A stretch of DNA of 64,000 nucleotides from an uncultured Verrucomicrobiae bacterium (GTDB taxonomy: Bacteria > Verrucomicrobiota > Verrucomicrobiia > Chthoniobacterales > UBA10450), in contig CAVTTH010000006.1 of assembly GCA_963737545.1 (NCBI GenBank), positions 119,538-183,537 of the forward strand, read 5' to 3'. The position numbers were made by a program, and so were the translations under genes. Numbering within the stretch: the first letter of the stretch is position 1; the number at the start of each line of letters is the position of its first letter. The notes under the pieces are model-generated. The model had not been told where the DNA came from and did not search any database. It saw only the letters and a program-made list of their open reading frames with translations. This document shows positions 1 to 64,000 of the stretch, piece by piece.

Positions 1-766
1 TAGTCATTTCACCGATGATTCCATAGACGGCGATGAGCATGAGGATGAACATCACTTCCGGGCGCCAGATCATTTGGAAAACCCGCTCTGAAAGTGATGG
101 GCCGATCTCTTCGATGTTCGCGCCGCTGGTGTTGAGCTTCCTCCCATTCACTTCGCGACCGTTGAGCTGGGTGAGCAGGTCGCTCGCGTCTTTGGCAATG
201 ATCTCGACGACTTTGAGTTCGAGCGCTTTGTTGGCGGTGATCGACGCGCTTTCTTTCACTGACGATCGGGCCCACTCGACATTTCGCTTTCGCTTTACCG
301 CGATTGTCTCGATGTAACTGATCGCGTAATTCTCCAGCTTCGTTTTCATGGTCTCGTCGACTTTTTGTTCGTTTCCGCCACCGCCGCTCATTTCCACGGG
401 ATGCGCGGCGCCGATCGTTGTCGCCGGTGCCATTGCGGTGACGTCGGCTGCCAGCGCGATGAAACATCCCGCGCTCGTCGCGGTTGCACCCGAAGGTGCC
501 ACGTAAACGACCGTCGGGATCGGCGAGGCCAGCATTTCCTGGACGATCGTTTTGGTCGATTCGAGTAAACCGCCGGGCGTGTCGAGTTGGATAATGAGGC
601 ATTGCGCGCCTTGCTCCTGCGCTTCGTGGATTCCGCGCGAGATGTAGCCGGCGGTCGCCGGTCCGATGGCCCCGTCCACCTTGATGCGAGCGACCCTGTC
701 GGCCTGGGCACTGGAAATAAGCGCCAGCAATACGAGAACGACTGAACTCCATCGAGCGCAGTTCAT
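1..766 (-). CDS. NfeD-like membrane-bound serine protease (ClpP fold); 3' end runs off the window
   Basis: Own translation from the reverse-strand ATG at 766-764: MNCARWSSVVLVLLALISSAQADRVARIKVDGAIGPATAGYISRGIHEAQEQGAQCLIIQLDTPGGLLEST...ATSAGCFIALAADV. This is a signal peptide followed by NfeD/ClpP-type motifs. It is absent from the ORF track because it is open at the window edge. The listed Arg-rich 9..752 ORF is an off-frame shadow. Confidence 0.65.
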   Translation of the reverse strand, partial: MNCARWSSVVLVLLALISSAQADRVARIKVDGAIGPATAGYISRGIHEAQEQGAQCLIIQLDTPGGLLESTKTIVQEMLASPIPTVVYVAPSGATATSAGCFIALAADVTAMAPATTIGAAHPVEMSGGGGNEQKVDETMKTKLENYAISYIETIAVKRKRNVEWARSSVKESASITANKALELKVVEIIAKDASDLLTQLNGREVNGRKLNTSGANIEEIGPSLSERVFQMIWRPEVMFILMLIAVYGIIGEMT

Positions 767-935
767 CACAAGCACCCTACCACGCGGAAGCATGCCTTCA
801 AAATGTCGCCACGGCTTAATCACTAACGGTTTTCATTCGGAATAAAAAGCTCGCCAGGAGCCAATTGATTCTTGCAAAAATCCCCCTTTAATTTTGAAGA
901 GATTTCGAGTTGTTAAGTAAAACCGGAGGTTACCT

Positions 936-2324
936 ATGAGTAGTTCGCTTAGTGAAGATTCCATCAAGGAACTAAAAACAAGACTGAGAGGGGAGGTGAT
1001 CGAACCTCGCGATGCGGGCTATGATGAAACCCGCAGGGTTTACAATGCCATGATCAGCAAGAAGCCGCGTCTGATCGCGCGCTGTGCGGATGTGGCGGAC
1101 GTAATCAGCTGCGTCAATTTTGCGAGAGAGCAGCATTTGCTTCTTGCCGTTCGAAGCGGAGGGCATAACGCGGGCGGCCTCGGGATTTGCGATGACGGCC
1201 TCGTCATTGATCTGGCGCTGATGAAATACACCCGAGTTGATCCCGCAGCCGCTACTGTAACTGTCGGTGCGGGATGCACCTGGGGTGACGTAGATCATGC
1301 CACGCATGTGTTCGGCCTCGCCACTCCGAGCGGAATTATTTCTACGACTGGCGTGGGTGGATTGACGCTCGGTGGAGGAGTCGGGCATCTCACCCGCAAG
1401 TGTGGCCTAACGATTGATAATCTCATCTCGGCCGATCTCGTTCTGGCGGATGGAAAATTTGTAAGAGCGAATGCGAACGAGAACACTGATTTGTTCTGGG
1501 CGATCCGTGGCGGTGGCGGGAATTTCGGCGTGGTCACTTCTTTTACGTTCAAGCTACACCGAATTGATACCGTCTATGGCGGTCCGATGCTGTACGAGCT
1601 CAGTGAGACGGCCGAGGTGATGAAATGGTATCGCGAGTTAATTAAGAAAGCTCCCGATGACTTGAATGGCTTCTTTGCGTTTCTGACGGTGCCGCCGGGG
1701 CCTCCTTTCCCGGAACATCTTCACATGAAAAAAATGTGCGGCATCGTGTGGGCATGCACTGAACCGCTCGCAAAAGCGGAGGAAACATTCAAACCGATCC
1801 GCGCTTTCAAGAAGGCTGCGCTCGACCTGGTCGGGCCCTTGCCGCAGCCAGCTTTGCAAAGCATGTTCGATGTGCTCTATCCACCGGGTTTGCAGTGGTA
1901 TTGGCGCGCCGATTTTGTGAATGAGTTAGGCGACGAGGCAATTGCCCTCAATGCTCGCTTTGGGAGCGAGCTTCCGACCATGCATTCCCTGATGCATTTG
2001 TATCCCATCAACGGCGCCGCCGCGCGCGTCGGAAAAGACGATACAGCTTGGAATTACCGCGATGCCACCTGGGCGCAAGTAATATGCGGGGTCGATCCTG
2101 ACGCGGCGAACAACGAAAAGATTATTTCGTGGACGAAGAATTACTATGACGCGCTTCATCCTTATTCGGCCGGTGGGGCTTATGTGAACTTTATGATGGA
2201 TGAGGGAGAGGAACGCGTGAAAGCAACCTATGGGGATAATTACGAAAGGCTGGTCGCGATCAAGAACAAGTACGATCCTCAGAATCTCTTTCGCGTGAAT
2301 CAAAACATCAAGCCGGCGGGTTAG
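936..2324 (+). CDS. FAD-binding oxidoreductase, berberine-bridge-enzyme-like (FAD_binding_4 plus C-terminal BBE domain)
   Basis: 462-aa ORF. It has GGHN..GG FAD-binding motifs (VRSGGHNAGG), the pattern GGGGNFGVVTSFTFKLH, and a C-terminal YDPQNLFRVNQNI typical of the BBE domain. Confidence 0.9.
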   Translation: MSSSLSEDSIKELKTRLRGEVIEPRDAGYDETRRVYNAMISKKPRLIARCADVADVISCVNFAREQHLLLAVRSGGHNAGGLGICDDGLVIDLALMKYTRVDPAAATVTVGAGCTWGDVDHATHVFGLATPSGIISTTGVGGLTLGGGVGHLTRKCGLTIDNLISADLVLADGKFVRANANENTDLFWAIRGGGGNFGVVTSFTFKLHRIDTVYGGPMLYELSETAEVMKWYRELIKKAPDDLNGFFAFLTVPPGPPFPEHLHMKKMCGIVWACTEPLAKAEETFKPIRAFKKAALDLVGPLPQPALQSMFDVLYPPGLQWYWRADFVNELGDEAIALNARFGSELPTMHSLMHLYPINGAAARVGKDDTAWNYRDATWAQVICGVDPDAANNEKIISWTKNYYDALHPYSAGGAYVNFMMDEGEERVKATYGDNYERLVAIKNKYDPQNLFRVNQNIKPAG

Positions 2325-2329
2325 AGTCG

Positions 2330-2842
2330 ATGAACGCCGATGTCCTTAGATCTTTGCAGGCGCCCATCAAAGAGCAGTATCGAGAACGTCCGGCCACGGC
2401 GTTGATCACGCTCCGAGCCGAGGGCCGCATCGGTGAAGGGATCACGTGTAAAATAGGGACCGGTAAGGCGCTTGTCGAAGCAGGGCTTCATCCGGCGACC
2501 GGAGGCGACGGACTGAGCGCGTGTTCGGGCGATATGCTTCTGGAGGCGTTGGTGGCCTGTGCAGGTGTTACGTTAGGCGCGGTGGCGACTGCGTTGGGCG
2601 TTCAACTTCGAGATGCAAGGATTCACGCTGAGGGCGATCTCGATTTTCGCGGAACGCTGGGAGTCTCGAAGGAAGTTCCGGTAGGGTTTCGACGGATCCG
2701 GCTGCGTTTCGATCTCGATACCGACGCGAGCGAAGAACAACTAACAACTTTGCTTCGGCTGACCGAACGCTATTGCGTCGTTTACCAGACGCTCAGTCAT
2801 CCTCCCGAGATCGAGGTTGCCCGTTCCATCGCGCCGCGGTGA
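2330..2842 (+). CDS. OsmC family protein
   Basis: 170-aa ORF of OsmC/Ohr-like size and pattern (GGDGLSACSGDMLLEALVACAG..., C-terminal TERYCVVYQTL). It starts 5 nt after the upstream gene. Confidence 0.75.
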   Translation: MNADVLRSLQAPIKEQYRERPATALITLRAEGRIGEGITCKIGTGKALVEAGLHPATGGDGLSACSGDMLLEALVACAGVTLGAVATALGVQLRDARIHAEGDLDFRGTLGVSKEVPVGFRRIRLRFDLDTDASEEQLTTLLRLTERYCVVYQTLSHPPEIEVARSIAPR

Positions 2843-2881
2843 ATTTGCAGTCACGCATCTTTGTTATTACTTACAAGTCGT

Positions 2882-3730
2882 ATGCCCACTTACATGGACA
2901 TTCACGAGATTCCTGGTGGTGTGAGTGCGGAAGAAATCGCCAAGGCCCACGCGCACGATCTCGAGGTGCAGGAGAAATACGGCGTTAACTACCACAGGTA
3001 TTGGATCAACGAGAAAGCGGGCAAGGTATTTTGCCTTTGCCACGCGCCCAGCGCCGAAGCCGCGAACCAGGTTCATCGTGAAGCGCACGGCCAGGTCGCG
3101 GTAAAGATCATTCCGGTAGAGTCCGATGTGGCTGACTTGTTCCTTGGTGGCAGCGAAGTAAATGCCGAAGGAGCAGCGCTGCTTCCCGGCGATACCGATG
3201 CGCGAGATCCCGGAATCCGGACCGTCGTCTTCACGGATATCGTGGGTTCTACGAATCTTACTCAAGCGATGGGAGATGAAGCGGCGATGGCTCTGATTGA
3301 ACTTCACGATCGCATCGTTCGTGGTGCTTTGACCGCTTTGGGCGGTCGCGAAATCAAGCACACCGGAGACGGCATCATGGCGTCTTTCGTTTCGGCAGCA
3401 GCGGCGGTCAAATGCGCAAGTCGAATTCAGCGCGAGGTGATCAGTCACGGCCAAAAGAACAGCGATCGGTCAATTCAAATTCGTGTGGGTGTCGCAGCGG
3501 GAGAGCCCGTCGAGCACCACGACGATTTATTTGGATGCACCGTGCAGCTCGCTGCCCGTCTCTGTTCTCACGCGCAGCCCGAGCAAATTCTGGTGTCGAA
3601 TGTGGTGGCGGAGTTGTGCATCGGAAAAAGTCTGACATTTCGCGCGCTCGGTGAAGTTTCCCTCAAAGGCTTTGACCAACCGGTGCCGGTTCACGCGGTC
3701 GAATGGCCAGCGGAACGTGTCGCGTCTTAG
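2882..3730 (+). CDS. DUF4242-like N-terminal domain fused to a class III adenylate/guanylate cyclase catalytic domain
   Basis: The N-terminus MPTYMDIHEIPGGVSAEEIAKAHAHDLEVQEKYGVNYHRYWINEKAGKVFCLCHAPSAEAA matches the DUF4242 pattern. The C-terminal half has cyclase motifs: VVFTDIVGST, KHTGDGIMASF, RVGVAAGEPV. Start chosen at the internal ATG (2882). Confidence 0.8.
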   Translation: MPTYMDIHEIPGGVSAEEIAKAHAHDLEVQEKYGVNYHRYWINEKAGKVFCLCHAPSAEAANQVHREAHGQVAVKIIPVESDVADLFLGGSEVNAEGAALLPGDTDARDPGIRTVVFTDIVGSTNLTQAMGDEAAMALIELHDRIVRGALTALGGREIKHTGDGIMASFVSAAAAVKCASRIQREVISHGQKNSDRSIQIRVGVAAGEPVEHHDDLFGCTVQLAARLCSHAQPEQILVSNVVAELCIGKSLTFRALGEVSLKGFDQPVPVHAVEWPAERVAS

Positions 3731-3797
3731 CCGCCTCTATTGCGCTACGAATTTTTCCCGGTCGTGATCGCCTGATTTCGGAGACACTTCGGCCACG

Positions 3798-4520
3798 CTA
3801 ACGAAAGATCCGCGGCAGCGGTGTCGAGCTGTCCCGCTCATGACCGACGATCTCACTCTGGATCGTTCGACGGTCGACGCGGGTGAGATTCTTCTCGAGC
3901 GCGGGCTTGAAGAGCGGGATGTGCGGAATCACATACAGATAGGCCGGCACGAACCAGATATCTTTCTCCGATGTCATCCATTCCTCTCGATCGAAGCGCG
4001 CCAGATTCACCGGACGCGAGTAGCGACGGAGAGTGCGTTCGCCGCGCATATTGAAATAAATGTGGAAATAACTTAACGCCAGTTCCCGCGGCGTTCGATA
4101 GATCGGATCGCGATATCGGCACCCGGTATAATTCGATTTCCCCACCGCCCCCCAGTGCCCGCGCACTTTGAAAATCGCGATGACATGATCGACATCACGG
4201 TCCGCTTCCAGATCGAGCAGCAACGGCGGGAAGCCAAGTACGCGCAAGGCCGCCGCGGCGAGGATCGCTCCCTCCAGGCAATGTGCCGTTCGTTCCCGCA
4301 AAGCGACCCGCGGTGACCACGCCGATATTTCCTGGTGATACGGCATCTCGTCGAGGAATCGCTGAATACCGGCGGGCGTTTTTAGCGACCGAAACTTCCG
4401 CCGTTCTGATGGAGTAAACCTGTTCTTCATGGTGAGTGCGAAATCGGAGTAGCTCGGGATGACACCCTTGAATGCGAGCAGACAGTTGACGTTGCCGGCG
4501 TCAAACCGCAAGTGTTCCAA
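3798..4520 (-). CDS. Hypothetical protein with a transglutaminase-like cysteine-peptidase signature
   Basis: 240-aa ORF. AHCLEGAILAAAALRVLGFP followed by DVDHVIAIFKVRGHWGAVGKSN resembles the Cys/His core of transglutaminase-like folds. Start uncertain (alternative internal MKNRF). Confidence 0.45.
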   Translation of the reverse strand: MEHLRFDAGNVNCLLAFKGVIPSYSDFALTMKNRFTPSERRKFRSLKTPAGIQRFLDEMPYHQEISAWSPRVALRERTAHCLEGAILAAAALRVLGFPPLLLDLEADRDVDHVIAIFKVRGHWGAVGKSNYTGCRYRDPIYRTPRELALSYFHIYFNMRGERTLRRYSRPVNLARFDREEWMTSEKDIWFVPAYLYVIPHIPLFKPALEKNLTRVDRRTIQSEIVGHERDSSTPLPRIFR

Positions 4521-4522
4521 AC

Positions 4523-5632
<1,110 letters not shown>

Positions 5633-5641
5633 CCGAGACGG

Positions 5642-6439
5642 CTACTCCATCGCGCGGACGATGTAGGTACCGGCTTGCTTGTCGTCTTCGAGTTTGAGCA
5701 GACCGCGTTTTTGCGCCTCGAGGAGCAGGTCGTTGAAGGCACGAAAACCGTGCGCGCGTTCGTTGAATCCCGGGTTTTGACGTTTCATCGCCTGCTTCAT
5801 TAGCGAGCCGCGAATTGGATAATCGTCACCTCGCTCGGCGCGCAGCGCCTCCAGCGTTTTCATTAGAAGATGGAGAGCCGCATCGCTGGAGGGTCCGTGA
5901 TCTTTGCTGGCTTTCGCGACCGACGGAGTCGCCGCAGTGCCGGAGCGTCTCTTCGCCGGTTCCGCGCGCACGAGATCGTCGTAATAAAGAAATTCGTCGC
6001 AGTTGTCCCGGAAAAGATCGGAGGTCGACTTCTTCACCCCAACGCCGATCACGGTCTTGGCGTTCTCGCGCAGTTTGCTCACGAGCGGGGAGAAATCTGA
6101 GTCGCCGCTAATGATGACAAAACTGTCGACGTGACTCTTGGTGTAGCAAAGATCGAGCGCATCGACCACCATGCGAATGTCGGCCGAATTTTTCCCGGAC
6201 TGGCGCACATGCGGGATTTCGATCAACTCGAACGCGGCCTCGTGCAGCCCGCGCTTGAATGACTTGTAGCGGTCGAAATCACAGTAGGCCTTCTTGACAA
6301 CGATGTGTCCTTTGAGCAGCAAACGCTCGAGCACTTTTCGGATATCGAACGCAGGGAATTGTGCCTCGTGCGCGCCGATCGCGATGTTCTCCAAGTCGAG
6401 GAAGACGGCCATCGTAGCTTCAGAATCGGGAATGCTCAT
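5642..6439 (-). CDS. NYN-domain (LabA-like) protein with a C-terminal OST-HTH/LOTUS domain
   Basis: 265-aa ORF. VFLDLENI...KAYCDF...SADIRMVVDALDL...FVIISGDSDFSPLVSKLRE is the NYN pattern. The C-terminal region (PIRGSLMKQAMKRQNPGFNERAHGFRAFNDLLLEAQKRG) is LOTUS-like. Confidence 0.85.
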   Translation of the reverse strand: MSIPDSEATMAVFLDLENIAIGAHEAQFPAFDIRKVLERLLLKGHIVVKKAYCDFDRYKSFKRGLHEAAFELIEIPHVRQSGKNSADIRMVVDALDLCYTKSHVDSFVIISGDSDFSPLVSKLRENAKTVIGVGVKKSTSDLFRDNCDEFLYYDDLVRAEPAKRRSGTAATPSVAKASKDHGPSSDAALHLLMKTLEALRAERGDDYPIRGSLMKQAMKRQNPGFNERAHGFRAFNDLLLEAQKRGLLKLEDDKQAGTYIVRAME

Positions 6440-6558
6440 CAGACAGGCACGTTAGCGACATCCGAGCTGTGAGACAGCGAAAATGTTCGTCAAGCGGTGG
6501 GAGTGCGCCTGCACTAACAAATCAGTGTCGGCATGTGAGCTGCTTTCCTTTACTCGGT

Positions 6559-6915
6559 ATGCAGCTAACTCGCGCTCTCAATCCGCGTGCGACTCCCATC
6601 GAATCCGTTTCCGGGCAGCGTCGAAGTCACTCAGCGAAACTTGTCGCCCACGGTGGCTCGAAGGAGGCGGTTGCCGAGATCAACGCCTACATCGCGATTC
6701 GGGACATCTATCTCGCGGAAGCCGAAGAAGTCGCGAGCGACGCGACGTTGTATCGTGCGGGCGTGGCCAACGATTTGGTCGCGACCTGTGTGAAACCGGC
6801 GCGATCGCCCTACGAGGCGCAGCATCTCCCGGAAGCTGAGGCAGTCCGCGAGCGCGCACGGTGCGAGACAGTGAAAGCGCGCCTTGCCGAGCTCGCACGC
6901 GCAACCGCAGCCTAA
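6559..6915 (+). CDS. Hypothetical protein (weak call)
   Basis: This is the only sizeable ORF in an otherwise unassigned 470-nt gap. It has no recognisable motif and overlaps the convergent PEP-CTERM gene end by 4 nt. Confidence 0.2.
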   Translation: MQLTRALNPRATPIESVSGQRRSHSAKLVAHGGSKEAVAEINAYIAIRDIYLAEAEEVASDATLYRAGVANDLVATCVKPARSPYEAQHLPEAEAVRERARCETVKARLAELARATAA

Positions 6916-7586
6916 GCGCGCGCCGTCGTCCGGCGGCGCAGCCGTGCAGCGAGAACTCCCCCAAGGCCGAGCAAAATCCACGAGGCCGGCTCAGGAACCG
7001 CGCTGATGTTATCGATGCCGACCTGGCCTTCGATCACGTCGCCATTGAGATCGGCCGTGCCGACTTCGTTGATGATGCGCATCTCTCCGGGATTAGAAAA
7101 AAAAGTGTCGAAGTCGGATGGCCCTCCAACTGCGATCATGCTCCCGGCATTGATGAGGAAGACCGCATGATACCAGGTCCCGTCTGCCGGAAGAATGAAC
7201 GCGGCGCTCAAATAACCCGGCGCGCCGAAGGTGCTGTCTTGTTTGAAAGCAATCCGCATGGACAGTTCCACCGCTCCTGAATTTCTCAGATCAATCTCAA
7301 TACTTGTCACTCCAGCCGTGATGTAATTCCCGAGCCATTGACTGGTGTTGAAGACGGTGAGCCTGCTGCCAGGTCCCGGCATACCGTTGGATGTGACTTG
7401 GAGAAACTGGTCGCCGACGCCCATCGGACCTCCGTCAGGAATGATCACCGCGGTACCGGCGTTGTTGCCCCAGCCCTCCGGAGAACCATCCTGGAAATCA
7501 TCGAGTTGGCCGACGACTACCGCGTGAGAAAATCGCGCTGATGCCAGGCAGATCAGGAACACTAACAACGTGAGGCGAAAGTTCAT
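6912..7586 (-). CDS. PEP-CTERM sorting-domain secreted protein
   Basis: 224-aa ORF with an N-terminal signal peptide (MNFRLTLLVFLICLASARFSHA). The C-terminal VPEPASWILLGLGGVLAARLRRR is the PEP-CTERM motif, a TM helix and a basic tail. Confidence 0.9.
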   Translation of the reverse strand: MNFRLTLLVFLICLASARFSHAVVVGQLDDFQDGSPEGWGNNAGTAVIIPDGGPMGVGDQFLQVTSNGMPGPGSRLTVFNTSQWLGNYITAGVTSIEIDLRNSGAVELSMRIAFKQDSTFGAPGYLSAAFILPADGTWYHAVFLINAGSMIAVGGPSDFDTFFSNPGEMRIINEVGTADLNGDVIEGQVGIDNISAVPEPASWILLGLGGVLAARLRRRTTARA

Positions 7587-7635
7587 GGGCGAGAAATTAA
7601 GCGAGCGAAACGGAGCGTTGCAAGAATGAACCCCA

Positions 7636-8871
7636 CTATTCCCGACCCCAGATCATGGCGACTGAAGTCGTTAGGCTGCCGCCCATGTTGAAAGTGAGAA
7701 TTTTTTTCGCGTTTTCGATCTGACGCGCGCCCGCCTGATTCGTGATCTGCTGATACGCCTCGAACACCTGACGCACGCCCGTCGCACCGACCGGATGTCC
7801 GTCGCCGATCAGGCCACCCCCGGCATTGACCGGAATTTCGAAATCGATTTTGCCGCTGACGTGCTCGCCGCGCACCTGGGGCAACGCCGTCGCACCGCTG
7901 ATCGCCAGCTCCGCGCCTTTGCCGGACTCGGCCAGGCCAAGAATTTCGTAGGCGATGAGCTCGGTAATCGAGAAACAGTCGTGGACTTCCGCGCCCTGCA
8001 GGTCGCGAGGCTTCGCGTTCGCCATCGAAAATGCGTTGGTCGCCGCTTTCCGCGCGGTCGAGAATGTCGGCGCATCTTTTTTCTCGAGCGCCAGATAATC
8101 GGTGGTGTGACCAAAGCCGAGCAGACGTGCGGACTTGGATTTGTCGCGTCCGATTCTTGTCAGGTACTTCTCGGAACACAAAACGAGCGACGCGGCACCA
8201 TCCGTGATCTGCGAGCAATCGGAAACTTTGAGCGGAGGCGCAACGCTCGGATTCTTGTCGGAAACCTGCGAGGCGCAATCGTAGGTCAGATCCGCGTCCC
8301 GCATCTGCGCCAGTGGATTGAGCTTGGCATGCGCGTAATTTTTGTATGCGACCTGCGCCAGAGCGTTCGGGGAGACGCCATATTTATCGATGTAAATCTG
8401 CGCGATCTTCCCGAACAACTTCGGGAACATGAAGTCGCCGTATTCCGGTTTCTCGATGTGATAGTCGGCCGCGGCGCCGAGAACATCGGAGCCATCGAGC
8501 GACGACATCGTCTTCTGCTGTTCGGCGCCGACCACGAGCACCACGTCGTAAAATCCGCCCATGATCCATTGCGATGCGAGCAAAACCGAGAGCGCGCCCG
8601 AAGCACACGCTGCTTCGGTGTGCATGGTGGGAATACCATGCAGCTTCGGATCGATCTCCGGCAGAAACGCGCCGAGATGCAGCTGCTTGGTAAATTGCCC
8701 CGCATTAAAATTGCCGACCGCGCCGGCTTTGATTTCGCCCGGATCAATCTTCGCATCGGCGATTGCTTTTCTTCCCGATTCCGTGATCAGGTCGCGGATG
8801 GTTTTGCCTTCCTTCTTCAGGTTACGCTTAAAATCGGTTCGGCCGCCGCCGAGAATGTAAACTTCGTTCAT
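7636..8871 (-). CDS. Thiolase-family acetyl-CoA acyltransferase
   Basis: 411-aa ORF. It has an active-site-like EAACASGALSV, a C-terminal NAGGGLIGDGHPVGATG, and thiolase length. Confidence 0.9.
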   Translation of the reverse strand: MNEVYILGGGRTDFKRNLKKEGKTIRDLITESGRKAIADAKIDPGEIKAGAVGNFNAGQFTKQLHLGAFLPEIDPKLHGIPTMHTEAACASGALSVLLASQWIMGGFYDVVLVVGAEQQKTMSSLDGSDVLGAAADYHIEKPEYGDFMFPKLFGKIAQIYIDKYGVSPNALAQVAYKNYAHAKLNPLAQMRDADLTYDCASQVSDKNPSVAPPLKVSDCSQITDGAASLVLCSEKYLTRIGRDKSKSARLLGFGHTTDYLALEKKDAPTFSTARKAATNAFSMANAKPRDLQGAEVHDCFSITELIAYEILGLAESGKGAELAISGATALPQVRGEHVSGKIDFEIPVNAGGGLIGDGHPVGATGVRQVFEAYQQITNQAGARQIENAKKILTFNMGGSLTTSVAMIWGRE

Positions 8872-9066
8872 TGCCCAATTAACTTAACCAAAGTAAATGC
8901 GCTGTCATCCGGTGAGCGTAATTGTCTAATATTTGGCAAGCGATCATGCCTGGCCCAGACGAACTAACGCAAAGCGACGCCGCCAGTCGTCTACGCCAAT
9001 TTGGCGGCAACGATCCGCAGCGCAGCACGATGTCAGCCGTGACGCGGATGGTGGCCTAACGATTCC

Positions 9067-10346
9067 ATGGAAACGTTTGCCTTGATCAATCTCGCCTCGG
9101 TCGCGCAGCCGCTCTCGCACCAAAAGCCGGTCATCCTGTCGATCTTCGCCATCACCTATCTCGGGATCGCAATCGGACGAGTGCCCGGCTTGAAACTCAA
9201 TCGCGTTGGGATCGCGTTGCTCGGCGCCATCGCGATGATGATTTTCGGCGGCATCGCCACCGATGACGTCATTTCCTACATCAACTGGCCTACGATTTTC
9301 CTGTTGTTCGGATTTTTTGTCATCTCGGCCCAACTTCGTTTGTCCGGATTCTATGACAAAGTCGCCCATGGCATCGCTACGCGACTGGGCCATCCGGCGC
9401 GGTTCCTCATGTTGTTGATGGCGGTGACAGCCGGCCTCTCCGCGCTATTGAATCACGACATCGTTTGCTTCGTCTTTACCCCGATCGTTGGCGCGGCCCT
9501 TCTCCAAAGACAACTTAACCCCATTCCATTTTTGATCGCGCTGGCGGTCGCCAGCAACATCGGCGCGGCGGCAACGATCATCGGCAATCCGCAGGACATG
9601 ATGATTGCGCAGGTGGCGCATTTGGACTTCGGCCGTTACCTGCTTTGGTGCGCTCTTCCCGTTATCGTCGCGCTCGCGCTTGGCTACGTCATTATCTGGC
9701 AAATGTCGCGGAGACATCTTCAATCAATCCGTTGCCGGCCAAATCCAAGTCAGAACAAACCGCTCAACCGTACAATCGGTTTCACACCATCAAAGGTTTG
9801 GTCATTCTCGTCGTCGTCATCGGATTGTTCTTCTCGCCGTTGCCGAAGGAGCTAATTGCCCTGGCTGCCGCCGGCATTCATCTCGCCAGCACAAAATTTC
9901 GGACCGACGACCTGTTGCGATTGGTGAACTGGCCAATTCTCATTTTGTTCATGGGCCTGTTTGTTGTCACCGGAGCTTTTCAATCCACCGGCTATGGCGA
10001 TCAAGCCGTCCGTTCGTTAGCGCACGGCGGTTTTAATCTGAGCGCACCGGTCAATCTCACTTTGACCACGGCCGCTCTATCCAATCTAATCAATAACTCG
10101 GCGGCCGTGATGTTGCTGCTCAAGGTTGTCGACGTTTCCCATCCCACGACGGCTTACATCCTGGCATTGGCCAACAGTTTTGGCGGCAGCCTCATCATCG
10201 CCGGCAGTGTCTCTAACATCATCGTCGTGCAGCAGGCACGCGAGCTGGGTGTGAAAATTTCCTTTCGCGACTTCGCTCGCCTCGGCGTCCCGGTGACGCT
10301 GGCGGCGCTGGGAGGATTGTTGGTCTGGGTCGTGTGCGCAGGTTAA
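9067..10346 (+). pseudogene. ArsB/NhaD-superfamily anion permease, split by a -1 frameshift near 9715-9730
   Basis: ORFs 9067..9855 and 9645..10346 are the N- and C-terminal halves of one multi-TM permease. The C-terminal half has LVNWPILILFMGLFVVTGAFQSTG and NLINNSAAVMLL. The total length of 1280 nt is not divisible by 3. Confidence 0.75.
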
Positions 10347-10351
10347 AAGCT

Positions 10352-11608
10352 TTAAGGCTCGGCTAACTTGGATTTAAGCTGCCAAAGCGCGCCGACTGGC
10401 ACGGCATGAAGGTTCGGCCCAAAGGCGACGCTCGTCGAACCTGTATAGAGCAAGATGCCGCGTAGAAACTTTTTGCCGGTCTGCTCGCTTAAGTGCCGTA
10501 ACCCTTTGAAGTCGCTGCTCGTTGGGCTGGCGGTCTTCTTCACTTCGATTCCGACCAGCCGTCCCCGGGCGTCCTCCAACACGAAGTCCACTTCCTGTTG
10601 CGTGTGCGTTCGGTAATGAAAGAGGCCCGGTCGCGTTTCATTCCACGAGATTTGTTTCGTCAGCTCGCCCGCGACAAAGCATTCCAGAACCGCGCCCGTC
10701 ATCAAGTCGTCGGCCTGCAACCGTACCGCGTCCAGACCGAGCAAATGGCAGAGCAGCCCTGTGTCACCGAGCAACACCTTCGGCGTCTTCACCAGTCGCA
10801 AACCGAGATTCGCGTGCCACGGCGGCAGCGAGCGCACGAGGAACGTCGCCTCGAACAACGCCCAATACCGTTGCAGCGTCGTCTGCGGCATCGCGGCGTC
10901 GCGCGACAAGTCGGCGAAGTTGAGCAGGCCCATCGCCCGCGATGCCGCCAGTCGCAGCAATCGGGGCAGATTACGCAAGCCGGCGACGTTGGCCAGGTCG
11001 CGCACGTCGCGTTCAAGAATCGTCGTGATGTAAGAGCTGAACCACGCCTGCCGCCGCGCCGCATCGGTGCGGGTCAGCACTTCGGGATAACCTCCGATGG
11101 TGATGCGCGCCGCCAGCGCGGGCCAGCCGGTGTCAGTGAACTTGCCCGGCTTGAATTGGCGCGCGAAGCAGGCGTCCACGAAACCTTCCTTGCGTCCGGC
11201 GATTTCCCCCTGCGAGAACGGCCACAGCGTCAACACCTCCATGCGCCCAGCCAGCGACTCCGACAATCTGGGCAACACCAGCGCCCGCGCTGAACCCGTC
11301 AGCAGAAAACGTCCGGGCTTCCGTTTTGCATCCACGCTCCGCTTGATGGCGCGGAACAACTCCGGCACGCGCTGCACCTCGTCGAGAACCACCCGCTCCG
11401 GCAATCCACTGACGAAACCGTCCGGGTCGCCCTGTGCCGCCGCCAATGTCGCCGCCTCGTCCAGGGTGAAATAATCCGCATCGTAACCGTCATCCCGCAG
11501 CGCCTGGGCGAGCGTGGATTTGCCCGCCTGCCGCGGTCCTTGGAGGTACACGACCGGCGTGTCCCGCAGCGCGGCCCGGATTTGAGACGTGAGATTGCGC
11601 CGTTTCAT
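10352..11608 (-). CDS. AAA ATPase with a DUF4143 C-terminal domain
   Basis: 418-aa ORF with Walker A (GPRQAGKST). Its length and C-terminal pattern (EVDFVLED..GRLVGIEVK) are typical of the AAA_14/DUF4143 family. Confidence 0.85.
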   Translation of the reverse strand: MKRRNLTSQIRAALRDTPVVYLQGPRQAGKSTLAQALRDDGYDADYFTLDEAATLAAAQGDPDGFVSGLPERVVLDEVQRVPELFRAIKRSVDAKRKPGRFLLTGSARALVLPRLSESLAGRMEVLTLWPFSQGEIAGRKEGFVDACFARQFKPGKFTDTGWPALAARITIGGYPEVLTRTDAARRQAWFSSYITTILERDVRDLANVAGLRNLPRLLRLAASRAMGLLNFADLSRDAAMPQTTLQRYWALFEATFLVRSLPPWHANLGLRLVKTPKVLLGDTGLLCHLLGLDAVRLQADDLMTGAVLECFVAGELTKQISWNETRPGLFHYRTHTQQEVDFVLEDARGRLVGIEVKKTASPTSSDFKGLRHLSEQTGKKFLRGILLYTGSTSVAFGPNLHAVPVGALWQLKSKLAEP

Positions 11609-11781
11609 GGTGGATATTCAACCAGATAGTGGTGGATTTTCAACCATCATCCTCGGATCGAGCCGGAGCAGCGTGGTGGATCGAGCAGTCCCTTGCCCCG
11701 CCAAATCGACGGACTGGTCCCGTGGCGAGCTCGATGCTAAAAATGGCGCGACGAAGTCGCGCACTAATAACATCGCCCGCT

Positions 11782-11951
11782 GCTGTCATCCTGAGTCGCG
11801 CAGACGACGAAGGACCTCTCCAACTTGCAAGTGGCCTCCGATAGTCGCTTCGCGATCTACACCGTTCGGACTCCAGCCATATTTTCTGGTTGAAGAAATG
11901 TGTGAGCCTTTGTGAGGTCCCTCGCTGTCTGCGCGGCTCGGGATGACAGAC
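11782..11951. repeat. Intergenic inverted-repeat element (about 36-nt arms, about 95-nt spacer)
   Basis: The arm at 11782-11818 is gctgtcatcctgagtcgcgcagacgacgaaggacctc. The reverse complement of 11914-11951 is gtctgtcatcccgagccgcgcagacagcgagggacctc. By eye, 31 of the 36 aligned positions are identical. Confidence 0.55.
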
Positions 11952-11993
11952 TTTGTTCCATGCTGATTGTTTGCGAGGCGTCGGCGGCCATGA

Positions 11994-14429
11994 TCATTTC
12001 GGCGCGAGCGACTCTACGATTTTCTCGAAGCGCGGATCGCCGCGGAGCGGGTCCCAGACCGGGAACAGTTTCAAGGCGCCGTAGCTCAGCATCGAGTGAT
12101 GCGGTCGGGAGCACGCAGCCCAGCTTCCAGTTGCTGCAAGGCAAGCTCCTTCTCGCCCGCCCACGCTGCTGTGATGGCGAAATATTGAAGGACGCGGCTG
12201 CCGTTGACGACATCTTTTTCCACCGGCGTGAGCGCGATCGCTCGGCGGCCTTCGTCCAAGGCCAGGTCTTTCCGCCCAAGAGCAGCGTCGATTAAGCCCA
12301 GGACGCAGAGCGCCGGGCCATAGTCCGGCTGCGCCTGCACGATCTTCTCCTGCTCGGCGCGAGCCGCTTCAAACGCAGTGCGCGCTCTTGCCTCATCTTT
12401 GGTCATGCGCGCCAGCAGCCCTTCACCAAAGCTGTGGCTCAGATTAATCGCGTCCTCGCCCCAGCATGGATTGTCGCCCAGCGCGACGAGTGCTCGTTCG
12501 GCCGCAGCCGGATCGCGTTCGGCCAGAGCGCAAGAGAACCAGAAGTCCGCGGCGCTGGCGATGGCGCTCGGTCCTTGCGCGAGGATTGCATCAATCGTCT
12601 GGTGGAGCGGCCGGGTGTCCGCTTTCCAGCAGAGGTAAAATAGTCCACGATAGGCCCGCGTTTCGACGTTGTCGGGCACGATCGCTAACGCGCGATCCAG
12701 GGCAGCGATCGCCTCGGCATAGCGCCCCAGGAATTGGTAACTGAGCGCGATCTGTTGCAGAGTAAAAAAGTTGCGCGGGTCCAGCTCCACCGCGCGCTGC
12801 AGGTTCTGCAGACCTTCCTCCTGCTGGCCGCGCCGCCGCAGAATGTAGCCGGTGAGTTCGAAGAGACGCGGATCATTGGGTAACGCTCGCCGCGCAATCT
12901 CCAATTCGGCGAGGGCGCCGGCATAGTCGCGCAGCCCGTTGTAGAGATATTGTGCGCGCGCCAAATGCGTTTCGGCAGCATCCGGCCGCAGCCGGGTCGC
13001 GGCTTGCACCGCAGCTTCAGCCAGGGCAAGCCGGGCGGGAGTGTGATCACCCCATTGTGTATAAAGTTGTTCGTGAGCATAGGCGAGCTGGCAGTAAGCG
13101 TCGAAAAATGAGGGATCGCGCTTCACCGCTTCATCCAGAAGTTCAATTGCCTTCCGCACGTCTGGATCGCCCGTTGAGCTGAAATTTGCCGTGAGGAGAA
13201 GTGACTTCGCCCGGCTGTAAAGGTCGAAAGCCGCCAGATCAGTCGTGGGCGGCTGCTCGATGGCTTTCTTCTCGTTAGGCGAGAGCTTCGCCTGCAACTG
13301 ATCGGCAATCGCCTTGGCGATCTCGCTTTGGATGGCGAAGACATCGGCCAGATCGCGATCGTAGGTTTGCGCCCACAGATGCGCGTCGTTGCGGGCGTCG
13401 ATCAACTGCGCGTTCACCCGCACTTTGTTGGCCGCGCGTTGCACGCTGCCTTCGACGACATGTGCCACGCCGAGTTGCTGGCCGATCTCGCGCAGATTGC
13501 GCGGCGCGCCGCTCTTGTATTGCATGACGCTGGTGCGGCTGATCACTTTCAAATCAGCGATCTGCGCAAGGTCGGTCAGGATTTGGTCCTGCACGCCATC
13601 GGTGAAAAAGGCGTTCGCTTTTTCTTCGCTCAGATTTTCAAACGGAAGCACCGCGATGCTTTCTCGGGAATGGCGTAGCCGCCTCGCTCTGTCGAGGCGT
13701 TGATCCATTAGTGCCGTCGCGGACCGCCCGGCGGTCGGTCCCTACCATTCGAACGACTAAAACGGCGATTACACCTGCAATCAGGAGCGCTGCCGCAACA
13801 GCAACGATCCATTTTGCGCTGCTGCTTTTAGCCGGAGCCGCCGCTTTGTGCCGGGCTTCTCGAAACTTCTCCGGCACCTCGGGATTGCCCAATGGCTCCG
13901 CGTAGAGGTTCACCAAATGGAGACGCACCCCATGCTTGACCTCGCATTCGCCCAGATCACGCAGCCGCGGCGCCCATTGCCGGTATTGCACCAGATCATC
14001 CGCCACATGCTGGGAGAGGAGGATGTGCCCGGCATCGCCGCAATCCATCACCCGCTGCGCCATGTTGATCCCGGCCCCGGCGATATTGGTGCGTCCGCTC
14101 ACGTCGGTCACTTCGCTCACCGGCCCGCTGTGAATGCCCATCCGCACCGGAATTTCCGGATGCTTCCGGAGCGCTTCGGCAATCTCGAGCGCGCACCGCG
14201 CCGGCTCTTCCGCGCTGTGACGAAAGACCAGCGCCATCCCGTCGCCGGTCGGCAGCCTGACGAGTTGTTCGTCGGTCGATTCGCGCACCTGCGCGGTCCC
14301 GAGCACGATTTTCGTCAGCTGGTCGAGGCGCTCCTTCTGTTCTTCGATCAGGAGCTTGGAGTAACCGACGATGTCGATGAAGAGGACATGCCCGATCTCG
14401 AGGTGCAGATTGTCGTCAGATTCCGGCAC
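11994..14429 (-). pseudogene. Class III cyclase-TM-TolB-like-TPR protein, disrupted by at least two frameshifts
   Basis: ORF 13638..14429 is the cyclase domain plus a TM helix (EIGHVLFIDIVGYSKLLI, GDGMALVF, RMGIHSGPV). ORF 12086..13708 is the SIAVLPFENLS TolB-like module plus TPRs, in another frame. The conserved C-terminus LSYGALKLFPVWDPLRGDPRFEKIVESLAPK is readable at 11994-12090 in a third frame. Confidence 0.8.
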
Positions 14430-14653
14430 TGGCTTTTTCTACCTAAGACGATCCGCTGCGGAAAGGAAAGAATCGCAGCTTCGTCGCTGTGGCTTAACAT
14501 CGCCCGCGGAGCGGCCGATCCACCTTGTCACTTGTCACATCGCTTGCCACGCCGAAGCCTCGCGCGTAGGCGGGTCACTTTGCTGTCTCTTTCGGCGCCA
14601 GCGACTCCACGATTTTTTCGAAGTGCGCAATTCTGCCGCAAAAAACGCCGTAG

Positions 14654-15307
14654 TCATGAGCGAGGCTCCGACCGAGTCGAATGGCGGACTTCATCGTGCA
14701 TAAATGAGACTTTGGCGATGAATGCACTCCATTTTGGACCGAGGCGACCGCCATCGAGCAGGATTCTTGGGCATCGTTTGAACCCCAAATCGCGGCGGTC
14801 ACTGTAGCGGATCATGCGCCAGTGCATGTGCGGGACAACATGATCGAGAGGGATACGATATTGACGCATCAGTCTGGCCGTGAGTTGCGCGGTGCGGTCG
14901 ATCGTGCTGGCAAGATTGTTGCCCCGGTTGACACACATTTCGATCCCGATGGACGACCTGTTTCCCGGGCCTTCGTAATCAGCATGCTCTCCCGTTTCGT
15001 TAGTCGGCAGGCTTTGGTAAATGGAATGATCGTCCACCGTGAAATGCCAGGTCAGAAATCCGGTGCGATTGTGACGGCTTCGGAGCCCCTTCTTCATGGC
15101 GAGCGCGTTATGCCATGCGTCGGCGCTGCGAGACCGATTGTCGGTCGAATGAATCGTGATAAATGTCGGACGCATCGTCCGATGCAAGGGACGTCCGCAT
15201 TTCCCCGGCGGGATGATGTCCTGCGTGATTTTCAATTCGGCTGCACCGGCGGAGGCCAGGCCGCTGATGGCAGCGATGACAAGGCAAAGAGAAGTGGAGT
15301 TTTTCAT
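14654..15307 (-). CDS. N-acetylmuramoyl-L-alanine amidase (Amidase_2/PGRP fold), secreted
   Basis: 217-aa ORF with a signal peptide. FITIHSTDN...WHFTVDD..IYQSLP..E.GEHADYEGPGNRSSIGIEMC is the Amidase_2 pattern. Confidence 0.8.
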   Translation of the reverse strand: MKNSTSLCLVIAAISGLASAGAAELKITQDIIPPGKCGRPLHRTMRPTFITIHSTDNRSRSADAWHNALAMKKGLRSRHNRTGFLTWHFTVDDHSIYQSLPTNETGEHADYEGPGNRSSIGIEMCVNRGNNLASTIDRTAQLTARLMRQYRIPLDHVVPHMHWRMIRYSDRRDLGFKRCPRILLDGGRLGPKWSAFIAKVSFMHDEVRHSTRSEPRS

Positions 15308-15473
15308 CTGTTCTGTGGCACGGGAAACTTCACTCGATATCGCGTCCCGGCACCATCAAAAGCTCTCGCATCTTCTTTTTTTGGCAGAGCGCGAAAGTGA
15401 TCGCCTCGTATTTAAGGGAAGCATTTTGGGGGCAGCCTTCGGCCCGCGTCCTGCTGATTCAATCTTCGGAATC

Positions 15474-15878
15474 ATGAGCGACTCTTTGCGGATCCTGGTT
15501 GTTGAAGATGAAAAAGCCGTCGGCCATATGATTGCAATGGTGCTGGGAGGCCCAGCAGCCAAGGTAGCCCGGGCGAGGAATGGCTGGGAGGCACTCATTA
15601 AGATCGGCGTTGTGGCCCGACCTTTTGACGTTGTTATCACTGACCATCGTATGCCCCGCATGACCGGCCTCGAATTGGTGCGCCGACTCAGGGCGCAAGA
15701 CTTTAGCGGCAAAATCCTCGTTCTCTCGGCTCATCTCTCGGACGAGGTCATTCGCGGCTACGAAGAGCTGAGTGTGGACATGATGATGACCAAACCGTTT
15801 GATTTTGACGAGCTGCAAGAAGCGATGGCCATTCTTAACAGGAAACCGTCAGTGCTCGCCGGAGCATCGAATTACTGA
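15474..15878 (+). CDS. Single-domain response regulator (CheY-like receiver)
   Basis: The internal ATG at 15474 gives MSDSLRILVVEDEKAVGHMI...DVVITDHRMPRMTGLELVRRLR...ILVLSAH...MTKPFDFDEL. The upstream part of the listed ORF is antisense to the amidase gene. Confidence 0.85.
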   Translation: MSDSLRILVVEDEKAVGHMIAMVLGGPAAKVARARNGWEALIKIGVVARPFDVVITDHRMPRMTGLELVRRLRAQDFSGKILVLSAHLSDEVIRGYEELSVDMMMTKPFDFDELQEAMAILNRKPSVLAGASNY

Positions 15879-16060
15879 ACACTGCGGACGAGCTTTTCGT
15901 TCGTGGACTCGGCTACCTGCGCCGTTCCTAACACGATCTCGGTAAGCTGGCGCAGCTGCTCCTTTTGCTCGTCGATCAAGAGCTTGGAGTAACCAACGAT
16001 GTCGATGAACAAGACATGCCCGATCTCGAGCCCGATCTCTTTGTTAGTTTCGGCAGCCAT
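15872..16060 (-). pseudogene. Orphan 5' fragment of a cyclase paralogue (first ~60 codons only)
   Basis: MAAETNKEIGLEIGHVLFIDIVGYSKLLIDEQKEQLRQLTEIVLGTAQVAESTNEKLVR then a stop. The rest of the cyclase domain is missing, and the response-regulator gene ends inside it. Confidence 0.7.
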
Positions 16061-16146
16061 TTCGCTATTTTACGCTCAACCGCGTCATTGAATGGTTCGT
16101 CGCCATGTCTGTCGAGAGCAAAGCGGAAGTGTCATCGCGAGGCTGC

Positions 16147-16225
16147 CAATGTGGGAGGGGCCTTTGCGCCCCGATCTGTTGCGACCCGTTTACGTCATCG
16201 GGGCACAAAGGCCCCTCCCACATTG
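16147..16225. repeat. Near-perfect 29-nt inverted repeat with a 21-nt loop (intergenic hairpin)
   Basis: 16147-16175 is caatgtgggaggggcctttgcgccccgat. The reverse complement of 16197-16225 is caatgtgggaggggcctttgtgccccgat, so 28/29 positions are identical. Confidence 0.8.
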
Positions 16226-16270
16226 CCGCAGTTGCGGGATTGGTTAGGATCGTGGAAATAGCACCCAGCC

Positions 16271-17794
16271 ATGGCACGACTTCACGAGTATCAAGGGAAA
16301 GCGATTCTTGCGGCAAACGGATTTAGGATTCCGCGCGGTCGCGCCGCGTCAACCGCAGATGAAGCGATGGTCACCGCGAGAGAGTTCGACACTGAAGTCG
16401 TGATCAAGATCCAGGCTTGGACGACCGGACGCGCCGGTATTGGCGGCGTCGCTTTCGCCAAGAAACCGGCTGATGTTCGTGGCCACGCCGCCCGCATGCT
16501 CGCGATGAAAGTTGGCCAATTTCCGGTCGAAGCCGTGCTCGTGGAAGAGAAGATCGCCATCGAACGGGAGTTTTTTCTTTCTTTCGCTATCGATGATGCT
16601 GCTCGCGCGCCCGTGATTATTTTCGCAGCCGGCGGTGGCAGCGGAATCGAGGAACGCGCCGCTTCCACCAAACGAATTGCCTGTGATGTGAAGAGCGGAC
16701 CGCTGGATTCGGCGGTCGCTGAAGCTGTTTCTTCGTCTGGACTTTCACCCGCGCATGCAACGCAGCTGGCCGAGTCGATTCGAAAATTATTTTCCGCAGC
16801 GCGCAGCGTGGAAGCTCGTTCGCTTGAGATCAATCCGCTGGTGTTAACCAAAGATGGCGACTTCGTAGCAGCCGATTGTCGGATCACGATCGATGATTAC
16901 GCCGTTGCGCGACATCCGGAATTGAAGATCGAGATTGCGCGCGAGTTCGATCACCCGCCGACGGAGTTGGAACGCGTCGCCTACGCTGTCGAGCAAAGCG
17001 ATCATCGCGGCACATTTTATTTCGCGCAATTGGCGACGGCGGCGGCGAGAGATTCCAAAGGGCTGGTCGGTTTTCACGGCGCAGGTGGCGGCGGATCGAT
17101 GATGTCGATGGACGCAATCGTTAACGCCGGATTCACCATTGCCAATTTTACCGACACCAGCGGCAATCCGTCGGCATCGAAAGTCTATCGCGCCGCTAGA
17201 ATCATTTTGGCCCAGCCCGATCTGGTCGGATATTTCGGTTCCGGATCCGGTGTCGCGAGCCAGGAACAATTTTGGTCCGCCTATGGACTGGCCAAAGCAT
17301 TCTGGGAGCTCGATCTCGACATTCCCGCCGTGATTCGGTTAGGCGGAAACACAGAAGATCGCGCCGTGGATATTTTGCGGCGCATGTCGAAGCTGCTGCG
17401 CGCTCCAGTTGAAGGCTATCGCAAAACTGATGCGCCGGCCACAATCGCGACGCGCTTCGCCGAACTCGTCGCGAACGCAAAAGGAACGAAGTGGAAACCG
17501 CGCGCACCGCGAGTGCCGAAATTCGTGGATGATCCATCGGCCACCAAATTCGCTGTAAAAGGCGGCCGCGTCTGGATCGACAAGGCGAAGTGGCTGGAAA
17601 TTCGTCGCGCCGTCGAAACGCACTCCGGTGGATTGATCGTCGATCGCGACGGCGTGCCGGCGATGGCGCTAACGAGTGATGAATTTGCCAGCAAGGATTC
17701 CGAGTTGCTGGCATGTGATGTCGAGTGTCGACTTGCCGGATTGGAGGGATTCTATCTGGAACTCGATATTCCCGGACTGGACGAATTGATTTGA
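16271..17794 (+). CDS. ATP-grasp subunit of an ATP-citrate-lyase-like / succinyl-CoA-synthetase-beta-like enzyme
   Basis: 507-aa ORF with a SucC-like N-terminus (MARLHEYQGKAILAANGFRIPRG). It is longer than SucC and is paired with a SucD plus citrate-synthase-fold fusion downstream. Confidence 0.75.
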   Translation: MARLHEYQGKAILAANGFRIPRGRAASTADEAMVTAREFDTEVVIKIQAWTTGRAGIGGVAFAKKPADVRGHAARMLAMKVGQFPVEAVLVEEKIAIEREFFLSFAIDDAARAPVIIFAAGGGSGIEERAASTKRIACDVKSGPLDSAVAEAVSSSGLSPAHATQLAESIRKLFSAARSVEARSLEINPLVLTKDGDFVAADCRITIDDYAVARHPELKIEIAREFDHPPTELERVAYAVEQSDHRGTFYFAQLATAAARDSKGLVGFHGAGGGGSMMSMDAIVNAGFTIANFTDTSGNPSASKVYRAARIILAQPDLVGYFGSGSGVASQEQFWSAYGLAKAFWELDLDIPAVIRLGGNTEDRAVDILRRMSKLLRAPVEGYRKTDAPATIATRFAELVANAKGTKWKPRAPRVPKFVDDPSATKFAVKGGRVWIDKAKWLEIRRAVETHSGGLIVDRDGVPAMALTSDEFASKDSELLACDVECRLAGLEGFYLELDIPGLDELI

Positions 17795-17863
17795 TCACGA
17801 CGACAGTCGGAATATGCGCACTTGGAAATTGACTCATTCGCCAATTGTGACTACGGTGACTAC

Positions 17864-18118
17864 ATGGTTGCGACCCTGCGGGAGACGAAGGCAAAACTGT
17901 CGGAAATGGTGAAACGCGCTGCGGCGGGAGAGGACGTGCTCATCACGGTCCATGGCAAACAAGTGGCAAAGCTTGTGGGCTTGCCCAAACAATCGAAAAG
18001 GCTGGACAAGAAAAAGTGGCTGGCAGAATTGGCTCGACTCCGCAGGAAATACAGCACTGGCAGGTCCGGACGCACGGCGGAAGAGATTGTTTCCGAAGGC
18101 CGCGAGGAACGCTTCTGA
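17864..18118 (+). CDS. Phd/YefM-family type II antitoxin
   Basis: MVATLRETKAKLSEMVKRAAAGEDVLITVHGKQVAKLV is the Phd/YefM pattern. Its stop overlaps the start of the next gene (TGATG). Confidence 0.8.
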   Translation: MVATLRETKAKLSEMVKRAAAGEDVLITVHGKQVAKLVGLPKQSKRLDKKKWLAELARLRRKYSTGRSGRTAEEIVSEGREERF

Positions 18119-18570
18119 TGATGTATTGGGACACTTCCGTTCTCCTCAAACTATTTGTTGAGGAAGACGACTCTCGCATTTTTTCAGGTCTCATTGAGAA
18201 GACCGCAGAAGACATTCATACCTCCGAGCTGTCGCGCCTGGAACTGCTGCGCGCGTTATGGGGCAAACGAGCAGATGGGGCGATTGTCGCGGGGGCCGAG
18301 AAAGTACTCATGCGCCGGTTCGAGAGCGAGGTCGAGGTGAGACGGATCATCCTGGTTCCGCTTAGTAGCGATGTCCGAAGAGAATTTGAAAATGTTCTGA
18401 GAGTTTGCTACACACGTCCGCGGCCCATCCGGGTGCGTGCGCTTGATGCAATACACGTGGCCTCAGCGCTTGCTGCCAGGGCAAAGGAGATTGTTTGCAC
18501 GGACCGGCGCATGAGAGAGGCGGCCGGCGCTCTCCAGATGAAAATCCATCCTCCGCCGCGATCACGCTGA
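18118..18570 (+). CDS. vapC: PIN-domain VapC-family toxin
   Basis: It has an N-terminal MMYWDTSVLLKLF (acidic D), ALDAIHVASA and a C-terminal CTDRRM, which together form the PIN acidic-residue pattern. It is coupled to the upstream antitoxin. Confidence 0.8.
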   Translation: MMYWDTSVLLKLFVEEDDSRIFSGLIEKTAEDIHTSELSRLELLRALWGKRADGAIVAGAEKVLMRRFESEVEVRRIILVPLSSDVRREFENVLRVCYTRPRPIRVRALDAIHVASALAARAKEIVCTDRRMREAAGALQMKIHPPPRSR

Positions 18571-18596
18571 ATGCTCGCGCGGATATCATCCCTGAA

Positions 18597-20327
18597 ATGG
18601 CGATCCTAATTGACGAAACCAAACGCGTCTTGGTCCAAGGCATCACCGGCCGGGAGGGCCAGGCAAGAACGCGTCTCATGCGCGAGTACGGAACGAACGT
18701 TGTCGCCGGTGTCACGCCAGGTAAAGGCGGACAAACGGTCCTTGGTGTCCCGGTTTTCAACACGCCGCAGGAGGCGGTGGATTCGTTAGGCAACATCGAT
18801 ATCTCCGTGCTTTTTGTTCCGGCCGCCGGAGTAAAGGACGCGGCCATTTCGGCAATCAATGCGGGAATCAAACTTACGGTCCTCGTGCCCGATCGGGTGC
18901 CGGTTTGGGACGCGATGGAAATTGCGGCGGCGGCGAAAGCGAATGGCGCGATGTTTGTTGGACCGAATACGCTCGGTGTTTTGAGTCCGGGCAAGGCCGT
19001 GGTCGGCATGATCGGTGGCCGGGCGGAAAGTGCGCGCCAGTGGTTCAAGCCCGGCATTCCAACTGGCGTAGGTGTGATCAGCCGCTCGGGCGGAATGGCC
19101 TCGAGCACCGGCTATTATTTGGGACAGGCAGGCGTGCGCATTTCGACGATCGCGCACATCGGCGGTGACGCGGTTCTTGGGATTCGTATTCCCGATGCCG
19201 CGCTGATGTTCGAATCCGACCCGTTGACCGAAGCGATCGTGATCTTTGGGGAAATCGGTTCGTCCCAGGAAGAAGAATTGGCGCAACTGATTCGCGATCG
19301 AAAAGTCACCAAGCCGGTGATCGCTTACATCGGCGGAAAAGCGGCACGCGAAGGCACGCGTTTCAGTCACGCCGGCGCGATCATCGAAGGTGGGCGCGGT
19401 ACGCACGACGGCAAAGTGAAGGCGTTGCGTGACGCCGGCGCGACGGTGGTCGATGCGTTTGGCGAGTTGCCAAGTGCCGTCGTCGAAATTCTCAAACGCA
19501 TGAACGGAAAGAGTCTTATGAGCGAAACCGACAAGAACGCGGTGTGGAACACTGCGGTGACGCGCATCGAACCGAATCGCGTCGCGGTGCGCGGGTACGA
19601 TATTGCAGAGCTGATGGGCCGCGCGTCGTTTGGCGCCGCAGTCTATCTGATTTTAACGGGCGAATTGCCGTCGCCCGCGATCGGGAAATTGATGGACGGG
19701 ATTTTGGTGTCGTCGATTGATCACGGCGCGACGCCACCAAGCGCGCTGGCTGCGAGAACCGTGGCGTCAACCGGAGCGTCGCTCAGCGCATCAGTCGCCG
19801 CCGGTATCATGTCGATCAATCGTCATCATGGCGGCGCGATCGAAGATTGCGCGCGGCAATTGAGGAAAATCGCCGATCGCGCCAGGAGCAACTCGGTTTC
19901 AATGGATGAAGCGGCGACGCGGACACTCGCCGAGATGAAAGAAAAAGGCGATCGGATGCCGGGATTTGGCCATCGCTATCACACCAAGGATCCGCGCACC
20001 GCGCGCTTGTTCGAGCTGGCGCGCGAAGCTGGAGTAGATGGGACGCACATGCAGGCCGCGCGGGCGGTTGAAAAATCTTTTGCCGACGCGAAGAAGTCGC
20101 TGCCGATCAACGTGGACGGCGCGATCGGCGCCATCCTCGCCGATTTGGGAATGAATCCCGCCGCCTTCAACGGCATTTTCATGATTGCGCGCACGCCGGG
20201 ATTGGTGGCGCATGTCATCGAAGAACAGACGCGCGAGAAACCAATGCGCCGGATCGATCCAGTGAAACACGGCTACGACGGGCCTGCAGCTCGATCTGTT
20301 GGAAAAACCAGGAATGACCACCAATAA
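18597..20327 (+). CDS. ATP-citrate-lyase alpha-like subunit (SucD-like CoA-ligase domain fused to a citrate-synthase-fold domain)
   Basis: Start at the ATG at 18597 (MAILIDETKRVLVQGITGREG). It has a phosphohistidine loop SHAGAIIEG and a C-terminal GFGHRYHTKDPR citrate-synthase-type motif. Confidence 0.8.
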   Translation: MAILIDETKRVLVQGITGREGQARTRLMREYGTNVVAGVTPGKGGQTVLGVPVFNTPQEAVDSLGNIDISVLFVPAAGVKDAAISAINAGIKLTVLVPDRVPVWDAMEIAAAAKANGAMFVGPNTLGVLSPGKAVVGMIGGRAESARQWFKPGIPTGVGVISRSGGMASSTGYYLGQAGVRISTIAHIGGDAVLGIRIPDAALMFESDPLTEAIVIFGEIGSSQEEELAQLIRDRKVTKPVIAYIGGKAAREGTRFSHAGAIIEGGRGTHDGKVKALRDAGATVVDAFGELPSAVVEILKRMNGKSLMSETDKNAVWNTAVTRIEPNRVAVRGYDIAELMGRASFGAAVYLILTGELPSPAIGKLMDGILVSSIDHGATPPSALAARTVASTGASLSASVAAGIMSINRHHGGAIEDCARQLRKIADRARSNSVSMDEAATRTLAEMKEKGDRMPGFGHRYHTKDPRTARLFELAREAGVDGTHMQAARAVEKSFADAKKSLPINVDGAIGAILADLGMNPAAFNGIFMIARTPGLVAHVIEEQTREKPMRRIDPVKHGYDGPAARSVGKTRNDHQ

Positions 20328-20376
20328 ACTTTCCACTGTTCACATCCATTCGTGTTCAACGGTGGTTAGTCGACGG

Positions 20377-21048
20377 ATGATCAAAGGACTACTCTCAGTG
20401 AGTATGGCGGCTTTTTTCGCATTCACATCCTCGGACTCGGCGCCTGCCGCGGACACGCCGGAGAGCGCGGCGAATCAATACATGCACCGGGCGGACTTCG
20501 ACAAGCTGGTGTCTCGTTTCGAGGATCCCTCGCGTGCCGCATGGCAAAAGCCGGAGAAGGTTATTGCAAGCCTGGGTCCGCTCGATGGGAAGACCGTTGC
20601 CGACATCGGCGCCGGTAGCGGTTACTTCGCTTTCCCGATCGCGAAGAAGGCGGCAAAAGTAATCGCAATCGACATCGACCAGCGGTTCCTCGATTACATC
20701 GACCATAAGAAACAGACGCAGAAAATCGGCTCCAACATCGAGACCCGTTTGACCACGCCGGATTCGCCAGGCCTGAAGCCGAGCGAAGCCGAGATGGTGC
20801 TGATCGTAGATACGTATCATCACATCGAAGACAGGGTCGAGTACCTAAAGAAGCTTAAAAAGGGTATCCACCAGGGCGGTGTGCTCGTGATCATTGACTT
20901 CAAGAAAGAGAAGACACCGCCGGGACCGCCGATTGAACTCCGGCTCGCGGAAACACAAGTGAAGTCGGAACTAAAATCCGCAGGCTTCACCGTCGTCTCG
21001 GTGGACGGGGATACGTTGCCCTACCAATATATCATCAAGGCCCAATGA
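20377..21048 (+). CDS. Class I SAM-dependent methyltransferase with an N-terminal signal/anchor
   Basis: It has motif I VADIGAGSGYF and a post-I VIAIDID. The hydrophobic N-terminus is MIKGLLSVSMAAFFAF. Start uncertain. Confidence 0.75.
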   Translation: MIKGLLSVSMAAFFAFTSSDSAPAADTPESAANQYMHRADFDKLVSRFEDPSRAAWQKPEKVIASLGPLDGKTVADIGAGSGYFAFPIAKKAAKVIAIDIDQRFLDYIDHKKQTQKIGSNIETRLTTPDSPGLKPSEAEMVLIVDTYHHIEDRVEYLKKLKKGIHQGGVLVIIDFKKEKTPPGPPIELRLAETQVKSELKSAGFTVVSVDGDTLPYQYIIKAQ

Positions 21049-21165
21049 TCGACGGAGCCACTCGCCGGGAGGATCGGGCCGCGGTACAATCATTTCCTCA
21101 GATTTATTTGTTCAAGCCGATCACGGCTCAGGTTTCATCAAAATGAAATACAAGTTCAAATCGCT

Positions 21166-21774
21166 ATGACCACCACGACGACAAACCAACAACCCAGTTA
21201 CGGCGTCACCAAGATCGCGCAGCTCTTTCCCAGCCTAAAGAAGATCAAGAACAAGTCGCTGCGCGAAAAGGTCGCGGCGGTCTGGAGCGAAGCCATCACC
21301 ACGGGCTGCGGCGGGAAAGGCTGGACCTTTGCCGAGCTGCGCGCGGTCAAGTTCACCCTCCTCGCCGGCGACATCGACATGCGGTTCGTCGAGCATCTCA
21401 ATTCCTGCGCGCGGCAATGCATCGCGATCGCCGATGTGCTCAAAAAATCCTTCCGCTGCAGTATTCCCATTCAGCGTGACTATCTCATCGCCGGTTCGCT
21501 CCTGGCCGATGTGGGCAAGCCACTCGAGTTCGATAAGGACGAGGCGGGCAACGTGGTTCAGGGAAAATTCGGACAGCAAGTGCGGCACCCGTTCAGCGGC
21601 GTCGCGCTCGCCTACAAACACGGCATCCCAGGCGCAGTCATGCATATCATCGCGACCCACAGCCATGAGGGCGACAAGATGGAGCGCTCGATCGAATCGA
21701 TCATCTTCCATCACGCCGACTTCGTCGACTTCGACATTGCGAAAGTGCTTGGGAAACGCGCGGCCAAGAAATAG
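21166..21774 (+). CDS. HD-domain phosphohydrolase-like protein
   Basis: 202-aa ORF. The features are H..LNSC...LLADVGKPLEF and IIATHSHEGD, with conserved His/Asp spacing suggestive of HD. This is a moderate call. Confidence 0.6.
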   Translation: MTTTTTNQQPSYGVTKIAQLFPSLKKIKNKSLREKVAAVWSEAITTGCGGKGWTFAELRAVKFTLLAGDIDMRFVEHLNSCARQCIAIADVLKKSFRCSIPIQRDYLIAGSLLADVGKPLEFDKDEAGNVVQGKFGQQVRHPFSGVALAYKHGIPGAVMHIIATHSHEGDKMERSIESIIFHHADFVDFDIAKVLGKRAAKK

Positions 21775-21855
21775 CCATAGGTCTCACCCTTGTTGAAAAA
21801 ATGGCGGCACGCTTCGTTTGCTCGTCTTCGGGTCAATCATCGATAAGATAGGGGG

Positions 21856-23340
21856 ATGGCCGTGCGCGATCCGAATGAACCCGCAGTAAGCGTTCCGATG
21901 ATCATCGGTGGCAAACCGGTTTCAGCCCGAAGCACGTTTCCCGTGATCAATCCAGCGACCGGCCGCGCCTTTGCGGAAGTCGCAGCCGGCGACGTCTCGC
22001 ATCTGGACGCAGCCGTGGCCGCCGCGCGCGCGGCCTTTTCCGCATGGAGCACGACTGCCGACAGCGAGCGTCAGCGTCTTCTGCATGCCGTGGGCGATGC
22101 GCTGGAGAAGAATATGCCGGCGCTCATGGAATTGGTGACCAAAGAAACGGGCAAGCCGTTGAAAGGCCTCAATGATATCGGGGCGGGCATGGAGGTGGGC
22201 GGCGCGGTCGCGTGGACTCATGCGACGGCTGATCTCACGCTACCGGTTGAAGTTATCCAGGATAACGAGGAAGCGCGCATCGAGGTGCATCGCAAGCCTC
22301 TGGGCGTGGTCGGCTCCATCACGCCCTGGAACTGGCCGCTTTTGATCGCCATCTGGCACGTCATTCCCGCCTTGCGCGCAGGCAACACCGTCGTGATCAA
22401 GCCTTCCGCCCTGACTCCTGTGGCCACGGCGAAATTTGTGGAACTGGCGAACGAGATTCTGCCGCGGGGAGTTTTAAACATTGTGACCGCGACCTCGGAT
22501 TCCGGTGTTGGATCAGCCTTGGCGAAGCACCTGGGCATCGACAAGATCGTGTTCACCGGCTCGACTGCCACGGGCAGAAAGATCATGCAGGACGGGGCAC
22601 GCAACCTCAAACGTCTCACCCTGGAGCTGGGCGGGAACGACGCCGGCATTGTCCTGCCGGACGTGGATCCCAAGGCGATCGCGCCGAAATTGTTCAGCGT
22701 CACTTTTCACAACAGCGGCCAGACGTGCGCCTGTCTGAAGCGTCTTTATGTGCACGAAAGCATTTATGAGGAGCTGTGCGCTGAACTTGCCAGGATCGCG
22801 AAGAAAGCGGTGATGGGCGATGGCTTAAAACCCGGGACCGAGCTCGGGCCAGTGCAAAACAAGGCGCAACTGGACTACGTGCAGGAACTGGCGGAGGACG
22901 CCCGGACTCACGGCGGCCGTTTCCTTTCCGGCGGCCGGGTCAGGGAAGGAGAAGGCTACTTCTTCGAACCGGCGGTGGTGGCGGACGTGACCGACGGGAT
23001 TCGCCTGGTGGACGAAGAGCAGTTCGGTCCCATCCTGCCGGTGATCAAGTATTCTGATATCGAGGACGCGATTCGTCGCGCCAATGCCAGCCCGAACGGG
23101 CTCGGGGGCTCGATTTGGTCTAACGACTTGAAAAAAGCGGCCGCGCTGGCCACGCGCCTGGAGTGCGGCACCGCCTGGGTCAACGAGCACGGAGCCATTC
23201 AGCCGAACGCCCCCTTCGGTGGCGTCAAGCAGTCGGGGATCGGGGTCGAATTCGGACCATATGGGCTGGCGGAAGATACCTCGATTCAAACCCTCAAGGT
23301 GATGAAGCCCCGGCCGGATTCCGGCGGGCGTGGAACCTGA
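21856..23340 (+). CDS. NAD(P)-dependent aldehyde dehydrogenase
   Basis: 494-aa ORF with ITPWNWPL, FTGSTATGRKI, LELGGND, GQTCACLKRLYV and EEQFGP, the canonical ALDH motifs. Confidence 0.9.
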   Translation: MAVRDPNEPAVSVPMIIGGKPVSARSTFPVINPATGRAFAEVAAGDVSHLDAAVAAARAAFSAWSTTADSERQRLLHAVGDALEKNMPALMELVTKETGKPLKGLNDIGAGMEVGGAVAWTHATADLTLPVEVIQDNEEARIEVHRKPLGVVGSITPWNWPLLIAIWHVIPALRAGNTVVIKPSALTPVATAKFVELANEILPRGVLNIVTATSDSGVGSALAKHLGIDKIVFTGSTATGRKIMQDGARNLKRLTLELGGNDAGIVLPDVDPKAIAPKLFSVTFHNSGQTCACLKRLYVHESIYEELCAELARIAKKAVMGDGLKPGTELGPVQNKAQLDYVQELAEDARTHGGRFLSGGRVREGEGYFFEPAVVADVTDGIRLVDEEQFGPILPVIKYSDIEDAIRRANASPNGLGGSIWSNDLKKAAALATRLECGTAWVNEHGAIQPNAPFGGVKQSGIGVEFGPYGLAEDTSIQTLKVMKPRPDSGGRGT

Positions 23341-23394
23341 TCCGCACGCGGATGTAATCGGCTTGCGCCTGGGCTCAGGCTCGTTCCGAGGTGT

Positions 23395-24300
23395 TCAGAA
23401 TTCGACTGCAGGCCGAACGTCCACGATACCCCAGAGCATTGCGCGATCCTCGGCGGCATGGTTGGTCAGCAGCGTATCTGGGGGTTCGCGGAAGCTGCGC
23501 AGCACAACCATCGCCCCGCGCGCGGCGGCCCGTTTTACCGCGGAGAAAAGTCGCTTTTGGAAGGCCGCGCTGGCTCCATCGAGGATGTTTGAAAGCGTGA
23601 ATCCATCGAAGCTGCCGGTGGGCTCGTTCTCCAGGAAAGTGGCTGCGTCCGCCTGCACAAGACGGATGTTCTGCACTTCGGGAGGACACGGCTCGTTAGG
23701 CATTTCTCCGAGAAGCAGCGCGCGGGCGTAAGGATTGGTGCGGTTAGAGAATCGGCCAAAACCGCGCTCCATCCGCCCGCGCATGACAGCGCCGAAGTGA
23801 GGCGGCAGAAAATCGAGGAATGGAGAGGCGTAAATCGCGCGCAATGTTGGACCCGACAAGAGCAAGTCGAAGGCGGCGCGAAATCGTCGCGTATCGAGGT
23901 AACGGCGCCAAAAATCCATTTGCGCCGCCGGGTCGTCGAGGTCGAGGAACCCGCGAACCCGCGCGGGCCACCATCCGGCCAGAGGACCGAGAGCACGCGC
24001 GAAGGCCATGAAACGCTCGGCGGAGCCCGGCTGGCTGGAGCCACCCATCCGGCGATGCTCAACGTAGGCGAGTTGAATGGGATTAATATCAACCGCCACC
24101 ACTTCGTGATGAGGAGCCAGCTGCATCGCGCTGCAGCCGGCCGAGGCGATGCAGAAGACGCGCCCACCGGGCCGGAACGCGCCGAGCTCGATCGCCGCGT
24201 CCTCATACATGCGCCCAAACAACAGTTTGTGTGGCCCGCGGCGCGCGTCGAACCGGCCACGTTCCCAAGCCGTCGTGGCGATGGTCGAGGTCAAGTCCAC
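23395..24300 (-). CDS. DUF3419 (BtaA-like SAM-binding) family protein
   Basis: LLFGRMYEDAAIELGAF...VFCIASAGCSAMQL...VVAVDINPIQLAYV matches the DUF3419 pattern. Start placed at the GTG at 24300, because the longer ORF would overlap the upstream DoxX-like gene. Confidence 0.65.
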   Translation of the reverse strand: MDLTSTIATTAWERGRFDARRGPHKLLFGRMYEDAAIELGAFRPGGRVFCIASAGCSAMQLAPHHEVVAVDINPIQLAYVEHRRMGGSSQPGSAERFMAFARALGPLAGWWPARVRGFLDLDDPAAQMDFWRRYLDTRRFRAAFDLLLSGPTLRAIYASPFLDFLPPHFGAVMRGRMERGFGRFSNRTNPYARALLLGEMPNEPCPPEVQNIRLVQADAATFLENEPTGSFDGFTLSNILDGASAAFQKRLFSAVKRAAARGAMVVLRSFREPPDTLLTNHAAEDRAMLWGIVDVRPAVEF

Positions 24301-24680
24301 GCGGGAAAGCTGGCGGCGACCCAGACGAGCACGAGGAAGGCGAAGTTTTTGACTACCATTCCGGCCGGATCGTGGATGATGTGACGAGCCCAGAGCAGGC
24401 CACAGGCGTTCAGAGCAACGAGCAAAACTGTTTGCGCGACTGCGCACACCAGCGGCGCGATATTACTCAAGGCCCATAAGGCGAGACTGACCTCGACCAC
24501 GCCGAGCAACTTGAGAAAAACCGCTCCGGTGCGCGGGCCGTAACGCGGCACGGCCTCGACCACCTGCACCTGGCGAGGTTCACCGCTCAGTAGTTTGCAC
24601 CACAGGCCCTCATACAACCACACGCCCGCGACTGCGACATGGAGGAGCCAGGGCGGCGGCGGAAGAGCGAGCATCGTCAT
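24291..24680 (-). CDS. DoxX-like small membrane protein
   Basis: 129 aa with four hydrophobic segments. The GVWLYEGLWCKLL motif is typical of the DoxX-like family. Confidence 0.65.
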   Translation of the reverse strand: MTMLALPPPPWLLHVAVAGVWLYEGLWCKLLSGEPRQVQVVEAVPRYGPRTGAVFLKLLGVVEVSLALWALSNIAPLVCAVAQTVLLVALNACGLLWARHIIHDPAGMVVKNFAFLVLVWVAASFPAWT

Positions 24681-24692
24681 CTTGGCCCTGGT

Positions 24693-25238
24693 TCACCCTG
24701 CCGCCAGACTGCTGCGCATCGCTCGCAGGATGTGGCGGTGGAACAAGTGACACACCAACGCTTCGATCCGCCTCCGCAGCCATCCCGAGCGTTTCGAGCT
24801 GTGATAACGTGTCTCCAAAACGACGTCAGTGCCGCCATCCGGAAGGGGGAACAACGTGTAGCTCCCTCCGGAGAGTCTAATCCCGCCTAACGACAGATTT
24901 TGCTCCATGACTTCGAAGGTGTAGTTCCGTTCGCGCGTGACGTGAGTCCCCCGCTTGCGCAAATGGCCGCTCACGTACTGGCACGTTACTTCGTCGCCGA
25001 CCTCCGACTTGCGACCTTTGGCTCGAATCGGAACCGGAAGTAACACACGCAACAGCAAGGGAGGACGCTTCGCAATCTGCTCGTAGAACATCAATCCTTC
25101 CCACACTTTCTCGGGCGAGGTGGCGAAGTTCATCCGAGTAACGACTGTGGTCGGCGATTGCATTGCACTTGCGGCGGCGATTGGCAGATCGGTGATTTCG
25201 TTCGGGATAGCACCGACGTGATTGGTACCGGAATTCAT
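24693..25238 (-). CDS. SRPBCC (START/polyketide-cyclase-like) family protein
   Basis: 181 aa. The size and the pattern (F.TSPEKVWEGLMFYE....) fit SRPBCC. It forms a tight three-gene minus-strand unit with the DoxX-like and DUF3419 genes. Confidence 0.55.
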   Translation of the reverse strand: MNSGTNHVGAIPNEITDLPIAAASAMQSPTTVVTRMNFATSPEKVWEGLMFYEQIAKRPPLLLRVLLPVPIRAKGRKSEVGDEVTCQYVSGHLRKRGTHVTRERNYTFEVMEQNLSLGGIRLSGGSYTLFPLPDGGTDVVLETRYHSSKRSGWLRRRIEALVCHLFHRHILRAMRSSLAAG

Positions 25239-25398
25239 CGATTAGTCCCTTTCGCTCTTGCCGCATTCACACTGCTCATCAAGCGACTCCCAGCCGCATG
25301 GCGTCAATCAAATTGGGACCCGGCCACGGGTAAGATCGACCCTTTGTTGAGATGGAAATTGACATGGGCTTCACGCGATCTATTCAGAAAGAAATTCT

Positions 25399-27378
25399 AT
25401 GGGTCTTACACTGGTTGAGAAAATTGCCGCACGACATGCTGACGGTCTCGCCGCGGGAGCTGTCGTGCGCGCGGGAGATTTTGTTTCGATCCGTCCACGT
25501 CATGTCATGACGCATGACAATACCGGCGCGGTCATCCCAAAGTTCAAGCAGATCGGCGCAACGAAGATCGCGGATCCGGCGCAACCGGTCTTCGCAATCG
25601 ATCACGACATTCAAAACACGACGCCGAAGAATCTGGAGAAGTACGCGAAGATCGAAGCGTTCGCGAAAGAGCACGACATCGATTTTTATCCAGCGGGAAC
25701 CGGGATTTCGCATCAGGTCATGGTGGAGCAGGGTTACGTAGTTCCCGGCGCATTGGTGGTGGCGAGCGATTCGCATTCGAATTTATACGGCGCGGTCGCC
25801 GCGCTGGGTACACCGGTAGTGCGAACTGACGCCGCGAGTATTTGGGCGACCGGGGTGACGTGGTGGCAAGTCCCGAAGGTGGCAAAGACGGTGTTGAAAG
25901 GAAATCTCTCCGCCGGTGTTACCGGCAAAGACGTCATCATCGCCTTGTGTGGGTTGTTCAACAAAGACGAAGTGCTCAATCACGCGGTTGAATTTGTCGG
26001 CGATGGGGTGGCGAATCTCGGCATGTCTGCGCGCATGACGATCGCCAACATGACGACCGAATGGGGCGCGCTTGCGGGGGTGTTTCCGTTTGATGAAGTG
26101 ACGGTGAAGTATTTGCGCTCGCGCGTGTCCGAGTTCAGCAATCCGAACCGTCCGGGAACACGCGGCCCGAAGAGTCGCTCCGGCTACACCAATGCCGACA
26201 TCGATGCGTGGCGGAAGGATCGAAGTGAGTTGAGCGCGGACGCAGATGCGGAATATGCGATCGAACTCGAACTCGATCTCGCGACCGTCGTGCCGCACGT
26301 CTCCGGGCCTAACGAAGTAAAAACAATGGTGTCATTGCCGGAAATGCAACGAAAACATGTGCCGATTCAGAAAGCGTATTTGCTATCCTGTGTAAACGCG
26401 CGCTTCGAAGATTTGCATGACGCTGCCGAAGTGGTGCGTACCCGCGGCGGGCGCGTCGCTGAAGGCGTCGAATTTTATTTGGCGGCAGCAAGTGCGGAGA
26501 CGCAGTCGAAAGCGGAGTCCAGTGGAGATTGGCAAACTCTGGTCGGCGCCGGCGCGATCCCGTTGCCGCCCGGTTGTGGGACGTGCATCGGTCTCGGTCG
26601 CGGTCTGGTGGGTAAAGGTGAAATCGCAATCAGCGCGACGAATCGGAATTTCAAAGGACGCATGGGCGATCCCGATGCTCTCGTGTATTTGGGTTCGCCG
26701 GCGGTGGTGGCGGCGAGCGCGTTGGCCGGATTCATTTGCGCGCCGCAAAGATTTGCCGAACGCGCAGCCGGGACGGCTGTTCGTCGCGCAGAAACGAAAC
26801 CGCAGTCCGATGTCTCAGTGGAAATCATCGACGGTTTCCCGCCGAGTGTGCGCGGTCGCGTTCTGTTCATCGACAAAGACAATTTAAACACGGACGGGAT
26901 TTACGCGGGCAAACATACTTATCGCGACGATATGACGCCCGAGCAGATGGCGGCGGTGACGTTTGAAAATTACGACCCGAACTTCAACACGCTGTATCAA
27001 AAGGGCGACGTTGTTGTGGGGGGACTAAATTTTGGGACAGGCTCGAGTCGTGAGCAGGCGGCGACGGCGCTGAAATTCAAAGGCATTCCCTGCGTGATTG
27101 CGGCGAGTTTTTCGGAAACTTACAAGCGCAACGCGTTTAACAATGGCTTCGTCGTCTTCGAATGTCCCGAGCTGGTGACGCATCTGCGCAACACGCTGAC
27201 CAATCGCACCCCTACAACAGTCGCTTCCGAAATCACGATTGATTACGGCAAGTCTGTCCTAACGATCGATGGAAAATCATTCCCATTCCCGCCGCTCAGT
27301 CCCGCGGCCCAGGAATTAATCGTGGCCGGCGGCGCTGAGAATCTGGTGGCCAGCCGGCTCCGCGCGAAGGCAGGTTGA
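25399..27378 (+). CDS. Aconitase-family dehydratase with fused large and small (swivel) subunits (3-isopropylmalate dehydratase/homoaconitase-like)
   Basis: 659-aa ORF with HVMTHDNT, VASDSHSNLYGA, MTIANMTTEWGA and CGTCIG. The C-terminal LeuD-like part has GLNFGTGSSREQA. Confidence 0.85.
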   Translation: MGLTLVEKIAARHADGLAAGAVVRAGDFVSIRPRHVMTHDNTGAVIPKFKQIGATKIADPAQPVFAIDHDIQNTTPKNLEKYAKIEAFAKEHDIDFYPAGTGISHQVMVEQGYVVPGALVVASDSHSNLYGAVAALGTPVVRTDAASIWATGVTWWQVPKVAKTVLKGNLSAGVTGKDVIIALCGLFNKDEVLNHAVEFVGDGVANLGMSARMTIANMTTEWGALAGVFPFDEVTVKYLRSRVSEFSNPNRPGTRGPKSRSGYTNADIDAWRKDRSELSADADAEYAIELELDLATVVPHVSGPNEVKTMVSLPEMQRKHVPIQKAYLLSCVNARFEDLHDAAEVVRTRGGRVAEGVEFYLAAASAETQSKAESSGDWQTLVGAGAIPLPPGCGTCIGLGRGLVGKGEIAISATNRNFKGRMGDPDALVYLGSPAVVAASALAGFICAPQRFAERAAGTAVRRAETKPQSDVSVEIIDGFPPSVRGRVLFIDKDNLNTDGIYAGKHTYRDDMTPEQMAAVTFENYDPNFNTLYQKGDVVVGGLNFGTGSSREQAATALKFKGIPCVIAASFSETYKRNAFNNGFVVFECPELVTHLRNTLTNRTPTTVASEITIDYGKSVLTIDGKSFPFPPLSPAAQELIVAGGAENLVASRLRAKAG

Positions 27379-27402
27379 TTATTGTTAGCTGTAGCGGCGG
27401 TC

Positions 27403-27453
27403 TCTGACCGTCGCATTATTGAGTTCGACGTCTGGAAAAGTGCGACGGTCAGA
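27403..27453. terminator. Candidate bidirectional terminator hairpin between convergent genes
   Basis: A perfect 13-nt inverted repeat, tctgaccgtcgca (27403-27415) and tgcgacggtcaga (27441-27453), with a 25-nt loop. It overlaps the stop codon of the GHKL gene. There is no clear U-tract. Confidence 0.3.
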
Positions 27454-29185
27454 CCCGTGTCGATTCCGCTGCAGCGGCTTCAGTCTCGAAGTATGTAACC
27501 TCATCGTCTTCGATGAGATCTCGCTGTAGTCGGAAGAACTTCTCTCTGAATAGCAGCATTGGATCGGATTTTTCCTCATCCGGCTCGGCATCGTATTGTT
27601 TTTGAACCTGATGCTGAGCAACTACGATGAGCACATAGTTCGCCACCATCTCGAGAAACACCGGATCATTCTCGCTCTTTGTTCTTCGCTCCACGATCCT
27701 CGGGTGATTCGCATTAATCCAGATGATGCCCTTGGTGATCATGTCTCGATCGCTGACTGGATCATCGAACTCTCCGAATATCGGGCGATCATCCTGGGGA
27801 ACATTTGAATCGTCGGACATCAACACGCGCAAACCTTCCCGAGTTTTACGAGGCTGTATCGTCGTGGACGTCCTCGATCCGACGCGGACTGCGACGTCCT
27901 CGCCTCTTTTGTCGGGAACGAAAACAGGATTGCCTGGCTTCCGATGGCCATTTCCTTCATGGATTTTTTCCACCCACCGACCTTTTACAAAGGTTTCGGG
28001 CGGATCGTCCGGCGTGGGCCTTCGATATGTTTCGCCAAGGGCGTCCTCGTCGTCATCGTCGAAATCAGGTTTGTCGGTAGTTGAGCAACGTTTCTTTAGT
28101 TCCTTTAGTTCCCGTTTGAAGTTGAGCTCGCATCGTTTCAGAAACTTGCTCAGTTCCTTCATCTTTTCGTTCGAAGCGGTGAGCCGTCTTTCTCGCTCCT
28201 TTTTGCGTTGCTCCTCTTCAACTTCGGACACCGCCTTATAGACAGACTCCTTGAGGAATGTTTCAATCGCCTCCGTCAGATCATCGCCTTCTTCTAAGCC
28301 CTTGCGATTTTCCTTAACTGCGGAGGAATTCAACAATTTCTTCAGCGTCAACGATCCATTGAAATATTTTGAGAAGGGTCTCCCATCGTATCGTGATACT
28401 TCCAGATCAGCGACACTTGAAATGCTGTCCGTCACATCAATGAAGCTGTCTTTGTCGAGAGGTTTTTGGAAATACCTGAGCGTCAGAGACGGGACTCCTG
28501 CTTCTCCGTCGTGCAGTTCTTTTGGCGCCTGAAACCTCCAGGTTTTCAAGGCATCTCGAGGCTCGGTGTACCGAAGCGCTAGCGTTTCATCCTCCGATTT
28601 CTTGTGTAATCGCACCGAGACGTTTTGGTTCTTGAGGACGTGCCTAATGCGCGCCAATCGTTCTAAGCCAGCTACCAGTTCCATCAAATCTTGTGTCGAT
28701 TTGATGCTGTTCTCTAGTTCGACGACCGTTTGATTGGGCTTCTTGACCCGCTTGTTTCGATAGCCGCCTTTGGTGTAATCCCGCAAGATTTTCTTCCGTT
28801 TGGGATCCCACTTAAACCAGGCTTTGTTCTCACGACCGTCTTTGACCGAAGTGATCCAGCAATGCTGGAAATTCATGATGGCGTAAGCCTTGCCGCCGGT
28901 TCCAAACTGTCCGCTTACAGGTTCACCGTACCGTCTTCCGCTGGCGCTCTCGAAATAGAGGAAAAATTTGTTTTCAAAGTCTTCAAGGGACATTCCTTCG
29001 GCGAAATCACGAATGACAATCTTATCGATATGCCGTCCTCGGCGAGAATGTATTTCGACCTCAATCTTCTGGTCGCGAAACTTTTTAAGTCGACGGTACG
29101 AATCATCTGAATTTGTTATGTATTCGGCGATTCCCCGACCGTGGCTTCGACCACCTCTCCAGCGTTCAAGCTGCGCCTCCAGCAT
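27449..29185 (-). CDS. GHKL (Bergerat-fold, HATPase_c_3-like) ATPase with a ~400-aa uncharacterised C-terminal region
   Basis: It has an N-box-like GIAEYITNSDDS, a G1-like IRDFAEGMS and a G2-like SGQFGTGGKAYA within the first ~100 aa. After that come a charged, coiled-coil-like segment, an acidic DFDDDDED patch and a conserved-looking tail (IIWINANHPRIVERR). The DNA here is low-GC. Confidence 0.7.
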   Translation of the reverse strand: MLEAQLERWRGGRSHGRGIAEYITNSDDSYRRLKKFRDQKIEVEIHSRRGRHIDKIVIRDFAEGMSLEDFENKFFLYFESASGRRYGEPVSGQFGTGGKAYAIMNFQHCWITSVKDGRENKAWFKWDPKRKKILRDYTKGGYRNKRVKKPNQTVVELENSIKSTQDLMELVAGLERLARIRHVLKNQNVSVRLHKKSEDETLALRYTEPRDALKTWRFQAPKELHDGEAGVPSLTLRYFQKPLDKDSFIDVTDSISSVADLEVSRYDGRPFSKYFNGSLTLKKLLNSSAVKENRKGLEEGDDLTEAIETFLKESVYKAVSEVEEEQRKKERERRLTASNEKMKELSKFLKRCELNFKRELKELKKRCSTTDKPDFDDDDEDALGETYRRPTPDDPPETFVKGRWVEKIHEGNGHRKPGNPVFVPDKRGEDVAVRVGSRTSTTIQPRKTREGLRVLMSDDSNVPQDDRPIFGEFDDPVSDRDMITKGIIWINANHPRIVERRTKSENDPVFLEMVANYVLIVVAQHQVQKQYDAEPDEEKSDPMLLFREKFFRLQRDLIEDDEVTYFETEAAAAESTRV

Positions 29186-29207
29186 GTTGCCGACATTGAT
29201 TGTAACC

Positions 29208-29495
29208 TCATCTGACGCTCCCTTTTTTTCCTCTCATCTCGCCGGCACGTTTCAGGACTGTTCGAGAGTCTGGAAACTGCGGATAGCCACGCAATGAGTG
29301 CTTGTCAGGATTTATCAGCCAGCACTCAAGGACGAGTTCTTCGAGACTTAACTTTATGCCAAGCTCACGCGCTCTGCCGACAATCCAAATAATCAGTTTT
29401 TCGGTCGAGAGTTTCTTCAGTTCAGCGACCTCATCGCTGGCGGTGGCGATCTTCGGCAGCAGCGCTTTTGTTTCTTTCTTGGTGTCCATCAACAT
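29208..29495 (-). CDS. Small wHTH-like protein, paralogue 2
   Basis: 95 aa from the ATG at 29495, whose start overlaps the upstream stop (TAATG). ELVLECWLINPDKHSLRGYPQFPDSRTVLKRAGEMRG parallels DVAEEAFATYPGVFETWFDGKNIPDSALVLLTLNEAKRR of the upstream ORF. Confidence 0.5.
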   Translation of the reverse strand: MLMDTKKETKALLPKIATASDEVAELKKLSTEKLIIWIVGRARELGIKLSLEELVLECWLINPDKHSLRGYPQFPDSRTVLKRAGEMRGKKGSVR

Positions 29496-29917
29496 TACGA
29501 GCACTCCTTCGGTCGTTCTCGGCGGCGCTGAACGTCTCGTGCGAATGCGAGCCCCTTCTTTGTCAGTCGCCAGCCCTTGAACCAATCTCCTGCAGCGTAG
29601 CCCCACTCGCGCCGTTTAGCCTCGTTTAGTGTCAGCAGGACGAGCGCAGAGTCTGGAATATTTTTCCCATCGAACCATGTCTCGAATACCCCGGGATAGG
29701 TTGCGAAAGCCTCCTCCGCAACATCGCGCGTCGTTGCGCGTTCTCTGGTGGCTTTGCATTTAAGTAGCACGAATGCGATCTCAGGGACCATTCGGCTCCA
29801 CGCTGCCCGTTGCCTCTGTTCAAACTCTGCTTGGCGGTTTTCCATGGTGCGCTCAGACCACCGCAGGACGGCAGGGACCTTGCGCTTCTTTTTTCGTCGT
29901 TTCTTCATTTCAGCCAT
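29495..29917 (-). CDS. Small wHTH-like protein, paralogue 1, with a Lys/Arg-rich N-terminus
   Basis: 140-aa ORF. The C-terminal GDWFKGWRLTKKGLAFA looks like a winged-helix wing. Its start overlaps the VapC stop by 13 nt (start uncertain). Confidence 0.5.
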   Translation of the reverse strand: MAEMKKRRKKKRKVPAVLRWSERTMENRQAEFEQRQRAAWSRMVPEIAFVLLKCKATRERATTRDVAEEAFATYPGVFETWFDGKNIPDSALVLLTLNEAKRREWGYAAGDWFKGWRLTKKGLAFARDVQRRRERPKECS

Positions 29918-30309
29918 CCGATCTTGAGCTCCTTTTCCATCGCCTTAAATTCCGGATCGCCTGTCACGAACTCGGCCCGGCGTAGTTTCGCGAAGGCCGC
30001 GGCGAAGCAATCGGCGTAGGAGAGTTTTCTTGTTGCTTTAAAGATCGCCGCTTGCCGAACGAGTTCGAAGTTGACGGATTCCACGATGCTGATCGGCATC
30101 TGGGCAATATCCGAAGCGATCGATTTCGCCGCAGACTCGCTGCCACGGCGCATTGTCGTGTAGTAAATTTCCCCCCAATTGATCACGTGCATCAGCAGCG
30201 TGTGGCGCCCGGAGGTCGCGCCATGCAACAACTTCTCCACCTCTTCTGCGGCGGACTCTTCATTGAAGAGGGCAATGAGCGCCCAACTATCGAGGACCTT
30301 GGTCGCCAT
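29905..30309 (-). CDS. vapC: PIN-domain VapC-family toxin
   Basis: 134 aa with VLDSWALIA, SYADCFAAA and FVTGDPEF, the PIN acidic residues. Confidence 0.85.
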   Translation of the reverse strand: MATKVLDSWALIALFNEESAAEEVEKLLHGATSGRHTLLMHVINWGEIYYTTMRRGSESAAKSIASDIAQMPISIVESVNFELVRQAAIFKATRKLSYADCFAAAFAKLRRAEFVTGDPEFKAMEKELKIGWLK

Positions 30310-30310
30310 T

Positions 30311-30562
30311 TTACGAATCGCGTTGTCGATCTTCCTTTCGCCCTTCGACCAGGCCCTTCATGAGATCGAGATGCTTGTACTTTCCGCGCAGGCTGCGGAT
30401 GTACTTGCCAGTAATCGGCTTCAAGAGGATTCCCTCTTGCGTCGTCTGCACGATTGCCTGTGTGCCGTTCTCGATTTCGAATTCCCTGCGAATTTTTCGC
30501 GGGATGACCACTTGCCCCTTCACCGTGAACAAAACCGTGTCGACATTTGTTGAGTTCTTCAT
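30311..30562 (-). CDS. AbrB/MazE/SpoVT-family antitoxin
   Basis: 83 aa. TVKGQVVIPRKIRREFEIENGT is the SpoVT/AbrB swapped-hairpin motif. There is a 1-nt gap to vapC. Confidence 0.85.
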   Translation of the reverse strand: MKNSTNVDTVLFTVKGQVVIPRKIRREFEIENGTQAIVQTTQEGILLKPITGKYIRSLRGKYKHLDLMKGLVEGRKEDRQRDS

Positions 30563-30767
30563 TTGCTAGAAGTAAAGCATTTCCAAAAAGTAAGTCAAAC
30601 AAAAGAATTCATCCCAAATGATGGAAATACGACTGCAAATGTGTTGGGCAACTGAAAGAGACGTGTCGTTTCAACCACAAGAACAGCCTTGGGATCGATT
30701 TCGTGGCCGCGTGCGATAAGCTGGTCGCGACTTGCGGGTCATGATTCTCACCCATAAACTCGCGGCT

Positions 30768-31925
30768 ATGGCAAAATATAAAATCGCCTGGATGCCCGGT
30801 GACGGAGTCGGCAACGATGTCATGGAGGCGGCGCGTCTCGTGTTGGATCGCCTGAAACTCGACGCCGAATATGTGCCGTGTGAGATCGGCTGGAATTTTT
30901 GGTGCAAGGAAGGCAACGCGCTTCCCGATCGTACCGTCAAAGCTCTTAAAGAAACGACGTGTGGCCTTTTCGGCGCGATCACGAGCAAACCGCAAAGTGA
31001 AGCAAAGGAAGAATTGAGTCCGGAGCTGAAAGACAAGGGGCTGGTCTATTTTTCGCCGATCGTGAAGCTGCGCCAGATGTTCAACCTCCACACCAACATG
31101 CGGCCGTGTAAGAGCTATCGCGGCAATCCGCTGAATTTTCGCGGGAACAAGATCACGAATCCGAGCGGCGAAGATGTACCGATCGATCAGGTCGTCTTCC
31201 GTGAAAATACAGAAGGCATGTACGGCGGCGTTGAGTTCTTTCCGCTGCCGGAGGCGGTTTACACCGCGCTCTGCGCGAACCCGAAAATGAAGCCGTGGAA
31301 AGACAAAGCAGGTTTGGAAAATATCGCGCTCTCGACTCGCATTGTGAGCACACAGGGTTGCACCAATATTTGCAAGCAGGCCTTCGAGTTTGCCAGGAAA
31401 ACCGGACGCAAACGCGTCACATTAATCGAAAAACCGAACGTGCTGCGCGAAACAGGCGGCTTGATGATGCGTTGTTTCAAGGAAGTCGCGAAAAGCTACC
31501 CCGGCATTCGCGCGGACGACGCCAATATCGACGCGATTTGCATGTGGATGTTCAAGAATCCGCAGGATTATTCCGTGCTCGTCGCGGAAAATATGTTCGG
31601 TGACATCGTCAGCGATCTTTGCGCCGGGTTAGTCGGCGGGCTTGGTTTCGCGCCCAGCGCAAACCTCGGCGACAACTACGCCGTTTTCGAGCCGACGCAC
31701 GGCTCGGCCCCAAAATATGCCGGTCAATACAAGGTCAATCCGATCGCCATGCTTCTGACGACAAAGCTAATGCTCGACTGGCTCAAGGAAACTGATATGG
31801 CCACGCGTCTTGAAACCGCCGTTGCCCGCGTCATCGCCGAAGGCAAAGTGCGGACCTACGACATGGGGGGCAAGGCCTCAACGCTCGATGTCGCTAAAGC
31901 GATCGCGGATTACGCGAGTGCGTAA
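30768..31925 (+). CDS. Isocitrate/3-isopropylmalate/homoisocitrate dehydrogenase family enzyme
   Basis: MAKYKIAWMPGDGVGNDVM...NMFGDIVSDLCAGLVGGLGFAPSANLG is the family signature. Start at the ATG at 30768. Confidence 0.9.
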   Translation: MAKYKIAWMPGDGVGNDVMEAARLVLDRLKLDAEYVPCEIGWNFWCKEGNALPDRTVKALKETTCGLFGAITSKPQSEAKEELSPELKDKGLVYFSPIVKLRQMFNLHTNMRPCKSYRGNPLNFRGNKITNPSGEDVPIDQVVFRENTEGMYGGVEFFPLPEAVYTALCANPKMKPWKDKAGLENIALSTRIVSTQGCTNICKQAFEFARKTGRKRVTLIEKPNVLRETGGLMMRCFKEVAKSYPGIRADDANIDAICMWMFKNPQDYSVLVAENMFGDIVSDLCAGLVGGLGFAPSANLGDNYAVFEPTHGSAPKYAGQYKVNPIAMLLTTKLMLDWLKETDMATRLETAVARVIAEGKVRTYDMGGKASTLDVAKAIADYASA

Positions 31926-31948
31926 TCAGCGCCCGTTCTCGGTAGTCG

Positions 31949-32200
31949 TTGATCGAAATGGAAATCATCTATACGGACGTCGCCCTCGAAGATTTGCGCC
32001 GCATTCCGAGACGGTTTGCCGCACAGATTGTGGCGAAGATTTCGCGGCTCGAACATGGGTTGCGCGGGAACATCAAGCGGCTGACGAATTTCGACAGTGA
32101 TTACCGGCTACGCTGCGGAGATTATCGAGTGCTATTCGATGTTGAAGGCGCAGAAATTCTCGTCCATCGTGTGCTGCACCGTAAAGAGGCTTATGATTAA
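31949..32200 (+). CDS. RelE/ParE-family type II toxin
   Basis: 83 aa. DYRLRCGDYRVLFDVEGAEILVHRVLHRKEAY is the RelE/ParE C-terminal pattern. Confidence 0.8.
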   Translation: MIEMEIIYTDVALEDLRRIPRRFAAQIVAKISRLEHGLRGNIKRLTNFDSDYRLRCGDYRVLFDVEGAEILVHRVLHRKEAYD

Positions 32201-32375
32201 AACCTCATTCAAGAAGTTCGCCGTCGAGATCGCCCGCAAGCGCCGCGAGATGACGCGTTTGCAGGAGGACCTCGGGGATATGCTGGATCATCTTGCTGTG
32301 ATCGAAGCGCGCGCAAAGTCTGCGAACGGAAAGCGCTATTCGACCGCAGAAGTGAAACGCGCACTGAAGATCTGA
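32193..32375 (+). CDS. Putative cognate antitoxin (small helical protein), encoded downstream of the toxin
   Basis: 60 aa from the ATG at 32193, overlapping the toxin stop (ATGATTAA). It has no recognisable family; the call is positional only. Confidence 0.4.
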   Translation: MIKTSFKKFAVEIARKRREMTRLQEDLGDMLDHLAVIEARAKSANGKRYSTAEVKRALKI

Positions 32376-32422
32376 GCAGGGCGACAACCGTCTTCAAGCC
32401 GACGCACGGATCCGTTTAAGCC

Positions 32423-32620
32423 ATGAAAATCCAGTATTTCCAGGACACAGATACGCTCTACATCGAGTTTAAGGCTTCAAAAGTGGCAGAGACCCGCGAT
32501 CTGGATGAAAACACACTTCTTGATTTAGATGATAAGGGAAATATCCGGGGCATAACCGTCGAGCACGCCAGCGATCGCGCGGATATCCCACGCTTCTCAT
32601 ACGAGCAGGTCGCAATCTAA
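32423..32620 (+). CDS. DUF2283 domain protein
   Basis: MKIQYFQDTDTLYIEFKASKVAETRDLDENTLLDLDDKGNIRGITVEHAS is the typical DUF2283 pattern. Confidence 0.8.
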   Translation: MKIQYFQDTDTLYIEFKASKVAETRDLDENTLLDLDDKGNIRGITVEHASDRADIPRFSYEQVAI

Positions 32621-32626
32621 GGAAGC

Positions 32627-32783
32627 GACGACAAAGCTAATGCTCGACTGGCTTAAGGAAACCGACATGGCGACGGGTCTTAAAACCGTCATCGCCGGAG
32701 GCAAAGTGCGGACTTACGACATGGGGGGCACAGCTTCCACGCTCGACGTAGCCAAAGCCATTGGTGACTACGCCAGCTCATGA
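32627..32783 (+). pseudogene. Detached second copy of the 3' end of the dehydrogenase gene (last ~51 codons)
   Basis: It reads TTKLMLDWLKETDMATGLKTVIAGGKVRTYDMGGTASTLDVAKAIGDYASS*, against TTKLMLDWLKETDMATRLETAVARVIAEGKVRTYDMGGKASTLDVAKAIADYASA* at 31757-31925. It carries a 12-nt deletion and many third-position differences. Confidence 0.85.
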
Positions 32784-32866
32784 CGCTCCATCGGCTCCGG
32801 CAAACTCCGGCTCTCACGACGTGTCCGGCATCATCTATCTCGTGAATAATGCATGTTGCAGTTTAA

Positions 32867-33280
32867 TCACTGCCCGCCACGACTTCCACGCGACCAAACG
32901 GGAACGCCGTTGTCGTCGCGGAGTTTCAAGACTTCGTTTCCCTTCTTGATTTGAGCGGCGACGATAGCCGGTTTTCCATCCATCGTTACACGGGAGCCAA
33001 TCACGCTGATTGTGTCGTTGGTTTCGATGTGCGGCGTCTGCTTGTCGATGTACCAGGCGGGTCCAAGGTGCACGGGGATAGTTTCCTTGTCCGTTTGCAG
33101 CATGAGATGAACTCCGTAGCCGCGATTTTTTGCCGGTGTAGTTTTCTCCACCGACAATACTTTTCCTTGGATTGTTTCAACCGTCTTTGGATCGTAGTTT
33201 CGCTGAGCAGCAGCGCTGGACACTCCAAATGCCGCTGCGATTGCCGTGGCAACAAGGATCAAGTTTGTTGTCTTCTTCAT
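32867..33280 (-). CDS. Secreted/periplasmic protein of unknown function
   Basis: 137 aa with a signal peptide (MKKTTNLILVATAIAAAFGVSSAAA) and a beta-rich body. I cannot name a family with confidence. Confidence 0.55.
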   Translation of the reverse strand: MKKTTNLILVATAIAAAFGVSSAAAQRNYDPKTVETIQGKVLSVEKTTPAKNRGYGVHLMLQTDKETIPVHLGPAWYIDKQTPHIETNDTISVIGSRVTMDGKPAIVAAQIKKGNEVLKLRDDNGVPVWSRGSRGGQ

Positions 33281-33448
33281 TCTTTCATTTCTTCTTTGGT
33301 GTCATTTGCCTTTCTCTATTTCTAAAATTGCCACGCTGACTGCCCTGTCGCAACAAACGGTGAGCTCTGAACAAGCAATGCAAAGCATGATCTAGTTCGA
33401 TCATTGAGGATGGCCACGAGCAAATCTCACGAATAGATTCACGAAACT

Positions 33449-33667
33449 ATGAAAAGACAAAGCATCATCTACCTCGTCGCTGGCACGCTCGTGCTCACCG
33501 GTCTCGCCCTTGGCCTTTGGGTGAGCCATCTCTGGCTGCTTCTCTCAGCCTTCGTTGGCCTCAACCTTTTCCAAACAGCCTTCACTGGGTTTTGCCCGCT
33601 CGAGCGAATCCTCATCAAGCTGGGCATCGGCCGAGCCGGCGAAGAGTGCGGCGCCGCCCGTCAATAG
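33449..33667 (+). CDS. DUF2892 (YgaP-like two-TM) family protein
   Basis: 72 aa. It has two TM helices and a FQTAFTGFCPLERIL motif. Confidence 0.75.
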   Translation: MKRQSIIYLVAGTLVLTGLALGLWVSHLWLLLSAFVGLNLFQTAFTGFCPLERILIKLGIGRAGEECGAARQ

Positions 33668-33673
33668 GCGGCG

Positions 33674-34693
33674 ATGAATCTACCGCGTTTGCTCCTCACG
33701 GTCATCGGCGGGCTCGCTCTGGTTGGGTGTGATTCGAAAAAGGAAAGCGCGCCTGAGTTGTTGCCGCCGGTCGCGGTCCGCACCGTCGTGGTGGAAAGCA
33801 AGGAGCGTCCATCGAGCGAAGAAGTCGTCGGCACGGTGCGGGCAAAACTTCGCGCTGCGATTGAAGCGAAGGTCAGCGCGCGAATCGAGGCACTGCTGGT
33901 CGCCCCGGGGCAGATGATTAAGGCCGGAGACCTGATCGCGCAGCTGGATCCACGTGAGATCCAGGCGAAGTTGGATCAGGCGCTCGCTCTTCGCGAACAG
34001 GCGACGCGTGATCTCGCCCGCGGTCGCGAGTTGCGCGATAAGAAAATCACGACGCAGGCCGATTTCGATGCGGTCCAGGCGCGGGCCAGCGTCGCCGAAG
34101 GAGCAGCACGAGAGATGGAGACGATGCTCGGCTACACGAAAGTCGTCGCGCCTTTTGATGGAATCGTAACTCGCAAACTGGCCGATGTCGGCGACCTCGC
34201 CGCACCCGGCAAACCAATTATTGAAATGGAAGATCCGCGCGCGTTGCGCTTCGAGGCCGACGTGCCCGAGGCGCTCATCGGCAACGTGAAGCTCGGCGCC
34301 AAACTTCCCGTCCAAGTGGCCGAAGGCGCGGCGCCGATCGAGAGCACAGTCGTTGAGATAGCGCCTGTGGCCGATGCCGCGAGCCGCACCTTTCTCGTGA
34401 AGCTCGATCTGCCCGCTACGCAAGGCGTACGCAGCGGCCAATTCGGACGAGTCTGGGTCCCGACCGGCGAAACCAAATCGATCCGCGTGCCGTCGTCAGC
34501 GGTCGTGACGCGCGGACAAATGGAGTGTGTCTTCGTCGTCGTGAATGAGCACACCGAACTCCGCCTCGTCCGAACCGGCAAACACGCAGGCGGCGAAGTG
34601 GAAATTCTCGCTGGCCTCAGCTCCGGCGAACGCGTTGTCATCGACGGCGCGGAATCGCTGCGCGACGGCCAACCCACCACTCTAAAGCAATGA
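33674..34693 (+). CDS. RND efflux periplasmic adaptor (membrane fusion protein), lipoprotein
   Basis: It has a lipobox LALVGC and an HlyD_D23/biotinyl-lipoyl-like [11 protein letters not shown]. It overlaps the RND pump start by 4 nt. Confidence 0.9.
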
Positions 34694-37600
34694 AGACGGA
34701 CGCTGCGCGAGCGAGCGGCATCGCCGGGCGCATCGCGCGCGCCTTCATCGACGCGAAACTCACGCCCCTCATCGTGGTCGCGTCGATTCTGCTCGGCTTC
34801 GGTGCAATCATTCTGCTGCCGCGCGAGGAGGAGCCACAGATCAAGGTGCCGATGGTCGATGTGATGGTGAACATGGCCGGCTTCAGCGCGAAGGAAGTCG
34901 AAGAGCGCGCGACGCGCCCGATGGAGAAACTGCTCTGGGAAATCCCGGGCGTTGAATACATCTACTCGACTTCGCGCGACAGCGAGAGCCTCGTCATCGT
35001 TCGGTTCAAAGTCGGCTCCGGCCCTGAGGAATGTCTCGTTAGGCTGACGGAAAAACTGCGCTCGAACTACGACCGCATCCCGCACGGCGTCGGCACCCCG
35101 TTGATCAAGCCGAAGTCGATCGATGACGTGCCGATCCTCGCGCTTACTTTCCATAGCGCGCGCTACGATCATCTCACCCTTCGCCGGTTGGTCGCGGAAG
35201 TAGACGACGCGGTCAAAGCTGTTCCGCTCGTCGCGGAGACAACCATCATCGGCGGCTCGCGACGCCAGGTGCGCCTGTTGCTCGATCCGGTGCGGCTCGC
35301 GTCGCGCAATCTCAGTCCGGCCGGCCTTGTGCCGATGCTGCAGCAGGCAAATCGGCAGTATCGCTCCGGTGGCCTAACGACGAACAATCAGGAGTTCGTG
35401 ATCGAAACCGGCGCGTTTCTCACCAGCGCCGAGGATGTGGGGAATGTCGTCGTCGGTGTCTTCGGCGGTCGGCCCGTCTATTTGCGCGAGGTTGCGAAAA
35501 TCGTCGATGGCGCGGAAGAGCCGTCGAACTACACGTTTTTCGGCCGGGGAGCGCACGCGACTCGCGTGCCAATCGCGGCGACTCGCCGCGATTCCTCTTC
35601 GCGCGGAGAAGTCGGCGAGTCGCGTGCGCTCGCCAGCGAAGAACCGGCCGTCACCCTCAGTATCGCGAAACGCCCGGGTGCGAACGCGATCTCCGTCACG
35701 CACGAGGTGCTGCGGAAGATCGAGACGCTGAAGGGGACGCTCATCCCGCGCGATGTAGAAGTTTCGATCACGCGCAACTACGGCGAAACGGCGGCGGAAA
35801 AATCGAACGAGCTGCTCTTTCACATGGGCCTCGCCGTCATCGGGGTGTCGCTTCTCATCTGGCTCACGCTTGGCTGGCGCGAATCGACCATCGTCGCGCT
35901 CGCCATCCCAGCCACGCTCGCGCTCACTCTGCTCGTTTTTTATTTGCTCGGCTTTACTCTCAATCGCATCACGCTTTTCGCGCTCATCTTTTCCATCGGC
36001 ATTCTGGTCGATGACGCGATCGTGGTGGTGGAAAACATCGTCCGGCATTTTCATCTCCGGCAAAACAAAGGCCGCAACTGGGACGCGATCGCGGTGGAAG
36101 CGGTTAGCGAAGTCGGCAACCCAACGATCCTCGCGACCTTCGCCGTCATCGCCGCGGTCCTGCCAATGGCGTTCGTCGGGGGACTGATGGGACCGTACAT
36201 GCGGCCGATCCCGATCGGCGCGAGCGCCGCGATGGGCTGGTCGCTCGCCATCGCATTCATTGTCACGCCGTGGGCTTCGATCCGCATCTTGCGCTGGGGG
36301 AAAAAGTATTCGCGCCTAACCGAAGGCACCGCGGCCGCCGGCACGCAAAGCCACTTCGCGCACGAGGAAGATTTCTTCACTCGGATTTATCGGCGGCTGA
36401 TGGGACCGATGATCGCTCAGCCGCGCTGGCGCTGGATTTTTCTCGGTTCGATCACCGGCTTGCTCCTGCTGGCGATGGCGCTGGTCGCACTCGGCTGGGT
36501 GAAAGTGAAAATGCTGCCATTCGACAACAAGAGCGAATTCCAGGTAATCCTGAATATGCCCGAGGGCAGTTCGCTCGAACGGACCGCGCAAGCGGCGCGC
36601 GAGATAGCTGCCGCCGTCCGTACGGAGCCGGAAGTGACCGATTACCAAATCTACGCTGGCGTCGCCGCGCCGTATAATTTCAACGGACTCGTGCGCCATT
36701 ATTTTCTGCGCCAGGGTGCGAACGTCGCGGACATTCAGGTAAATCTGCTGCCGAAAGGGAACCGGAGCGCGCAGAGCCACGACATCGCGAAGCGCGTGCG
36801 ACCGCGCGTCGCAGCGATCGCGGCGAAATACGATGCGCGCGTCGCGGTCGCGGAAGTGCCGCCCGGCCCTCCAGTGTTACAAACGCTCGTCGCCGAAGTC
36901 TATGGCCCTAACGAATCCGATCGTCACGCCCTCGCGCGCAAGGTGCGCGACATTTTCAAAAGCACGCCGGGCGTGGTCGACGTCGATTGGTATGTCGAAG
37001 CCGACCAGCCGAAAGCGCGCTTCGTTATCGACAAGGAAAAAGCCGCGCTTCACGGCATCAGCGCCGAGACAATTTCGCAGACGCTGCGCATCGCCGTCGG
37101 CGGCGAGTCGGTCGATCTCCTCCATTTGCCGCGCGAAAAAGAGGACGTAAACATCATGCTCGAGCTGCCGCGTTCCGCGCGGACGACGCCCGATGAGTTG
37201 CTCGCGCTTCGCGTCCGGTCCGGCGACGCCAATGCGCTGCCCGAACCCGGCGCCACTGGCACGGCGCCGCTCATCCCGTTGCGCGAGCTGGTGCGCATCG
37301 AGCAGACCACCACGGAGAAAAGCATCTATCACAAAAACCTGATGCCGGTGACCTATGTGATTGGCGACGCGGCCGGCGTTACCGAAAGTCCCGTCTACGC
37401 GATCCTGAAAATGAACAAGGCGCTTGCCAAACTCGACACGCGCGAGTTCGGCGGCGACGGCACGCCGGTGCAAATCTACAACGCCGTCCAGCCTTTCACC
37501 GAAGCGAAGCCCGCACTGAAATGGGACGGTGAATGGCAAATCACGATCGAAGTCTTCCGCGACCTCGGTTCCGCCTTCGCCGTCGTCCTCGTGCTCATCT

Positions 37601-38067
37601 ACGTGTTGATGGTCGGCTGGTTCCGCAACTTCATCACACCAATCGTAGTGATGGTCGCGATCCCGTTCTCGCTCGTCGGCATTCTGCCTGCGCATGGACT
37701 GCTCGGCGCGTTCTTTTCCGCCACCTCGATGATCGGTTTCATGGCGGGCGCCGGAATCGTCGTGCGCAACTCGATCATCCTCGTCGATTTCATTGAGCGA
37801 AGGCTTGCCGAGGGAATGCCGCTCGCCGAAGCCGTCGTCGATGCCGGTGCGGTCCGGTTTCGTCCCATGTTCCTCACCGCGCTCGCCGTCGTAGTCGGCG
37901 CGAGCGTCATTCTGGCCGATCCAATTTTCAAAGGCCTCGCCATTGCATTGATGGCCGGCGAAATCGCGTCGCTTCTCATCAGTCGCATGGCGGTGCCGGT
38001 GCTTTATTTCATGGCGAATTACCGGACGCACCGTGCAGCCCGACAGGGCACCACACCCACATCATAA
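34690..38067 (+). CDS. RND family efflux permease (AcrB/CzcA type)
   Basis: 1125 aa with 12-TM architecture. It has [17 protein letters not shown] and [13 protein letters not shown] motifs. Confidence 0.95.
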
Positions 38068-38075
38068 AAAAATAG

Positions 38076-38242
38076 GGAACCGCTTCGTGGGTGATCGCCG
38101 AAGGCAAGGTGTCCACGCACGATATGTTCGGTCGCCGCGGCAACACGGACTCGCCCCACCACGGCGGGCAAGCTGTGGCGAGGGCGGCAAAAACTCGACG
38201 CTCGACGTGGCCAAAGCGATCGCCGATTACGCCGGTTCGTAA
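38076..38242 (+). pseudogene. Detached third, more degraded copy of the dehydrogenase 3' end
   Basis: VIAEGKVSTHDM, then an insertion of about 56 nt, then GGKNSTLDVAKAIADYAGS* in another frame. Compare VIAEGKVRTYDMGGKASTLDVAKAIADYASA* at 31840-31925. Confidence 0.75.
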
Positions 38243-38343
38243 GGCTGTCAGACAGTCTCTTGGATCGATTTGCCTCGACATGCGGTTCGACCGTGGTCGA
38301 GAAATATCTTACTATTCGTTAAGAGCTTATATAAATTCCGGCT

Positions 38344-38835
38344 ATGCCTCCCTCGGAACGTTGGACTCACATCACCAGAAATTACGCAGAGCGCTGCGTC
38401 ACCGCTCGTATTCAGCGCCAAAAGCTCCGTCTCCAGGCAAATTTCGGTCTGAGCAAATACAAAACATGGGCTCGAGCGGAACGCGCTGCGAAGAGTTGGT
38501 TGCGCCGGAAACTTCCGACGTTACCCAGCGCGATTAGTTCAAAAGATAGAATGACCCGCCGCAACACTTCTGGCGTTGTCGGCGTTCATCCCGCTTACCA
38601 TGTTATTCGCAGACGTGGGAAAACGTACGAATATTTCAAGTGGGTATCTCGTTGGCCCGGCTGCAAGCTGGCCGGCGGTGTAGGCTGGTCAACAAACAAG
38701 CATGGTGACGACGAAGCTTGGATCTTGGCCGTTAAATGTCGACGCATGGAAAATGAGAATCGCGATGATGTCATCGAGGCGGTCGCTCGCATGAGTAATA
38801 ACAGGTATTCGGCCATTCTTAAGCTGCGCAGATGA
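38344..38835 (+). CDS. AP2-like DNA-binding domain protein
   Basis: 163 aa. RRNTSGVVGVHPAY....GKTYEYFKWVSRW.......GWSTNKHGDDEAWILAV resembles the AP2/integrase-type DNA-binding domain. There is no recombinase catalytic domain. The region is low-GC. Confidence 0.55.
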   Translation: MPPSERWTHITRNYAERCVTARIQRQKLRLQANFGLSKYKTWARAERAAKSWLRRKLPTLPSAISSKDRMTRRNTSGVVGVHPAYHVIRRRGKTYEYFKWVSRWPGCKLAGGVGWSTNKHGDDEAWILAVKCRRMENENRDDVIEAVARMSNNRYSAILKLRR

Positions 38836-39036
38836 GACCTTAAATGTGGCCCTTTACACAATCACGCAAAGCAAAGGAGCAGACTTACCAAGACGTTGGT
38901 GTCCGATTGATTGCCACGCTTGTGACACAACTGCGTTTGCCGGGCTGGGGAACGAACTTATTGCCAACGTATTCGGCTCGATGAAATCTCGGCTATTTCC
39001 GGTTAGCCGTGACTGTCAGTTCCGTCGAAGATCGAG

Positions 39037-39916
39037 TCATGACGTTGCGGTGCTTGGATCAGGCCTCAGTCGCTCGATCGCTTGAAGAACCTCTAATGCG
39101 AACGAGTGAAACGTCCACATCGTATAATTCAGCTCGTCGGGGGATAAACGAAGCCGATCACCGACGGGAAAGCGCTTCTCTACTGGCCCGATTCTGAGAT
39201 TAACCGTGGATTCATTTCTTGTTGGCGTGAGCTGCGGAATAAAAGTTTCGGCTCCCGGAACAGAATCGATGGATCACGCATGCGCATCGCCTGCCATTTG
39301 ATCGTGAAGAAATCCTTCCCTTTGGAATCCTTCGAGGACACAACGCCGCGCCGGTGCACAAGACAGTTACGCGCTTGATTCAGCGTTAGGACGTGCTCGT
39401 CAAATTGGAAAGTAGCACAACACTTTTCTCGCAAATATTCGATCTTTTCGGGGAATTTTTTCCAGTCAAACTCCTTGTGCTTAGTTTTCCAAGACTCGAT
39501 CTCCAGTCTTCACCGCTAATTGTCGTCGATCCTAGGGAGTGAAAGGTACTAAGACTCTGCTCTCCTCCAGAAACTCACCCATTCGATCGATTGCCTCGGT
39601 AAAGGCGTTCTTTAAGCACCAGAAAAGGTGTTCATCCTTTATCTGAGAAAATGGCAGCAACTCGTGGAGTTGCAGTGCGGCGGCGAACGGGCTGACCTCT
39701 GCTATCGTGTTCTCTCCCTGGACGTTCCGAACACCGGTTACTCCAATAGAAACTAAGTCGACTAGGCGCTGTAAATATCGCGATCCAGTTTGGCCAGCGC
39801 AGCGGGTAGATTGACGTTAACACTAATATGTTTGATCCCGGATTTCGCTTGCAGTCCCCTTCCGCTAGATGCTCAACCATAGGTCCAACGGCTAGTAGCT
39901 TCGCGAATGTTTGCAC
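39037..39916 (-). pseudogene. Decayed gene remnant readable in three frames, with a possible HEPN-type Rx4H motif
   Basis: Own translation gives protein-like pieces in different frames: ...VNLPAALAKLDRDIYSA*, ...IGVTGVRNVQGENTIAEVSPFAAALQLHELLPFSQIKDEHLFWCLKNAFTEAIDRMGEFLEE..*, ...LTLNQARNCLVHRRGVVS..* and VEKRFPVGDRLRLSPDELNYTMWTFHSFALEVLQAIERL..*. RNCLVH fits R-x4-H. Confidence 0.35.
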
Positions 39917-40400
39917 CCCAACTTCGTATGAGTGAAGCCCGTTCCGAGATTATGCGTCGCTTTAGCGCAGCATTTTCCTCTGCAAATCCAATCGATTTTT
40001 CCTTAATCTCATCGTAGCTGACAATCTGTCCAACACAGGACGTCAACATCTCGTTGCACAGCAGATTGGTCTTGAACATCCTTTCAAGATCGTCCTGCAA
40101 CTGCGGAACATAAAATTCAACGAGCAGCTCCAACTTTTCCAACAGATCGGCCATGAGCATTTGCTCGAACGGCAATGGCCATTTTGCGGGAATCGCCCCT
40201 TTTTGAAATGCGACCACCATAGCGGGCTCGAAACGCTCCATGTTGCGTGCCCCAATTTCAAGCAACAACAAATACACTTCTTCCAACTTTCCCAACAACA
40301 ATCGCGAGCGTTCCCTTCGATGAATTATCCATTGCGATGCGGCAAGCACGATGAAGGCAACAGCCGCGCTAATAAACGCAGAGATTAACGCAGGGATCAT
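39873..40400 (-). CDS. N-terminally anchored hypothetical protein (last gene of the packed array)
   Basis: Internal ATG at 40400 (MIPALISAFISAAVAFIVLAASQW...). Its start overlaps the upstream stop as ATGA. The upstream part of the listed 252-aa ORF is Arg-rich shadow. Confidence 0.5.
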   Translation of the reverse strand: MIPALISAFISAAVAFIVLAASQWIIHRRERSRLLLGKLEEVYLLLLEIGARNMERFEPAMVVAFQKGAIPAKWPLPFEQMLMADLLEKLELLVEFYVPQLQDDLERMFKTNLLCNEMLTSCVGQIVSYDEIKEKSIGFAEENAALKRRIISERASLIRSWGANIREATSRWTYG

Positions 40401-40612
40401 CCTTTTAACCCATCGATTGAGGTTTGAGAGAGCTCGGCGTCGTTGGCGAGCAAGTGATACCAGCTCGCGAAATGCTCGTGCACCACCTGGGCGGCAGCGG
40501 ACCGGACAGCGTGGGTGTTCTGCCGGATCTGCAATGCGACGTAGATCAAGGACACCACCACGGCGACCGCGCCGATGACTTGTCCGAGATTGGCGAGATC
40601 GTTGAGATTCAT
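40397..40612 (-). CDS. Short (71-aa) member of the MN(L/W)xxLAxxGQ membrane-anchored family
   Basis: MNLNDLANLGQVIGAVAVVVSLIYVALQIRQNT.... It is about half the length of its neighbours and may be truncated. Confidence 0.45.
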   Translation of the reverse strand: MNLNDLANLGQVIGAVAVVVSLIYVALQIRQNTHAVRSAAAQVVHEHFASWYHLLANDAELSQTSIDGLKG

Positions 40613-40614
40613 GT

Positions 40615-41058
40615 TCAACCAAGCAGCCCATTCACCCATCGCGCAAAGTCTTCCGAAAAGCTCGGGCCAATATCATCCCAGACTTCCTTGAAGCCACGCG
40701 ATTGGATGTACTTCGTCATGTATCGCGCGTACCCGCGCCAGTGGGCATCTGGCATGAGCTTCAATTCGTGATGATGAAAATAGGTCTCGGCATGCAGGAG
40801 CACTTGGATGTGGCTCCAATACTGGAAGTAACGATCCCCATCGGTTAGCTCCGCGGCGCTCTCGAGTTTGGCAAATCGATCGGCGTGCTCGGCCCGAAAG
40901 ATGGAGAAGCGCAGAGCGAACTCAGAGAGAGCATGGCGGGCCTGAGCGTTCGCGACTTTCGTGTTGCCGCGGATTTGAACGGCGAGGTAAACGAGCGTGA
41001 TAATGATACCGATCGCGCCGATGATCTGTCCAAGATTGGCGAGGTCGTTGAGATTCAT
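40615..41058 (-). CDS. Membrane-anchored small protein, same family (possibly DUF4760-like)
   Basis: MNLNDLANLGQIIGAIGIIITLVYLAVQIRGNTKV..., 147 aa. The family name is from memory and is uncertain. Confidence 0.55.
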   Translation of the reverse strand: MNLNDLANLGQIIGAIGIIITLVYLAVQIRGNTKVANAQARHALSEFALRFSIFRAEHADRFAKLESAAELTDGDRYFQYWSHIQVLLHAETYFHHHELKLMPDAHWRGYARYMTKYIQSRGFKEVWDDIGPSFSEDFARWVNGLLG

Positions 41059-41073
41059 GGTCGCTAATGAGAG

Positions 41074-41481
41074 CTAGCCATCGATGCCGTGTTTCAGCTG
41101 CCGTTCGTATTCCGCGGCATCGAAGTGGCCCTTCGACTCCGCGATGAGACCGTCATTGTCGATCTTCCAAAGTTCGTATCCGCTGATTCGAACGCGTTTT
41201 CCAGTGCCGCCCGGGCCGGTATTCGTTCCGATCAAGGTCCAATGAAATGCCGTTCGATCTCCGCGAGGCTCCAACTTGTCGAAGGTCACGATCATGTCCG
41301 GAAATGTTGTCATGAACGCTTGCGCTTCCCTGGCAATCGCCGCGCGTCCAACTGAGGGTGGTCCGTTGTTAATGCTTAGCGAACCGTTCTCGGCAAAGAA
41401 CGCAGCGACACTTTCAGGATTCTGGCTGCACCACACCTTGGCATAGCGTTCCGCAAATTTAGTTAACTCGTCACTGGTCAC
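41074..41481 (-). CDS. SnoaL-like / NTF2-fold (ester cyclase-like) protein
   Basis: 135 aa. FAERYAKVWCSQNPESVAAFFAENGSLSINNGPP..GRAAI...F...PD is the typical SnoaL-like pattern. Confidence 0.8.
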   Translation of the reverse strand: MTSDELTKFAERYAKVWCSQNPESVAAFFAENGSLSINNGPPSVGRAAIAREAQAFMTTFPDMIVTFDKLEPRGDRTAFHWTLIGTNTGPGGTGKRVRISGYELWKIDNDGLIAESKGHFDAAEYERQLKHGIDG

Positions 41482-41997
41482 AGGTCACTCTGCTTCATGA
41501 TCTCGCGTAGATTGTAGGTGGAGTAAGCCTTGGGCTTGTCGCCGCGTGCGATGATCCCGTCGACGACGTGCCCAAACTCTTCCGTGTGCCAATGTCGGCG
41601 CTCTCTCCACCATTGTTGTCTCCGGGATAGGCAATGAGATCGCTCAGCGTCCGCTCGATCTTGTCCCATGCCGATGCCGTGAGTAGGCCCTCACCATGAG
41701 CGAGTACATTGCTTCGAAATGATTTAAGAATCGGTTGAAGAACGCGCTGAATCTGAGTTTCGAGACAGGATCGAGATCGGCGAAAGATTGGACGCCGCGA
41801 AGAAAAATTGCGCTGAGCTCGGCGCTATCGTGCAGAGCACAGGTTAGATCGCCCCACTGGCCTGTGAGAGCATTGACCGCCGACTGCCGGCGTTCCCGGG
41901 TTTGCGCTCTAATTTGGAGGGCGAGATAAATGAGAGAAGGAATTCCGACAAATACCGCCGCTAGCTGCCCGATTGCTGCCAGCATTTCCCAGTTCAT
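41478..41997 (-). pseudogene. Frameshifted member of the membrane-anchored family
   Basis: ORFs 41644..41997 (MNWEMLAAIGQLAAVFVGIPSLIYLALQIRAQT...) and 41478..41669 (...QQWWRERRHWHTEEFGHVVDGIIARG...) together align with the intact 171-aa neighbour at 42026..42541, but they lie in different frames. Confidence 0.6.
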
Positions 41998-42025
41998 AGG
42001 ATGGAGATCATGAGGGAGCAGCTTG

Positions 42026-42541
42026 CTAGGTGGTCGGCGGAGACTTCGTCAAACCGTAAGTCGAATATGCCGTGGGGTTGATTCCGCGCGCGATCATCGC
42101 GTCCACGACGCCCGCAAACTCTTCCGTGTGCCAGTGTCTTCTTGTTTGCCACCATTGTTGCGGACCGGGATACGCAATCAAATCTGCCATCGTCCGTTCG
42201 ACTTCGCCCCATAATGGCTCCGGGAGCATGCCGTGACGATGCGCGAAATATATCGCCTGAAAATTCTTGAAAGTGCGATTGAAGAACGCACTGATTTGCG
42301 TTTTCGAGACCGCGTCAAGATCCTGGAACGACTGCATGCCGCGGAGATAAACGGCACTGAATTCTCGGCTTTCATGGAAGGCCGACATGGCGTCGCCCCA
42401 CCGCGCAGTGAGCTCATTAACCGCGGATTGCCGTCGCTCTTGGGTTTGCGCCCGAATTTGGAGCGCCAGGTAAATCAACGACGGAATTCCGACAACCACC
42501 GCCGCCAGTTGACCGAGCGCGGTCAGCATTTCCCAGTTCAT
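42026..42541 (-). CDS. Membrane-anchored small protein, same family (intact reference copy)
   Basis: MNWEMLTALGQLAAVVVGIPSLIYLALQIRAQTQERRQSAVNELT..., 171 aa. Confidence 0.6.
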   Translation of the reverse strand: MNWEMLTALGQLAAVVVGIPSLIYLALQIRAQTQERRQSAVNELTARWGDAMSAFHESREFSAVYLRGMQSFQDLDAVSKTQISAFFNRTFKNFQAIYFAHRHGMLPEPLWGEVERTMADLIAYPGPQQWWQTRRHWHTEEFAGVVDAMIARGINPTAYSTYGLTKSPPTT

Positions 42542-42550
42542 GTTTCTAAA

Positions 42551-42578
42551 GTGACGTGTGACAAGTGACGAGTGACAA
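42551..42578. repeat. Four tandem heptamers GTGACNN in an intergenic spacer
   Basis: The sequence is gtgacgt gtgacaa gtgacga gtgacaa. The related ttgtcac ttgtcac occurs at 14525-14538. Confidence 0.6.
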
Positions 42579-42597
42579 GCAAGCGAACTCGATCATG

Positions 42598-43101
42598 TTA
42601 GCTCCCACGGCGCGAGTAAGCCGGAACATATGCGCGCCTGGTGCGATCGTGTTCGATTTGCCTAACCAGCCATTCGCACCATTCCAAAAACTCTGCCTCA
42701 CCCGTGCGCTTCCGCCTTTCCTCCGACCAGTGTTTCGCGCGTGACCAAAAACCGAGAATCGCGCCACCAGCAAGGTCGTTGACGATTTGAAGGTCAACTA
42801 TGCCGTGAGAAACCATGTAACCCGTTACTTCCAACCGCAGCCCAAACTCGAGAATTTGGCGCCTGGCGTCAGCGCTCAAATTGTCGATCACCGCGGCGGA
42901 CGCTCCTTCCGGGATGTCGCCGAGTAATTCCAGGATACGGGCTGAATTTTCACTCAAAGCGGTGGTTTGAATCACGGTCACAGCCGCCTGCTCGCGGCGC
43001 GCGCGATTGGCCGCGCGCACCTGTAGACCCGTAAAGACGAGCGCGCCGATCAGGGTGACGGCTGAAATTAGGTTGAGCGCGTTGGCAAGATCGAGATGCA
43101 T
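42598..43101 (-). CDS. Membrane-anchored small protein, divergent member of the same family
   Basis: From the ATG at 43101: MHLDLANALNLISAVTLIGALVFTGLQVRAANRARREQ..., 167 aa. Confidence 0.55.
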   Translation of the reverse strand: MHLDLANALNLISAVTLIGALVFTGLQVRAANRARREQAAVTVIQTTALSENSARILELLGDIPEGASAAVIDNLSADARRQILEFGLRLEVTGYMVSHGIVDLQIVNDLAGGAILGFWSRAKHWSEERRKRTGEAEFLEWCEWLVRQIEHDRTRRAYVPAYSRRGS

Positions 43102-43130
43102 TAAGCGATGGATATTTTCGACATACCACT

Positions 43131-43271
43131 CTATCCCCGCAGGATTCGCCGCGCGCTGCAACTGCCGGCGCCGCTTTGATCGGTGATGAGCAGCTTAGAG
43201 TAGCCGACGATGTCGATGAACAACACGTGCCCGATCTCGAATTTTTCGTCTAAAGAAGGCTCGGTCGGCAT
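43131..43271 (-). pseudogene. Cyclase 5' stub (first ~30 codons), then unrelated sequence
   Basis: MPTEPSLDEKFEIGHVLFIDIVGYSKLLIT, then DQSGAGSCSARRILRG*. It is preceded by the same promoter-like module as the intact cyclase genes. Confidence 0.65.
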
Positions 43272-43365
43272 CAGAGTTGGTTACTATCGTAAGACTCGCG
43301 ATTTAACGAGCCTATTCCGATTCACGAAATCGTGCAGAACAGATTCGACTGGGCTCACCACAAGC

Positions 43366-43447
43366 AACCGCGGATTACGCAGATAACGCGGATTAAGAGT
43401 TAAACACAGGCTGCGATAATCCGTGTAAATCCGCGAAATCCGCGGTT
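43366..43447. repeat. ~82-nt imperfect hairpin repeat (CGCGGATTA-type arms), copy 1
   Basis: The sequence is aaccgcggattacgcagataacgcggatta...taatccgtgtaaatccgcgaaatccgcggtt. The arms are reverse complements of each other. Confidence 0.8.
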
Positions 43448-43648
43448 CGAATCTTGTTATGAATGTCGCTCCGTTTCGGCTCCGCGAAGAAATTCAACTT
43501 CACGTCTGATGGCCGCTCGGTCGGCATCAGAGTTGGTCACTATCGTAAGACTCGCAATTTAACGAGCAACTTGTTTCGCCTCAAAATGTCGTCAAGAACA
43601 ACCACTGGTTACCCAGCGCGGCTCCGCCCCAAGCGCAACCGAAGCATT

Positions 43649-44138
43649 AACCGCGGATTTCGCGAATTAACGCGGATTGTTTCGGAATCCACGTCTTCAC
43701 AGAATAATTTCATCTCTCGTTTCGGTGCCGGATTTTACACTGCGCTTCCACTGAAGACTCGCGTGTTTGAAGTTGACTAGCAACGCCACTTCCAATCCGC
43801 TGATTGCAAGGTAGCCGAGCATTTGTGCGAAGTGATCTTTGTTGAAGTCATCCACCACTTTCGGATCCACGATGACAAGATCGTCCACGATCACGTCGGG
43901 CGTCATTCTCCCGATGAAATGGCCATCGTAATGAACGGAGAAACTCTTCTGCTGTTCTGCGCGATGACCGCGCTTTGCCAGTTCGATGATGAGCGCATTT
44001 TCATAGAGCTTTTCGTCGAGCCCGGGCCTGAGCGTGCCATGAACTTTCATGGCCGCGGCGATGATCTCCCGGCTCAGGTCTTCATGAATTAGATGGGTCA
44101 TTTTTTGAAATCCGCGTTAATCGGCGTAATCCGCGGTT
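43649..44138. mobile_element. Candidate inverted-repeat-bounded unit carrying the GxxExxY gene
   Basis: The left arm at 43649-43678 is aaccgcggatttcgcgaattaacgcggatt. The reverse complement of the right arm (44108-44138) is aaccgcggattacgccgattaacgcggattt. The arms lie 18 nt from the ORF stop and 6 nt from its start, and belong to the same sequence family as the solo hairpin arms. Confidence 0.45.
43697..44101 (-). CDS. GxxExxY protein (PD-(D/E)XK nuclease-fold family)
   Basis: 134 aa. It has PGLDEKLYENAL (the G-x-x-E-x-x-Y motif), then IVDDLVIVDPKVV....AQMLGYLAISGLEVALLVNF. Confidence 0.85.
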   Translation of the reverse strand: MTHLIHEDLSREIIAAAMKVHGTLRPGLDEKLYENALIIELAKRGHRAEQQKSFSVHYDGHFIGRMTPDVIVDDLVIVDPKVVDDFNKDHFAQMLGYLAISGLEVALLVNFKHASLQWKRSVKSGTETRDEIIL

Positions 44139-44231
44139 CAGATCGGGGTATAGCTCGGTCGGCAAGAGATCGCTTATTATAATATGACCTGCAATTTAAC
44201 GAGCCTGTTTCGAGCTAAGATACTTCAGGAA

Positions 44232-44312
44232 TAACCACGGATTACGCGGATGACGCGGATTAAGAGTTAAACACAGGCTTCAGTAATCCGTGAAATCCGC
44301 GTAATCCGTGGT
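44232..44312. repeat. ~82-nt hairpin repeat, copy 2
   Basis: The sequence is aaccacggattacgcggatgacgcggattaagagttaaacacaggcttcagtaatccgtgaaatccgcgtaatccgtggtt, followed by cagatcttattatata as in copy 3. Confidence 0.8.
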
Positions 44313-44369
44313 TCAGATCTTATTATATAGACGTTGCGCTGCTTCAACTCGGAGGAGAATGAGGGCGGT

Positions 44370-46461
44370 TCATTGTGGCGGCGTCACCTTGAACTCGATC
44401 TTGGCCAGTTGCTCCGGCGCTTTGCCGATCTTGCGCAGGAACGGCAGCCAGCGCGGGTCAGCGTGGATCTTGTCGAACAGGTTTTCCGCCACGATCTCGG
44501 CGAGGCCGCCGTCGCCGTACTCGACCGCCTTGTCGAGCCATTCAAACGCTTTATCGGCTTCGCCGCGGTAGGCATAGACGCCGGCGATGTTGGAGGGCGC
44601 GTCCTTCTCGTACTTCGCGATCAACGCCGCGAGCGCAACGTCGGAGTCGGCTTTACGCCCGAGCGCGTGGTACGCCATTGGCAGGCCGATCATCTTGTAG
44701 ATCTCGCTCGTCTCCTGCTCGATCTCCGCCAGCGCGCCCTTCGCATCGCCCTTGAGCAGCAGCGCTACGCCGAGCTGGCAGTGGGCGCCTCCATTGCTTG
44801 GGCTCAAGCTCAGCACGGTGCGGAACGACGCGATCGCCGCGTCGAGTTGGCCGGCCATGCGCTGGTGGTAGCCCAGGTTGAAGAGCGTCGTCACGTTCAC
44901 CGGATCGCGGCGGACGGCGGCCTCCTCGAGCGCCAGCGCCTCGTCGAGGCGGCCTAGCGATACGAGCAGGGTAGCGCTGTTGCCCAGCACATTTAGATCC
45001 GCCGGATCGAGCGCCAGCGCGTGCTTGAAGTGCTCCGCGGCACCGGCGAGGTCGTTATCGCTATCCGCGATATAGCCGAGGCTGGCATGAGCCGGTGCGT
45101 AGTCCGGATCGATCGCCAGCGCCTTCGTCGCTGCCTCGCGCGCTTGGGCGTACCCATCCTTGCTGGACAGGAGGCCTTGGCCTGTCTCGTTGTCGAAGTT
45201 GTGAGCCAGCCCGATCCATGCCGGGGCGTAGCGTGGATCGATCGCCAGCACCTTGCGGTAAAGCGCGTCGGATTGCTGGAATGCCTCGGCTTTGAACTGC
45301 CGTCCGAGCTGCACGGCCTGCAGGTAGAGCACGTAGGCTTCGGGATCAGTCGTGCGCGCCTTCGGCGCCGCGCCAAGCAGTGTGACCTTTAACTGCTTGA
45401 CCACGTCGGCCGCGATCTCATCCTGGATCGCGAAGATGTCGTCGAGCTTGCGGTCGTAGGTCTGCGACCACAGGTGCGTGTCGGTACCGGCCTTGATCAA
45501 CTGCGCCGTGATCCGGACCGAGTTGCCCGCCTTGCGCACCGAACCTTCCAGCACATGCGCCACGTGCAGCGTGCGCGCGATCTCCGGGATCGCAACCTCT
45601 TTGCCTTTGAACGAGAACGACGAGGTACGCGCCGTCACCTGCAACTGCGGAATCTTCGCGAGCAGGTTCAGCAGTTCCTCCGAGATGCCGTCGGAGAAGT
45701 ACTCGTTCGCCTTGTCCTCGCTCATGTTGACGAACGGCAGCACGGCGATGCTTTTTTCGGGAATGGCAGCGCCTTTAGTCCAGGTTCGCTGCGCGAAATA
45801 ATAAACTCCGACCGCCAGGAGTGTCGCGGCCAGCACGAGGGCGACGATCGATCCGATACTGCGCCGCTTCAGTTTTTGTTTCGTCTGTTGAAACTTTTGC
45901 GGCAACGCGGCGTTGCCCAGCGGCTCGGCGTAGAGATTGACCAAATGGAGCCGGACGCCATGCTTGACCTCGCATTCCCCCAGGTCGCGTAAACGCGACG
46001 CCCATTGCCGGGAAGCCACCAGATCATCGGCCACGTGCTGGGAGAGAAGAATGTGCCCGGCGTCGCCGCAATCCATCACCCGTTGCGCCATGTTGATGCC
46101 GGCCCCGGCGATATTGGTGCGTCCACTCACGTCGGTCACCTCGCTGACCGGACCGCTGTGAATGCCCATGCGCACCGGAAGTTCCGGATGTTTCTGAAGC
46201 GCTTCCGCAACTTCGAGCGCGCAGCGGGCCGGTTCTTCCGCGCTATGATGGAAGACCAGCGCCATCCCATCGCCGGTCGGTAGCCTAACGAGTTGTTCGT
46301 CGGTCGCTTCGCGGACCGGCGTGGTCGCGAGCACGATCTGAGTGAGCTGGTTCAGCCGCTCCTTCTGTTCTTCAAGCAGAAGCTTCGAGTAACCGACGAT
46401 GTCGATGAAGAGGACGTGCCCGATCTCGAAATTTCGAATCGGAGGATTGCTCGGCCGGCAT
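44370..46461 (-). pseudogene. Class III cyclase-TM-TolB-like-TPR protein with an apparent +1 frameshift about 10 codons into the gene (otherwise intact)
   Basis: The ATG at 46461 gives MPAEQSSDSKF, then goes out of frame. The shifted frame reads (N)FEIGHVLFIDIVGYSKLLLEEQKERLNQLTQIV and joins the listed 654-aa ORF. The sequence gaaattt at about 46428-46434 has one base more than the KFEIG reading requires. The length of 2092 nt is not divisible by 3. This could be an assembly error. Confidence 0.6.
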
Positions 46462-46498
46462 AGGCTTGGTTTTATCCAGAAGCTCGGCGTTTAACGAA
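46462..46498 (-). promoter_or_regulatory. Conserved promoter-like module TTCGTT-N18-TAAAAC-N7-ATG
   Basis: The minus strand reads ttcgtt aaacgccgagcttctgga taaaac caagcct ATG. The same geometry occurs at four other sites. Confidence 0.35.
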
Positions 46499-46674
46499 GT
46501 CTATTTTCGGCCCAACCACTTTCTCGATCAGCGCCTCGAAACATGCATCTTCCGTCAATATTATTTCCAGACGCCGCTGGTTGAGAAGGTTCGGGCTGAC
46601 GTTGCAAGCGTCGTCATCGGGACACAATTCGTTAGGTTCAATTCGGGCAAACAGCGGCTCGGGCCAAATGCATT

Positions 46675-48831
46675 TTAGGGGGCGCTCGCTTTCAATTGGT
46701 CATCGCCCAGGCCCATCTTGTGGAGGAATGCGTTCCAGCGCGGGTCATCTTGAATATTCGTTAGGAGCGGATCTTTGCGCAAACTGGCCAGACCCGGGTC
46801 GCGTTGCTGGCGCGCCCGCTCCAACCATTCGAAAGCCTTATCCTTGTCCCTGCGATACGCGTAAACCTCGGCGATCTGGTATGCCGCCGTTTCCGCAAAA
46901 TCCCTGGTCAACTGCGCGAGCGCGGCGTCTGCCTCCGGGATTTTTTTCTGGCCCCAGCGTGCGCACGCCACAATCAAAAGCCGCGCCCAATCACCCGCGT
47001 CAGCTTGCGCCGCGTTTGCTGCCTCCTCGAATTTGTTCTCGAGCAGATACGACAACCCGAGACCGGCGTGCGCCCAGGGCGCCGCTGGATTCAACTCCAC
47101 CACGCGCGGAAATTCTGCGCGCGCTTCTGCGAATCGTTTCGTCGCCGCCAGGTTAAAAGCGAGAAATGCTCGTGCCTGTGGGTTGACCGGGTCCAGGTCG
47201 ACTGCTTTGCGATAGAGCTCGATTGCTCGATCCATGTTTCCGCGTGCTATTTCGAGGTTGCCCGCGGCGATCACAATGTTCGGATCTGCCGGCGCCAGCG
47301 CCAATGCCTTGCTCAACGTTTGAGCTGCCCCGTTCCAGTTAAAATCGAAATTCGTCTCGATCGACCCGCGGGCGAGTAACGCCTCCGGCAAGTTAGGCTC
47401 AATGGAGAGCGCCCGCGTCACTGCGTCACGCGCACTCGACAAATGCGCCTCGAAAGTCTTTTGTCCGCCCTCGGTCGCAAACGCGGCAAGCCAGCCATTC
47501 GTTCCCGCGACTCCGGCCCATGCCAGCGCGAACCCGGGGTCCAACTCCGTCGCGCGTTGGTAGGCAGCTAAAGCTTCGCGCGCACTTTTTTCCGAATGGC
47601 GATTTTCATAAAAGCGGCCCTGCAGATACAATTGATGCGCTTCCACATTTTTCGTCCCGCCTTTCTCCGCCGCCTGCACTTCCGCTTGAATTTTCTGTTT
47701 GTCGGCTGAACCCGCCGTGCCCCCGGTCAACCGATCGCGCACTTGCGCCACGATCGTCTCCGCGAGTTCGCTCTGAACGGCGAACACGTCTTTTAAATCA
47801 CGGGTAAAATTCTCCGACCATACTTCCTCGCCCGTGTCAGCGTGCGTGAGCCGGGCCGCGATCCGCACCGCTTCGCCGGATTTGCGCACGCTTCCTTCGA
47901 CCAGATAGGCCACGCCGAGTTTTTGTCCGATCTCCTGTGCCGTCGCATTCTTGCCTTTGAACGAAAAGGCCGAAGTCCGAGCGGCAACGTGCAAGCCGGG
48001 AATTTTTTGCAGCACAGTCAGCAACTCCTCGCTGATACCGTCTGAAAAATATTCGCTCCCCTTGTCGTCGCTCAGGTTAGCGAAGGCGAGCACGGCAACG
48101 GACTTTTGATCCGGCGCGTTGGCGGGCGCGGCGGGCAGCGCAGCTGCGGGCGCGCCTGTCGCGGGCTGGGGATTTCGGCCGGAGCGCTGCATCCACCACC
48201 AGCCGCCGAGCAAAGCAACCAGCAAGACGGCTGCGACTACCGCGACGAGAGGTGATTTTTTCGAGACATGTGTTTGGCCGGGTCCGGCCTTCACCCCTGC
48301 CTCCCACGGCAGCACGATCCGGAACAAATCCATCGGCAGTTTGATATTCTTCAAATCGGCCGAGCCGAATTTTTCGAATCTGGCTTCGAGCGCGTTGCGA
48401 ATCTGCCGTTCCACGTCCATCGAGACACAGATGCCGCCGGCGCCGGCCAGTTGTTCGATCCGTGAAGCGATGTTGACGCCGTCGCCATAGACGTCGCCCC
48501 CGCGATGAACGACGTCGCCGATGTGAATACCGATCTTGACCTGGATCCGCCGTTCGGGTGTGACGTCTGTGTTGCGCTTCGCCAGGGTGCGTTGAATTTC
48601 GATGGCGCATTGCGCCGCTTCCAGAGCGCTGCCGAATTCGACCAGAAAAGCGTCGCCGATGGTTTTGATCTCCGCGCCGTGAAAGCGCGGAAAAATTTCG
48701 CGCAACAGAGCCCGATGTTCTTCGAGCAACTCGAGCGCGAGTTTGTCGTCGCGCTGGGCCATCGCGCTGTAGCCCACCATGTCGGTGAACATGATGGCGG
48801 CGAGCTTGCGCTGTTCGGTTTCGGTGCTCAT
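46675..48831 (-). CDS. Class III adenylate/guanylate cyclase-TM-TolB-like-TPR protein
   Basis: From MSTETEQRKLAAIMFTDMVGYS. It has IKTIGDAFLVEF, KIGIHIGDVV, a TM helix LVAVVAAVLLVALLGGWWW, the module KSVAVLAFANLSDDKGSEYFSDGISEEL, then TPRs. Confidence 0.85.
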   Translation of the reverse strand: MSTETEQRKLAAIMFTDMVGYSAMAQRDDKLALELLEEHRALLREIFPRFHGAEIKTIGDAFLVEFGSALEAAQCAIEIQRTLAKRNTDVTPERRIQVKIGIHIGDVVHRGGDVYGDGVNIASRIEQLAGAGGICVSMDVERQIRNALEARFEKFGSADLKNIKLPMDLFRIVLPWEAGVKAGPGQTHVSKKSPLVAVVAAVLLVALLGGWWWMQRSGRNPQPATGAPAAALPAAPANAPDQKSVAVLAFANLSDDKGSEYFSDGISEELLTVLQKIPGLHVAARTSAFSFKGKNATAQEIGQKLGVAYLVEGSVRKSGEAVRIAARLTHADTGEEVWSENFTRDLKDVFAVQSELAETIVAQVRDRLTGGTAGSADKQKIQAEVQAAEKGGTKNVEAHQLYLQGRFYENRHSEKSAREALAAYQRATELDPGFALAWAGVAGTNGWLAAFATEGGQKTFEAHLSSARDAVTRALSIEPNLPEALLARGSIETNFDFNWNGAAQTLSKALALAPADPNIVIAAGNLEIARGNMDRAIELYRKAVDLDPVNPQARAFLAFNLAATKRFAEARAEFPRVVELNPAAPWAHAGLGLSYLLENKFEEAANAAQADAGDWARLLIVACARWGQKKIPEADAALAQLTRDFAETAAYQIAEVYAYRRDKDKAFEWLERARQQRDPGLASLRKDPLLTNIQDDPRWNAFLHKMGLGDDQLKASAP

Positions 48832-48993
48832 GGCGATGCTCTTGCCACACAGTTGAGGACGACGCAATCATCGCATCACTCCAGGTCGCAAGCCCCACTT
48901 CCGCAAACTGCGAGGGGGAGCGCCTTGAAAATTTTGGGTTCGGCGCTCGAATTGGTATTGACGCCTAACGGCGTTTCTGCCCGAATCGCCGCC

Positions 48994-49455
48994 ATGATGA
49001 AAACTCGAATTGCAGTAATGGTTCTGGCGTTGGCCGCGGCCACAGCCTGTCTTGCGGCCAGCCCGCAAATGGGGACGTGGAAGCTCAATGAGGCGAAGTC
49101 GAAGCTCGTGCCGGGGATGGGCAAGAACACGACGGTCGTTTACACAGGGCAGGGGGACAAGATCAAGGTGACCGTGGACGGCGTGGACAAGAATGGGAAA
49201 CCGACCCACAGCGTCTGGGTCGGCAAGTGGGATGGGAAGGCCTACCCCACGAAAGGGAATATGTCCTGGAGCTCGGCCGCCTACAAAGTCGTAAACGACC
49301 GGACCAACGACATCACCACGATGAAAGATGGGAAAGTCGCCTGGACGGGGACGATCACTGTCGCGGCGGATGGCAAATCGCGGACGGTCACGATCAATGG
49401 AACCGGCGCCGACGGAAAGAAGTTCAGCGGCAAGGCCGTTTACGATAAACATTAG
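48994..49455 (+). CDS. Small secreted lipocalin-like protein
   Basis: MMKTRIAVMVLALAAATACLAASPQMGTWKLNEAKSK... is a signal peptide followed by a GTWKL start typical of lipocalin-like domains. The listed longer ORF is antisense to the cyclase gene. Confidence 0.55.
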   Translation: MMKTRIAVMVLALAAATACLAASPQMGTWKLNEAKSKLVPGMGKNTTVVYTGQGDKIKVTVDGVDKNGKPTHSVWVGKWDGKAYPTKGNMSWSSAAYKVVNDRTNDITTMKDGKVAWTGTITVAADGKSRTVTINGTGADGKKFSGKAVYDKH

Positions 49456-49538
49456 ACAGGAGCGGAAGAAAACGCCCAACGTCCAATTCGGAAGGCGTTA
49501 TTTCCCGCGGGTAATCTCCAGTCCCGCCACGTTGGCGA

Positions 49539-52500
49539 TCATTGATCAAGCCCGACCCTTTTCAGCAGCGATTGAAAACGCGGCTCGTTGCGCACACTAT
49601 CGTAAATCGGGTCAACCTTTAGATACCAAACGGCGCTCTCCTGGTCGTCGTAAGATTTTTCCAGCCAATCCAAAGCCTTCTCCTTTTCGCCAAGTCCCAG
49701 ATGGATGTCAGCTAACGCTGTCGAACTGACGTATTGGTGTTTTGCCACCTCTTCGAGTTCGCGCAAGATCTGCTCGGCTTTCGGTCGATTTTCAGAAATG
49801 GCATAAGCGTAACCGAGGAGTCCTTGATACCACGCGCCGGCAATCATGATTTTAGATTTTTGAAATTCCGCGATTGCGCCCGCCGTGTCGCCTTTCCACA
49901 GGAGGCAGCAGCCTAACAAATGATGGGCGAGCGTCGAAGCGGGATCCAGTTCCAGTGTCTTCTTGATTTGGACAAGTGCATCGTCATATCGACGTGCGTG
50001 ATACAGATAGTAAGCCAGGGCAGCTTGAAAGAACGAATTCAGCGGATCGAGTTCGATCGCCTTTTTGTCTTTCGCAATCGCTTCGTCCAATCGACCAAGC
50101 CCACCCAGAAACCACGCATATATTTCATAGGCCCAGGCCAGATTAGGATTTAGTTCGATGGCGCGGTCGAATTCAACCTGGGCGTTGTGCCAATCAAAAG
50201 CCCCGGCCAGTGCGCAGGCGAGGGAAAGATGCGCTTCCGCCAGCTCCGGTTCGAGCTGAATCGCTCTTTCCGCGAGCTCCTTCTCTTTAGCCAGCGCTTC
50301 TTTGCTCGGCATCACTACTCCTCCCATGTAGGCGTAGGTGTCGGCGAGGCCGCAATAGGCCAGCGCATAGTTGGGATCGAGCTTCAGCGCCTGCTCGTAA
50401 TAGCGGATCGAGCTGGTCCAGCCGGCTTCGCTGTATTTGCCAAGTTCATAACGCCCCAGCAAATAGAGGCGATGAGCCTCCGGGTTCTCAGTCGGCTTTT
50501 TCGCCAAAGCACGCGCCGCTTCGACACCTAATTTGATTTGCAGGGCTTCGACAACGTGCTGGGCCACGTTGCTCTGAAAGGTAAAAATATCTCTTACGTC
50601 ACCATCGTAATCTTCCGACCAGAGATGGTAACCATCATTCACGTTGATGAGTTGAGCGGTGACGCGCAGCTTCTCTCCGGCTTTGCGGATGCTTCCTTCC
50701 AACACCGTATCGACATGCAGTTGATCCCCGATTTGCCGGAAAATATCCGTTTCGGTTTTGCCTTTGAAAGCGAAACAAGATGTTCGTCCCGGCACACGCA
50801 GCCCTGGCACCCTGGCCAGCGCGTTAATTAGTTCCTCGGTCATCCCGTCGCTCAAATACTCGTCGTGTTTGTCTGCGCTCATGTTCACGAACGGCAACAC
50901 GGCGACAGATTTTGCTCGATCTGCTCTGACCGCGACCGTCTCGCTTCGCTTTGGCGAGTCGGACGATCCGTTCTCGGGAATCGAGAGCCCTGCTTTGCGC
51001 AGCCCATCGAGGATGGGCTCCATCAGGCCGCTCGCGAAGTGCCAGGTCCCGACGTTCGACCGTGCATGCGCAGCAAACTCCGGATCGAGTGCCAAAAGAT
51101 CCCGGATCGCGGCGGCGGCTTCGGCGCGCCGTCCAAGGTGGCCGCAGGCCGAGGCCATGACAAGGAATGGCCAGAACAGCCCGGGGACGTCGACCCGGTT
51201 CGCACACGCGAGAGCTTGCTCGTACTCGCCGTTGTGGAAATGTTGCCAAAGGGGAGCGAAATGCATCCAGCCCGCATGATTGGCATTGAGTTCCATCGCG
51301 CGCCTAACGATCGCGGTGCCGCGCTCGAACTCGCCCGTATGCACGATCTGCAATCCCAAAATTCCAAGCGCGTCGGTGTTGAGTGGATTGAGCGCCATCG
51401 CGCGCTCGGTGGCCGGACCAAACGCCGCGAGGTCCTGGCGGAAAAAGTGTGTCTGCGCCAGCGCTACCATCGCGAACTGGTTCGCCCGATCCAATTCGAC
51501 TCCGCGACGGGCCGCAGTGAGGGCCCGATCGAGAGAGGTCGCGTCAGCCCCGGGGAAACCAAACGCGTATTCGTCGACGTAGATCTGGGCGAGACAGGCC
51601 CATAAGTCCGAAGGCCGATTGTCCGACTTTGCCCCGCGTTCGAGCCGGCTTCTTAGCGCCCCATGAGATGCAGGTGTAATCTGCTCCCGGTAGGCGAAAT
51701 ATTGGAATTGCCACTCCGCCGGAGTGAGATCGCTGTCATTTTTCTGCCTGGCTGCGTCCCGAAGTGAATGAACCAGGACACCGTAGCTGTCAGCAACCGT
51801 CGCGACGATGCGGGCGGCGACGTCGTCCTGCGCCGCAAAGATTGATAATGTTTGGAGGTCCCGGTTATAGGTCTCGGCCCAGAGCTGCGCTCCCGTCTTG
51901 GTGTCAACGAGCTGTGCGCTTACGCGAATACCGGAGCCTCCCTTGCGGATGCTTCCTTGCAACACATAACGCGCGCCGAGTTTGTCACCGCCCGCCCTCT
52001 CGCTCGTGACCACTGAGAGGTAACCGAACCGCGAAAGCCCGGTCGTGATTTCCTCGCCAAGACCGTTGGCAAACGACCCCATCTCCGCGTCACCGGAGCT
52101 TTTGAAAGGAAGCACGGCGATCCACGGCTCTTCTCCGTGCCCCGCCGCGGCGGGCTTCGTTTGCGATTTTGTCTTACGAAATTTCTCCGGCACTTCCGGA
52201 TTGCCAGCGTCCTCACCGTAAAGATTCAGGATCGAGATGCGCAATCCGTGTTTGACTTCGCATTCGCCGAGTTCATGCAGAAGCGAGCGCCATTGTGCGT
52301 ACTGCTCCAAGTCATCGGCGACACGTTTGGAAACAAGGATATGTCCGGCCTCGCCGCAATCCATCACGCGCTGAGCGAGGTTGATGCCGGCACCGGCGAT
52401 GTTGGCCTGTTCGTTCAAATCAGTGACTTGATTGACCGGGCCACTATGAATCCCCATCCGCACTCGAAGCTCCGGATGACTCTTTAGCGCTTTGCTGATT

Positions 52501-52754
52501 TCCAGCGCGCACAAAACTGGCGCTTCCAGACTGTTTCGAAAAACAAGCGCCCCGCCGTCGCCCGTCGGTAAACGCATCAACTTCCCTTGACCTTCGGCGA
52601 GACGGAACTGCTCGGTTCCTCGGACAATCTCACGTAACGTTTGGATCTGCTCGCTTTGCTCGTTAATCAGCAATTTCGAGTAACCGACGATGTCGATGAA
52701 CAAGACGTGGCCGATCTCGAACTTTACATCTGAGGAACGCTCGGTCGGTGGCAT
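49539..52754 (-). CDS. Large soluble class III cyclase with two TolB-like modules and two TPR blocks (no TM helix seen)
   Basis: 1071 aa. It has MPPTERSSDVKFEIGHVLFIDIVGYSKLLI, then PWIAVLPFKSSGD..., later KSVAVLPFVNMSADKHDEYLSDGMTEEL, with TPR-like repeats after each. I found no hydrophobic stretch of about 20 aa. Confidence 0.85.
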   Translation of the reverse strand: MPPTERSSDVKFEIGHVLFIDIVGYSKLLINEQSEQIQTLREIVRGTEQFRLAEGQGKLMRLPTGDGGALVFRNSLEAPVLCALEISKALKSHPELRVRMGIHSGPVNQVTDLNEQANIAGAGINLAQRVMDCGEAGHILVSKRVADDLEQYAQWRSLLHELGECEVKHGLRISILNLYGEDAGNPEVPEKFRKTKSQTKPAAAGHGEEPWIAVLPFKSSGDAEMGSFANGLGEEITTGLSRFGYLSVVTSERAGGDKLGARYVLQGSIRKGGSGIRVSAQLVDTKTGAQLWAETYNRDLQTLSIFAAQDDVAARIVATVADSYGVLVHSLRDAARQKNDSDLTPAEWQFQYFAYREQITPASHGALRSRLERGAKSDNRPSDLWACLAQIYVDEYAFGFPGADATSLDRALTAARRGVELDRANQFAMVALAQTHFFRQDLAAFGPATERAMALNPLNTDALGILGLQIVHTGEFERGTAIVRRAMELNANHAGWMHFAPLWQHFHNGEYEQALACANRVDVPGLFWPFLVMASACGHLGRRAEAAAAIRDLLALDPEFAAHARSNVGTWHFASGLMEPILDGLRKAGLSIPENGSSDSPKRSETVAVRADRAKSVAVLPFVNMSADKHDEYLSDGMTEELINALARVPGLRVPGRTSCFAFKGKTETDIFRQIGDQLHVDTVLEGSIRKAGEKLRVTAQLINVNDGYHLWSEDYDGDVRDIFTFQSNVAQHVVEALQIKLGVEAARALAKKPTENPEAHRLYLLGRYELGKYSEAGWTSSIRYYEQALKLDPNYALAYCGLADTYAYMGGVVMPSKEALAKEKELAERAIQLEPELAEAHLSLACALAGAFDWHNAQVEFDRAIELNPNLAWAYEIYAWFLGGLGRLDEAIAKDKKAIELDPLNSFFQAALAYYLYHARRYDDALVQIKKTLELDPASTLAHHLLGCCLLWKGDTAGAIAEFQKSKIMIAGAWYQGLLGYAYAISENRPKAEQILRELEEVAKHQYVSSTALADIHLGLGEKEKALDWLEKSYDDQESAVWYLKVDPIYDSVRNEPRFQSLLKRVGLDQ

Positions 52755-52792
52755 GAGACCGCTTATTATAATATGACCTGCAATTTAACGAG
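52755..52792 (-). promoter_or_regulatory. Conserved promoter-like module CTCGTT-N18-TAATAA-N8-ATG
   Basis: The minus strand reads ctcgtt aaattgcaggtcatatta taataa gcggtctc ATG. A near-identical orphan copy lies at 44164-44212. Confidence 0.35.
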
Positions 52793-52815
52793 CCTGTTTC
52801 GATATTGAGAAGAAC

Positions 52816-52898
52816 AACCGCGGATTACGCGGATGACGCGGATTAAGAGTTAAAGCAAATGCTGCGGTAATCCGTGTAAATCCGCGTAATCCGCGGTT
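52816..52898. repeat. ~82-nt hairpin repeat, copy 3
   Basis: The sequence is aaccgcggattacgcggatgacgcggattaagagttaaagcaaatgctgcggtaatccgtgtaaatccgcgtaatccgcggtt, followed by cagatcttattatata. Confidence 0.8.
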
Positions 52899-53002
52899 CA
52901 GATCTTATTATATAAACATTGTGCCGCTCAATTCGGCGAAGAATTGCTTGCCGCGCCGTAGACTTGATGCCGGTCCGGCTCGAACCGAAGGCGGGTCGAT
53001 CT

Positions 53003-53728
53003 TCACTGTTTTGTCGCCAGGACGTAGATGACCCACGGGGCGATCAATGTCTCGGCCAGCCATTGGTGTGGCTCATTCTTTCGCCCGAGCGGGGTGTGAT
53101 GCGCGATGAGGTCGAGTCCAGCGGCAGCGAAGAGTTCCATATAGTCCTCGTGGAACCAAACAACGTCGACGACGGGACGCGCATCCGTCACGTCCTTCAT
53201 CACGATCCGGACCGGCGAGCCACCCTTGGCGCGGCGATTCTCTGGAAAATCTTTGGTGGTGAACGATACCCATTCGTGGGTGTAGATGTCCGGCGTCGAG
53301 CCGAGCAGGATGATGCGCCCGTCGTCGTTCAGTAATCGTGAGAGACGACGTAACAGTTCACTTCGCCAGGCCACATCGGGAATGTTGTCAAAAGCGAAGG
53401 CAGAAAGAATCAGATCAAACCGAGTTTCATCGAAGGCGCTGAAATCGCCGTCATCCACCAGCCGATAGCTTCCCTCTGGATCGACGGCGGTGGCCAGTTG
53501 GACCATGCGCCTTGATATGTCGATCCCGATCGCATTGAAACCGAGCTTCTTCAGGAACCGCGTCGAGCGTCCGGCCCCGCATCCGAAGTCAAGGGCTTCG
53601 CGTCCGATCACATGTTTGTGGATTATCGCCGGCAGATCACGATATGCGAGATAGTATGTCCCGGGAAACTCGAGAGTGGCGTAGGCTTCGGCCCGCTGCG
53701 CATCGTCGTAGACGTTGGAGAATTGCAC
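53003..53728 (-). CDS. Class I SAM-dependent methyltransferase
   Basis: 241 aa with motif I ALDFGCGAGRST. The rest has a typical Methyltransf_11/25-like layout. Confidence 0.85.
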   Translation of the reverse strand: MQFSNVYDDAQRAEAYATLEFPGTYYLAYRDLPAIIHKHVIGREALDFGCGAGRSTRFLKKLGFNAIGIDISRRMVQLATAVDPEGSYRLVDDGDFSAFDETRFDLILSAFAFDNIPDVAWRSELLRRLSRLLNDDGRIILLGSTPDIYTHEWVSFTTKDFPENRRAKGGSPVRIVMKDVTDARPVVDVVWFHEDYMELFAAAGLDLIAHHTPLGRKNEPHQWLAETLIAPWVIYVLATKQ

Positions 53729-53936
53729 GCTTGTCTCTACCTCACGCTGGATCGTCCTTCAAAATTGTTCGCAAATGAATCCTGAAACAGTGCGTCACAC
53801 TGGCAGTGGCTTAGCATCCCCGACGGAGCCCCTCGACCGGCTCTGGGCCTTGAGCTTGCCGAAACGGGGGCCGATCCACCTTACCGCTTGTTACATGTCA
53901 CTCGCTTGCCACGCCGAAGCCTCGCGCGTAGGCGGG

Positions 53937-56329
53937 TCACTTTGCTGTTTCTTTTGGCGCAAGGGACGCGACGATTTTTTCGAAGCGCGGATCGCCGCGG
54001 AGCGGGTCCCAGACCGGGAACAGTTTCAAGGCGCCGTAGCTCAGCATCACCGATGCGGCGGGAGCACGCAGCCCAGCTTCCAGTTGCTGCAAGGCAAGCT
54101 CCTTGTCGCCCGCCCACGCTGCCGTGATGGCGAAATATTGAAGAACGAGAATGCCGTTGTAGACATCTTTTTCCAACGGCGTGAGCGCGATCGCTCGACG
54201 GCCTTCGTCCAAGGCCAGGTCTTTCCGCCCAAGAGCAGCATCGATTAAGCCGAGGACGCAGAGCGCCGGGCCGTAGTCCGGCTGCGCCTGCACGATCTTC
54301 TCCTGCTCTGCGCGAGCCGCTTCAAACGCAGTGCGCGCTCTTGCCTCATCTTTGGTCATGCGCGCCAGCAGCCCTTCACCAAAGCTGCGGCTCAAAATAA
54401 TCGTGTCGTCGACCCAGCATGGGTTGTCGCCCAGCGCGACGAGTGCTCGTTCGGCCGCAGCCGGATCGCGTTCGGCCAGAGCGCAAAGGAACCAGACGTC
54501 CGCGGCGCTGGCGATGGCGCTCGGCCCTTGGGCGAGGATTGCATCAATCGTTTGATGGAGCGGCCGGGTGTCCGCTTTCCAGCAGACGTAATCTAGGTCA
54601 CGATTGGCCCGTGTTTCGACGTTGTCGGGCACGATCGCTAACGCCCGATCCATGGCAGCGATCGCCTCGGCATAGCGCCCCAATGTTTGGTAACTGAGCG
54701 CGATCTGTTGCAGAGTAAAAAAGTTGCGCGGGTCCAGCTCCACCGCGCGTTGCAGGTTGCGCAGTCCTTCCTCCTGCTGGCCGCGCCGCCGCAGAATGTA
54801 GCCGGTGAGTTCGAAGAGACGCGGATCATTGGGTAACGCTCGCCGCGCAATCTCCAATTCGGCCAGGGCGCCGGCATAGTCGCGCCGCCCGTGGTAGAGA
54901 TATTGTGCGCGCGCCAAATGCGTTTCGGCTGCATCCGGCCGCAGCCGTGTCGCGGCTTGCAGAGCAGCTTCAGCCAGCGCCAGCCGGGCGGGAGTGTGAT
55001 CATACCCCGTTACTGCATAAAGTTGTTCGTGCGCAGAGGCGAGCTGGCAGTAAGCGTCGAAAAATGAGGGATCGCGCTTGACCGCTTCATCCAGAAGTTC
55101 AATTGCCTTCCGCCGGTCTGGATCGGCCGTCACGCTGAAACCTGACGTGAGGAGAAGTGACTTCGCCCGGCTGTAAAGATCGAATGCCGTCAGATCAGTC
55201 GTGGGCGGCTGCTCGATGGCTTTCTTCTCGTTAGGCGAGAGCTTGGCCTGCAACTGATCGGCAATCGCCTTGGCGATTTCGCTTTGGATGGCGAAGACAT
55301 CGGCCAGATCGCGATCGTAGGTTTGCGCCCAGAGATGCGCGTCGGTCCGCGCATCGAGCAACTGCGCGATTCACCCGCACTTTGTTGGCCGCGCGCTGCA
55401 CACTGCCTTCGACGACATGTGCGACGCCTAGTTGCTGGCCGATCTCGCGCAGATTGCGCGGCGACGCCGCTTTTGTATTGCATCACGGAAGTGCGGCTGA
55501 TCACTTTCAGATCAGCGATCTGCGCAAGGTCGGTCAGGATTTGGTCCTGCACGCCATCGGTAAAGAATTCGTTTTGTTTTTCTTCGCTCAGATTTTCGAA
55601 CGGCAACACCGCAAGCGATTTTTCGGGAATGGCGGCGCCTTTCGTCGCGGGCCGATGCGGTGAAATAATACACTCGCGCTGGCCACGAGGATCGCGGCCA
55701 GCACGAGCGCGGCGATCAATCCGGCACTACTGCGCCGCTTCAGCTTTTGTTTCGTCTGTTGAAACTTTTTCGGCAAGGCGGCGTTGCCCAGTGGCTCGGC
55801 GTAGAGATTAACCAGATGAAGTCGAACGCCGTGCTTGACCTCGCATTCACCCAAGTCGCGCAAACGTGAGGCCCATTGCCGGGAATGCCACCAGATCATC
55901 GGCCACGTGCTGGGAAAGAAGAATGTGCCCGGCGTCACCGCAATCCATCACCCGTTGCGCCATGTTAATGCCAGCCCCGGCGATGTTGGTGCGTCCACTC
56001 ACGTCGGTCACCTCGCTGACCGGGCCGCTGTGAATGCCCATGCGCACCGGAAGTTCGGGATGTTTCTGAAGCGCTTCGGCAACTTCGAGCGCGCAGCGGG
56101 CCGGTTCTTCCGCGCTATGACGGAAGACCAGCGCCATCCCATCGCCGGTCGGCAGCCTAACGAGTTGTTCGTCGGTCGAGTCGCGCACCTGCGCCGTCCC
56201 GAGCACGATCTTCGTCAACTGGCCGAGGCGCTCCTTTTGTTCTTCGATCAGGAGCTTGGAGTAACCGACGATGTCGATGAAGAGGACATGCCCGATTTCA
56301 AGGTGCAGATTGTCGTCAGATTCCGGCAC
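53937..56329 (-). pseudogene. Cyclase-TM-TolB-like-TPR pseudogene broken into four ORFs, mosaic of two other paralogues
   Basis: ORFs 55847..56329, 55588..55938, 55190..55609 and 53937..55361 together cover one gene. Single-base insertions relative to paralogues are visible at about 55885 (gggaatgcc vs gggaagcc), about 55465 and about 55367 (gcgattcac vs gcgttcac), plus one near 55640. Confidence 0.85.
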
Positions 56330-56365
56330 TGGCTTGTTCTACCCAGAAAGTCGCGATTTAACGAA
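56330..56365 (-). promoter_or_regulatory. Conserved promoter-like module TTCGTT-N18-TAGAAC-N6-GTG
   Basis: The minus strand reads ttcgtt aaatcgcgactttctggg tagaac aagcca GTG. It begins 2 nt after the stop of the upstream gene. Confidence 0.3.
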
Positions 56366-56367
56366 GG

Positions 56368-58176
56368 CTATTTTCCGCCGGTAATCTTTTGCACGAGCGC
56401 GTCGAAGCGCGAATCGCCACGGAGATCGTCGAGAAACGGATCCACTTTGATGACAAACAGGTAGGCGCCTGTGCCTTCGCGATAGGCGCGTTCCAGTTCA
56501 TCGATAGCGCGCGCTTTCTCGCCCAACCCGTCAAGAACCAGCGCCTTCGCGTAAGGCGCGACGAAGCGTGACTTCGCCTGTTGATCGAGGCGAGCCAGAA
56601 TCTTGCGCGCTTCGTCCTTTTGTCCGTTTCGTGCGCGTGCCTGGCCGAGGGCGGCAAGCGGATATGGATCGTTGGTTAGGTCGAACGCTTTTTGATATTC
56701 AGCGATTGCATCGGTCAAATGTCCTTTGAACTGCAAAATTTCGCCGAGGTAGTAATGCGCCAGAAAAAAGTTGGGATCGATTTCCAGCGTCTTACGGGCT
56801 TGCGCTTCCGCTTCGTCGTAGCGCCGGGTGCAGAGATAAAGCCAGCTGAAATCGGCATTGATGATGAGCGAGAGCGGATCAAGTTCGACCGCGCGTTTTG
56901 CTTCGGCGATCGCCGGATCGAATTGGCCGAGTGTCATCCAGGCCAAAGCCAGCCAATGATGCGCGGTGGCGTAGTTCGGCTTCAGATCTGTCGCCCGCTT
57001 CAATTCATCAATCGAAGCCTGGAGCTTCAGCTCGACGGAAGCGAGCAGGCCGGCCGAAGCATGCGCTTCCGCCAACGAATCGTCGAGTTCGAGCGCTTTC
57101 TTTATCGCTGACCGCGCCGGTGGAAATGAATCCACCGGAGAGACGGCGGCATAGTTTGGAAGTAGCAGGTAGGAATCCGCCAGGCCGACATAGGCGAGCG
57201 CGTAACCGGGGTCCCTGGCAATCGCTTGATTAAAATAATCGATCGCCTTGCGCAGGTCGTCGCCGTTGCGTTTGTTCCAAAAAAATCTTCCCTTGAGATA
57301 GAGCTCGTATGCTTCCGGATTAGCGGTCGGCGCTTTGCCGATTGAACTTTTCTCGGAGCCGGTGAGTCGCGCCTGCAACGTCTCCGCGATTGTTTTCGCG
57401 ATCTCAGTCTCGACCGCAAAAATGTCGGTCAGTTTGCGATCGTAGGTGTCGGCCCAGAGATGCGCGTCGCTTTGCGCATTGATCAACTGCACATTCACCC
57501 GCACCTGGTCGTTAGCCTTTTGCACGCTGCCCTCCAGGATGTGAGCGACCCCAAGTTGCTTCGCGATCTGGGGAAGATTGTCCGGCGTGCTTTTGAAGTG
57601 TTGCGTCGATGTGCGCGAAATCACTTTCAAATCGGCGACCCTGGCCAATCGCGTCAGGATTTCGTCCTGCACGCCTTCGCAAAAGTAAGCGTTGTCTGGA
57701 TCGCGACTGAGATTGTCGAACGGCAGCACAGCGATCGATTTGTTGGGAATTGGTAGGGGCGCCGCGCTGCGGCGTCCGTCTTCTTCGGTGTCAGCGGACC
57801 GGACGGCCCGGCGGTCCGTCCCTACCGAGCGAACAGTTTGATACACGAACAAACCGGCCGCGACGACAGCGAGCGCGATCGTTACGGCAACAATCTTTCG
57901 CCCGGTTCTTCGCGCGATCGACCTGCTCGGCTCGATCTCGGATTCGAGTTTGATTCCCTCCGGCGTGATCTCAAACGCCCAGGAAAAAATCAGCGCCACC
58001 GGAAAGCCGAGGATGATGACGATGATGAAGATCTTCATCACCCACGGCGGCGCGTCGAAAGCCGGCAGGAAAATCGACGCCGCCTGGAGCAAGAGCCACG
58101 CGACGACCACATACGCGACCGCGACCTTGTAAACGTTGCGCCGCTTCAGCTCGGCGAAGAAGTTGCCTAAATTCAT
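56368..58176 (-). CDS. Membrane protein: conserved FFAELKRRNVYKV N-terminal domain (3 TM), TolB-like module, TPR repeats (no cyclase)
   Basis: 602 aa. It has MNLGNFFAELKRRNVYKVAVAYVVVAWLLLQ, FEITPEGIK, NKSIAVLPFDNLSRDPDNAYFCEGVQDEIL, then TPRs. Confidence 0.85.
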   Translation of the reverse strand: MNLGNFFAELKRRNVYKVAVAYVVVAWLLLQAASIFLPAFDAPPWVMKIFIIVIILGFPVALIFSWAFEITPEGIKLESEIEPSRSIARRTGRKIVAVTIALAVVAAGLFVYQTVRSVGTDRRAVRSADTEEDGRRSAAPLPIPNKSIAVLPFDNLSRDPDNAYFCEGVQDEILTRLARVADLKVISRTSTQHFKSTPDNLPQIAKQLGVAHILEGSVQKANDQVRVNVQLINAQSDAHLWADTYDRKLTDIFAVETEIAKTIAETLQARLTGSEKSSIGKAPTANPEAYELYLKGRFFWNKRNGDDLRKAIDYFNQAIARDPGYALAYVGLADSYLLLPNYAAVSPVDSFPPARSAIKKALELDDSLAEAHASAGLLASVELKLQASIDELKRATDLKPNYATAHHWLALAWMTLGQFDPAIAEAKRAVELDPLSLIINADFSWLYLCTRRYDEAEAQARKTLEIDPNFFLAHYYLGEILQFKGHLTDAIAEYQKAFDLTNDPYPLAALGQARARNGQKDEARKILARLDQQAKSRFVAPYAKALVLDGLGEKARAIDELERAYREGTGAYLFVIKVDPFLDDLRGDSRFDALVQKITGGK

Positions 58177-59963
58177 TTTTGCGCGGCTTTTCCGAATTCT
58201 CGCGCCGGAAGAATCTTCTCAGCGAGCGCTTCGAATCGCGGCTGGCCGCGCAGGTCGTCCAGCATGGGGTCGACTCTGATGGTGAAAAGATCGTTGCCGG
58301 CGCCTTCGCGATACGCTCGCTCCAACGCGTCGATCGCCTGCTCTTTATCCTCCAATCCCATAAACATGAGCGCGATACTGTAGCCGGAGACGTAGCGGGA
58401 TTTCGCTTCTTCCCTCAAATGCGCGAGGATTTTTTGCGCTTCATCTCGTTGTCCGGCACGAGCGTAGGCCTGCCCGAGATAAGCGAGTGCCTCTGGATCG
58501 TCGTCCAACTCTACCGCTTTTTGATATTCGGTGATGGCTTGAGTGCGTTGCCCTTTAAGCTGATAGGCCTGACCGAGATAGTAATGCGCAAGATAAAAAC
58601 GCGGATCGATTTCTATAGTCTTGCGCAGTTGCGCAATCGCTTCGTCGTAGCGACGCGCATTCAAGTAAACATTTCCGCCGAGATCAGCGTTGTTGATTAA
58701 TGAGAGAGGATCCAGCTCGACTGCGCGTTTCCCCTCCGCAATCGCGCGATCAAACCGCGCAAGTGCGGTCAAAGGCCCCCACGAAAGCCAATGATGCGCC
58801 ATCGCGTAATTTGGATTTAGCTGAATCGCGCGCTCGAATTCGGCAATCGATCGGTCAAACTCGAAGTCGAATGGACCCGCTATTCTTCCGGATGAGGCGT
58901 GCGCCTCGGCCAACGTATCGTCTAGTTCGAGGGCTTTTTTCGCGGCAGCCCTCGCTTGCGGAATTGAGTCTTGCGGCGAAGCCGCTCCAAAGACCGAGAG
59001 AATTACATACGAATCGGCCAAGCCAGCATAGGCGAGGGCATAGCCGGGATCTTTCTCAATTGCCTGATTGAAATACTCGATGGCCTTGCGCAGATCCGCG
59101 CCGGTCCGCTTGTTCCAAAAAAATCTGCCTTTAAGGTAAAGCTCGTAGGCCTCTGGATTCACCGTCGGAGTTTTTGCAATCGAGATTTTCTCGGAACCCG
59201 TGAGTTTCGCCTGCAAGGTGTCGGCAATGGTTTTCGCGATGTCGCTCTCCACTGCAAAAATGTCGGTCAGCTTTCGGTCGTAGATTTCCGCCCACAGATG
59301 GGCGTCGGTCATGGCATTGATGAGCTGCACATTCACGCGCACTTGATCGTTCGCTTTCTGCACGCTGCCTTCGACTATATGCATCACCCCGAGCTGCTTT
59401 GCGATCTCGCGCAGATCGGATGGCGCGCTCTTGAAGCGCTGGGTTGAAGTGCGCGAGATCACTTTCAGATCTGCAACTTTGGCGAGTCGCGCGAGGATTT
59501 CGTCCTGCACGCCCTCGGCGAAATAAGCGTTGTCCGGATCGCGACTGAGATTATCAAACGGCAAGACCGCAATCGATTTTGTCGACAATTCCGAGTTGCT
59601 GGCGGTGTTTCGGCCCGTGTAGCGGCCGATGAAGAACAATCCGATGGAAAACACGGCTCCAACGATCACGACAACAATCCAGGCATGTTTTTGCGGTTGT
59701 CGCACCGAGGCAGCAGGATCGACGTCTTCCGTGCGCTTAATTCCTTCCGGAGTTGCTTCAAACGCCCAGGCGATTATCAACGCAATCGGAAACCCGATCG
59801 CAATTAGGACGATCACCAAACGCACGATCCAATTGGGAATTTCCAGGAACGGAAATATCTGCGTCGCAATCTGAGCGATTAACCAGCCAACAACCGCATA
59901 TGCGACGGCGACCTTGTAAACGTTGCGCCGCTTCAGTTCGGCGAAGAAGTTGTCGCTCCTCAC
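58173..59963 (-). CDS. Paralogue of the preceding membrane TolB-like/TPR protein
   Basis: 596 aa with the same architecture. Its stop overlaps the next start as ATGA. Confidence 0.85.
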   Translation of the reverse strand: MRSDNFFAELKRRNVYKVAVAYAVVGWLIAQIATQIFPFLEIPNWIVRLVIVLIAIGFPIALIIAWAFEATPEGIKRTEDVDPAASVRQPQKHAWIVVVIVGAVFSIGLFFIGRYTGRNTASNSELSTKSIAVLPFDNLSRDPDNAYFAEGVQDEILARLAKVADLKVISRTSTQRFKSAPSDLREIAKQLGVMHIVEGSVQKANDQVRVNVQLINAMTDAHLWAEIYDRKLTDIFAVESDIAKTIADTLQAKLTGSEKISIAKTPTVNPEAYELYLKGRFFWNKRTGADLRKAIEYFNQAIEKDPGYALAYAGLADSYVILSVFGAASPQDSIPQARAAAKKALELDDTLAEAHASSGRIAGPFDFEFDRSIAEFERAIQLNPNYAMAHHWLSWGPLTALARFDRAIAEGKRAVELDPLSLINNADLGGNVYLNARRYDEAIAQLRKTIEIDPRFYLAHYYLGQAYQLKGQRTQAITEYQKAVELDDDPEALAYLGQAYARAGQRDEAQKILAHLREEAKSRYVSGYSIALMFMGLEDKEQAIDALERAYREGAGNDLFTIRVDPMLDDLRGQPRFEALAEKILPAREFGKAAQK

Positions 59964-61615
59964 TGCTTTGCGTCCCCGATTTCAGGGGATGAAGACGAAG
60001 TTGCGCGGCTCCCCTGGTCTTTCTTCTCGCGCAAATCTTTCAGCCAAGCTTCGCCGGTCGCGATCAGTTCCCGCACCCGAGGATCCGAACGGATGGGCGC
60101 GTAAAACGGATCATGGCGCAACAAGTTCAACGGAGTGAGCCAGCGCCCTTTTTTTGAATTGATCACGCTTTGAAACCCGCGAATGACCTCCTCGTTATTC
60201 CCCAGCGCCATCTGCACATCAAGCGACCGGAACGCCTGATCAGGGTCCGACGGTCCGATCATTTCCAGCCACAGTTTGAGTTGTTTCTCGCCTTCCGTTT
60301 TTTCCCCGAGACGCCCCAACAAGAGCGCCTTCAGCCGCACCCAGTCGGGGCGCCCGGGCTCGGCGGCAATGCGCTTCTCCACCAACGCGAGCGCTTGCCG
60401 CCATTCAACCTTGGCCGCCTCCGTCCGTCCCGCAGCCTCCAGGATATTGCCGACCACGAGACCTTTCGGGCGAATCACGCGTTTCTCTTCCAAGAATTCG
60501 CGCGGAATCCGTCGCAATGCCTCGAGCGCTTTCTCCGTCTGCCCTATCTCCATCCAGACGTTGGCTGCATGATGAGCAAAAGCGTCTTCCAGCAACAATT
60601 GGGAAGGGATTTTGTCGACGAACTTAGCAGCGGCTTGCAAATCGCCCCAGCCAGTCCAAAGCGTCAAGAGCCGGGTCAGATAGGAGCCCGCCGTCGGTTT
60701 GTCCGCGAACAGTTGATCCAGCAATGCATCCGCCTCTACCAGTTTGTTTTTGTCGTAATAGTCATACGCCTCCCAATCAAGAAAGTCGGTGTGGCCTCGC
60801 GGAGTATTGGCGTGTTGCTGAAGAAGTTCCCGCTCTTCATCTTTGCGGTTCTGGAAACGGAGCGACGCTGCCAGTAGACCAACGACGCGATCGTCGGTCG
60901 GGAAACGGCGCAGCAATTCTCTGGTGCGGCTTTCTGCCTCGCTGAATTGCCGCGAGACCAGCAGGTAACCGGCCATCGCCAGACCCGCCTCAACCGAATC
61001 AGGCGCAAGGCGAATCGCGCGCTCAGCCTGGCTGCCGGCCGCCGCTCGACGAGCGGGAGTGTCGTCATACCTGCCAGCCACCAAACTTAACGAGGCTTGG
61101 GCGAGCACAGCCCAGGCTTCGGCATCCGTGGGATTGAGTTGCGCTGCTCGCTGCCCCAGCTCCTCCGCCAAGCGATAGTTCTCGCGCACTGCCAGCGGAT
61201 CATCCATCAATGTCCGCGCCTGCTGAATCATTTTTTGCTCTTCCGTGAGTGCGGGCCTGGCCGACGGAGCATGGGAGCGCAATAGCTGGAACGCAAGCAT
61301 GCCGGCCGCAATGATTCCCATCACGACCGTTAGTCCAACAATCTTCCGTCCATTCCCGCGTCTCATCGATTCGTTAGGGGCGACTTCTGACTCACGCTTG
61401 ATTCCCTCTGGAGTGATCTCAAATGCCCAGGAAAGAATGAGCGCAATCGGGAAACCGAGCGCGACCGCGACGACGAAAATCTTCATCGCCCAGGGCGGAG
61501 CTTCGAAAGTAACAAAGAGGAGGGACGTTGCTTGGACCAGCAACCAACTCACCACCGCGTAGGCGACTGCGACCTTGTAAACATTGCGCCGCTTTAGCTC
61601 AGCGAAAAAGTTCAT
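59960..61615 (-). CDS. Paralogue with the same N-terminal membrane domain and TPR region but no SIAVLPF TolB-like module
   Basis: 551 aa. It has MNFFAELKRRNVYKVAVAYAVVSWLLVQ and FEITPEGIK, then goes directly into TPR-like repeats. Confidence 0.8.
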   Translation of the reverse strand: MNFFAELKRRNVYKVAVAYAVVSWLLVQATSLLFVTFEAPPWAMKIFVVAVALGFPIALILSWAFEITPEGIKRESEVAPNESMRRGNGRKIVGLTVVMGIIAAGMLAFQLLRSHAPSARPALTEEQKMIQQARTLMDDPLAVRENYRLAEELGQRAAQLNPTDAEAWAVLAQASLSLVAGRYDDTPARRAAAGSQAERAIRLAPDSVEAGLAMAGYLLVSRQFSEAESRTRELLRRFPTDDRVVGLLAASLRFQNRKDEERELLQQHANTPRGHTDFLDWEAYDYYDKNKLVEADALLDQLFADKPTAGSYLTRLLTLWTGWGDLQAAAKFVDKIPSQLLLEDAFAHHAANVWMEIGQTEKALEALRRIPREFLEEKRVIRPKGLVVGNILEAAGRTEAAKVEWRQALALVEKRIAAEPGRPDWVRLKALLLGRLGEKTEGEKQLKLWLEMIGPSDPDQAFRSLDVQMALGNNEEVIRGFQSVINSKKGRWLTPLNLLRHDPFYAPIRSDPRVRELIATGEAWLKDLREKKDQGSRATSSSSPEIGDAKQ

Positions 61616-61616
61616 G

Positions 61617-63428
61617 TCATTTGCCGCTCGCTGTGTCTAATCCGCATTCGAAATCGGTTTCGCCGATGGGCCGGCATCCGCCTGGCCAGCCTTTCTCGCG
61701 CCAGTAGGCCGGAAAGCCGTAGCGGACCAGCATCGCCTTGACTCGCGGATCGCGCAGCATGGTGTGGCCGGCCGGGTTGCTGCTGTAAAGATTGGCGAAA
61801 TAGTAGGCCTCGAGTATTGCGCCGCGACTCTGAATGTCTGCGTTGTAGCCGTCGATGTCCTGGCGCGCGATCAGGAAGATGCTCGCTTCGTTCTCTGGCG
61901 CATCGGCGATCGCCGCGCGCAGTTTGGTTGGGTCAATACCGGGCTCGCCCAACACCCAGGGCAACAAAATTTGCGCGAATGCGGCATCATTTGGCCAACG
62001 GCTCACGACCTCTGCGAGTGCGGCGCGGGCCTCATCCTTTCGACCGTAAGCGATCGCGTACTGGAGTAGTCCGAGCCTGCCGGCGGAGTAGTTTGGATTG
62101 ATTGCGCGCATCTGGTGCACTGCCTCCTCGACTTCTTCCCGTCGATCCAGCGCGGCGGCGGCATCCCGCAGGCGCACCCAGCCGACAATAAAGTAGGGAT
62201 CAAGCTTCACCAACTGGCGCGCCGCCAGCGCCGAATCTTCGACGCGCCCGACTTCGTAGAGAAGTTCCGCGTAATCTTCGCGCACATCCGGGTAACTTGC
62301 GTCGATCTGCATTGCGCGCAGGTAATGGCCTTCGGCCACACTGAACTTGAATTGCGCGCGCGCGACGTTGCCAAGGGCGTGTTCGGTAGTTGCGGAGTCG
62401 GGTTCCAAGGCGGCGGCGCGCTCTGCCGCGGCGGCCTCCCCGGTCAGAAGCTCAGCGGCGAAGCCGGGAGTCATGCGCGCCGTGTACCAGAAGGTCACTT
62501 CGTAAGTGAGCGAGAGCGACGACCACCCTGCGGCAAACTCAGGCGCCTTCGCGACGGCCGCCTTTAAATGCGCGATCGCGGATGGCAGATCAGTGCGTTG
62601 GCGCAGGAGCGCCCGACCTTTGAGATATTCATCGTAGGCTTGGGGATCGATGGGCGCGCGCGTAGCGACGGGGGCCGAAACGCCTAACGAAAGTTTGAGC
62701 GCAGCCCCGATGCGCCGCGCAATCTCATCCTGCAGCGCAAACACACTTTCGAGTTTGCGATCGTAGGTCTCTGACCAAATATGGAACCCATCGGCGACCC
62801 GCACCAACTGCGCGGTGATCCGCACCTCCGGTCCATCGCGGCGCACGCTACCCTCGACGATGTTCGCAACGCCGAGCTTGCGGCCGATCTCGCGGACGTC
62901 GCCTCCCTTGTCCTTAAATTGAAACACCGAAGTACGCGCCACGACCTTGAGTTGCGGTACCTTGGCCAGCACGTTCAACAACTCCTCCGTCATGCCGTCG
63001 GAGAAATAATCCTCCTCCGCCTTGCCGCTCATGTTCGCGAATGGCAGGACTGCGATCGAATTGCGGTCGGTGGTCGTTGGCGTGGCGACATCACCTTTGC
63101 GAAACGATGGCTGTCCGTAGAAATACCAGCCTAGCGCCAGGACGATCAGCAACGCGGCTACAGCAAACAAAGCTTTGCTGCCTGACGGGCCGGCATCGAG
63201 TTTCACGCCCTCAGCTGTGATATCAAACACCCACGCCATGACTACGGCGACTGGAAATCCGAGCAATGCGATCAGAATAAAAATGCGCAGTACCCATGGC
63301 GGTGCATCGAAGGCTGGGAATCCGATGGATGCGGCCTGCACGGCGAGCCATGCCACAATAAGATAGGCTGCGCCGATCTTGAATACCTTGCGTCGCTTTA
63401 GCTCGGCGAAGAAGTTGTGCGAGTTCAT
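61617..63428 (-). CDS. Paralogue of the membrane TolB-like/TPR protein
   Basis: 603 aa. It has MNSHNFFAELKRRKVFKIGAAYLIVAWLAVQ and NSIAVLPFANMSGKAEEDYFSDGMTEEL, then TPRs. There is a 1-nt gap to the next gene. Confidence 0.85.
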   Translation of the reverse strand: MNSHNFFAELKRRKVFKIGAAYLIVAWLAVQAASIGFPAFDAPPWVLRIFILIALLGFPVAVVMAWVFDITAEGVKLDAGPSGSKALFAVAALLIVLALGWYFYGQPSFRKGDVATPTTTDRNSIAVLPFANMSGKAEEDYFSDGMTEELLNVLAKVPQLKVVARTSVFQFKDKGGDVREIGRKLGVANIVEGSVRRDGPEVRITAQLVRVADGFHIWSETYDRKLESVFALQDEIARRIGAALKLSLGVSAPVATRAPIDPQAYDEYLKGRALLRQRTDLPSAIAHLKAAVAKAPEFAAGWSSLSLTYEVTFWYTARMTPGFAAELLTGEAAAAERAAALEPDSATTEHALGNVARAQFKFSVAEGHYLRAMQIDASYPDVREDYAELLYEVGRVEDSALAARQLVKLDPYFIVGWVRLRDAAAALDRREEVEEAVHQMRAINPNYSAGRLGLLQYAIAYGRKDEARAALAEVVSRWPNDAAFAQILLPWVLGEPGIDPTKLRAAIADAPENEASIFLIARQDIDGYNADIQSRGAILEAYYFANLYSSNPAGHTMLRDPRVKAMLVRYGFPAYWREKGWPGGCRPIGETDFECGLDTASGK

Positions 63429-64000
63429 TTCTTTGGCTCTGTCTTCGGCGCAACGACTTTTTGCACCAGCGCTTCGAAACGCGGATCGCCGTGCAGTGAA
63501 TCGAGCAGTGGATCAACCTTGATCCAGCACATGTTGGAGCCGTCGCGTTCTTCGTAGCCCTGTTCAAGCCAGCGGAGCGCTTCATCTTTATTGTTCAGGC
63601 TGAGATAAAGCAAAGCGCGGAGGTAACCGACCACCTCGCGATTCTGACTAATCTTATCGAGATCACTCAGCATTTGGCGCGCGGCATCCTTGTCACCAGC
63701 CAGAGCTTTGGCTGCAGCGCACGCCGCCAATACTAACAAGTTGTCACTGCTCAATTGCTTTGCCTTTTCATATTCGAAAATCGCGCCGGACAGGTCGCCC
63801 TTCATTTGAAGGGCAATGCCGAGATTAAAGTGCGCGTAGAAAAAGGTCGGGTCGATCGCGAGCGTCTTCCGCAATTGCGCAGCGGCTTCGTCGTAGCGGT
63901 GGGCGTATAAAAAGGTCACCCCCAGGTCCGTGTTAATAATGGGCGAGAGCGGATCTAACTCAACGGCACGCTTGCTCTCGACAATGGCTTCTTCAAATCG
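63425..64000 (-). CDS. C-terminal part of a further TPR paralogue (5' end outside the window)
   Basis: The TPR region ends ...DPRFEALVQKVVAPKTEPKK*. The reading frame stays open to the window edge, and its stop overlaps the next start (ATGA). Confidence 0.75.
   Translation of the reverse strand, partial: RFEEAIVESKRAVELDPLSPIINTDLGVTFLYAHRYDEAAAQLRKTLAIDPTFFYAHFNLGIALQMKGDLSGAIFEYEKAKQLSSDNLLVLAACAAAKALAGDKDAARQMLSDLDKISQNREVVGYLRALLYLSLNNKDEALRWLEQGYEERDGSNMCWIKVDPLLDSLHGDPRFEALVQKVVAPKTEPKK

Follow-up and report, generated by a model that had tools for sequence, protein, structure and literature searches.

Small cassettes separated by copies of a gene's 3' end behind an Iso_dh-family gene in a Chthoniobacterales genome

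The Iso_dh-family gene and the cassettes that follow it

The window, that is, the whole 64-kb stretch of DNA analysed, contains an intact Iso_dh-family gene that anchors an array of small cassettes (Table 1). Judging from its sequence, the gene product is probably a homoisocitrate dehydrogenase. The best NCBIfam matches were homoisocitrate dehydrogenases, all under the curated cut-off, and the upstream neighbour passed the homoaconitase equivalog TIGR00139. Besides the homoaconitase, the upstream side carries in the window a HATPase/PIN-MazE islet. Orthologues in 170 loci showed a protein identity of 88-95%; the exact protein had no database record, and a metagenome scan for a closer relative returned none above 95% protein identity.

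Table 1. Features of the array, in coordinates of the window
Feature	Position	Strand	Evidence or remark
Iso_dh-family gene, intact, 385 aa	30768..31925	+	Array anchor; PF00180, E=2.6e-81
Copy 1, functional 3' end	31757..31925	+	Profile 132-299; part of the Iso_dh-family gene
ParE/RelE-type toxin, cassette 1	31958..32200	+	PF05016, E=5.6e-10
Putative antitoxin, 59 aa, cassette 1	32196..32375	+	Position only
c_A remnant, first ~35 nt of the copy closing cassette 1	32378..32412	+	Profile ~42-80; matches gene 31667-31705
Right part of DUF4258-DUF2283 toxin-antitoxin-like module, cassette 2	32413..32626	+	PF10049, E=4e-18
c_B (second copy of the sequence-only reading), closes cassette 2	32627..32783	+	Profile 132-298; profile match E=3.4e-35
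137-aa protein, signal-peptide-like N-terminus, cassette 3	32867..33280	-	ORF
YgaP-like membrane protein (DUF2892), cassette 3	33449..33667	+	PF11127, E=1.2e-9
RND membrane-fusion (adaptor) protein, cassette 3	33674..34693	+	HlyD_3 and HlyD_D23 matches
RND pump, 1125 aa, cassette 3	34690..38067	+	PF00873, E=3e-157
c_C (third copy of the sequence-only reading), oldest tail copy	38076..38242	+	Starts at ~profile 187; profile matches
GC-rich palindromic insert interrupting c_C	38127..38181		Conserved among pseudo-copies of other genomes

Four direct copies of the gene's 3' end, the 35-nt remnant c_A included, follow one another from the gene onwards and mark off three cassettes behind it. An earlier sequence-only reading had described the gene end as present three times and as delimiting two islets. 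Its three copies were all found where it had placed them, far beyond chance; it overlooked the fourth copy, c_A, and given this remnant the cassettes number three rather than two.

Cassette 1 comprises a ParE toxin and a putative antitoxin, and it also trails the Iso_dh-family gene in L081, L129, L134, and L135. The 59-aa antitoxin candidate had no Pfam or NCBIfam match; its ORF overlaps the toxin gene, sits downstream of it, and is conserved alongside it in the same four loci. Of the RelE-like toxin and antitoxin first called here, the toxin was confirmed by PF05016, and the antitoxin is called from its position. Cassette 2 is a truncated DUF4258-DUF2283 module that retains only DUF2283 (32423-32620), followed by the spacer GGAAGC, and the remnant matches, at 93-98% identity, the module of L041, L071, L081-L090, and L159, where DUF4258 leads it. 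Cassette 3 encodes an RND adaptor/pump pair, preceded by a putative secreted protein and a YgaP-like protein; no outer-membrane factor gene is present in the cassette. The 137-aa putative secreted protein had no significant family match and occurs in cassette 3 of the window genome only; L004, L010, and L037, in which the RND cassette lies immediately behind the gene, go straight to the YgaP-like gene. The domain matches agree with the cargo first read from the letters (ParE_toxin, DUF2283, YgaP-like TM, formerly DUF2892, HlyD-type adaptor, and ACR_tran pump). An "AP2-like" ORF at 38344-38835 received no Pfam or NCBIfam support.

For the tail copies, we built a profile from the last 300 nt of 78 orthologues, to which all profile positions refer. 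Overall, c_B is 83-84% identical to 31757-31925; the identity between copy 1 and c_B is 0.90-0.92 over profile 132-239 and only 0.72 over the last 54 nt. As described earlier, c_B stays in frame with a 12-nt deletion and differs mostly at third codon positions, which account for 18 of its 25 substitutions against its own gene. The junction between GGAAGC and profile 132 is constant across all genomes with the DUF2283 module but L041 (profile 66). A complete c_A (profile 37-299) is kept at the equivalent place in L129, L134, and L135, in the order gene-ParE-antitoxin-copy, and the c_A of L081 is truncated identically to that of the window. As far as sequence comparison tells, the remainder of the c_A in the window was lost by deletion.

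The third copy, c_C, gave two profile matches, at 38085-38131 (E=9.9e-4) and 38182-38241 (E=1.7e-10), and its junction with the RND stop codon is identical in L004 and L088. It had been described as degraded by an insertion of about 56 nt; the insert of ~50-56 nt is present, but it is a conserved palindromic element and not random decay. The same insert is common to ~25 pseudo-copies of other genomes and was found in 0 of 168 functional genes, whereas c_B and the L129-type copy lack it. In many pseudo-copies, this hairpin-rich element lies ~60 nt upstream of the stop, and it also occurs in frame within the neighbouring PrpD-like gene.

The site in related genomes and the search for a recombinase

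We compared 161 related Chthoniobacterales/Udaeobacter loci. Twenty of them are empty behind the gene, and 52 hold one to four extra tail copies, all direct and downstream. The cargo is small and mostly toxin-antitoxin, comprising HigBA, MazE-PIN, HepT-MNT, DUF4258-DUF2283, and ParE. The sequence-only reading had proposed such a comparison and held that the same copies with no cargo variation would contradict integration; empty sites and very different cargo were found instead. It had also expected an alignment to define a shared att core. No single core emerged. Each cargo type has its own junction to the trailing copy, and the left ends fall at 12 or more positions; all copies retain at least the last 42 nt of the gene. 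Cassette order varies as well, with RND ahead of DUF2283 in L088 and L090 and the opposite in the window. Additionally, gene-to-pseudo-copy units of 100-130 nt occur in L007, L018, L062, and others, and the same architecture was found at three more gene ends nearby (homoaconitase 3', PrpD-like 5', and Iso_dh 5').

The same cassettes and junctions were recovered in independent assemblies from different studies (L081, L088, and L129), and those of L082 in six samples. In all genome pairs with a gene identity of 96% or more, the two arrays were the same, so that no event could be observed while under way.

The search for a recombinase and for vehicles was negative throughout. In the 64-kb window, the matches listed included no integrase or transposase, and there was no match to a tRNA or an Rfam family; the absence of a visible integrase had been noted before. 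No integrase was found within +/-10 kb in 171 loci, taken as 20-kb loci only, nor in the islets, and no recombinase was found among the called genes of L081-L090. Relatives of the e14 IntE or PinE seeds were absent from the 5494 ORFs of all loci, in a screen that used a single seed for tyrosine recombinases. Likewise, Phage_integrase did not appear among the matches listed for 22 integrase-sized representatives near arrays. None of the 171 loci carries an ICE, IME, or prophage at the Iso_dh site. No viral contig carrying the gene tail was found, nor an integrase on such a contig, and islet 1 had no match in plasmid and phage collections. Public runs, which cover 8% of the sampled words at most and these in short contigs only, yielded no informative excision joints.

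Origin of the copies and a possible mode of array growth

The copies are foreign to the gene that they trail. Over their last 54 nt, they share an identity of 0.743 with their own gene and 0.741 with the genes of others (median rank 79 of 157), and longer copies are likewise no closer to their own gene than to others. By codon position, the differences are 0.139/0.109/0.407 in the copies versus 0.117/0.077/0.451 in functional genes, and 0.156/0.158/0.439 in short untranslatable copies. Because this third-position-biased diversity extends even to untranslatable short copies, we consider the copies to be former functional tails, in line with the earlier proposal that they evolved as coding sequence in different lineages. 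At synonymous sites, the copies have diverged far more than the adjacent module, and copies and module therefore have separate histories. Two other origins were rejected. Neutral decay of a single cargo-borne founder copy is excluded by the third-position bias in untranslatable copies, and a long target-site duplication is excluded since the tails differ like orthologues.

The last ~50-60 nt of the functional gene (31866-31925 here) behave as imported sequence in relatives. Across nine genomes, the gene body tracks tail 132-239 (Spearman 0.55) and not the last 46 nt (0.07). Between L084 and L085, the last 47 nt are identical and the cargo is 97% identical, compared with 86% for the rest of the gene; in this one pair, the last ~50 nt of the functional tail travel with the cargo. 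In the trailing copies, the stretch 132-239 best matches the own gene in four of nine genomes (0.90-0.93), which fits gap repair and duplicated host sequence, and the part upstream of the last ~50 nt is only 0.78 identical between genomes with a cargo identity of 0.95. The switch from own to foreign sequence recurs near profile 240-250, and shared tracts have variable left breakpoints, such as -47 and +10 from the stop. For the DUF2283 cassette, a crossover as in e14, placed at the copy's left edge, was rejected, as the functional 132-239 follows the gene body and is not common to genomes sharing the DUF2283 cargo. The c_B tail could have arrived with the RND cassette, but the stretch available for comparison is short.

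We propose that the array grew by serial tail displacement, through homology-anchored insertion-duplication at a hot spot behind a housekeeping gene, and we regard the chances of this being right as evenly balanced. Incoming DNA from a related lineage would contain the last stretch of the gene, cargo after the stop, and the start of a tail copy, and it would pair with the resident gene via the homologous tail. Integration would occur by Campbell-type (ends-in, insertion-duplication) homologous recombination. The functional gene would retain its body and gain the imported last ~50 nt, the cargo would be placed behind its stop codon, and the old tail, with a duplicated stretch of the host gene, would be shifted downstream as a 5'-truncated pseudo-copy. 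Each junction between cargo and trailing copy would have formed once by illegitimate joining and then been inherited. Repeated events would stack cassettes, the newest adjoining the gene, and recombination between copies would reorder and delete them; in the window, a deletion would have fused cassettes 1 and 2. The layout of the array, the patterns among relatives, and the foreign origin of the tails are demonstrated by the sequence comparisons; we infer the use of homologous recombination rather than a dedicated recombinase, as well as the physical form and entry route of the incoming DNA. The footprint of serial integration at a protein-coding 3' end, as first suggested, stands as serial acquisition, with neither a single att core nor an integrase found.

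Several lines of evidence count for tail displacement: the empty sites and the one to four direct downstream copies; the small, recombinase-free, mostly toxin-antitoxin cargo; the foreignness of the copies to their own gene, with third-position-biased diversity; the imported functional tail combined with own-like 132-239 in trailing copies; the at least 12 left boundaries and variable cassette order; and the same architecture at other gene ends with no recombinase found. Against it counts that homologous recombination is inefficient over 60-260 nt at ~80% identity, that the gene body shows practically no correlation with the trailing copy (0.04), and that no event was seen under way. A recombinase encoded elsewhere in the genome would also escape a search of 20-kb loci. 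The recurrent switch at profile 240-250 and the constant retention of the last 42 nt are what a site-specific core would look like. Furthermore, cargo-copy junctions are identical in lineages whose trailing copies diverge within the first few bases, so tail displacement would have to invoke gap repair or conversion extending all the way to the junction.

Known systems, alternative explanations, and implications

A metabolic gene as target had been regarded as the exception; it is not unusual, as Escherichia coli e14 and phage 21 integrate into icd, a homologue of the Iso_dh-family gene (PMC13626634), and the two targets belong to the same enzyme superfamily (BLASTP E=1e-42). At icd, as here, inserted DNA separates an intact full gene from a displaced direct 3' pseudo-copy downstream (icdC, 165 nt). 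The icdC duplicate is 92.7% identical to the icd tail, with 11 of 12 differences at third positions, so in both systems functional and displaced tails differ mostly synonymously, and the duplicated segment begins within 4 codons of the profile-132 junction. An element-borne functional tail and a displaced former tail are likewise found in both. Excision of e14 rejoins icd with the pseudo-copy as a functional chimera (PMC13626634). On the other hand, the 15-kb prophage e14 encodes an integrase and an excisionase and crosses over at a fixed point, whereas the inserts of the Iso_dh array span 0.1-6 kb, have no integrase, are stacked up to four deep, and have at least 12 left boundaries.

In streptococci, ICESt3-family elements target fda, rpsI, and rpmG, inserting at their 3' ends, and both CIMEs (1.2-13 kb) and microCIMEs without genes (130-220 bp) lie in variable order at housekeeping gene 3' ends (PMC7563491). 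The Iso_dh array resembles them in its tandem units that lack a recombinase, lie behind a housekeeping gene with gene-end repeats between them, vary in order, and are in some cases gene-less. CIMEs, however, are derived from ICEs or IMEs and have integrase-bearing kin at the same sites in sister strains, of which none was seen in the 171 loci here, and their att repeats are short and uniform, whereas those of the Iso_dh array measure 40-260 nt with cassette-specific lengths. For Rhs, CdiA, and T6SS effector-immunity arrays, a model of homology-facilitated illegitimate recombination has been put forward (PMC5361080 and references therein). There too, the full gene is trailed by orphan 3' fragments derived from other lineages and not from duplication, the newest module adjoins the gene, and there is no integrase; their homologous anchor with a non-homologous joint would have its counterpart in the Iso_dh array, to which the variable boundaries, the other gene ends of like architecture, and the own-like duplicated segments point indirectly. 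What is displaced there is a variable toxin domain paired with an immunity gene, and tip diversification is the point. The Iso_dh tail, by contrast, belongs to the conserved sequence of a metabolic enzyme, shows no length variation in 168 functional genes, and is followed by cargo that bears no relation to the gene. Chromosomal integrons share the small, toxin-antitoxin-rich cassettes, each followed by a repeat and shuffled in order between genomes. Unlike them, the Iso_dh array has no intI or attI beside it, its repeats are gene fragments and not attC hairpins, and its cassettes have their own promoter-like sequences, with some genes on the opposite strand.

The main competitor, which we judge rather unlikely, is site-specific accretion, in which the cassettes would be decayed integrative elements of the CIME/microCIME kind or satellites, inserted one by one into an att in the last ~50 nt by a tyrosine or serine recombinase that is supplied in trans, either from another place in the genome or by an incoming ICE or phage. 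The architecture is of the icd-e14-icdC type, the CIMEs and gene-less microCIMEs set a precedent for variable order at housekeeping 3' ends (PMC7563491), and the 100-130-nt units of L007, L018, L062, and others resemble microCIMEs. All copies keep the last 42 nt or more, the imported functional part begins ~47-60 nt upstream of the stop, and the conserved hairpin-rich insert of the pseudo-copies is located exactly at the start of that part. However, searches of the window, the islets, and +/-10 kb of the 170 other loci revealed no recombinase, no locus had an ICE, IME, or prophage at the site, and no viral contig carried the tail. A core near the stop predicts that the upstream part of the trailing copy moves along with the cargo, but it is own-like in four of nine genomes and only 0.78 identical where the cargo is 0.95 identical. 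The partial copies of three other gene ends, which flank neighbouring islets, would also demand several specificities. A related reading, in which the gene tail with its palindromic insert forms a dedicated recombination site for a trans-acting recombinase, appears improbable.

Two further explanations compete with tail displacement. Selection of the trailing copies for a function of their own, as a small peptide of the last ~50 residues or as terminators or insulators, would make their conservation a matter of function and not of origin, with translation from the GGAAGC ribosome-binding-like spacer behind DUF2283. Long copies are open to the original stop in the window, L015, L033, L036, L041, L061, and L071, gene callers give 51-66-aa ORFs at trailing copies, the substitutions are third-position-biased, and the spacer TAAGGAAGC is conserved. 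We nevertheless consider this very unlikely, as the same bias holds in short copies that have no start codon and lie behind a frame-breaking 37-nt insert, the copies differ at synonymous sites far more than the adjacent module does, their histories being different, and many copies are frameshifted or truncated (c_C of the window, L081, L085, and L069). Local tandem duplication followed by decay and unrelated insertions, or an artefact of metagenome assembly, is scarcely credible. The repeats are indeed direct, near one another, and downstream of the gene, as duplication would have them, and the sequence-only reading had named local duplication as a possible refutation. Duplication is contradicted by the distance of the copies from their own gene, to which they are no nearer than to the genes of 156 other genomes; moreover, the cargo is not duplicated, and the same cassettes and junctions recur in independent assemblies (L081, L088, L129, and L082 in six samples).

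The lineages of Candidatus Udaeobacter and its kin rank among the most abundant soil bacteria, and the movement of chromosomal toxin-antitoxin modules between genomes is poorly understood. Here, the junctions are preserved in dozens of these lineages. Behind one conserved gene, small toxin-antitoxin cassettes are piled up together with an RND efflux cassette, with former tails between them and no recombinase in sight, and the 3' end of an isocitrate-dehydrogenase-family gene, which phages have long been known to target in E. coli, serves in a comparable way in a distant phylum. If the improbable dedicated-site reading were true, abundant soil Verrucomicrobia would own an integron-like cassette platform based on a housekeeping gene and not on an integrase gene. 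If homology-anchored insertion-duplication is correct, any conserved gene end could serve as a portable landing pad, and there would be a general integrase-free route for cargo among diverged relatives, together with a simple sequence signature for spotting such sites in metagenomes.

Tail copies and cassettes behind the dehydrogenase gene

The array is anchored by a full-length gene of the isocitrate/isopropylmalate dehydrogenase family (PF00180, E=2.6e-81). This gene is probably the homoisocitrate dehydrogenase of lysine biosynthesis, because its closest named relatives are homoisocitrate dehydrogenases, every one under the curated cut-off, and the upstream gene passes the homoaconitase equivalog. 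The species itself was absent from all collections searched at >95% protein identity, and reads in public archives give no coverage of it.

The final 300 nt of 78 orthologues served to build a profile (positions 1-299; position 1 is window position 31626, the stop ~297-299). Copy 2, 83-84% identical to the last ~170 nt of the gene, has lost 12 nt in frame, and 18 of the 25 aligned sites that differ are third codon positions; copy 3 recurs in two pieces. The profile E-values exclude chance for both. Direct comparison and profile matches thus agree with the sequence-only reading on the places of these copies, and on copy 2 being in frame with mostly third-position differences. The three gene ends counted there are real, but a fourth copy exists, similar to gene positions 31667-31705 (profile ~42-80). 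Three metagenome contigs (L129, L134, L135), colinear with the window up to 32412, carry the gene, ParE and its putative antitoxin and then a full copy that starts at profile 37 and reaches the stop. In other genomes, DUF2283 comes second in a DUF4258-DUF2283 pair, which has a promoter/operator-like region of its own. In the window and in the related locus L081, a ~600-nt deletion took the rest of the first trailing copy, the promoter region and DUF4258. With the deletion and the fourth copy, the locus reads as three cassettes (cargo plus trailing copy), not as the two islets first described. The cargo identities proposed earlier hold, and no integrase, as already noted, and no transposase, tRNA or Rfam family was found across the window.

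Coordinates of the features in the window and in related loci
Feature	Sequence	Position	Strand	Observation
Homoaconitase gene	window	25399-27378		
Islet	window	27449-30602		3.2 kb, lower GC, between homoaconitase and dehydrogenase (spacer ~50-200 nt in many relatives); 578-aa HATPase_c_3 protein, two unknown ORFs, PIN/MazE toxin-antitoxin pair; no homoaconitase 3' copy detected
Dehydrogenase gene	window	30768-31925	+	
Remnant copy	window	32378-32412		closes cassette 1 (ParE, putative antitoxin)
Copy 2	window	32627-32783		E=3.4e-35; closes cassette 2 (DUF2283)
Copy 3	window	38076-38242		closes cassette 3 (137-aa protein, YgaP-like, adaptor, RND pump)
Copy 3, pieces	window	38085-38131; 38182-38241		E=9.9e-4; E=1.7e-10
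Palindromic insert	window	38127-38181		
DNA after copy 3	window	38243-40400		GC 0.50-0.535; ORFs without family hit
Usual downstream neighbours	window	40423-43161		DUF4760-like membrane proteins, SnoaL-like protein
Lipocalin-like gene	window	48997-49455	+	small, secreted (~150 aa); 72-83% nucleotide identity; longest ORF here spurious, opposite strand
Direct repeat	window	11997-13675; 53952-55634		1.7 kb, 92.9% identical, 42 kb apart
Adenylate-cyclase/TPR and ~600-aa TPR proteins	window	44370-63919		large paralogous family in right third
Tandem paralogues	window	56368-63428		four, within that family
RVT_1 gene	L084	6730-8532	-	~600-660 aa, just past tail copy
RVT_1 gene	L118	12142-14118	-	~600-660 aa, just past tail copy
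Intergenic repeat	L009; L013; L038; L071	~1350-1450; ~15800 and ~17200; ~12600; ~9700		~100 nt

The insertion of ~56 nt reported in copy 3 is present, although it is a conserved GC-rich palindromic element (stems GTCCG..CGGAC and CTCGCC..GGCGAG, loops of varying length) and not a mere insertion. It lies directly after ..GACATG in ~25 pseudo-copies of other genomes and in 0 of 168 functional genes.

The pseudo-copies with this mini-insert include those of loci L006, L007, L013, L018, L041, L043, L058, L062, L069, L070 and L080, and PrpD-like genes carry it in L012, L013, L016, L034, L044, L052, L053, L073, L074 and L076. It is hypervariable (30-80 nt, stems conserved, loops variable) and follows an ATG|GGnGG motif in both settings. 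In the functional MmgE/PrpD-like neighbour it is in frame, between 'HYRAM' and 'GK-ATAFVSGF', and the L053 PrpD insert DNA is nearly identical to the pseudo-copy insert. Ectopic conversion between neighbours, a tiny mobile palindrome or template switching are possible explanations.

The GC content falls after copy 3, as described earlier; the AP2-like label given to a 163-aa ORF there found no support in Pfam or NCBIfam. Because the relatives' usual neighbours resume beyond it, this stretch probably represents one more insertion, with no tail copy detected.

The site in related genomes

Two scans and one exact-protein look-up yielded 170 related loci, as 2-21 kb pieces of metagenome assemblies. 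All are Chthoniobacterales or Candidatus Udaeobacter MAGs or soil contigs, with dehydrogenases 88-95% identical at the protein level. The conserved neighbourhood comprises homoaconitase, the dehydrogenase and, in many genomes, a following MmgE/PrpD-like gene; at an empty site the ATG of this last gene is only 14-21 nt beyond the dehydrogenase stop. Among the 161 loci with at least 300 nt downstream, 20 were empty, 52 had one to four extra tail copies, and 89 had other DNA with no detectable copy. The extra copies were all direct and downstream; no inverted or upstream copy was found among the 161 loci. The segments between copies are small and for the most part toxin-antitoxin modules (HigB/HigA, MazE/PIN, HepT/MNT, two DUF4258/DUF2283 kinds, ParE and an unnamed 75/93-aa pair of this type), together with a DUF2971 protein, a zinc-ribbon protein and the RND cassette. 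The comparison proposed earlier thus returned empty sites and widely varying cargo, not the same three copies with constant cargo.

Each cargo type has its own fixed junction to the following copy. The copy starts at profile 37 behind ParE-antitoxin, 107 behind DUF2971, 132 behind the 65-aa DUF2283 (always after the spacer GGAAGC; 66 in L041), ~155 behind the 75/93-aa pair, ~163 behind MazE/PIN, ~170 behind the 79-aa DUF2283 and ~187 behind the RND cassette, while short pseudo-copies directly behind the gene start at 199-229. Cassette order varies: L088 and L090 have RND-copy-DUF4258-DUF2283-copy, the reverse of the window, and L004, L010 and L037 have the RND cassette alone behind the gene. 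Indels confined to pseudo-copies (a 21-nt insertion, the palindromic insert) are common to trailing copies of different cargo types; therefore, the copies recombined with each other.

Several other elements were observed at these loci. The lipocalin-like gene lies in many relatives between the dehydrogenase and PrpD-like genes (as a tandem pair in L031). A conserved promoter-like motif, CTTGAAAATCTGCGCGGCCCGATCAAAG, occurs ~50 nt upstream of displaced PrpD-like genes (L004, L007, L013, L014, L016, L032, L056, L057) and ahead of the trailing copy in L061 (5090-5150); possibly it is a promoter that reads outward from the right end of inserted DNA. The intergenic repeat (..GGGGAGCGCACGCGCC.TCGCGTGCTGGCGA..TTCGGCGAGGGCGCCGAAA..GCACG) looks like a REP- or MITE-type element. 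The RVT_1 genes found past a tail copy in L084 and L118 code for reverse transcriptases. Islets comparable to that upstream of the dehydrogenase end in a 40-70-nt homoaconitase 3' copy in L005, L037, L043, L103, L109, L110 and L123.

Origin of the copies and the part that moves

Over the last 54 nt, 51 copies had a mean identity of 0.743 to their own gene tail and 0.741 to those of 156 other genomes (median rank of the own gene, 79), and longer copies behaved alike. Copies no closer to their own gene than to others rule out local duplication of the gene end. Pairwise differences by codon position were 0.139/0.109/0.407 for trailing copies behind the same DUF2283 module and 0.117/0.077/0.451 for functional genes; this third-position bias rules out neutral decay from one founder copy. 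Selection on a translated peptide is likewise ruled out as its cause, since short copies without a start codon, after the frame-breaking insert, show the same bias (0.156/0.158/0.439). By these comparisons the copies are former functional tails of different alleles, and the earlier proposal that copies 1 and 2 evolved as coding sequence in different lineages holds.

Tail segments were compared in nine genomes with the DUF2283 cassette, the identities resting on 46-108-nt stretches. Gene-body identity predicted tail positions 132-239 (Spearman 0.55) and not the last 46 nt (0.07). The gene bodies of L084 and L085 are 86% identical, yet their last 47 nt are identical and the cargo that follows is 97% identical; the shared tract stops at the cargo-copy junction. 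Positions 132-239 of the trailing copy are closest to the own gene in 4 of the 9 genomes (0.90-0.93), whereas its last 54 nt are not; copy 2 of the window has 0.90-0.92 and 0.72, respectively. Therefore, the last ~50 nt of the functional gene are imported, its former tail survives in the pseudo-copy, and the part from the cargo junction to ~position 245 is duplicated host sequence.

Proposed homologous recombination, possible site-specific accretion and known systems

Serial insertion at the tail by homologous recombination has, in our judgement, an even chance of being correct, and we infer the whole mechanism. A Campbell-type (ends-in) event would fit the observed pattern: the incoming DNA, in circular or linear form, would be made up of the tail, the cargo and the beginning of a tail copy, with the host gene serving as template for repair of the gap. 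Such a model would account for why the junction is fixed and inherited from the donor, why sequences diverge at once to its right, why left breakpoints vary and all copies are direct, why the newest cassette lies next to the gene, and why a recombinase is lacking. Founder cargo-copy junctions would have been made by illegitimate joining, as in the homology-facilitated illegitimate recombination proposed for Rhs and T6SS arrays (PMC5361080). No event in progress was seen; arrays were identical in every genome pair with >=96% gene identity.

The main rival, accretion by a site-specific recombinase encoded elsewhere, seems rather unlikely, despite strong precedent in e14 at icd and in streptococcal CIMEs and microCIMEs. 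The last 42 nt or more are kept in every copy, and the own-to-foreign switch recurs near position 240-250, where the hairpin-rich insert also lies, as a recombination site might predict. However, searches of the window, the islets and +/-10 kb of the 170 loci revealed no recombinase (tyrosine recombinases being sought with a single seed and among the 25 Pfam families listed per alignment), no locus held an ICE or prophage at the site, and no viral contigs with the tail were found. Moreover, the part of the trailing copy expected to be element-borne, with a core near the stop, is not common to genomes sharing cargo.

A metabolic gene, which the sequence-only reading set apart from tRNA targets, is not an unusual site of integration. 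The e14 prophage of E. coli K-12 starts 165 nt short of the end of icd, a homologue of the dehydrogenase, and the icdC pseudogene follows; here too the insert is bracketed by direct 3' tail copies. The tails of icd and icdC share 92.7% identity; of their 12 differences, 11 fall at third positions. In the alignment, four codons separate the start of the duplicated segment from the profile-132 junction. When e14 is excised, icd is joined again to icdC (PMC13626634). At the 3' ends of fda, rpsI and rpmG in streptococci, CIMEs lacking an integrase build up in variable order, as do gene-less microCIMEs of 130-220 bp (PMC7563491). Integration into a metabolic-gene 3' end with tail replacement, and tandem accretion of integrase-less units, were thus already known.

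What is new is the very small, toxin-antitoxin-rich, integrase-free cassettes with cassette-specific repeat lengths, in stacks of up to four behind a housekeeping gene of an uncultured, globally abundant soil lineage, and the evidence for exchange of only the last ~50 nt of the gene. The same architecture at neighbouring gene ends is also new: the spacer between homoaconitase and dehydrogenase contains partial copies of the homoaconitase 3' end (L005, L037, L043, L103 and others), partial PrpD-like 5' copies lie ahead of islets in L034 and L057, and a partial dehydrogenase 5' copy occurs in L002. This recurrence supports what would be a general, homology-driven process.

Follow-up and report, generated by a model that had tools for sequence, protein, structure and literature searches.

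The region 43649..44138 of the window (the whole stretch of DNA analysed, 64 kb long) carries one GxxExxY gene bracketed by two inverted arms, and comparison with relatives shows that, as far as sequences can tell, arms and gene constitute one inherited unit occupying many unrelated sites. With moderate confidence, we interpret this unit as a compact, evolutionarily mobile selfish cassette in which the arms would act as recognition sites, most likely for the nuclease of the cassette itself. No published description of a gene-plus-arms cassette was found.

Organization of the cassette and of the solo hairpins

The whole cassette, an inverted repeat composed of arm, GxxExxY gene and arm, extends over 43649..44138(-), and the same unit recurs in other loci. 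In gene sense, its 5' arm (44108..44138(-), gene-strand letters AACCGCGGATTACGCCGATTAACGCGGATTT) consists of an AACC terminus and three CGCSGAT words with a spacing of 9-10 nt. It is followed, after a gap of 6-7 nt that depends on counting the arm from 44108 or 44109, by the ATG of the gene (43697..44101(-)), which encodes a protein of 134 aa with a minimal PD-(D/E)XK nuclease fold. The 3' arm (43649..43678(-), gene-strand letters AATCCGCGTTAATTCGCGAAATCCGCGGTT) begins 18 nt past the stop codon. The bracketing of this ORF by inverted arms, noticed already in the preliminary description, was confirmed: each of the two arms (43649-43678 and 44109-44138) has a length of 30 nt, and they are 90% complementary and separated by 430 nt. 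The general build of an arm is AACC followed by three tandem CRCGGAT words, placed at a spacing of 9-10 nt by A/T spacers of 2-3 nt. The 19-mer at the core of the arm is present in 8 copies in the window, compared to 0.02 expected, a count matched by none of 100 shuffles. The 64 kb window holds a single GxxExxY gene.

Three solo hairpins built of the cassette's arms had also been described, and all of them were recovered. Folded as single-stranded DNA, they yielded -23.5 kcal/mol (z -6.2) for hairpin 1 (43366..43447, unstranded, with a loop of ~21 nt), -29.9 kcal/mol (z -9.6) for hairpin 2 (44233..44313, unstranded) and -32.6 kcal/mol (z -8.5) for hairpin 3 (52816..52898, unstranded). Hairpin 2 has AACCACGG / CCGTGGTT in its two arms, where the change in one is mirrored in the other. 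Hairpin 3 precedes the start of a 1071-aa cyclase-TPR gene (49539..52754(-)) by 62 nt.

Every hairpin in the window has beside it a copied 5' region from a paralogous adenylate-cyclase gene. Copy X3 (43240..43320(-)), recognized by direct repeats, a blastn match to 52680-52911 and alignment, includes upstream sequence and the beginning of the coding region (ATG CCG ACC GAG...); copy X2 occupies 43496..43576(-), and copy X1 (44153..44213(-)) lies between hairpin 2 and the cassette. Flanks common to the three solo hairpins extend ~65 nt to the left and ~45 nt to the right, indicating that they were copied within a ~200-nt module together with the cyclase 5' regions. Copy X3 is host sequence duplicated alongside the hairpins. 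Segmental duplication, and not transposition, amplified the three solo hairpins of the window; the proposal of MITE-like derivatives was not borne out as stated, since these hairpins did not arise by independent transpositions. The hexamer CAGATC does follow the right arm in the gene unit (44139-44144) and in two solo copies (44314 and 52899), as was described, while the third copy has CGAATC in its place. It belongs to the co-duplicated flank and is not clearly a part of the element.

Recurrence of the unit and presence/absence differences

At 88-99% protein identity, the cassette unit was found in the context of the window in loci L001, L002 and L124, and in a different context in L003, L125, L132-134 and L137. 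As an illustration, in L003 an 88%-identical gene is situated between a transthyretin-like gene and allantoicase, with the same arms at the same distances. The pattern arm-5/6 nt-ATG...stop-18 nt-arm recurs at many unrelated sites, and the distances from the arms to the start and to the stop codon are kept across them. Other GxxExxY genes were surveyed for bracketing, as the preliminary description had suggested, in a sample of 77 relatives with 60-98% identity: in 65 of them (84%) the inverted repeat between upstream and downstream sequences exceeds the 95th percentile of the control (Mann-Whitney p=1.9e-24). Furthermore, all loci together (about 1.3 Mb) contain 3575 ORFs with a length of 80-260 aa; 79 are tightly bracketed, and 68 of these 79 are GxxExxY genes. 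Both counts strongly uphold, well outside the window too, the suggested tie of this widespread family, multi-copy and without a known role, to one particular palindromic element.

The 71 usable flanks represent 43 distinct upstream contexts. The most common arrangement is a gene inside a hairpin, that is, inside the arms (29), followed by arms in the same orientation (14) and by a gene between whole hairpins (13); in the latter, stop codons overlap the next hairpin. The coexistence of these arrangements is not predicted by a single simple mechanism and counts against our main reading. The preliminary description had left a choice between a cargo-carrying unit and a gene that entered a local palindrome already in place. 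The former fits better and the latter less well, since the same arm-gene-arm unit is present at many unrelated sites.

The suggested search for arms combined with a tally of ORFs gave a divided outcome. Arms do recur across phyla, and among the matches listed the 19-mer occurs in PVC phyla and beyond; 92 of the 132 listed matches extend into the third word, compared to 0.8% by chance. On the other hand, a GxxExxY gene is present within the 8 kb fetched at 7 of 120 arm loci among the matches listed, and >90% of arm matches listed have no adjacent GxxExxY gene. Planctomycete loci contain stacks of single arms in the same orientation, with differing words and without a gene. No other ORF family recurs beside the arms in the 120 genome loci listed, no other cargo recurs in CRCGGAT arms, and no integrase, RAYT or other candidate was found to recur in the loci.

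Comparison of orthologous loci, also proposed at the outset, disclosed presence/absence differences in a purine operon. Locus L083 has a solo hairpin at the point where the genes of L003 overlap, and a junction occupied by the cassette in L003 and in six others is empty in L083. One insertion site is retained across relatives at 61-88% identity, so that movement is rare, a point that weighs against the main reading. Target-site duplications, a defining feature of MITEs, were sought at 76 non-redundant solo hairpins; those of 2 nt were observed in 2/76 and those of 3-4 nt in none, and the classical MITE reading was rejected on the absence of this feature. Long flanking duplications of host sequence, 50-115 nt in length, were detected in 8/49 versus 1/114, and these too weigh against the main reading. 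An apparent structural polymorphism downstream of the P0223 gene turned out to be merely a gene-calling difference and was discarded.

Conservation of arm words and of the protein

At protein identities of 55-80%, 4-fold synonymous sites are 28-30% identical, i.e. saturated, and the arms are 85-90% identical. Likewise, the 5' arm of the window's cassette shares 88-91% identity with arms of cassettes in which synonymous sites are saturated. The arms are under strong purifying selection, with constraint stronger than that on the protein. The R position within the words is equal between the two arms in 54 of 72 hairpins (36 expected), and spacer positions show no covariation (30 of 72, 27 expected). 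Judged from these alignments, the constraint acts on the words and not on continuous base-pairing. Divergent clades have different words, in both arms; arms of the 127-aa clade contain CACGAAT words, and CACTGAT, CACAGAT and GACAGGAT are further words in relatives. Protein identity correlates with the share of common arm words (r=0.36, a value reached by none of 500 permutations), and arm words evidently co-vary with protein clade.

The window protein matches two family models only, TIGR04256 (GxxExxY; 1.9e-36, 124.9 bits, curated cut-off 35) and PF13366 (PDDEXK_3; 8.6e-34, 116.8 bits, curated cut-off 22). The residues G27xxE30xxY33, E40, P68-D69 and D79-x-K81 are conserved, and G27-L-D-E30-K-L-Y33, P68-D69 and D79-P-K81 are invariant or nearly so in two alignments. 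The AF2 model (pLDDT 88, pTM 0.82) contains a PD-(D/E)XK core. Of the folds in PDB it comes nearest to Cas4 SSO0001 and lambda exonuclease, neighbours generic for the PD-(D/E)XK fold at TM about 0.54; a sequence search of PDB with the window protein gave no match, and look-ups by exact sequence found no record of this protein or of P0001. Among relatives, dN is about 0.16 and dS is saturated. The protein is under purifying selection, with its PD-(D/E)XK site intact. In our search, the TIGR04256/PF13366 family comprised 8149 clusters at 50% identity. The literature searched, in which about five papers name the family, assigns no function to it, and Steczkiewicz 2012 lists the function of the family as 'Unknown'.

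Possible mechanism, alternative explanations and related systems

According to the favoured reading, the cassette would be comprised of one small PD-(D/E)XK (GxxExxY) nuclease gene and two inverted cis-acting arms, whose words, spaced by 9-10 nt or about one helical turn, would be sequence-specific recognition sites. The recognizing factor would most likely be the encoded nuclease, probably as a dimer or a higher oligomer; existing tandem two-domain GxxExxY fusions may hint at a dimer. Binding or cleavage of the arms by this protein is inferred, and so is the route by which the cassette moves. The nuclease may introduce a nick or a cut at the AACC/GGTT boundaries or close to them; alternatively, its substrate could be a hairpin or cruciform folded from the arms. 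In both cases, recombination-dependent repair would favour the appearance of further cassette copies at new intergenic sites. Solo hairpins would represent a cargo-less form of the arms, either non-autonomous copies or relics, those in the window being further amplified by segmental duplication with the cyclase 5' regions. Four-helix-bundle genes, whose products are not nucleases, display an analogous inverted tandem-word architecture in 3/4 loci, and a nuclease encoded by the cargo is thus not required for such an architecture in general.

The arms could instead function at the RNA level, as a long transcript stem cut by RNase III that excises the ORF, so that they insulate or express an inserted selfish gene. 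We consider this unlikely, despite the precedent of the Coxiella 23S IVS, with its 28-bp inverted-repeat stem, ORF in the loop and excision by RNase III (PMC4990558), and despite the inverted tandem-word arrays that bracket four-helix-bundle genes of the IVS family outside rRNA too. Also in its favour, the arms abut start and stop codons and leave no room for a separate promoter, only a few nt separate the arms from the stop of the upstream gene and the start of the next one, and neighbours show a mild preference for co-orientation (32:17). Against it, about a third of neighbours are oppositely oriented. The coding strand shows no excess of G.U-compatible arm mismatches (76 sense, 112 antisense, 257 transversions), and spacer complementarity is no better than chance; with both the wobble and the spacer covariation tests failing to support it, selection on an RNA stem was rejected. 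RNase III requires only double-stranded RNA, which leaves the 85-90% conservation of arms across phyla and their clade-specific words unexplained. In addition, there are solo hairpins and single arms that lack an ORF and yet persist, and no cassette is inside an rRNA gene in the 217 loci scanned. Equally improbable in our assessment is that the arms are an independent repeat family, moved or kept by something else, for instance a protein of the host or an enzyme that is not linked to them, with GxxExxY genes as passengers or preferential inserters and a different target for the nuclease. The prevalence of listed arm matches without an adjacent gene, the gene-less Planctomycete stacks with their differing words, the similar bracketing of non-nuclease four-helix-bundle genes, and genes at times positioned between whole hairpins and not inside one would all be in accordance with it. 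Against it, the words of the arms follow the protein clades, no gene family other than GxxExxY recurs next to the arms in the 120 listed loci, arm-to-start and arm-to-stop distances are conserved at unrelated sites, and no integrase, RAYT or other candidate recurs.

Much less probable still is an integron-like system, in which hairpins would be attC-type sites and GxxExxY genes cassettes moved by an integron integrase. The hairpins, 51-168 nt long, start with AAC and end with GTT between T-rich and A-rich flanks, loosely resembling the attC consensus RYYYAAC...GTTRRRY; solo hairpins carry conserved bulges, and the hairpin-gene-hairpin arrangement with overlapping stop codons resembles a cassette array. 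Integron cassettes are, however, highly diverse, whereas the cargo here is essentially one protein family, most commonly inside the hairpin. Single elements are scattered over 43 or more contexts in housekeeping operons instead of forming arrays beside an integrase, and three-word arms conserved in sequence across phyla are unlike attC. That the gene lies only by coincidence between two repeat copies that arose by local duplication is hardly credible. The window hairpins do form part of a segmentally duplicated module, but 84% of the 77 independent relatives are bracketed as well, and divergent clades are so with different words, which refutes this reading.

Several other identities of the hairpins were considered and dropped. 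An intrinsic terminator was rejected because the flanks, TT-hairpin-AAAA on either strand, have reverse polarity, and a terminator scan found nothing convincing. Rfam 15 gave no match over the hairpins, the only match elsewhere in the region being a chance one to a miRNA (E=0.21). A location in rRNA was rejected after an rRNA motif scan of 217 loci in which no cassette was inside an rRNA gene. The DnaA box includes a CACA part, and the resemblance of TTATCCGTG-type words to this box was disregarded in the absence of that part.

Among known systems, REPIN/RAYT combines REP doublets that form hairpins with a REP-associated tyrosine transposase (Bertels & Rainey 2011, PMC3116915; Di Nocera 2013, PMC3733652; Messing 2012, PMC3479197). 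It shares with the cassette a nuclease-type gene flanked by an inverted short repeat, dispersal of the same repeat as gene-less hairpins, specificity of the repeat sequence to the associated enzyme lineage, a lack of target-site duplication, and long-term vertical inheritance with rare movement. The enzyme, however, is of the HUH-Y1 (IS200-like) type instead of the PD-(D/E)XK fold. A REP is defined as a short imperfect palindrome with a GTAG or CGTC tag (PMC3733652), while the arms studied here are not palindromic REPs, have no such tag and are built of AACC and three tandem 7-nt direct words. RAYT is typically single-copy per genome, in contrast to the multi-copy and very diverse GxxExxY.

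The ORF-bearing 23S rRNA IVS of Coxiella and Leptospira (PMC4990558) resembles the cassette in overall length (about 430-490 nt), in an inverted-repeat stem of ~28-30 bp around an ORF of ~120-130 aa, in tandem short words directly upstream of the start codon, and in being long suspected as selfish or mobile with an ORF of no known function. In Coxiella, three tandem heptamers (GACAGAT) occur just before the start codon (PMC4990558). The family of the IVS cargo (four-helix bundle, PF05635) shows cassette-like inverted tandem-word bracketing outside rRNA. Differences are found in the location (23S helices 9, 25 or 45, as opposed to positions between protein-coding genes), in the cargo (a four-helix bundle versus a nuclease fold), in the heptamers, which are contiguous while words of the cassette have a 9-10-nt period with spacers, and in the signatures of an RNA stem (wobble excess, spacer complementarity), absent here. 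Tentatively, and as a doubtful extension of the favoured reading, GxxExxY proteins might be enzymes of previously unrecognized phylum-spanning mobile cassettes, in which a minimal Cas4/RecB-like PD-(D/E)XK nuclease would recognize the iterated 7-nt words of its inverted arms and, by cutting there, drive the copying of cassette and gene-less hairpins; the ORF-bearing 23S rRNA IVS, with four-helix-bundle cargo and tandem heptamers, would then be a sister branch.

Homing endonuclease genes are free-standing or intron-borne, and a PD-(D/E)XK-type enzyme exists among them, I-Ssp6803I. Common features are a small nuclease gene without other function in view, many insertion sites with presence/absence polymorphism, and empty site versions, here solo hairpins, that could serve as targets. 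Unlike them, the cassette involves no intron or intein, its gene carries its own repeated flanking arms, and the arms are at unrelated loci and not in one conserved target gene. MITE and IS elements have terminal inverted repeats around a single gene and short gene-less derivatives, as does the cassette, but here there is no target-site duplication and no DDE or other recognized transposase, and arms built internally of repeated words are atypical of such elements.

If the favoured reading holds, each TIGR04256/PF13366 member gains a candidate DNA partner in the arms that bracket it, and clade-specific words would be natural specificity variants that make specificity of binding and cleavage directly testable. 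The cassettes explain small genes wedged between housekeeping genes of PVC bacteria and others, such as cdsA|dxr and HIUase|allantoicase, as well as a widespread family of hairpins of about 80 nt, and match in architecture the 23S rRNA IVS, whose question of origin is about 30 years old. The arms could also improve annotation of start codons and pseudogenes, and GxxExxY proteins might supply compact sequence-specific nucleases. Models of anti-phage defence (PADLOC) and of phages (PHROGs) gave no matches, and no relatives were found in viral contigs. On plasmids, only two distant matches were detected, and they show word repeats around Fusobacteria and Bacteroidota members.

Gene, arms and solo hairpins in the window

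The cassette consists of two inverted arms of 30 nt (43649-43678 and 44109-44138; 90% complementary, 430 nt apart) that enclose the only GxxExxY gene of the window, a minus-strand ORF of 134 aa (43697..44101) lying 18 nt from one arm at its stop codon and 6-7 nt from the other at its start codon. Each arm is composed of AACC and three tandem 7-nt words (CGCGGAT or CACGGAT) with 2-3 A/T bases between them, hence a word period of 9-10 nt. The 19-nt arm core is present in eight copies in the 64-kb window, compared with 0.02 expected: two in the cassette and two in each of three solo hairpins (43366-43447, 44233-44313 and 52816-52898), in which the same arms stand without the gene. Folding of these hairpins as single-stranded DNA gives -23.5 to -32.6 kcal/mol (z = -6.2 to -9.6). 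This anatomy, an ORF between inverted arms and three solo hairpins with the same arms, was found entirely as reported in the preliminary description; the observation is genuine and lies well outside chance expectation.

The surroundings are a minus-strand cluster of paralogous adenylate/guanylate-cyclase-TPR genes (44370..46334, 46675..48867 and 49539..52754), and each hairpin has beside it a duplicated 5' region from one of them, as shown by direct repeats D2, D3 and D5 and by blastn. When the solo hairpins were aligned together with flanking sequence (alignment A3), homology was found to reach ~65 nt into the left flank and ~45 nt into the right. The window copies therefore multiplied inside a duplicated module of ~200 nt and not by independent transposition. 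CAGATC, pointed out earlier after the right arm, is indeed present but is part of this shared duplicated flank. The MITE-like label given to the solo hairpins and the view of their local history need correcting, as the window copies represent a segmental duplication and target-site duplications are absent. Truncated remnants of cyclase genes, beginning MPTEPSLDEKFEIGHVLFIDIVGYSKLL (43131-43271, minus strand) and MPTERPSDVKLNF (43393-43527, minus strand) and stopping after 44-46 codons, are located among the hairpin modules, indicating local rearrangement. In two 99%-related strains, the counterpart of hairpin 44233-44313 (locus L001, 9737-9868; locus L002, 2088-2203) has an altered right arm, with an extra insertion of ~52 nt (cctgtcgcgtcgtagccttggcgaaggcggatccgcagcctgcccgccgcggcggg) in place of 6 nt of the window version.

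The encoded protein belongs clearly to TIGR04256 (GxxExxY, 1.9e-36) and PF13366 (PDDEXK_3, 8.6e-34), and residues G27xxE30xxY33, E40, P68-D69 and D79-x-K81 show no or almost no variation across the two clades. The nearest solved folds to its confident AlphaFold model (pLDDT 88, pTM 0.82) are Cas4 SSO0001 (E=7.6e-4, TM 0.54) and lambda-type exonucleases, followed at lower rank by restriction-endonuclease-like proteins, tRNA-splicing endonucleases and Hjc. The protein is a minimal, generic PD-(D/E)XK nuclease domain. Searches revealed no sequence relatives in the PDB, no matches to PADLOC or PHROGs models and no viral relatives. The family is large, comprising 8149 clusters at 50% identity (E<=1e-3). 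Tandem two-domain fusions of ~250-290 aa found in the representative-protein search (e.g. P0363, P0394, P0401 and P0420) hint at a dimeric working unit.

Association of gene and arms in other genomes

A protein-guided scan of metagenome contigs yielded 79 loci with 81 genes, at 60-98% identity. Bracketing was scored as the best inverted repeat between 110 nt upstream and 110 nt downstream, with the 95th percentile of control ORFs as threshold. It was exceeded by 65 of 77 genes (84%; Mann-Whitney p=1.9e-24), and those below it are mostly at contig ends or have misplaced start codons. Upstream contexts are diverse, 43 different ones being recognized among 71 usable flanks. In an unbiased scan of 3575 ORFs (80-260 aa, ~1.3 Mb of fetched DNA), GxxExxY genes make up 68 of the 79 tightly bracketed ORFs. 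The link between this family and a specific palindromic element, proposed from the window together with a check of other family members, is correct and general.

Other bracketed ORFs include one GIY-YIG gene and one IS200-like gene, both with unrelated repeats. The former (L118, minus strand 1461-1761; 99 aa; PF01541, 1.6e-15) encodes a further small nuclease within a hairpin-type cassette, its arms being gaggaatctgtttaaacag / ctgtttaaatagattcctc. The latter is a weakly matching Y1 transposase ORF (L043, minus strand 1971-2439; PF01797, 1e-4) with GC-rich REP-like hairpins on either side; ORF and hairpins would make up a conventional RAYT/REP pair, coexisting in one genome with AACC-word arms.

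In species-representative genomes, the arm 19-mer was detected in at least 120 stretches, with ~70 matches expected by chance for the 19-mer alone. Since the third word follows in 92 of the 132 matches listed (chance 0.8%) and an inverted partner is present in 70, at least 99 of the 120 listed loci are genuine. Matches listed belong to Verrucomicrobiota, Planctomycetota, Auribacterota, Kiritimatiellia, KSB1, Acidobacteriota and a few others. Among them, arm loci are mostly solo hairpins (median 78 nt), and no ORF family other than GxxExxY recurs beside arms. Some planctomycete loci (L004 2200-2560; L049 2820-3100; L093 minus strand ~2170, 4113 and 5204) carry same-orientation stacks of single arms with differing words (CGCGGAT, CACAGAG, CACGAAT, CACTGAT and GACAGGAT) and no gene between, often upstream of ordinary genes.

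Comparison of individual loci shows that the cassette unit occupies many unrelated sites. L001 and L002 harbor a 99%-identical gene whose context is that of the window. In L003, an 88%-identical gene, with the same arms and arm-gene distances, sits within an operon for purine catabolism, where its neighbors are a transthyretin-like gene on one side and allantoicase on the other. This operon context is shared by L125, L132, L133, L134, L137 and L156, down to ~61% identity, so a cassette can persist long at one site. The related operon of L083 (Opitutaceae) is without the cassette at that junction; two of its genes, which overlap in L003, are separated by a solo hairpin. Orthologous loci, whose comparison had been suggested, thus differ for both, cassettes and solo hairpins alike being insertions specific to particular lineages.

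Cassette pairs within 2-3 kb of each other were observed in L188 (1190-1619 and 2994-3390) and L199 (2976-3372 and 5929-6301), the two in L199 belonging to separate GxxExxY clades and having distinct arm words (CGCGGAT and GACAGGAT). In L114 (minus-strand coordinates 2679-3300), a GxxExxY pseudogene with an in-frame stop is still preceded by a hairpin, and a second arm type of CGCAAAG-like words lies upstream.

Constraint on arm words

Arm words follow protein clades: the correlation between protein identity and shared arm words (r=0.36) was reached by 0 of 500 permutations. In a clade of 127-aa proteins sharing 35-41% identity with the window protein, arms consist of AACC and CACGAAT words, the stop codon of the upstream gene overlaps AACC, the start codon falls within the arm, and the next gene starts 5 nt past GGTT, as in L203 (cdsA / cassette / dxr) and L207 (MFS / cassette / msrB). 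Further words found in both arms together are CACTGAT, CACAGAT, CAAGAT and GACAGGAT. Members from Fusobacteria and Bacteroidota (35-39% identity) have tandem ATCCnnn-type flanking words in direct orientation. Among 79 classifiable genes, 29 are inside the arms, 13 between two whole hairpins and 14 associated with same-orientation arms; the arrangement is partial, or involves other words, in 23.

Selection acts on arms and gene as a single unit. In cassette pairs at 55-80% protein identity, 4-fold synonymous sites are saturated (28-30% identity) and arms remain 85-90% identical, evolving more slowly than the protein, itself under purifying selection (dN ~0.16, dS saturated). The conserved feature is the words, not pairing. 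At the variable in-word position of hairpins the two arms match in 54 of 72 cases (36 expected), and complementarity at spacer positions within hairpins is not above chance. No excess of G.U-compatible mismatches was found on the coding strand of bracketing arms (76 vs 112 on the other strand, 257 transversions). Hairpin flanks follow the pattern TT / AACC...GGTT / AAAA, without target-site duplication. Combined, these features suggest that the words are recognized in a sequence-specific manner, and they are at odds with a perfectly paired RNA stem, a terminator or a classical transposon end.

Related systems and possible explanations

We found no paper containing the arm sequences, and the few that name GxxExxY, PF13366 or TIGR04256 report nothing on function or flanking repeats. 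In REPIN/RAYT systems, a repeat that is found as dispersed hairpins also flanks a nuclease-type gene in inverted copies (PMC3116915). The cassette is close to this design, although enzyme fold and repeat type differ and the arms are without the GTAG/CGTC tag (PMC3733652). Similarly close are ORF-bearing intervening sequences (IVS) of 23S rRNA. In Coxiella, the IVS carries a small ORF, terminal inverted repeats that form a 28-bp stem and, ahead of the start codon, three GACAGAT heptamers in tandem; RNase III excises it (PMC4990558). No GxxExxY cassette examined sits in an rRNA gene.

The Coxiella heptamers agree with word arrays around four-helix-bundle genes (PF05635/bAvd-like, 'S23p'), which were retrieved using a family consensus, the matches being annotated PF05635/PF22296. 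Inverted arrays of tandem ~7-nt words occur on both sides of the gene in 3 of 4 loci (L217 1370-1930, L224 1370-2000 and L227 1400-1910, with GGGGCTA x4 / TAGTCCC, GGGGTAA-type and CAGGTAC-type words, respectively), and these genes stand between co-oriented housekeeping genes. The GxxExxY cassette is thus one branch of a wider architecture, a small ORF between inverted word arrays.

Our overall reading is a selfish cassette in which a nuclease gene is accompanied by non-autonomous hairpins, similar to RAYT/REPIN and the IVS. The nuclease would bind its own arms and cut there or at the extruded hairpin, and cutting would promote copying of the cassette; we give this mechanism an even chance. 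Coincidence of gene and arms is refuted. RNA processing in the manner of the IVS, one of two main rivals, seems unlikely. The other, equally doubtful, takes the arms as a repeat family independent of the gene and maintained by some other factor; weight is added to it by the non-nuclease four-helix-bundle parallel and by the many arms without a nearby gene. An integron-like reading is highly improbable.

Adjoining host sequence is often present as direct duplications of 50-115 nt on both sides of a cassette, in 8 of 49 cases compared with 1 of 114 control ORFs (Fisher p=3e-4). Such duplications might stem from unequal crossing-over between arms, from a circle that integrated together with host DNA or from palindrome-induced template switching. 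Duplicated segments include cyclase 5' fragments in the window (43240-43320, 43496-43576 and 44153-44213) and a ComM-like 3' end in L127, L128 (2701-2844 and 3504-3569) and L135 (563-638 and 1208-1283).
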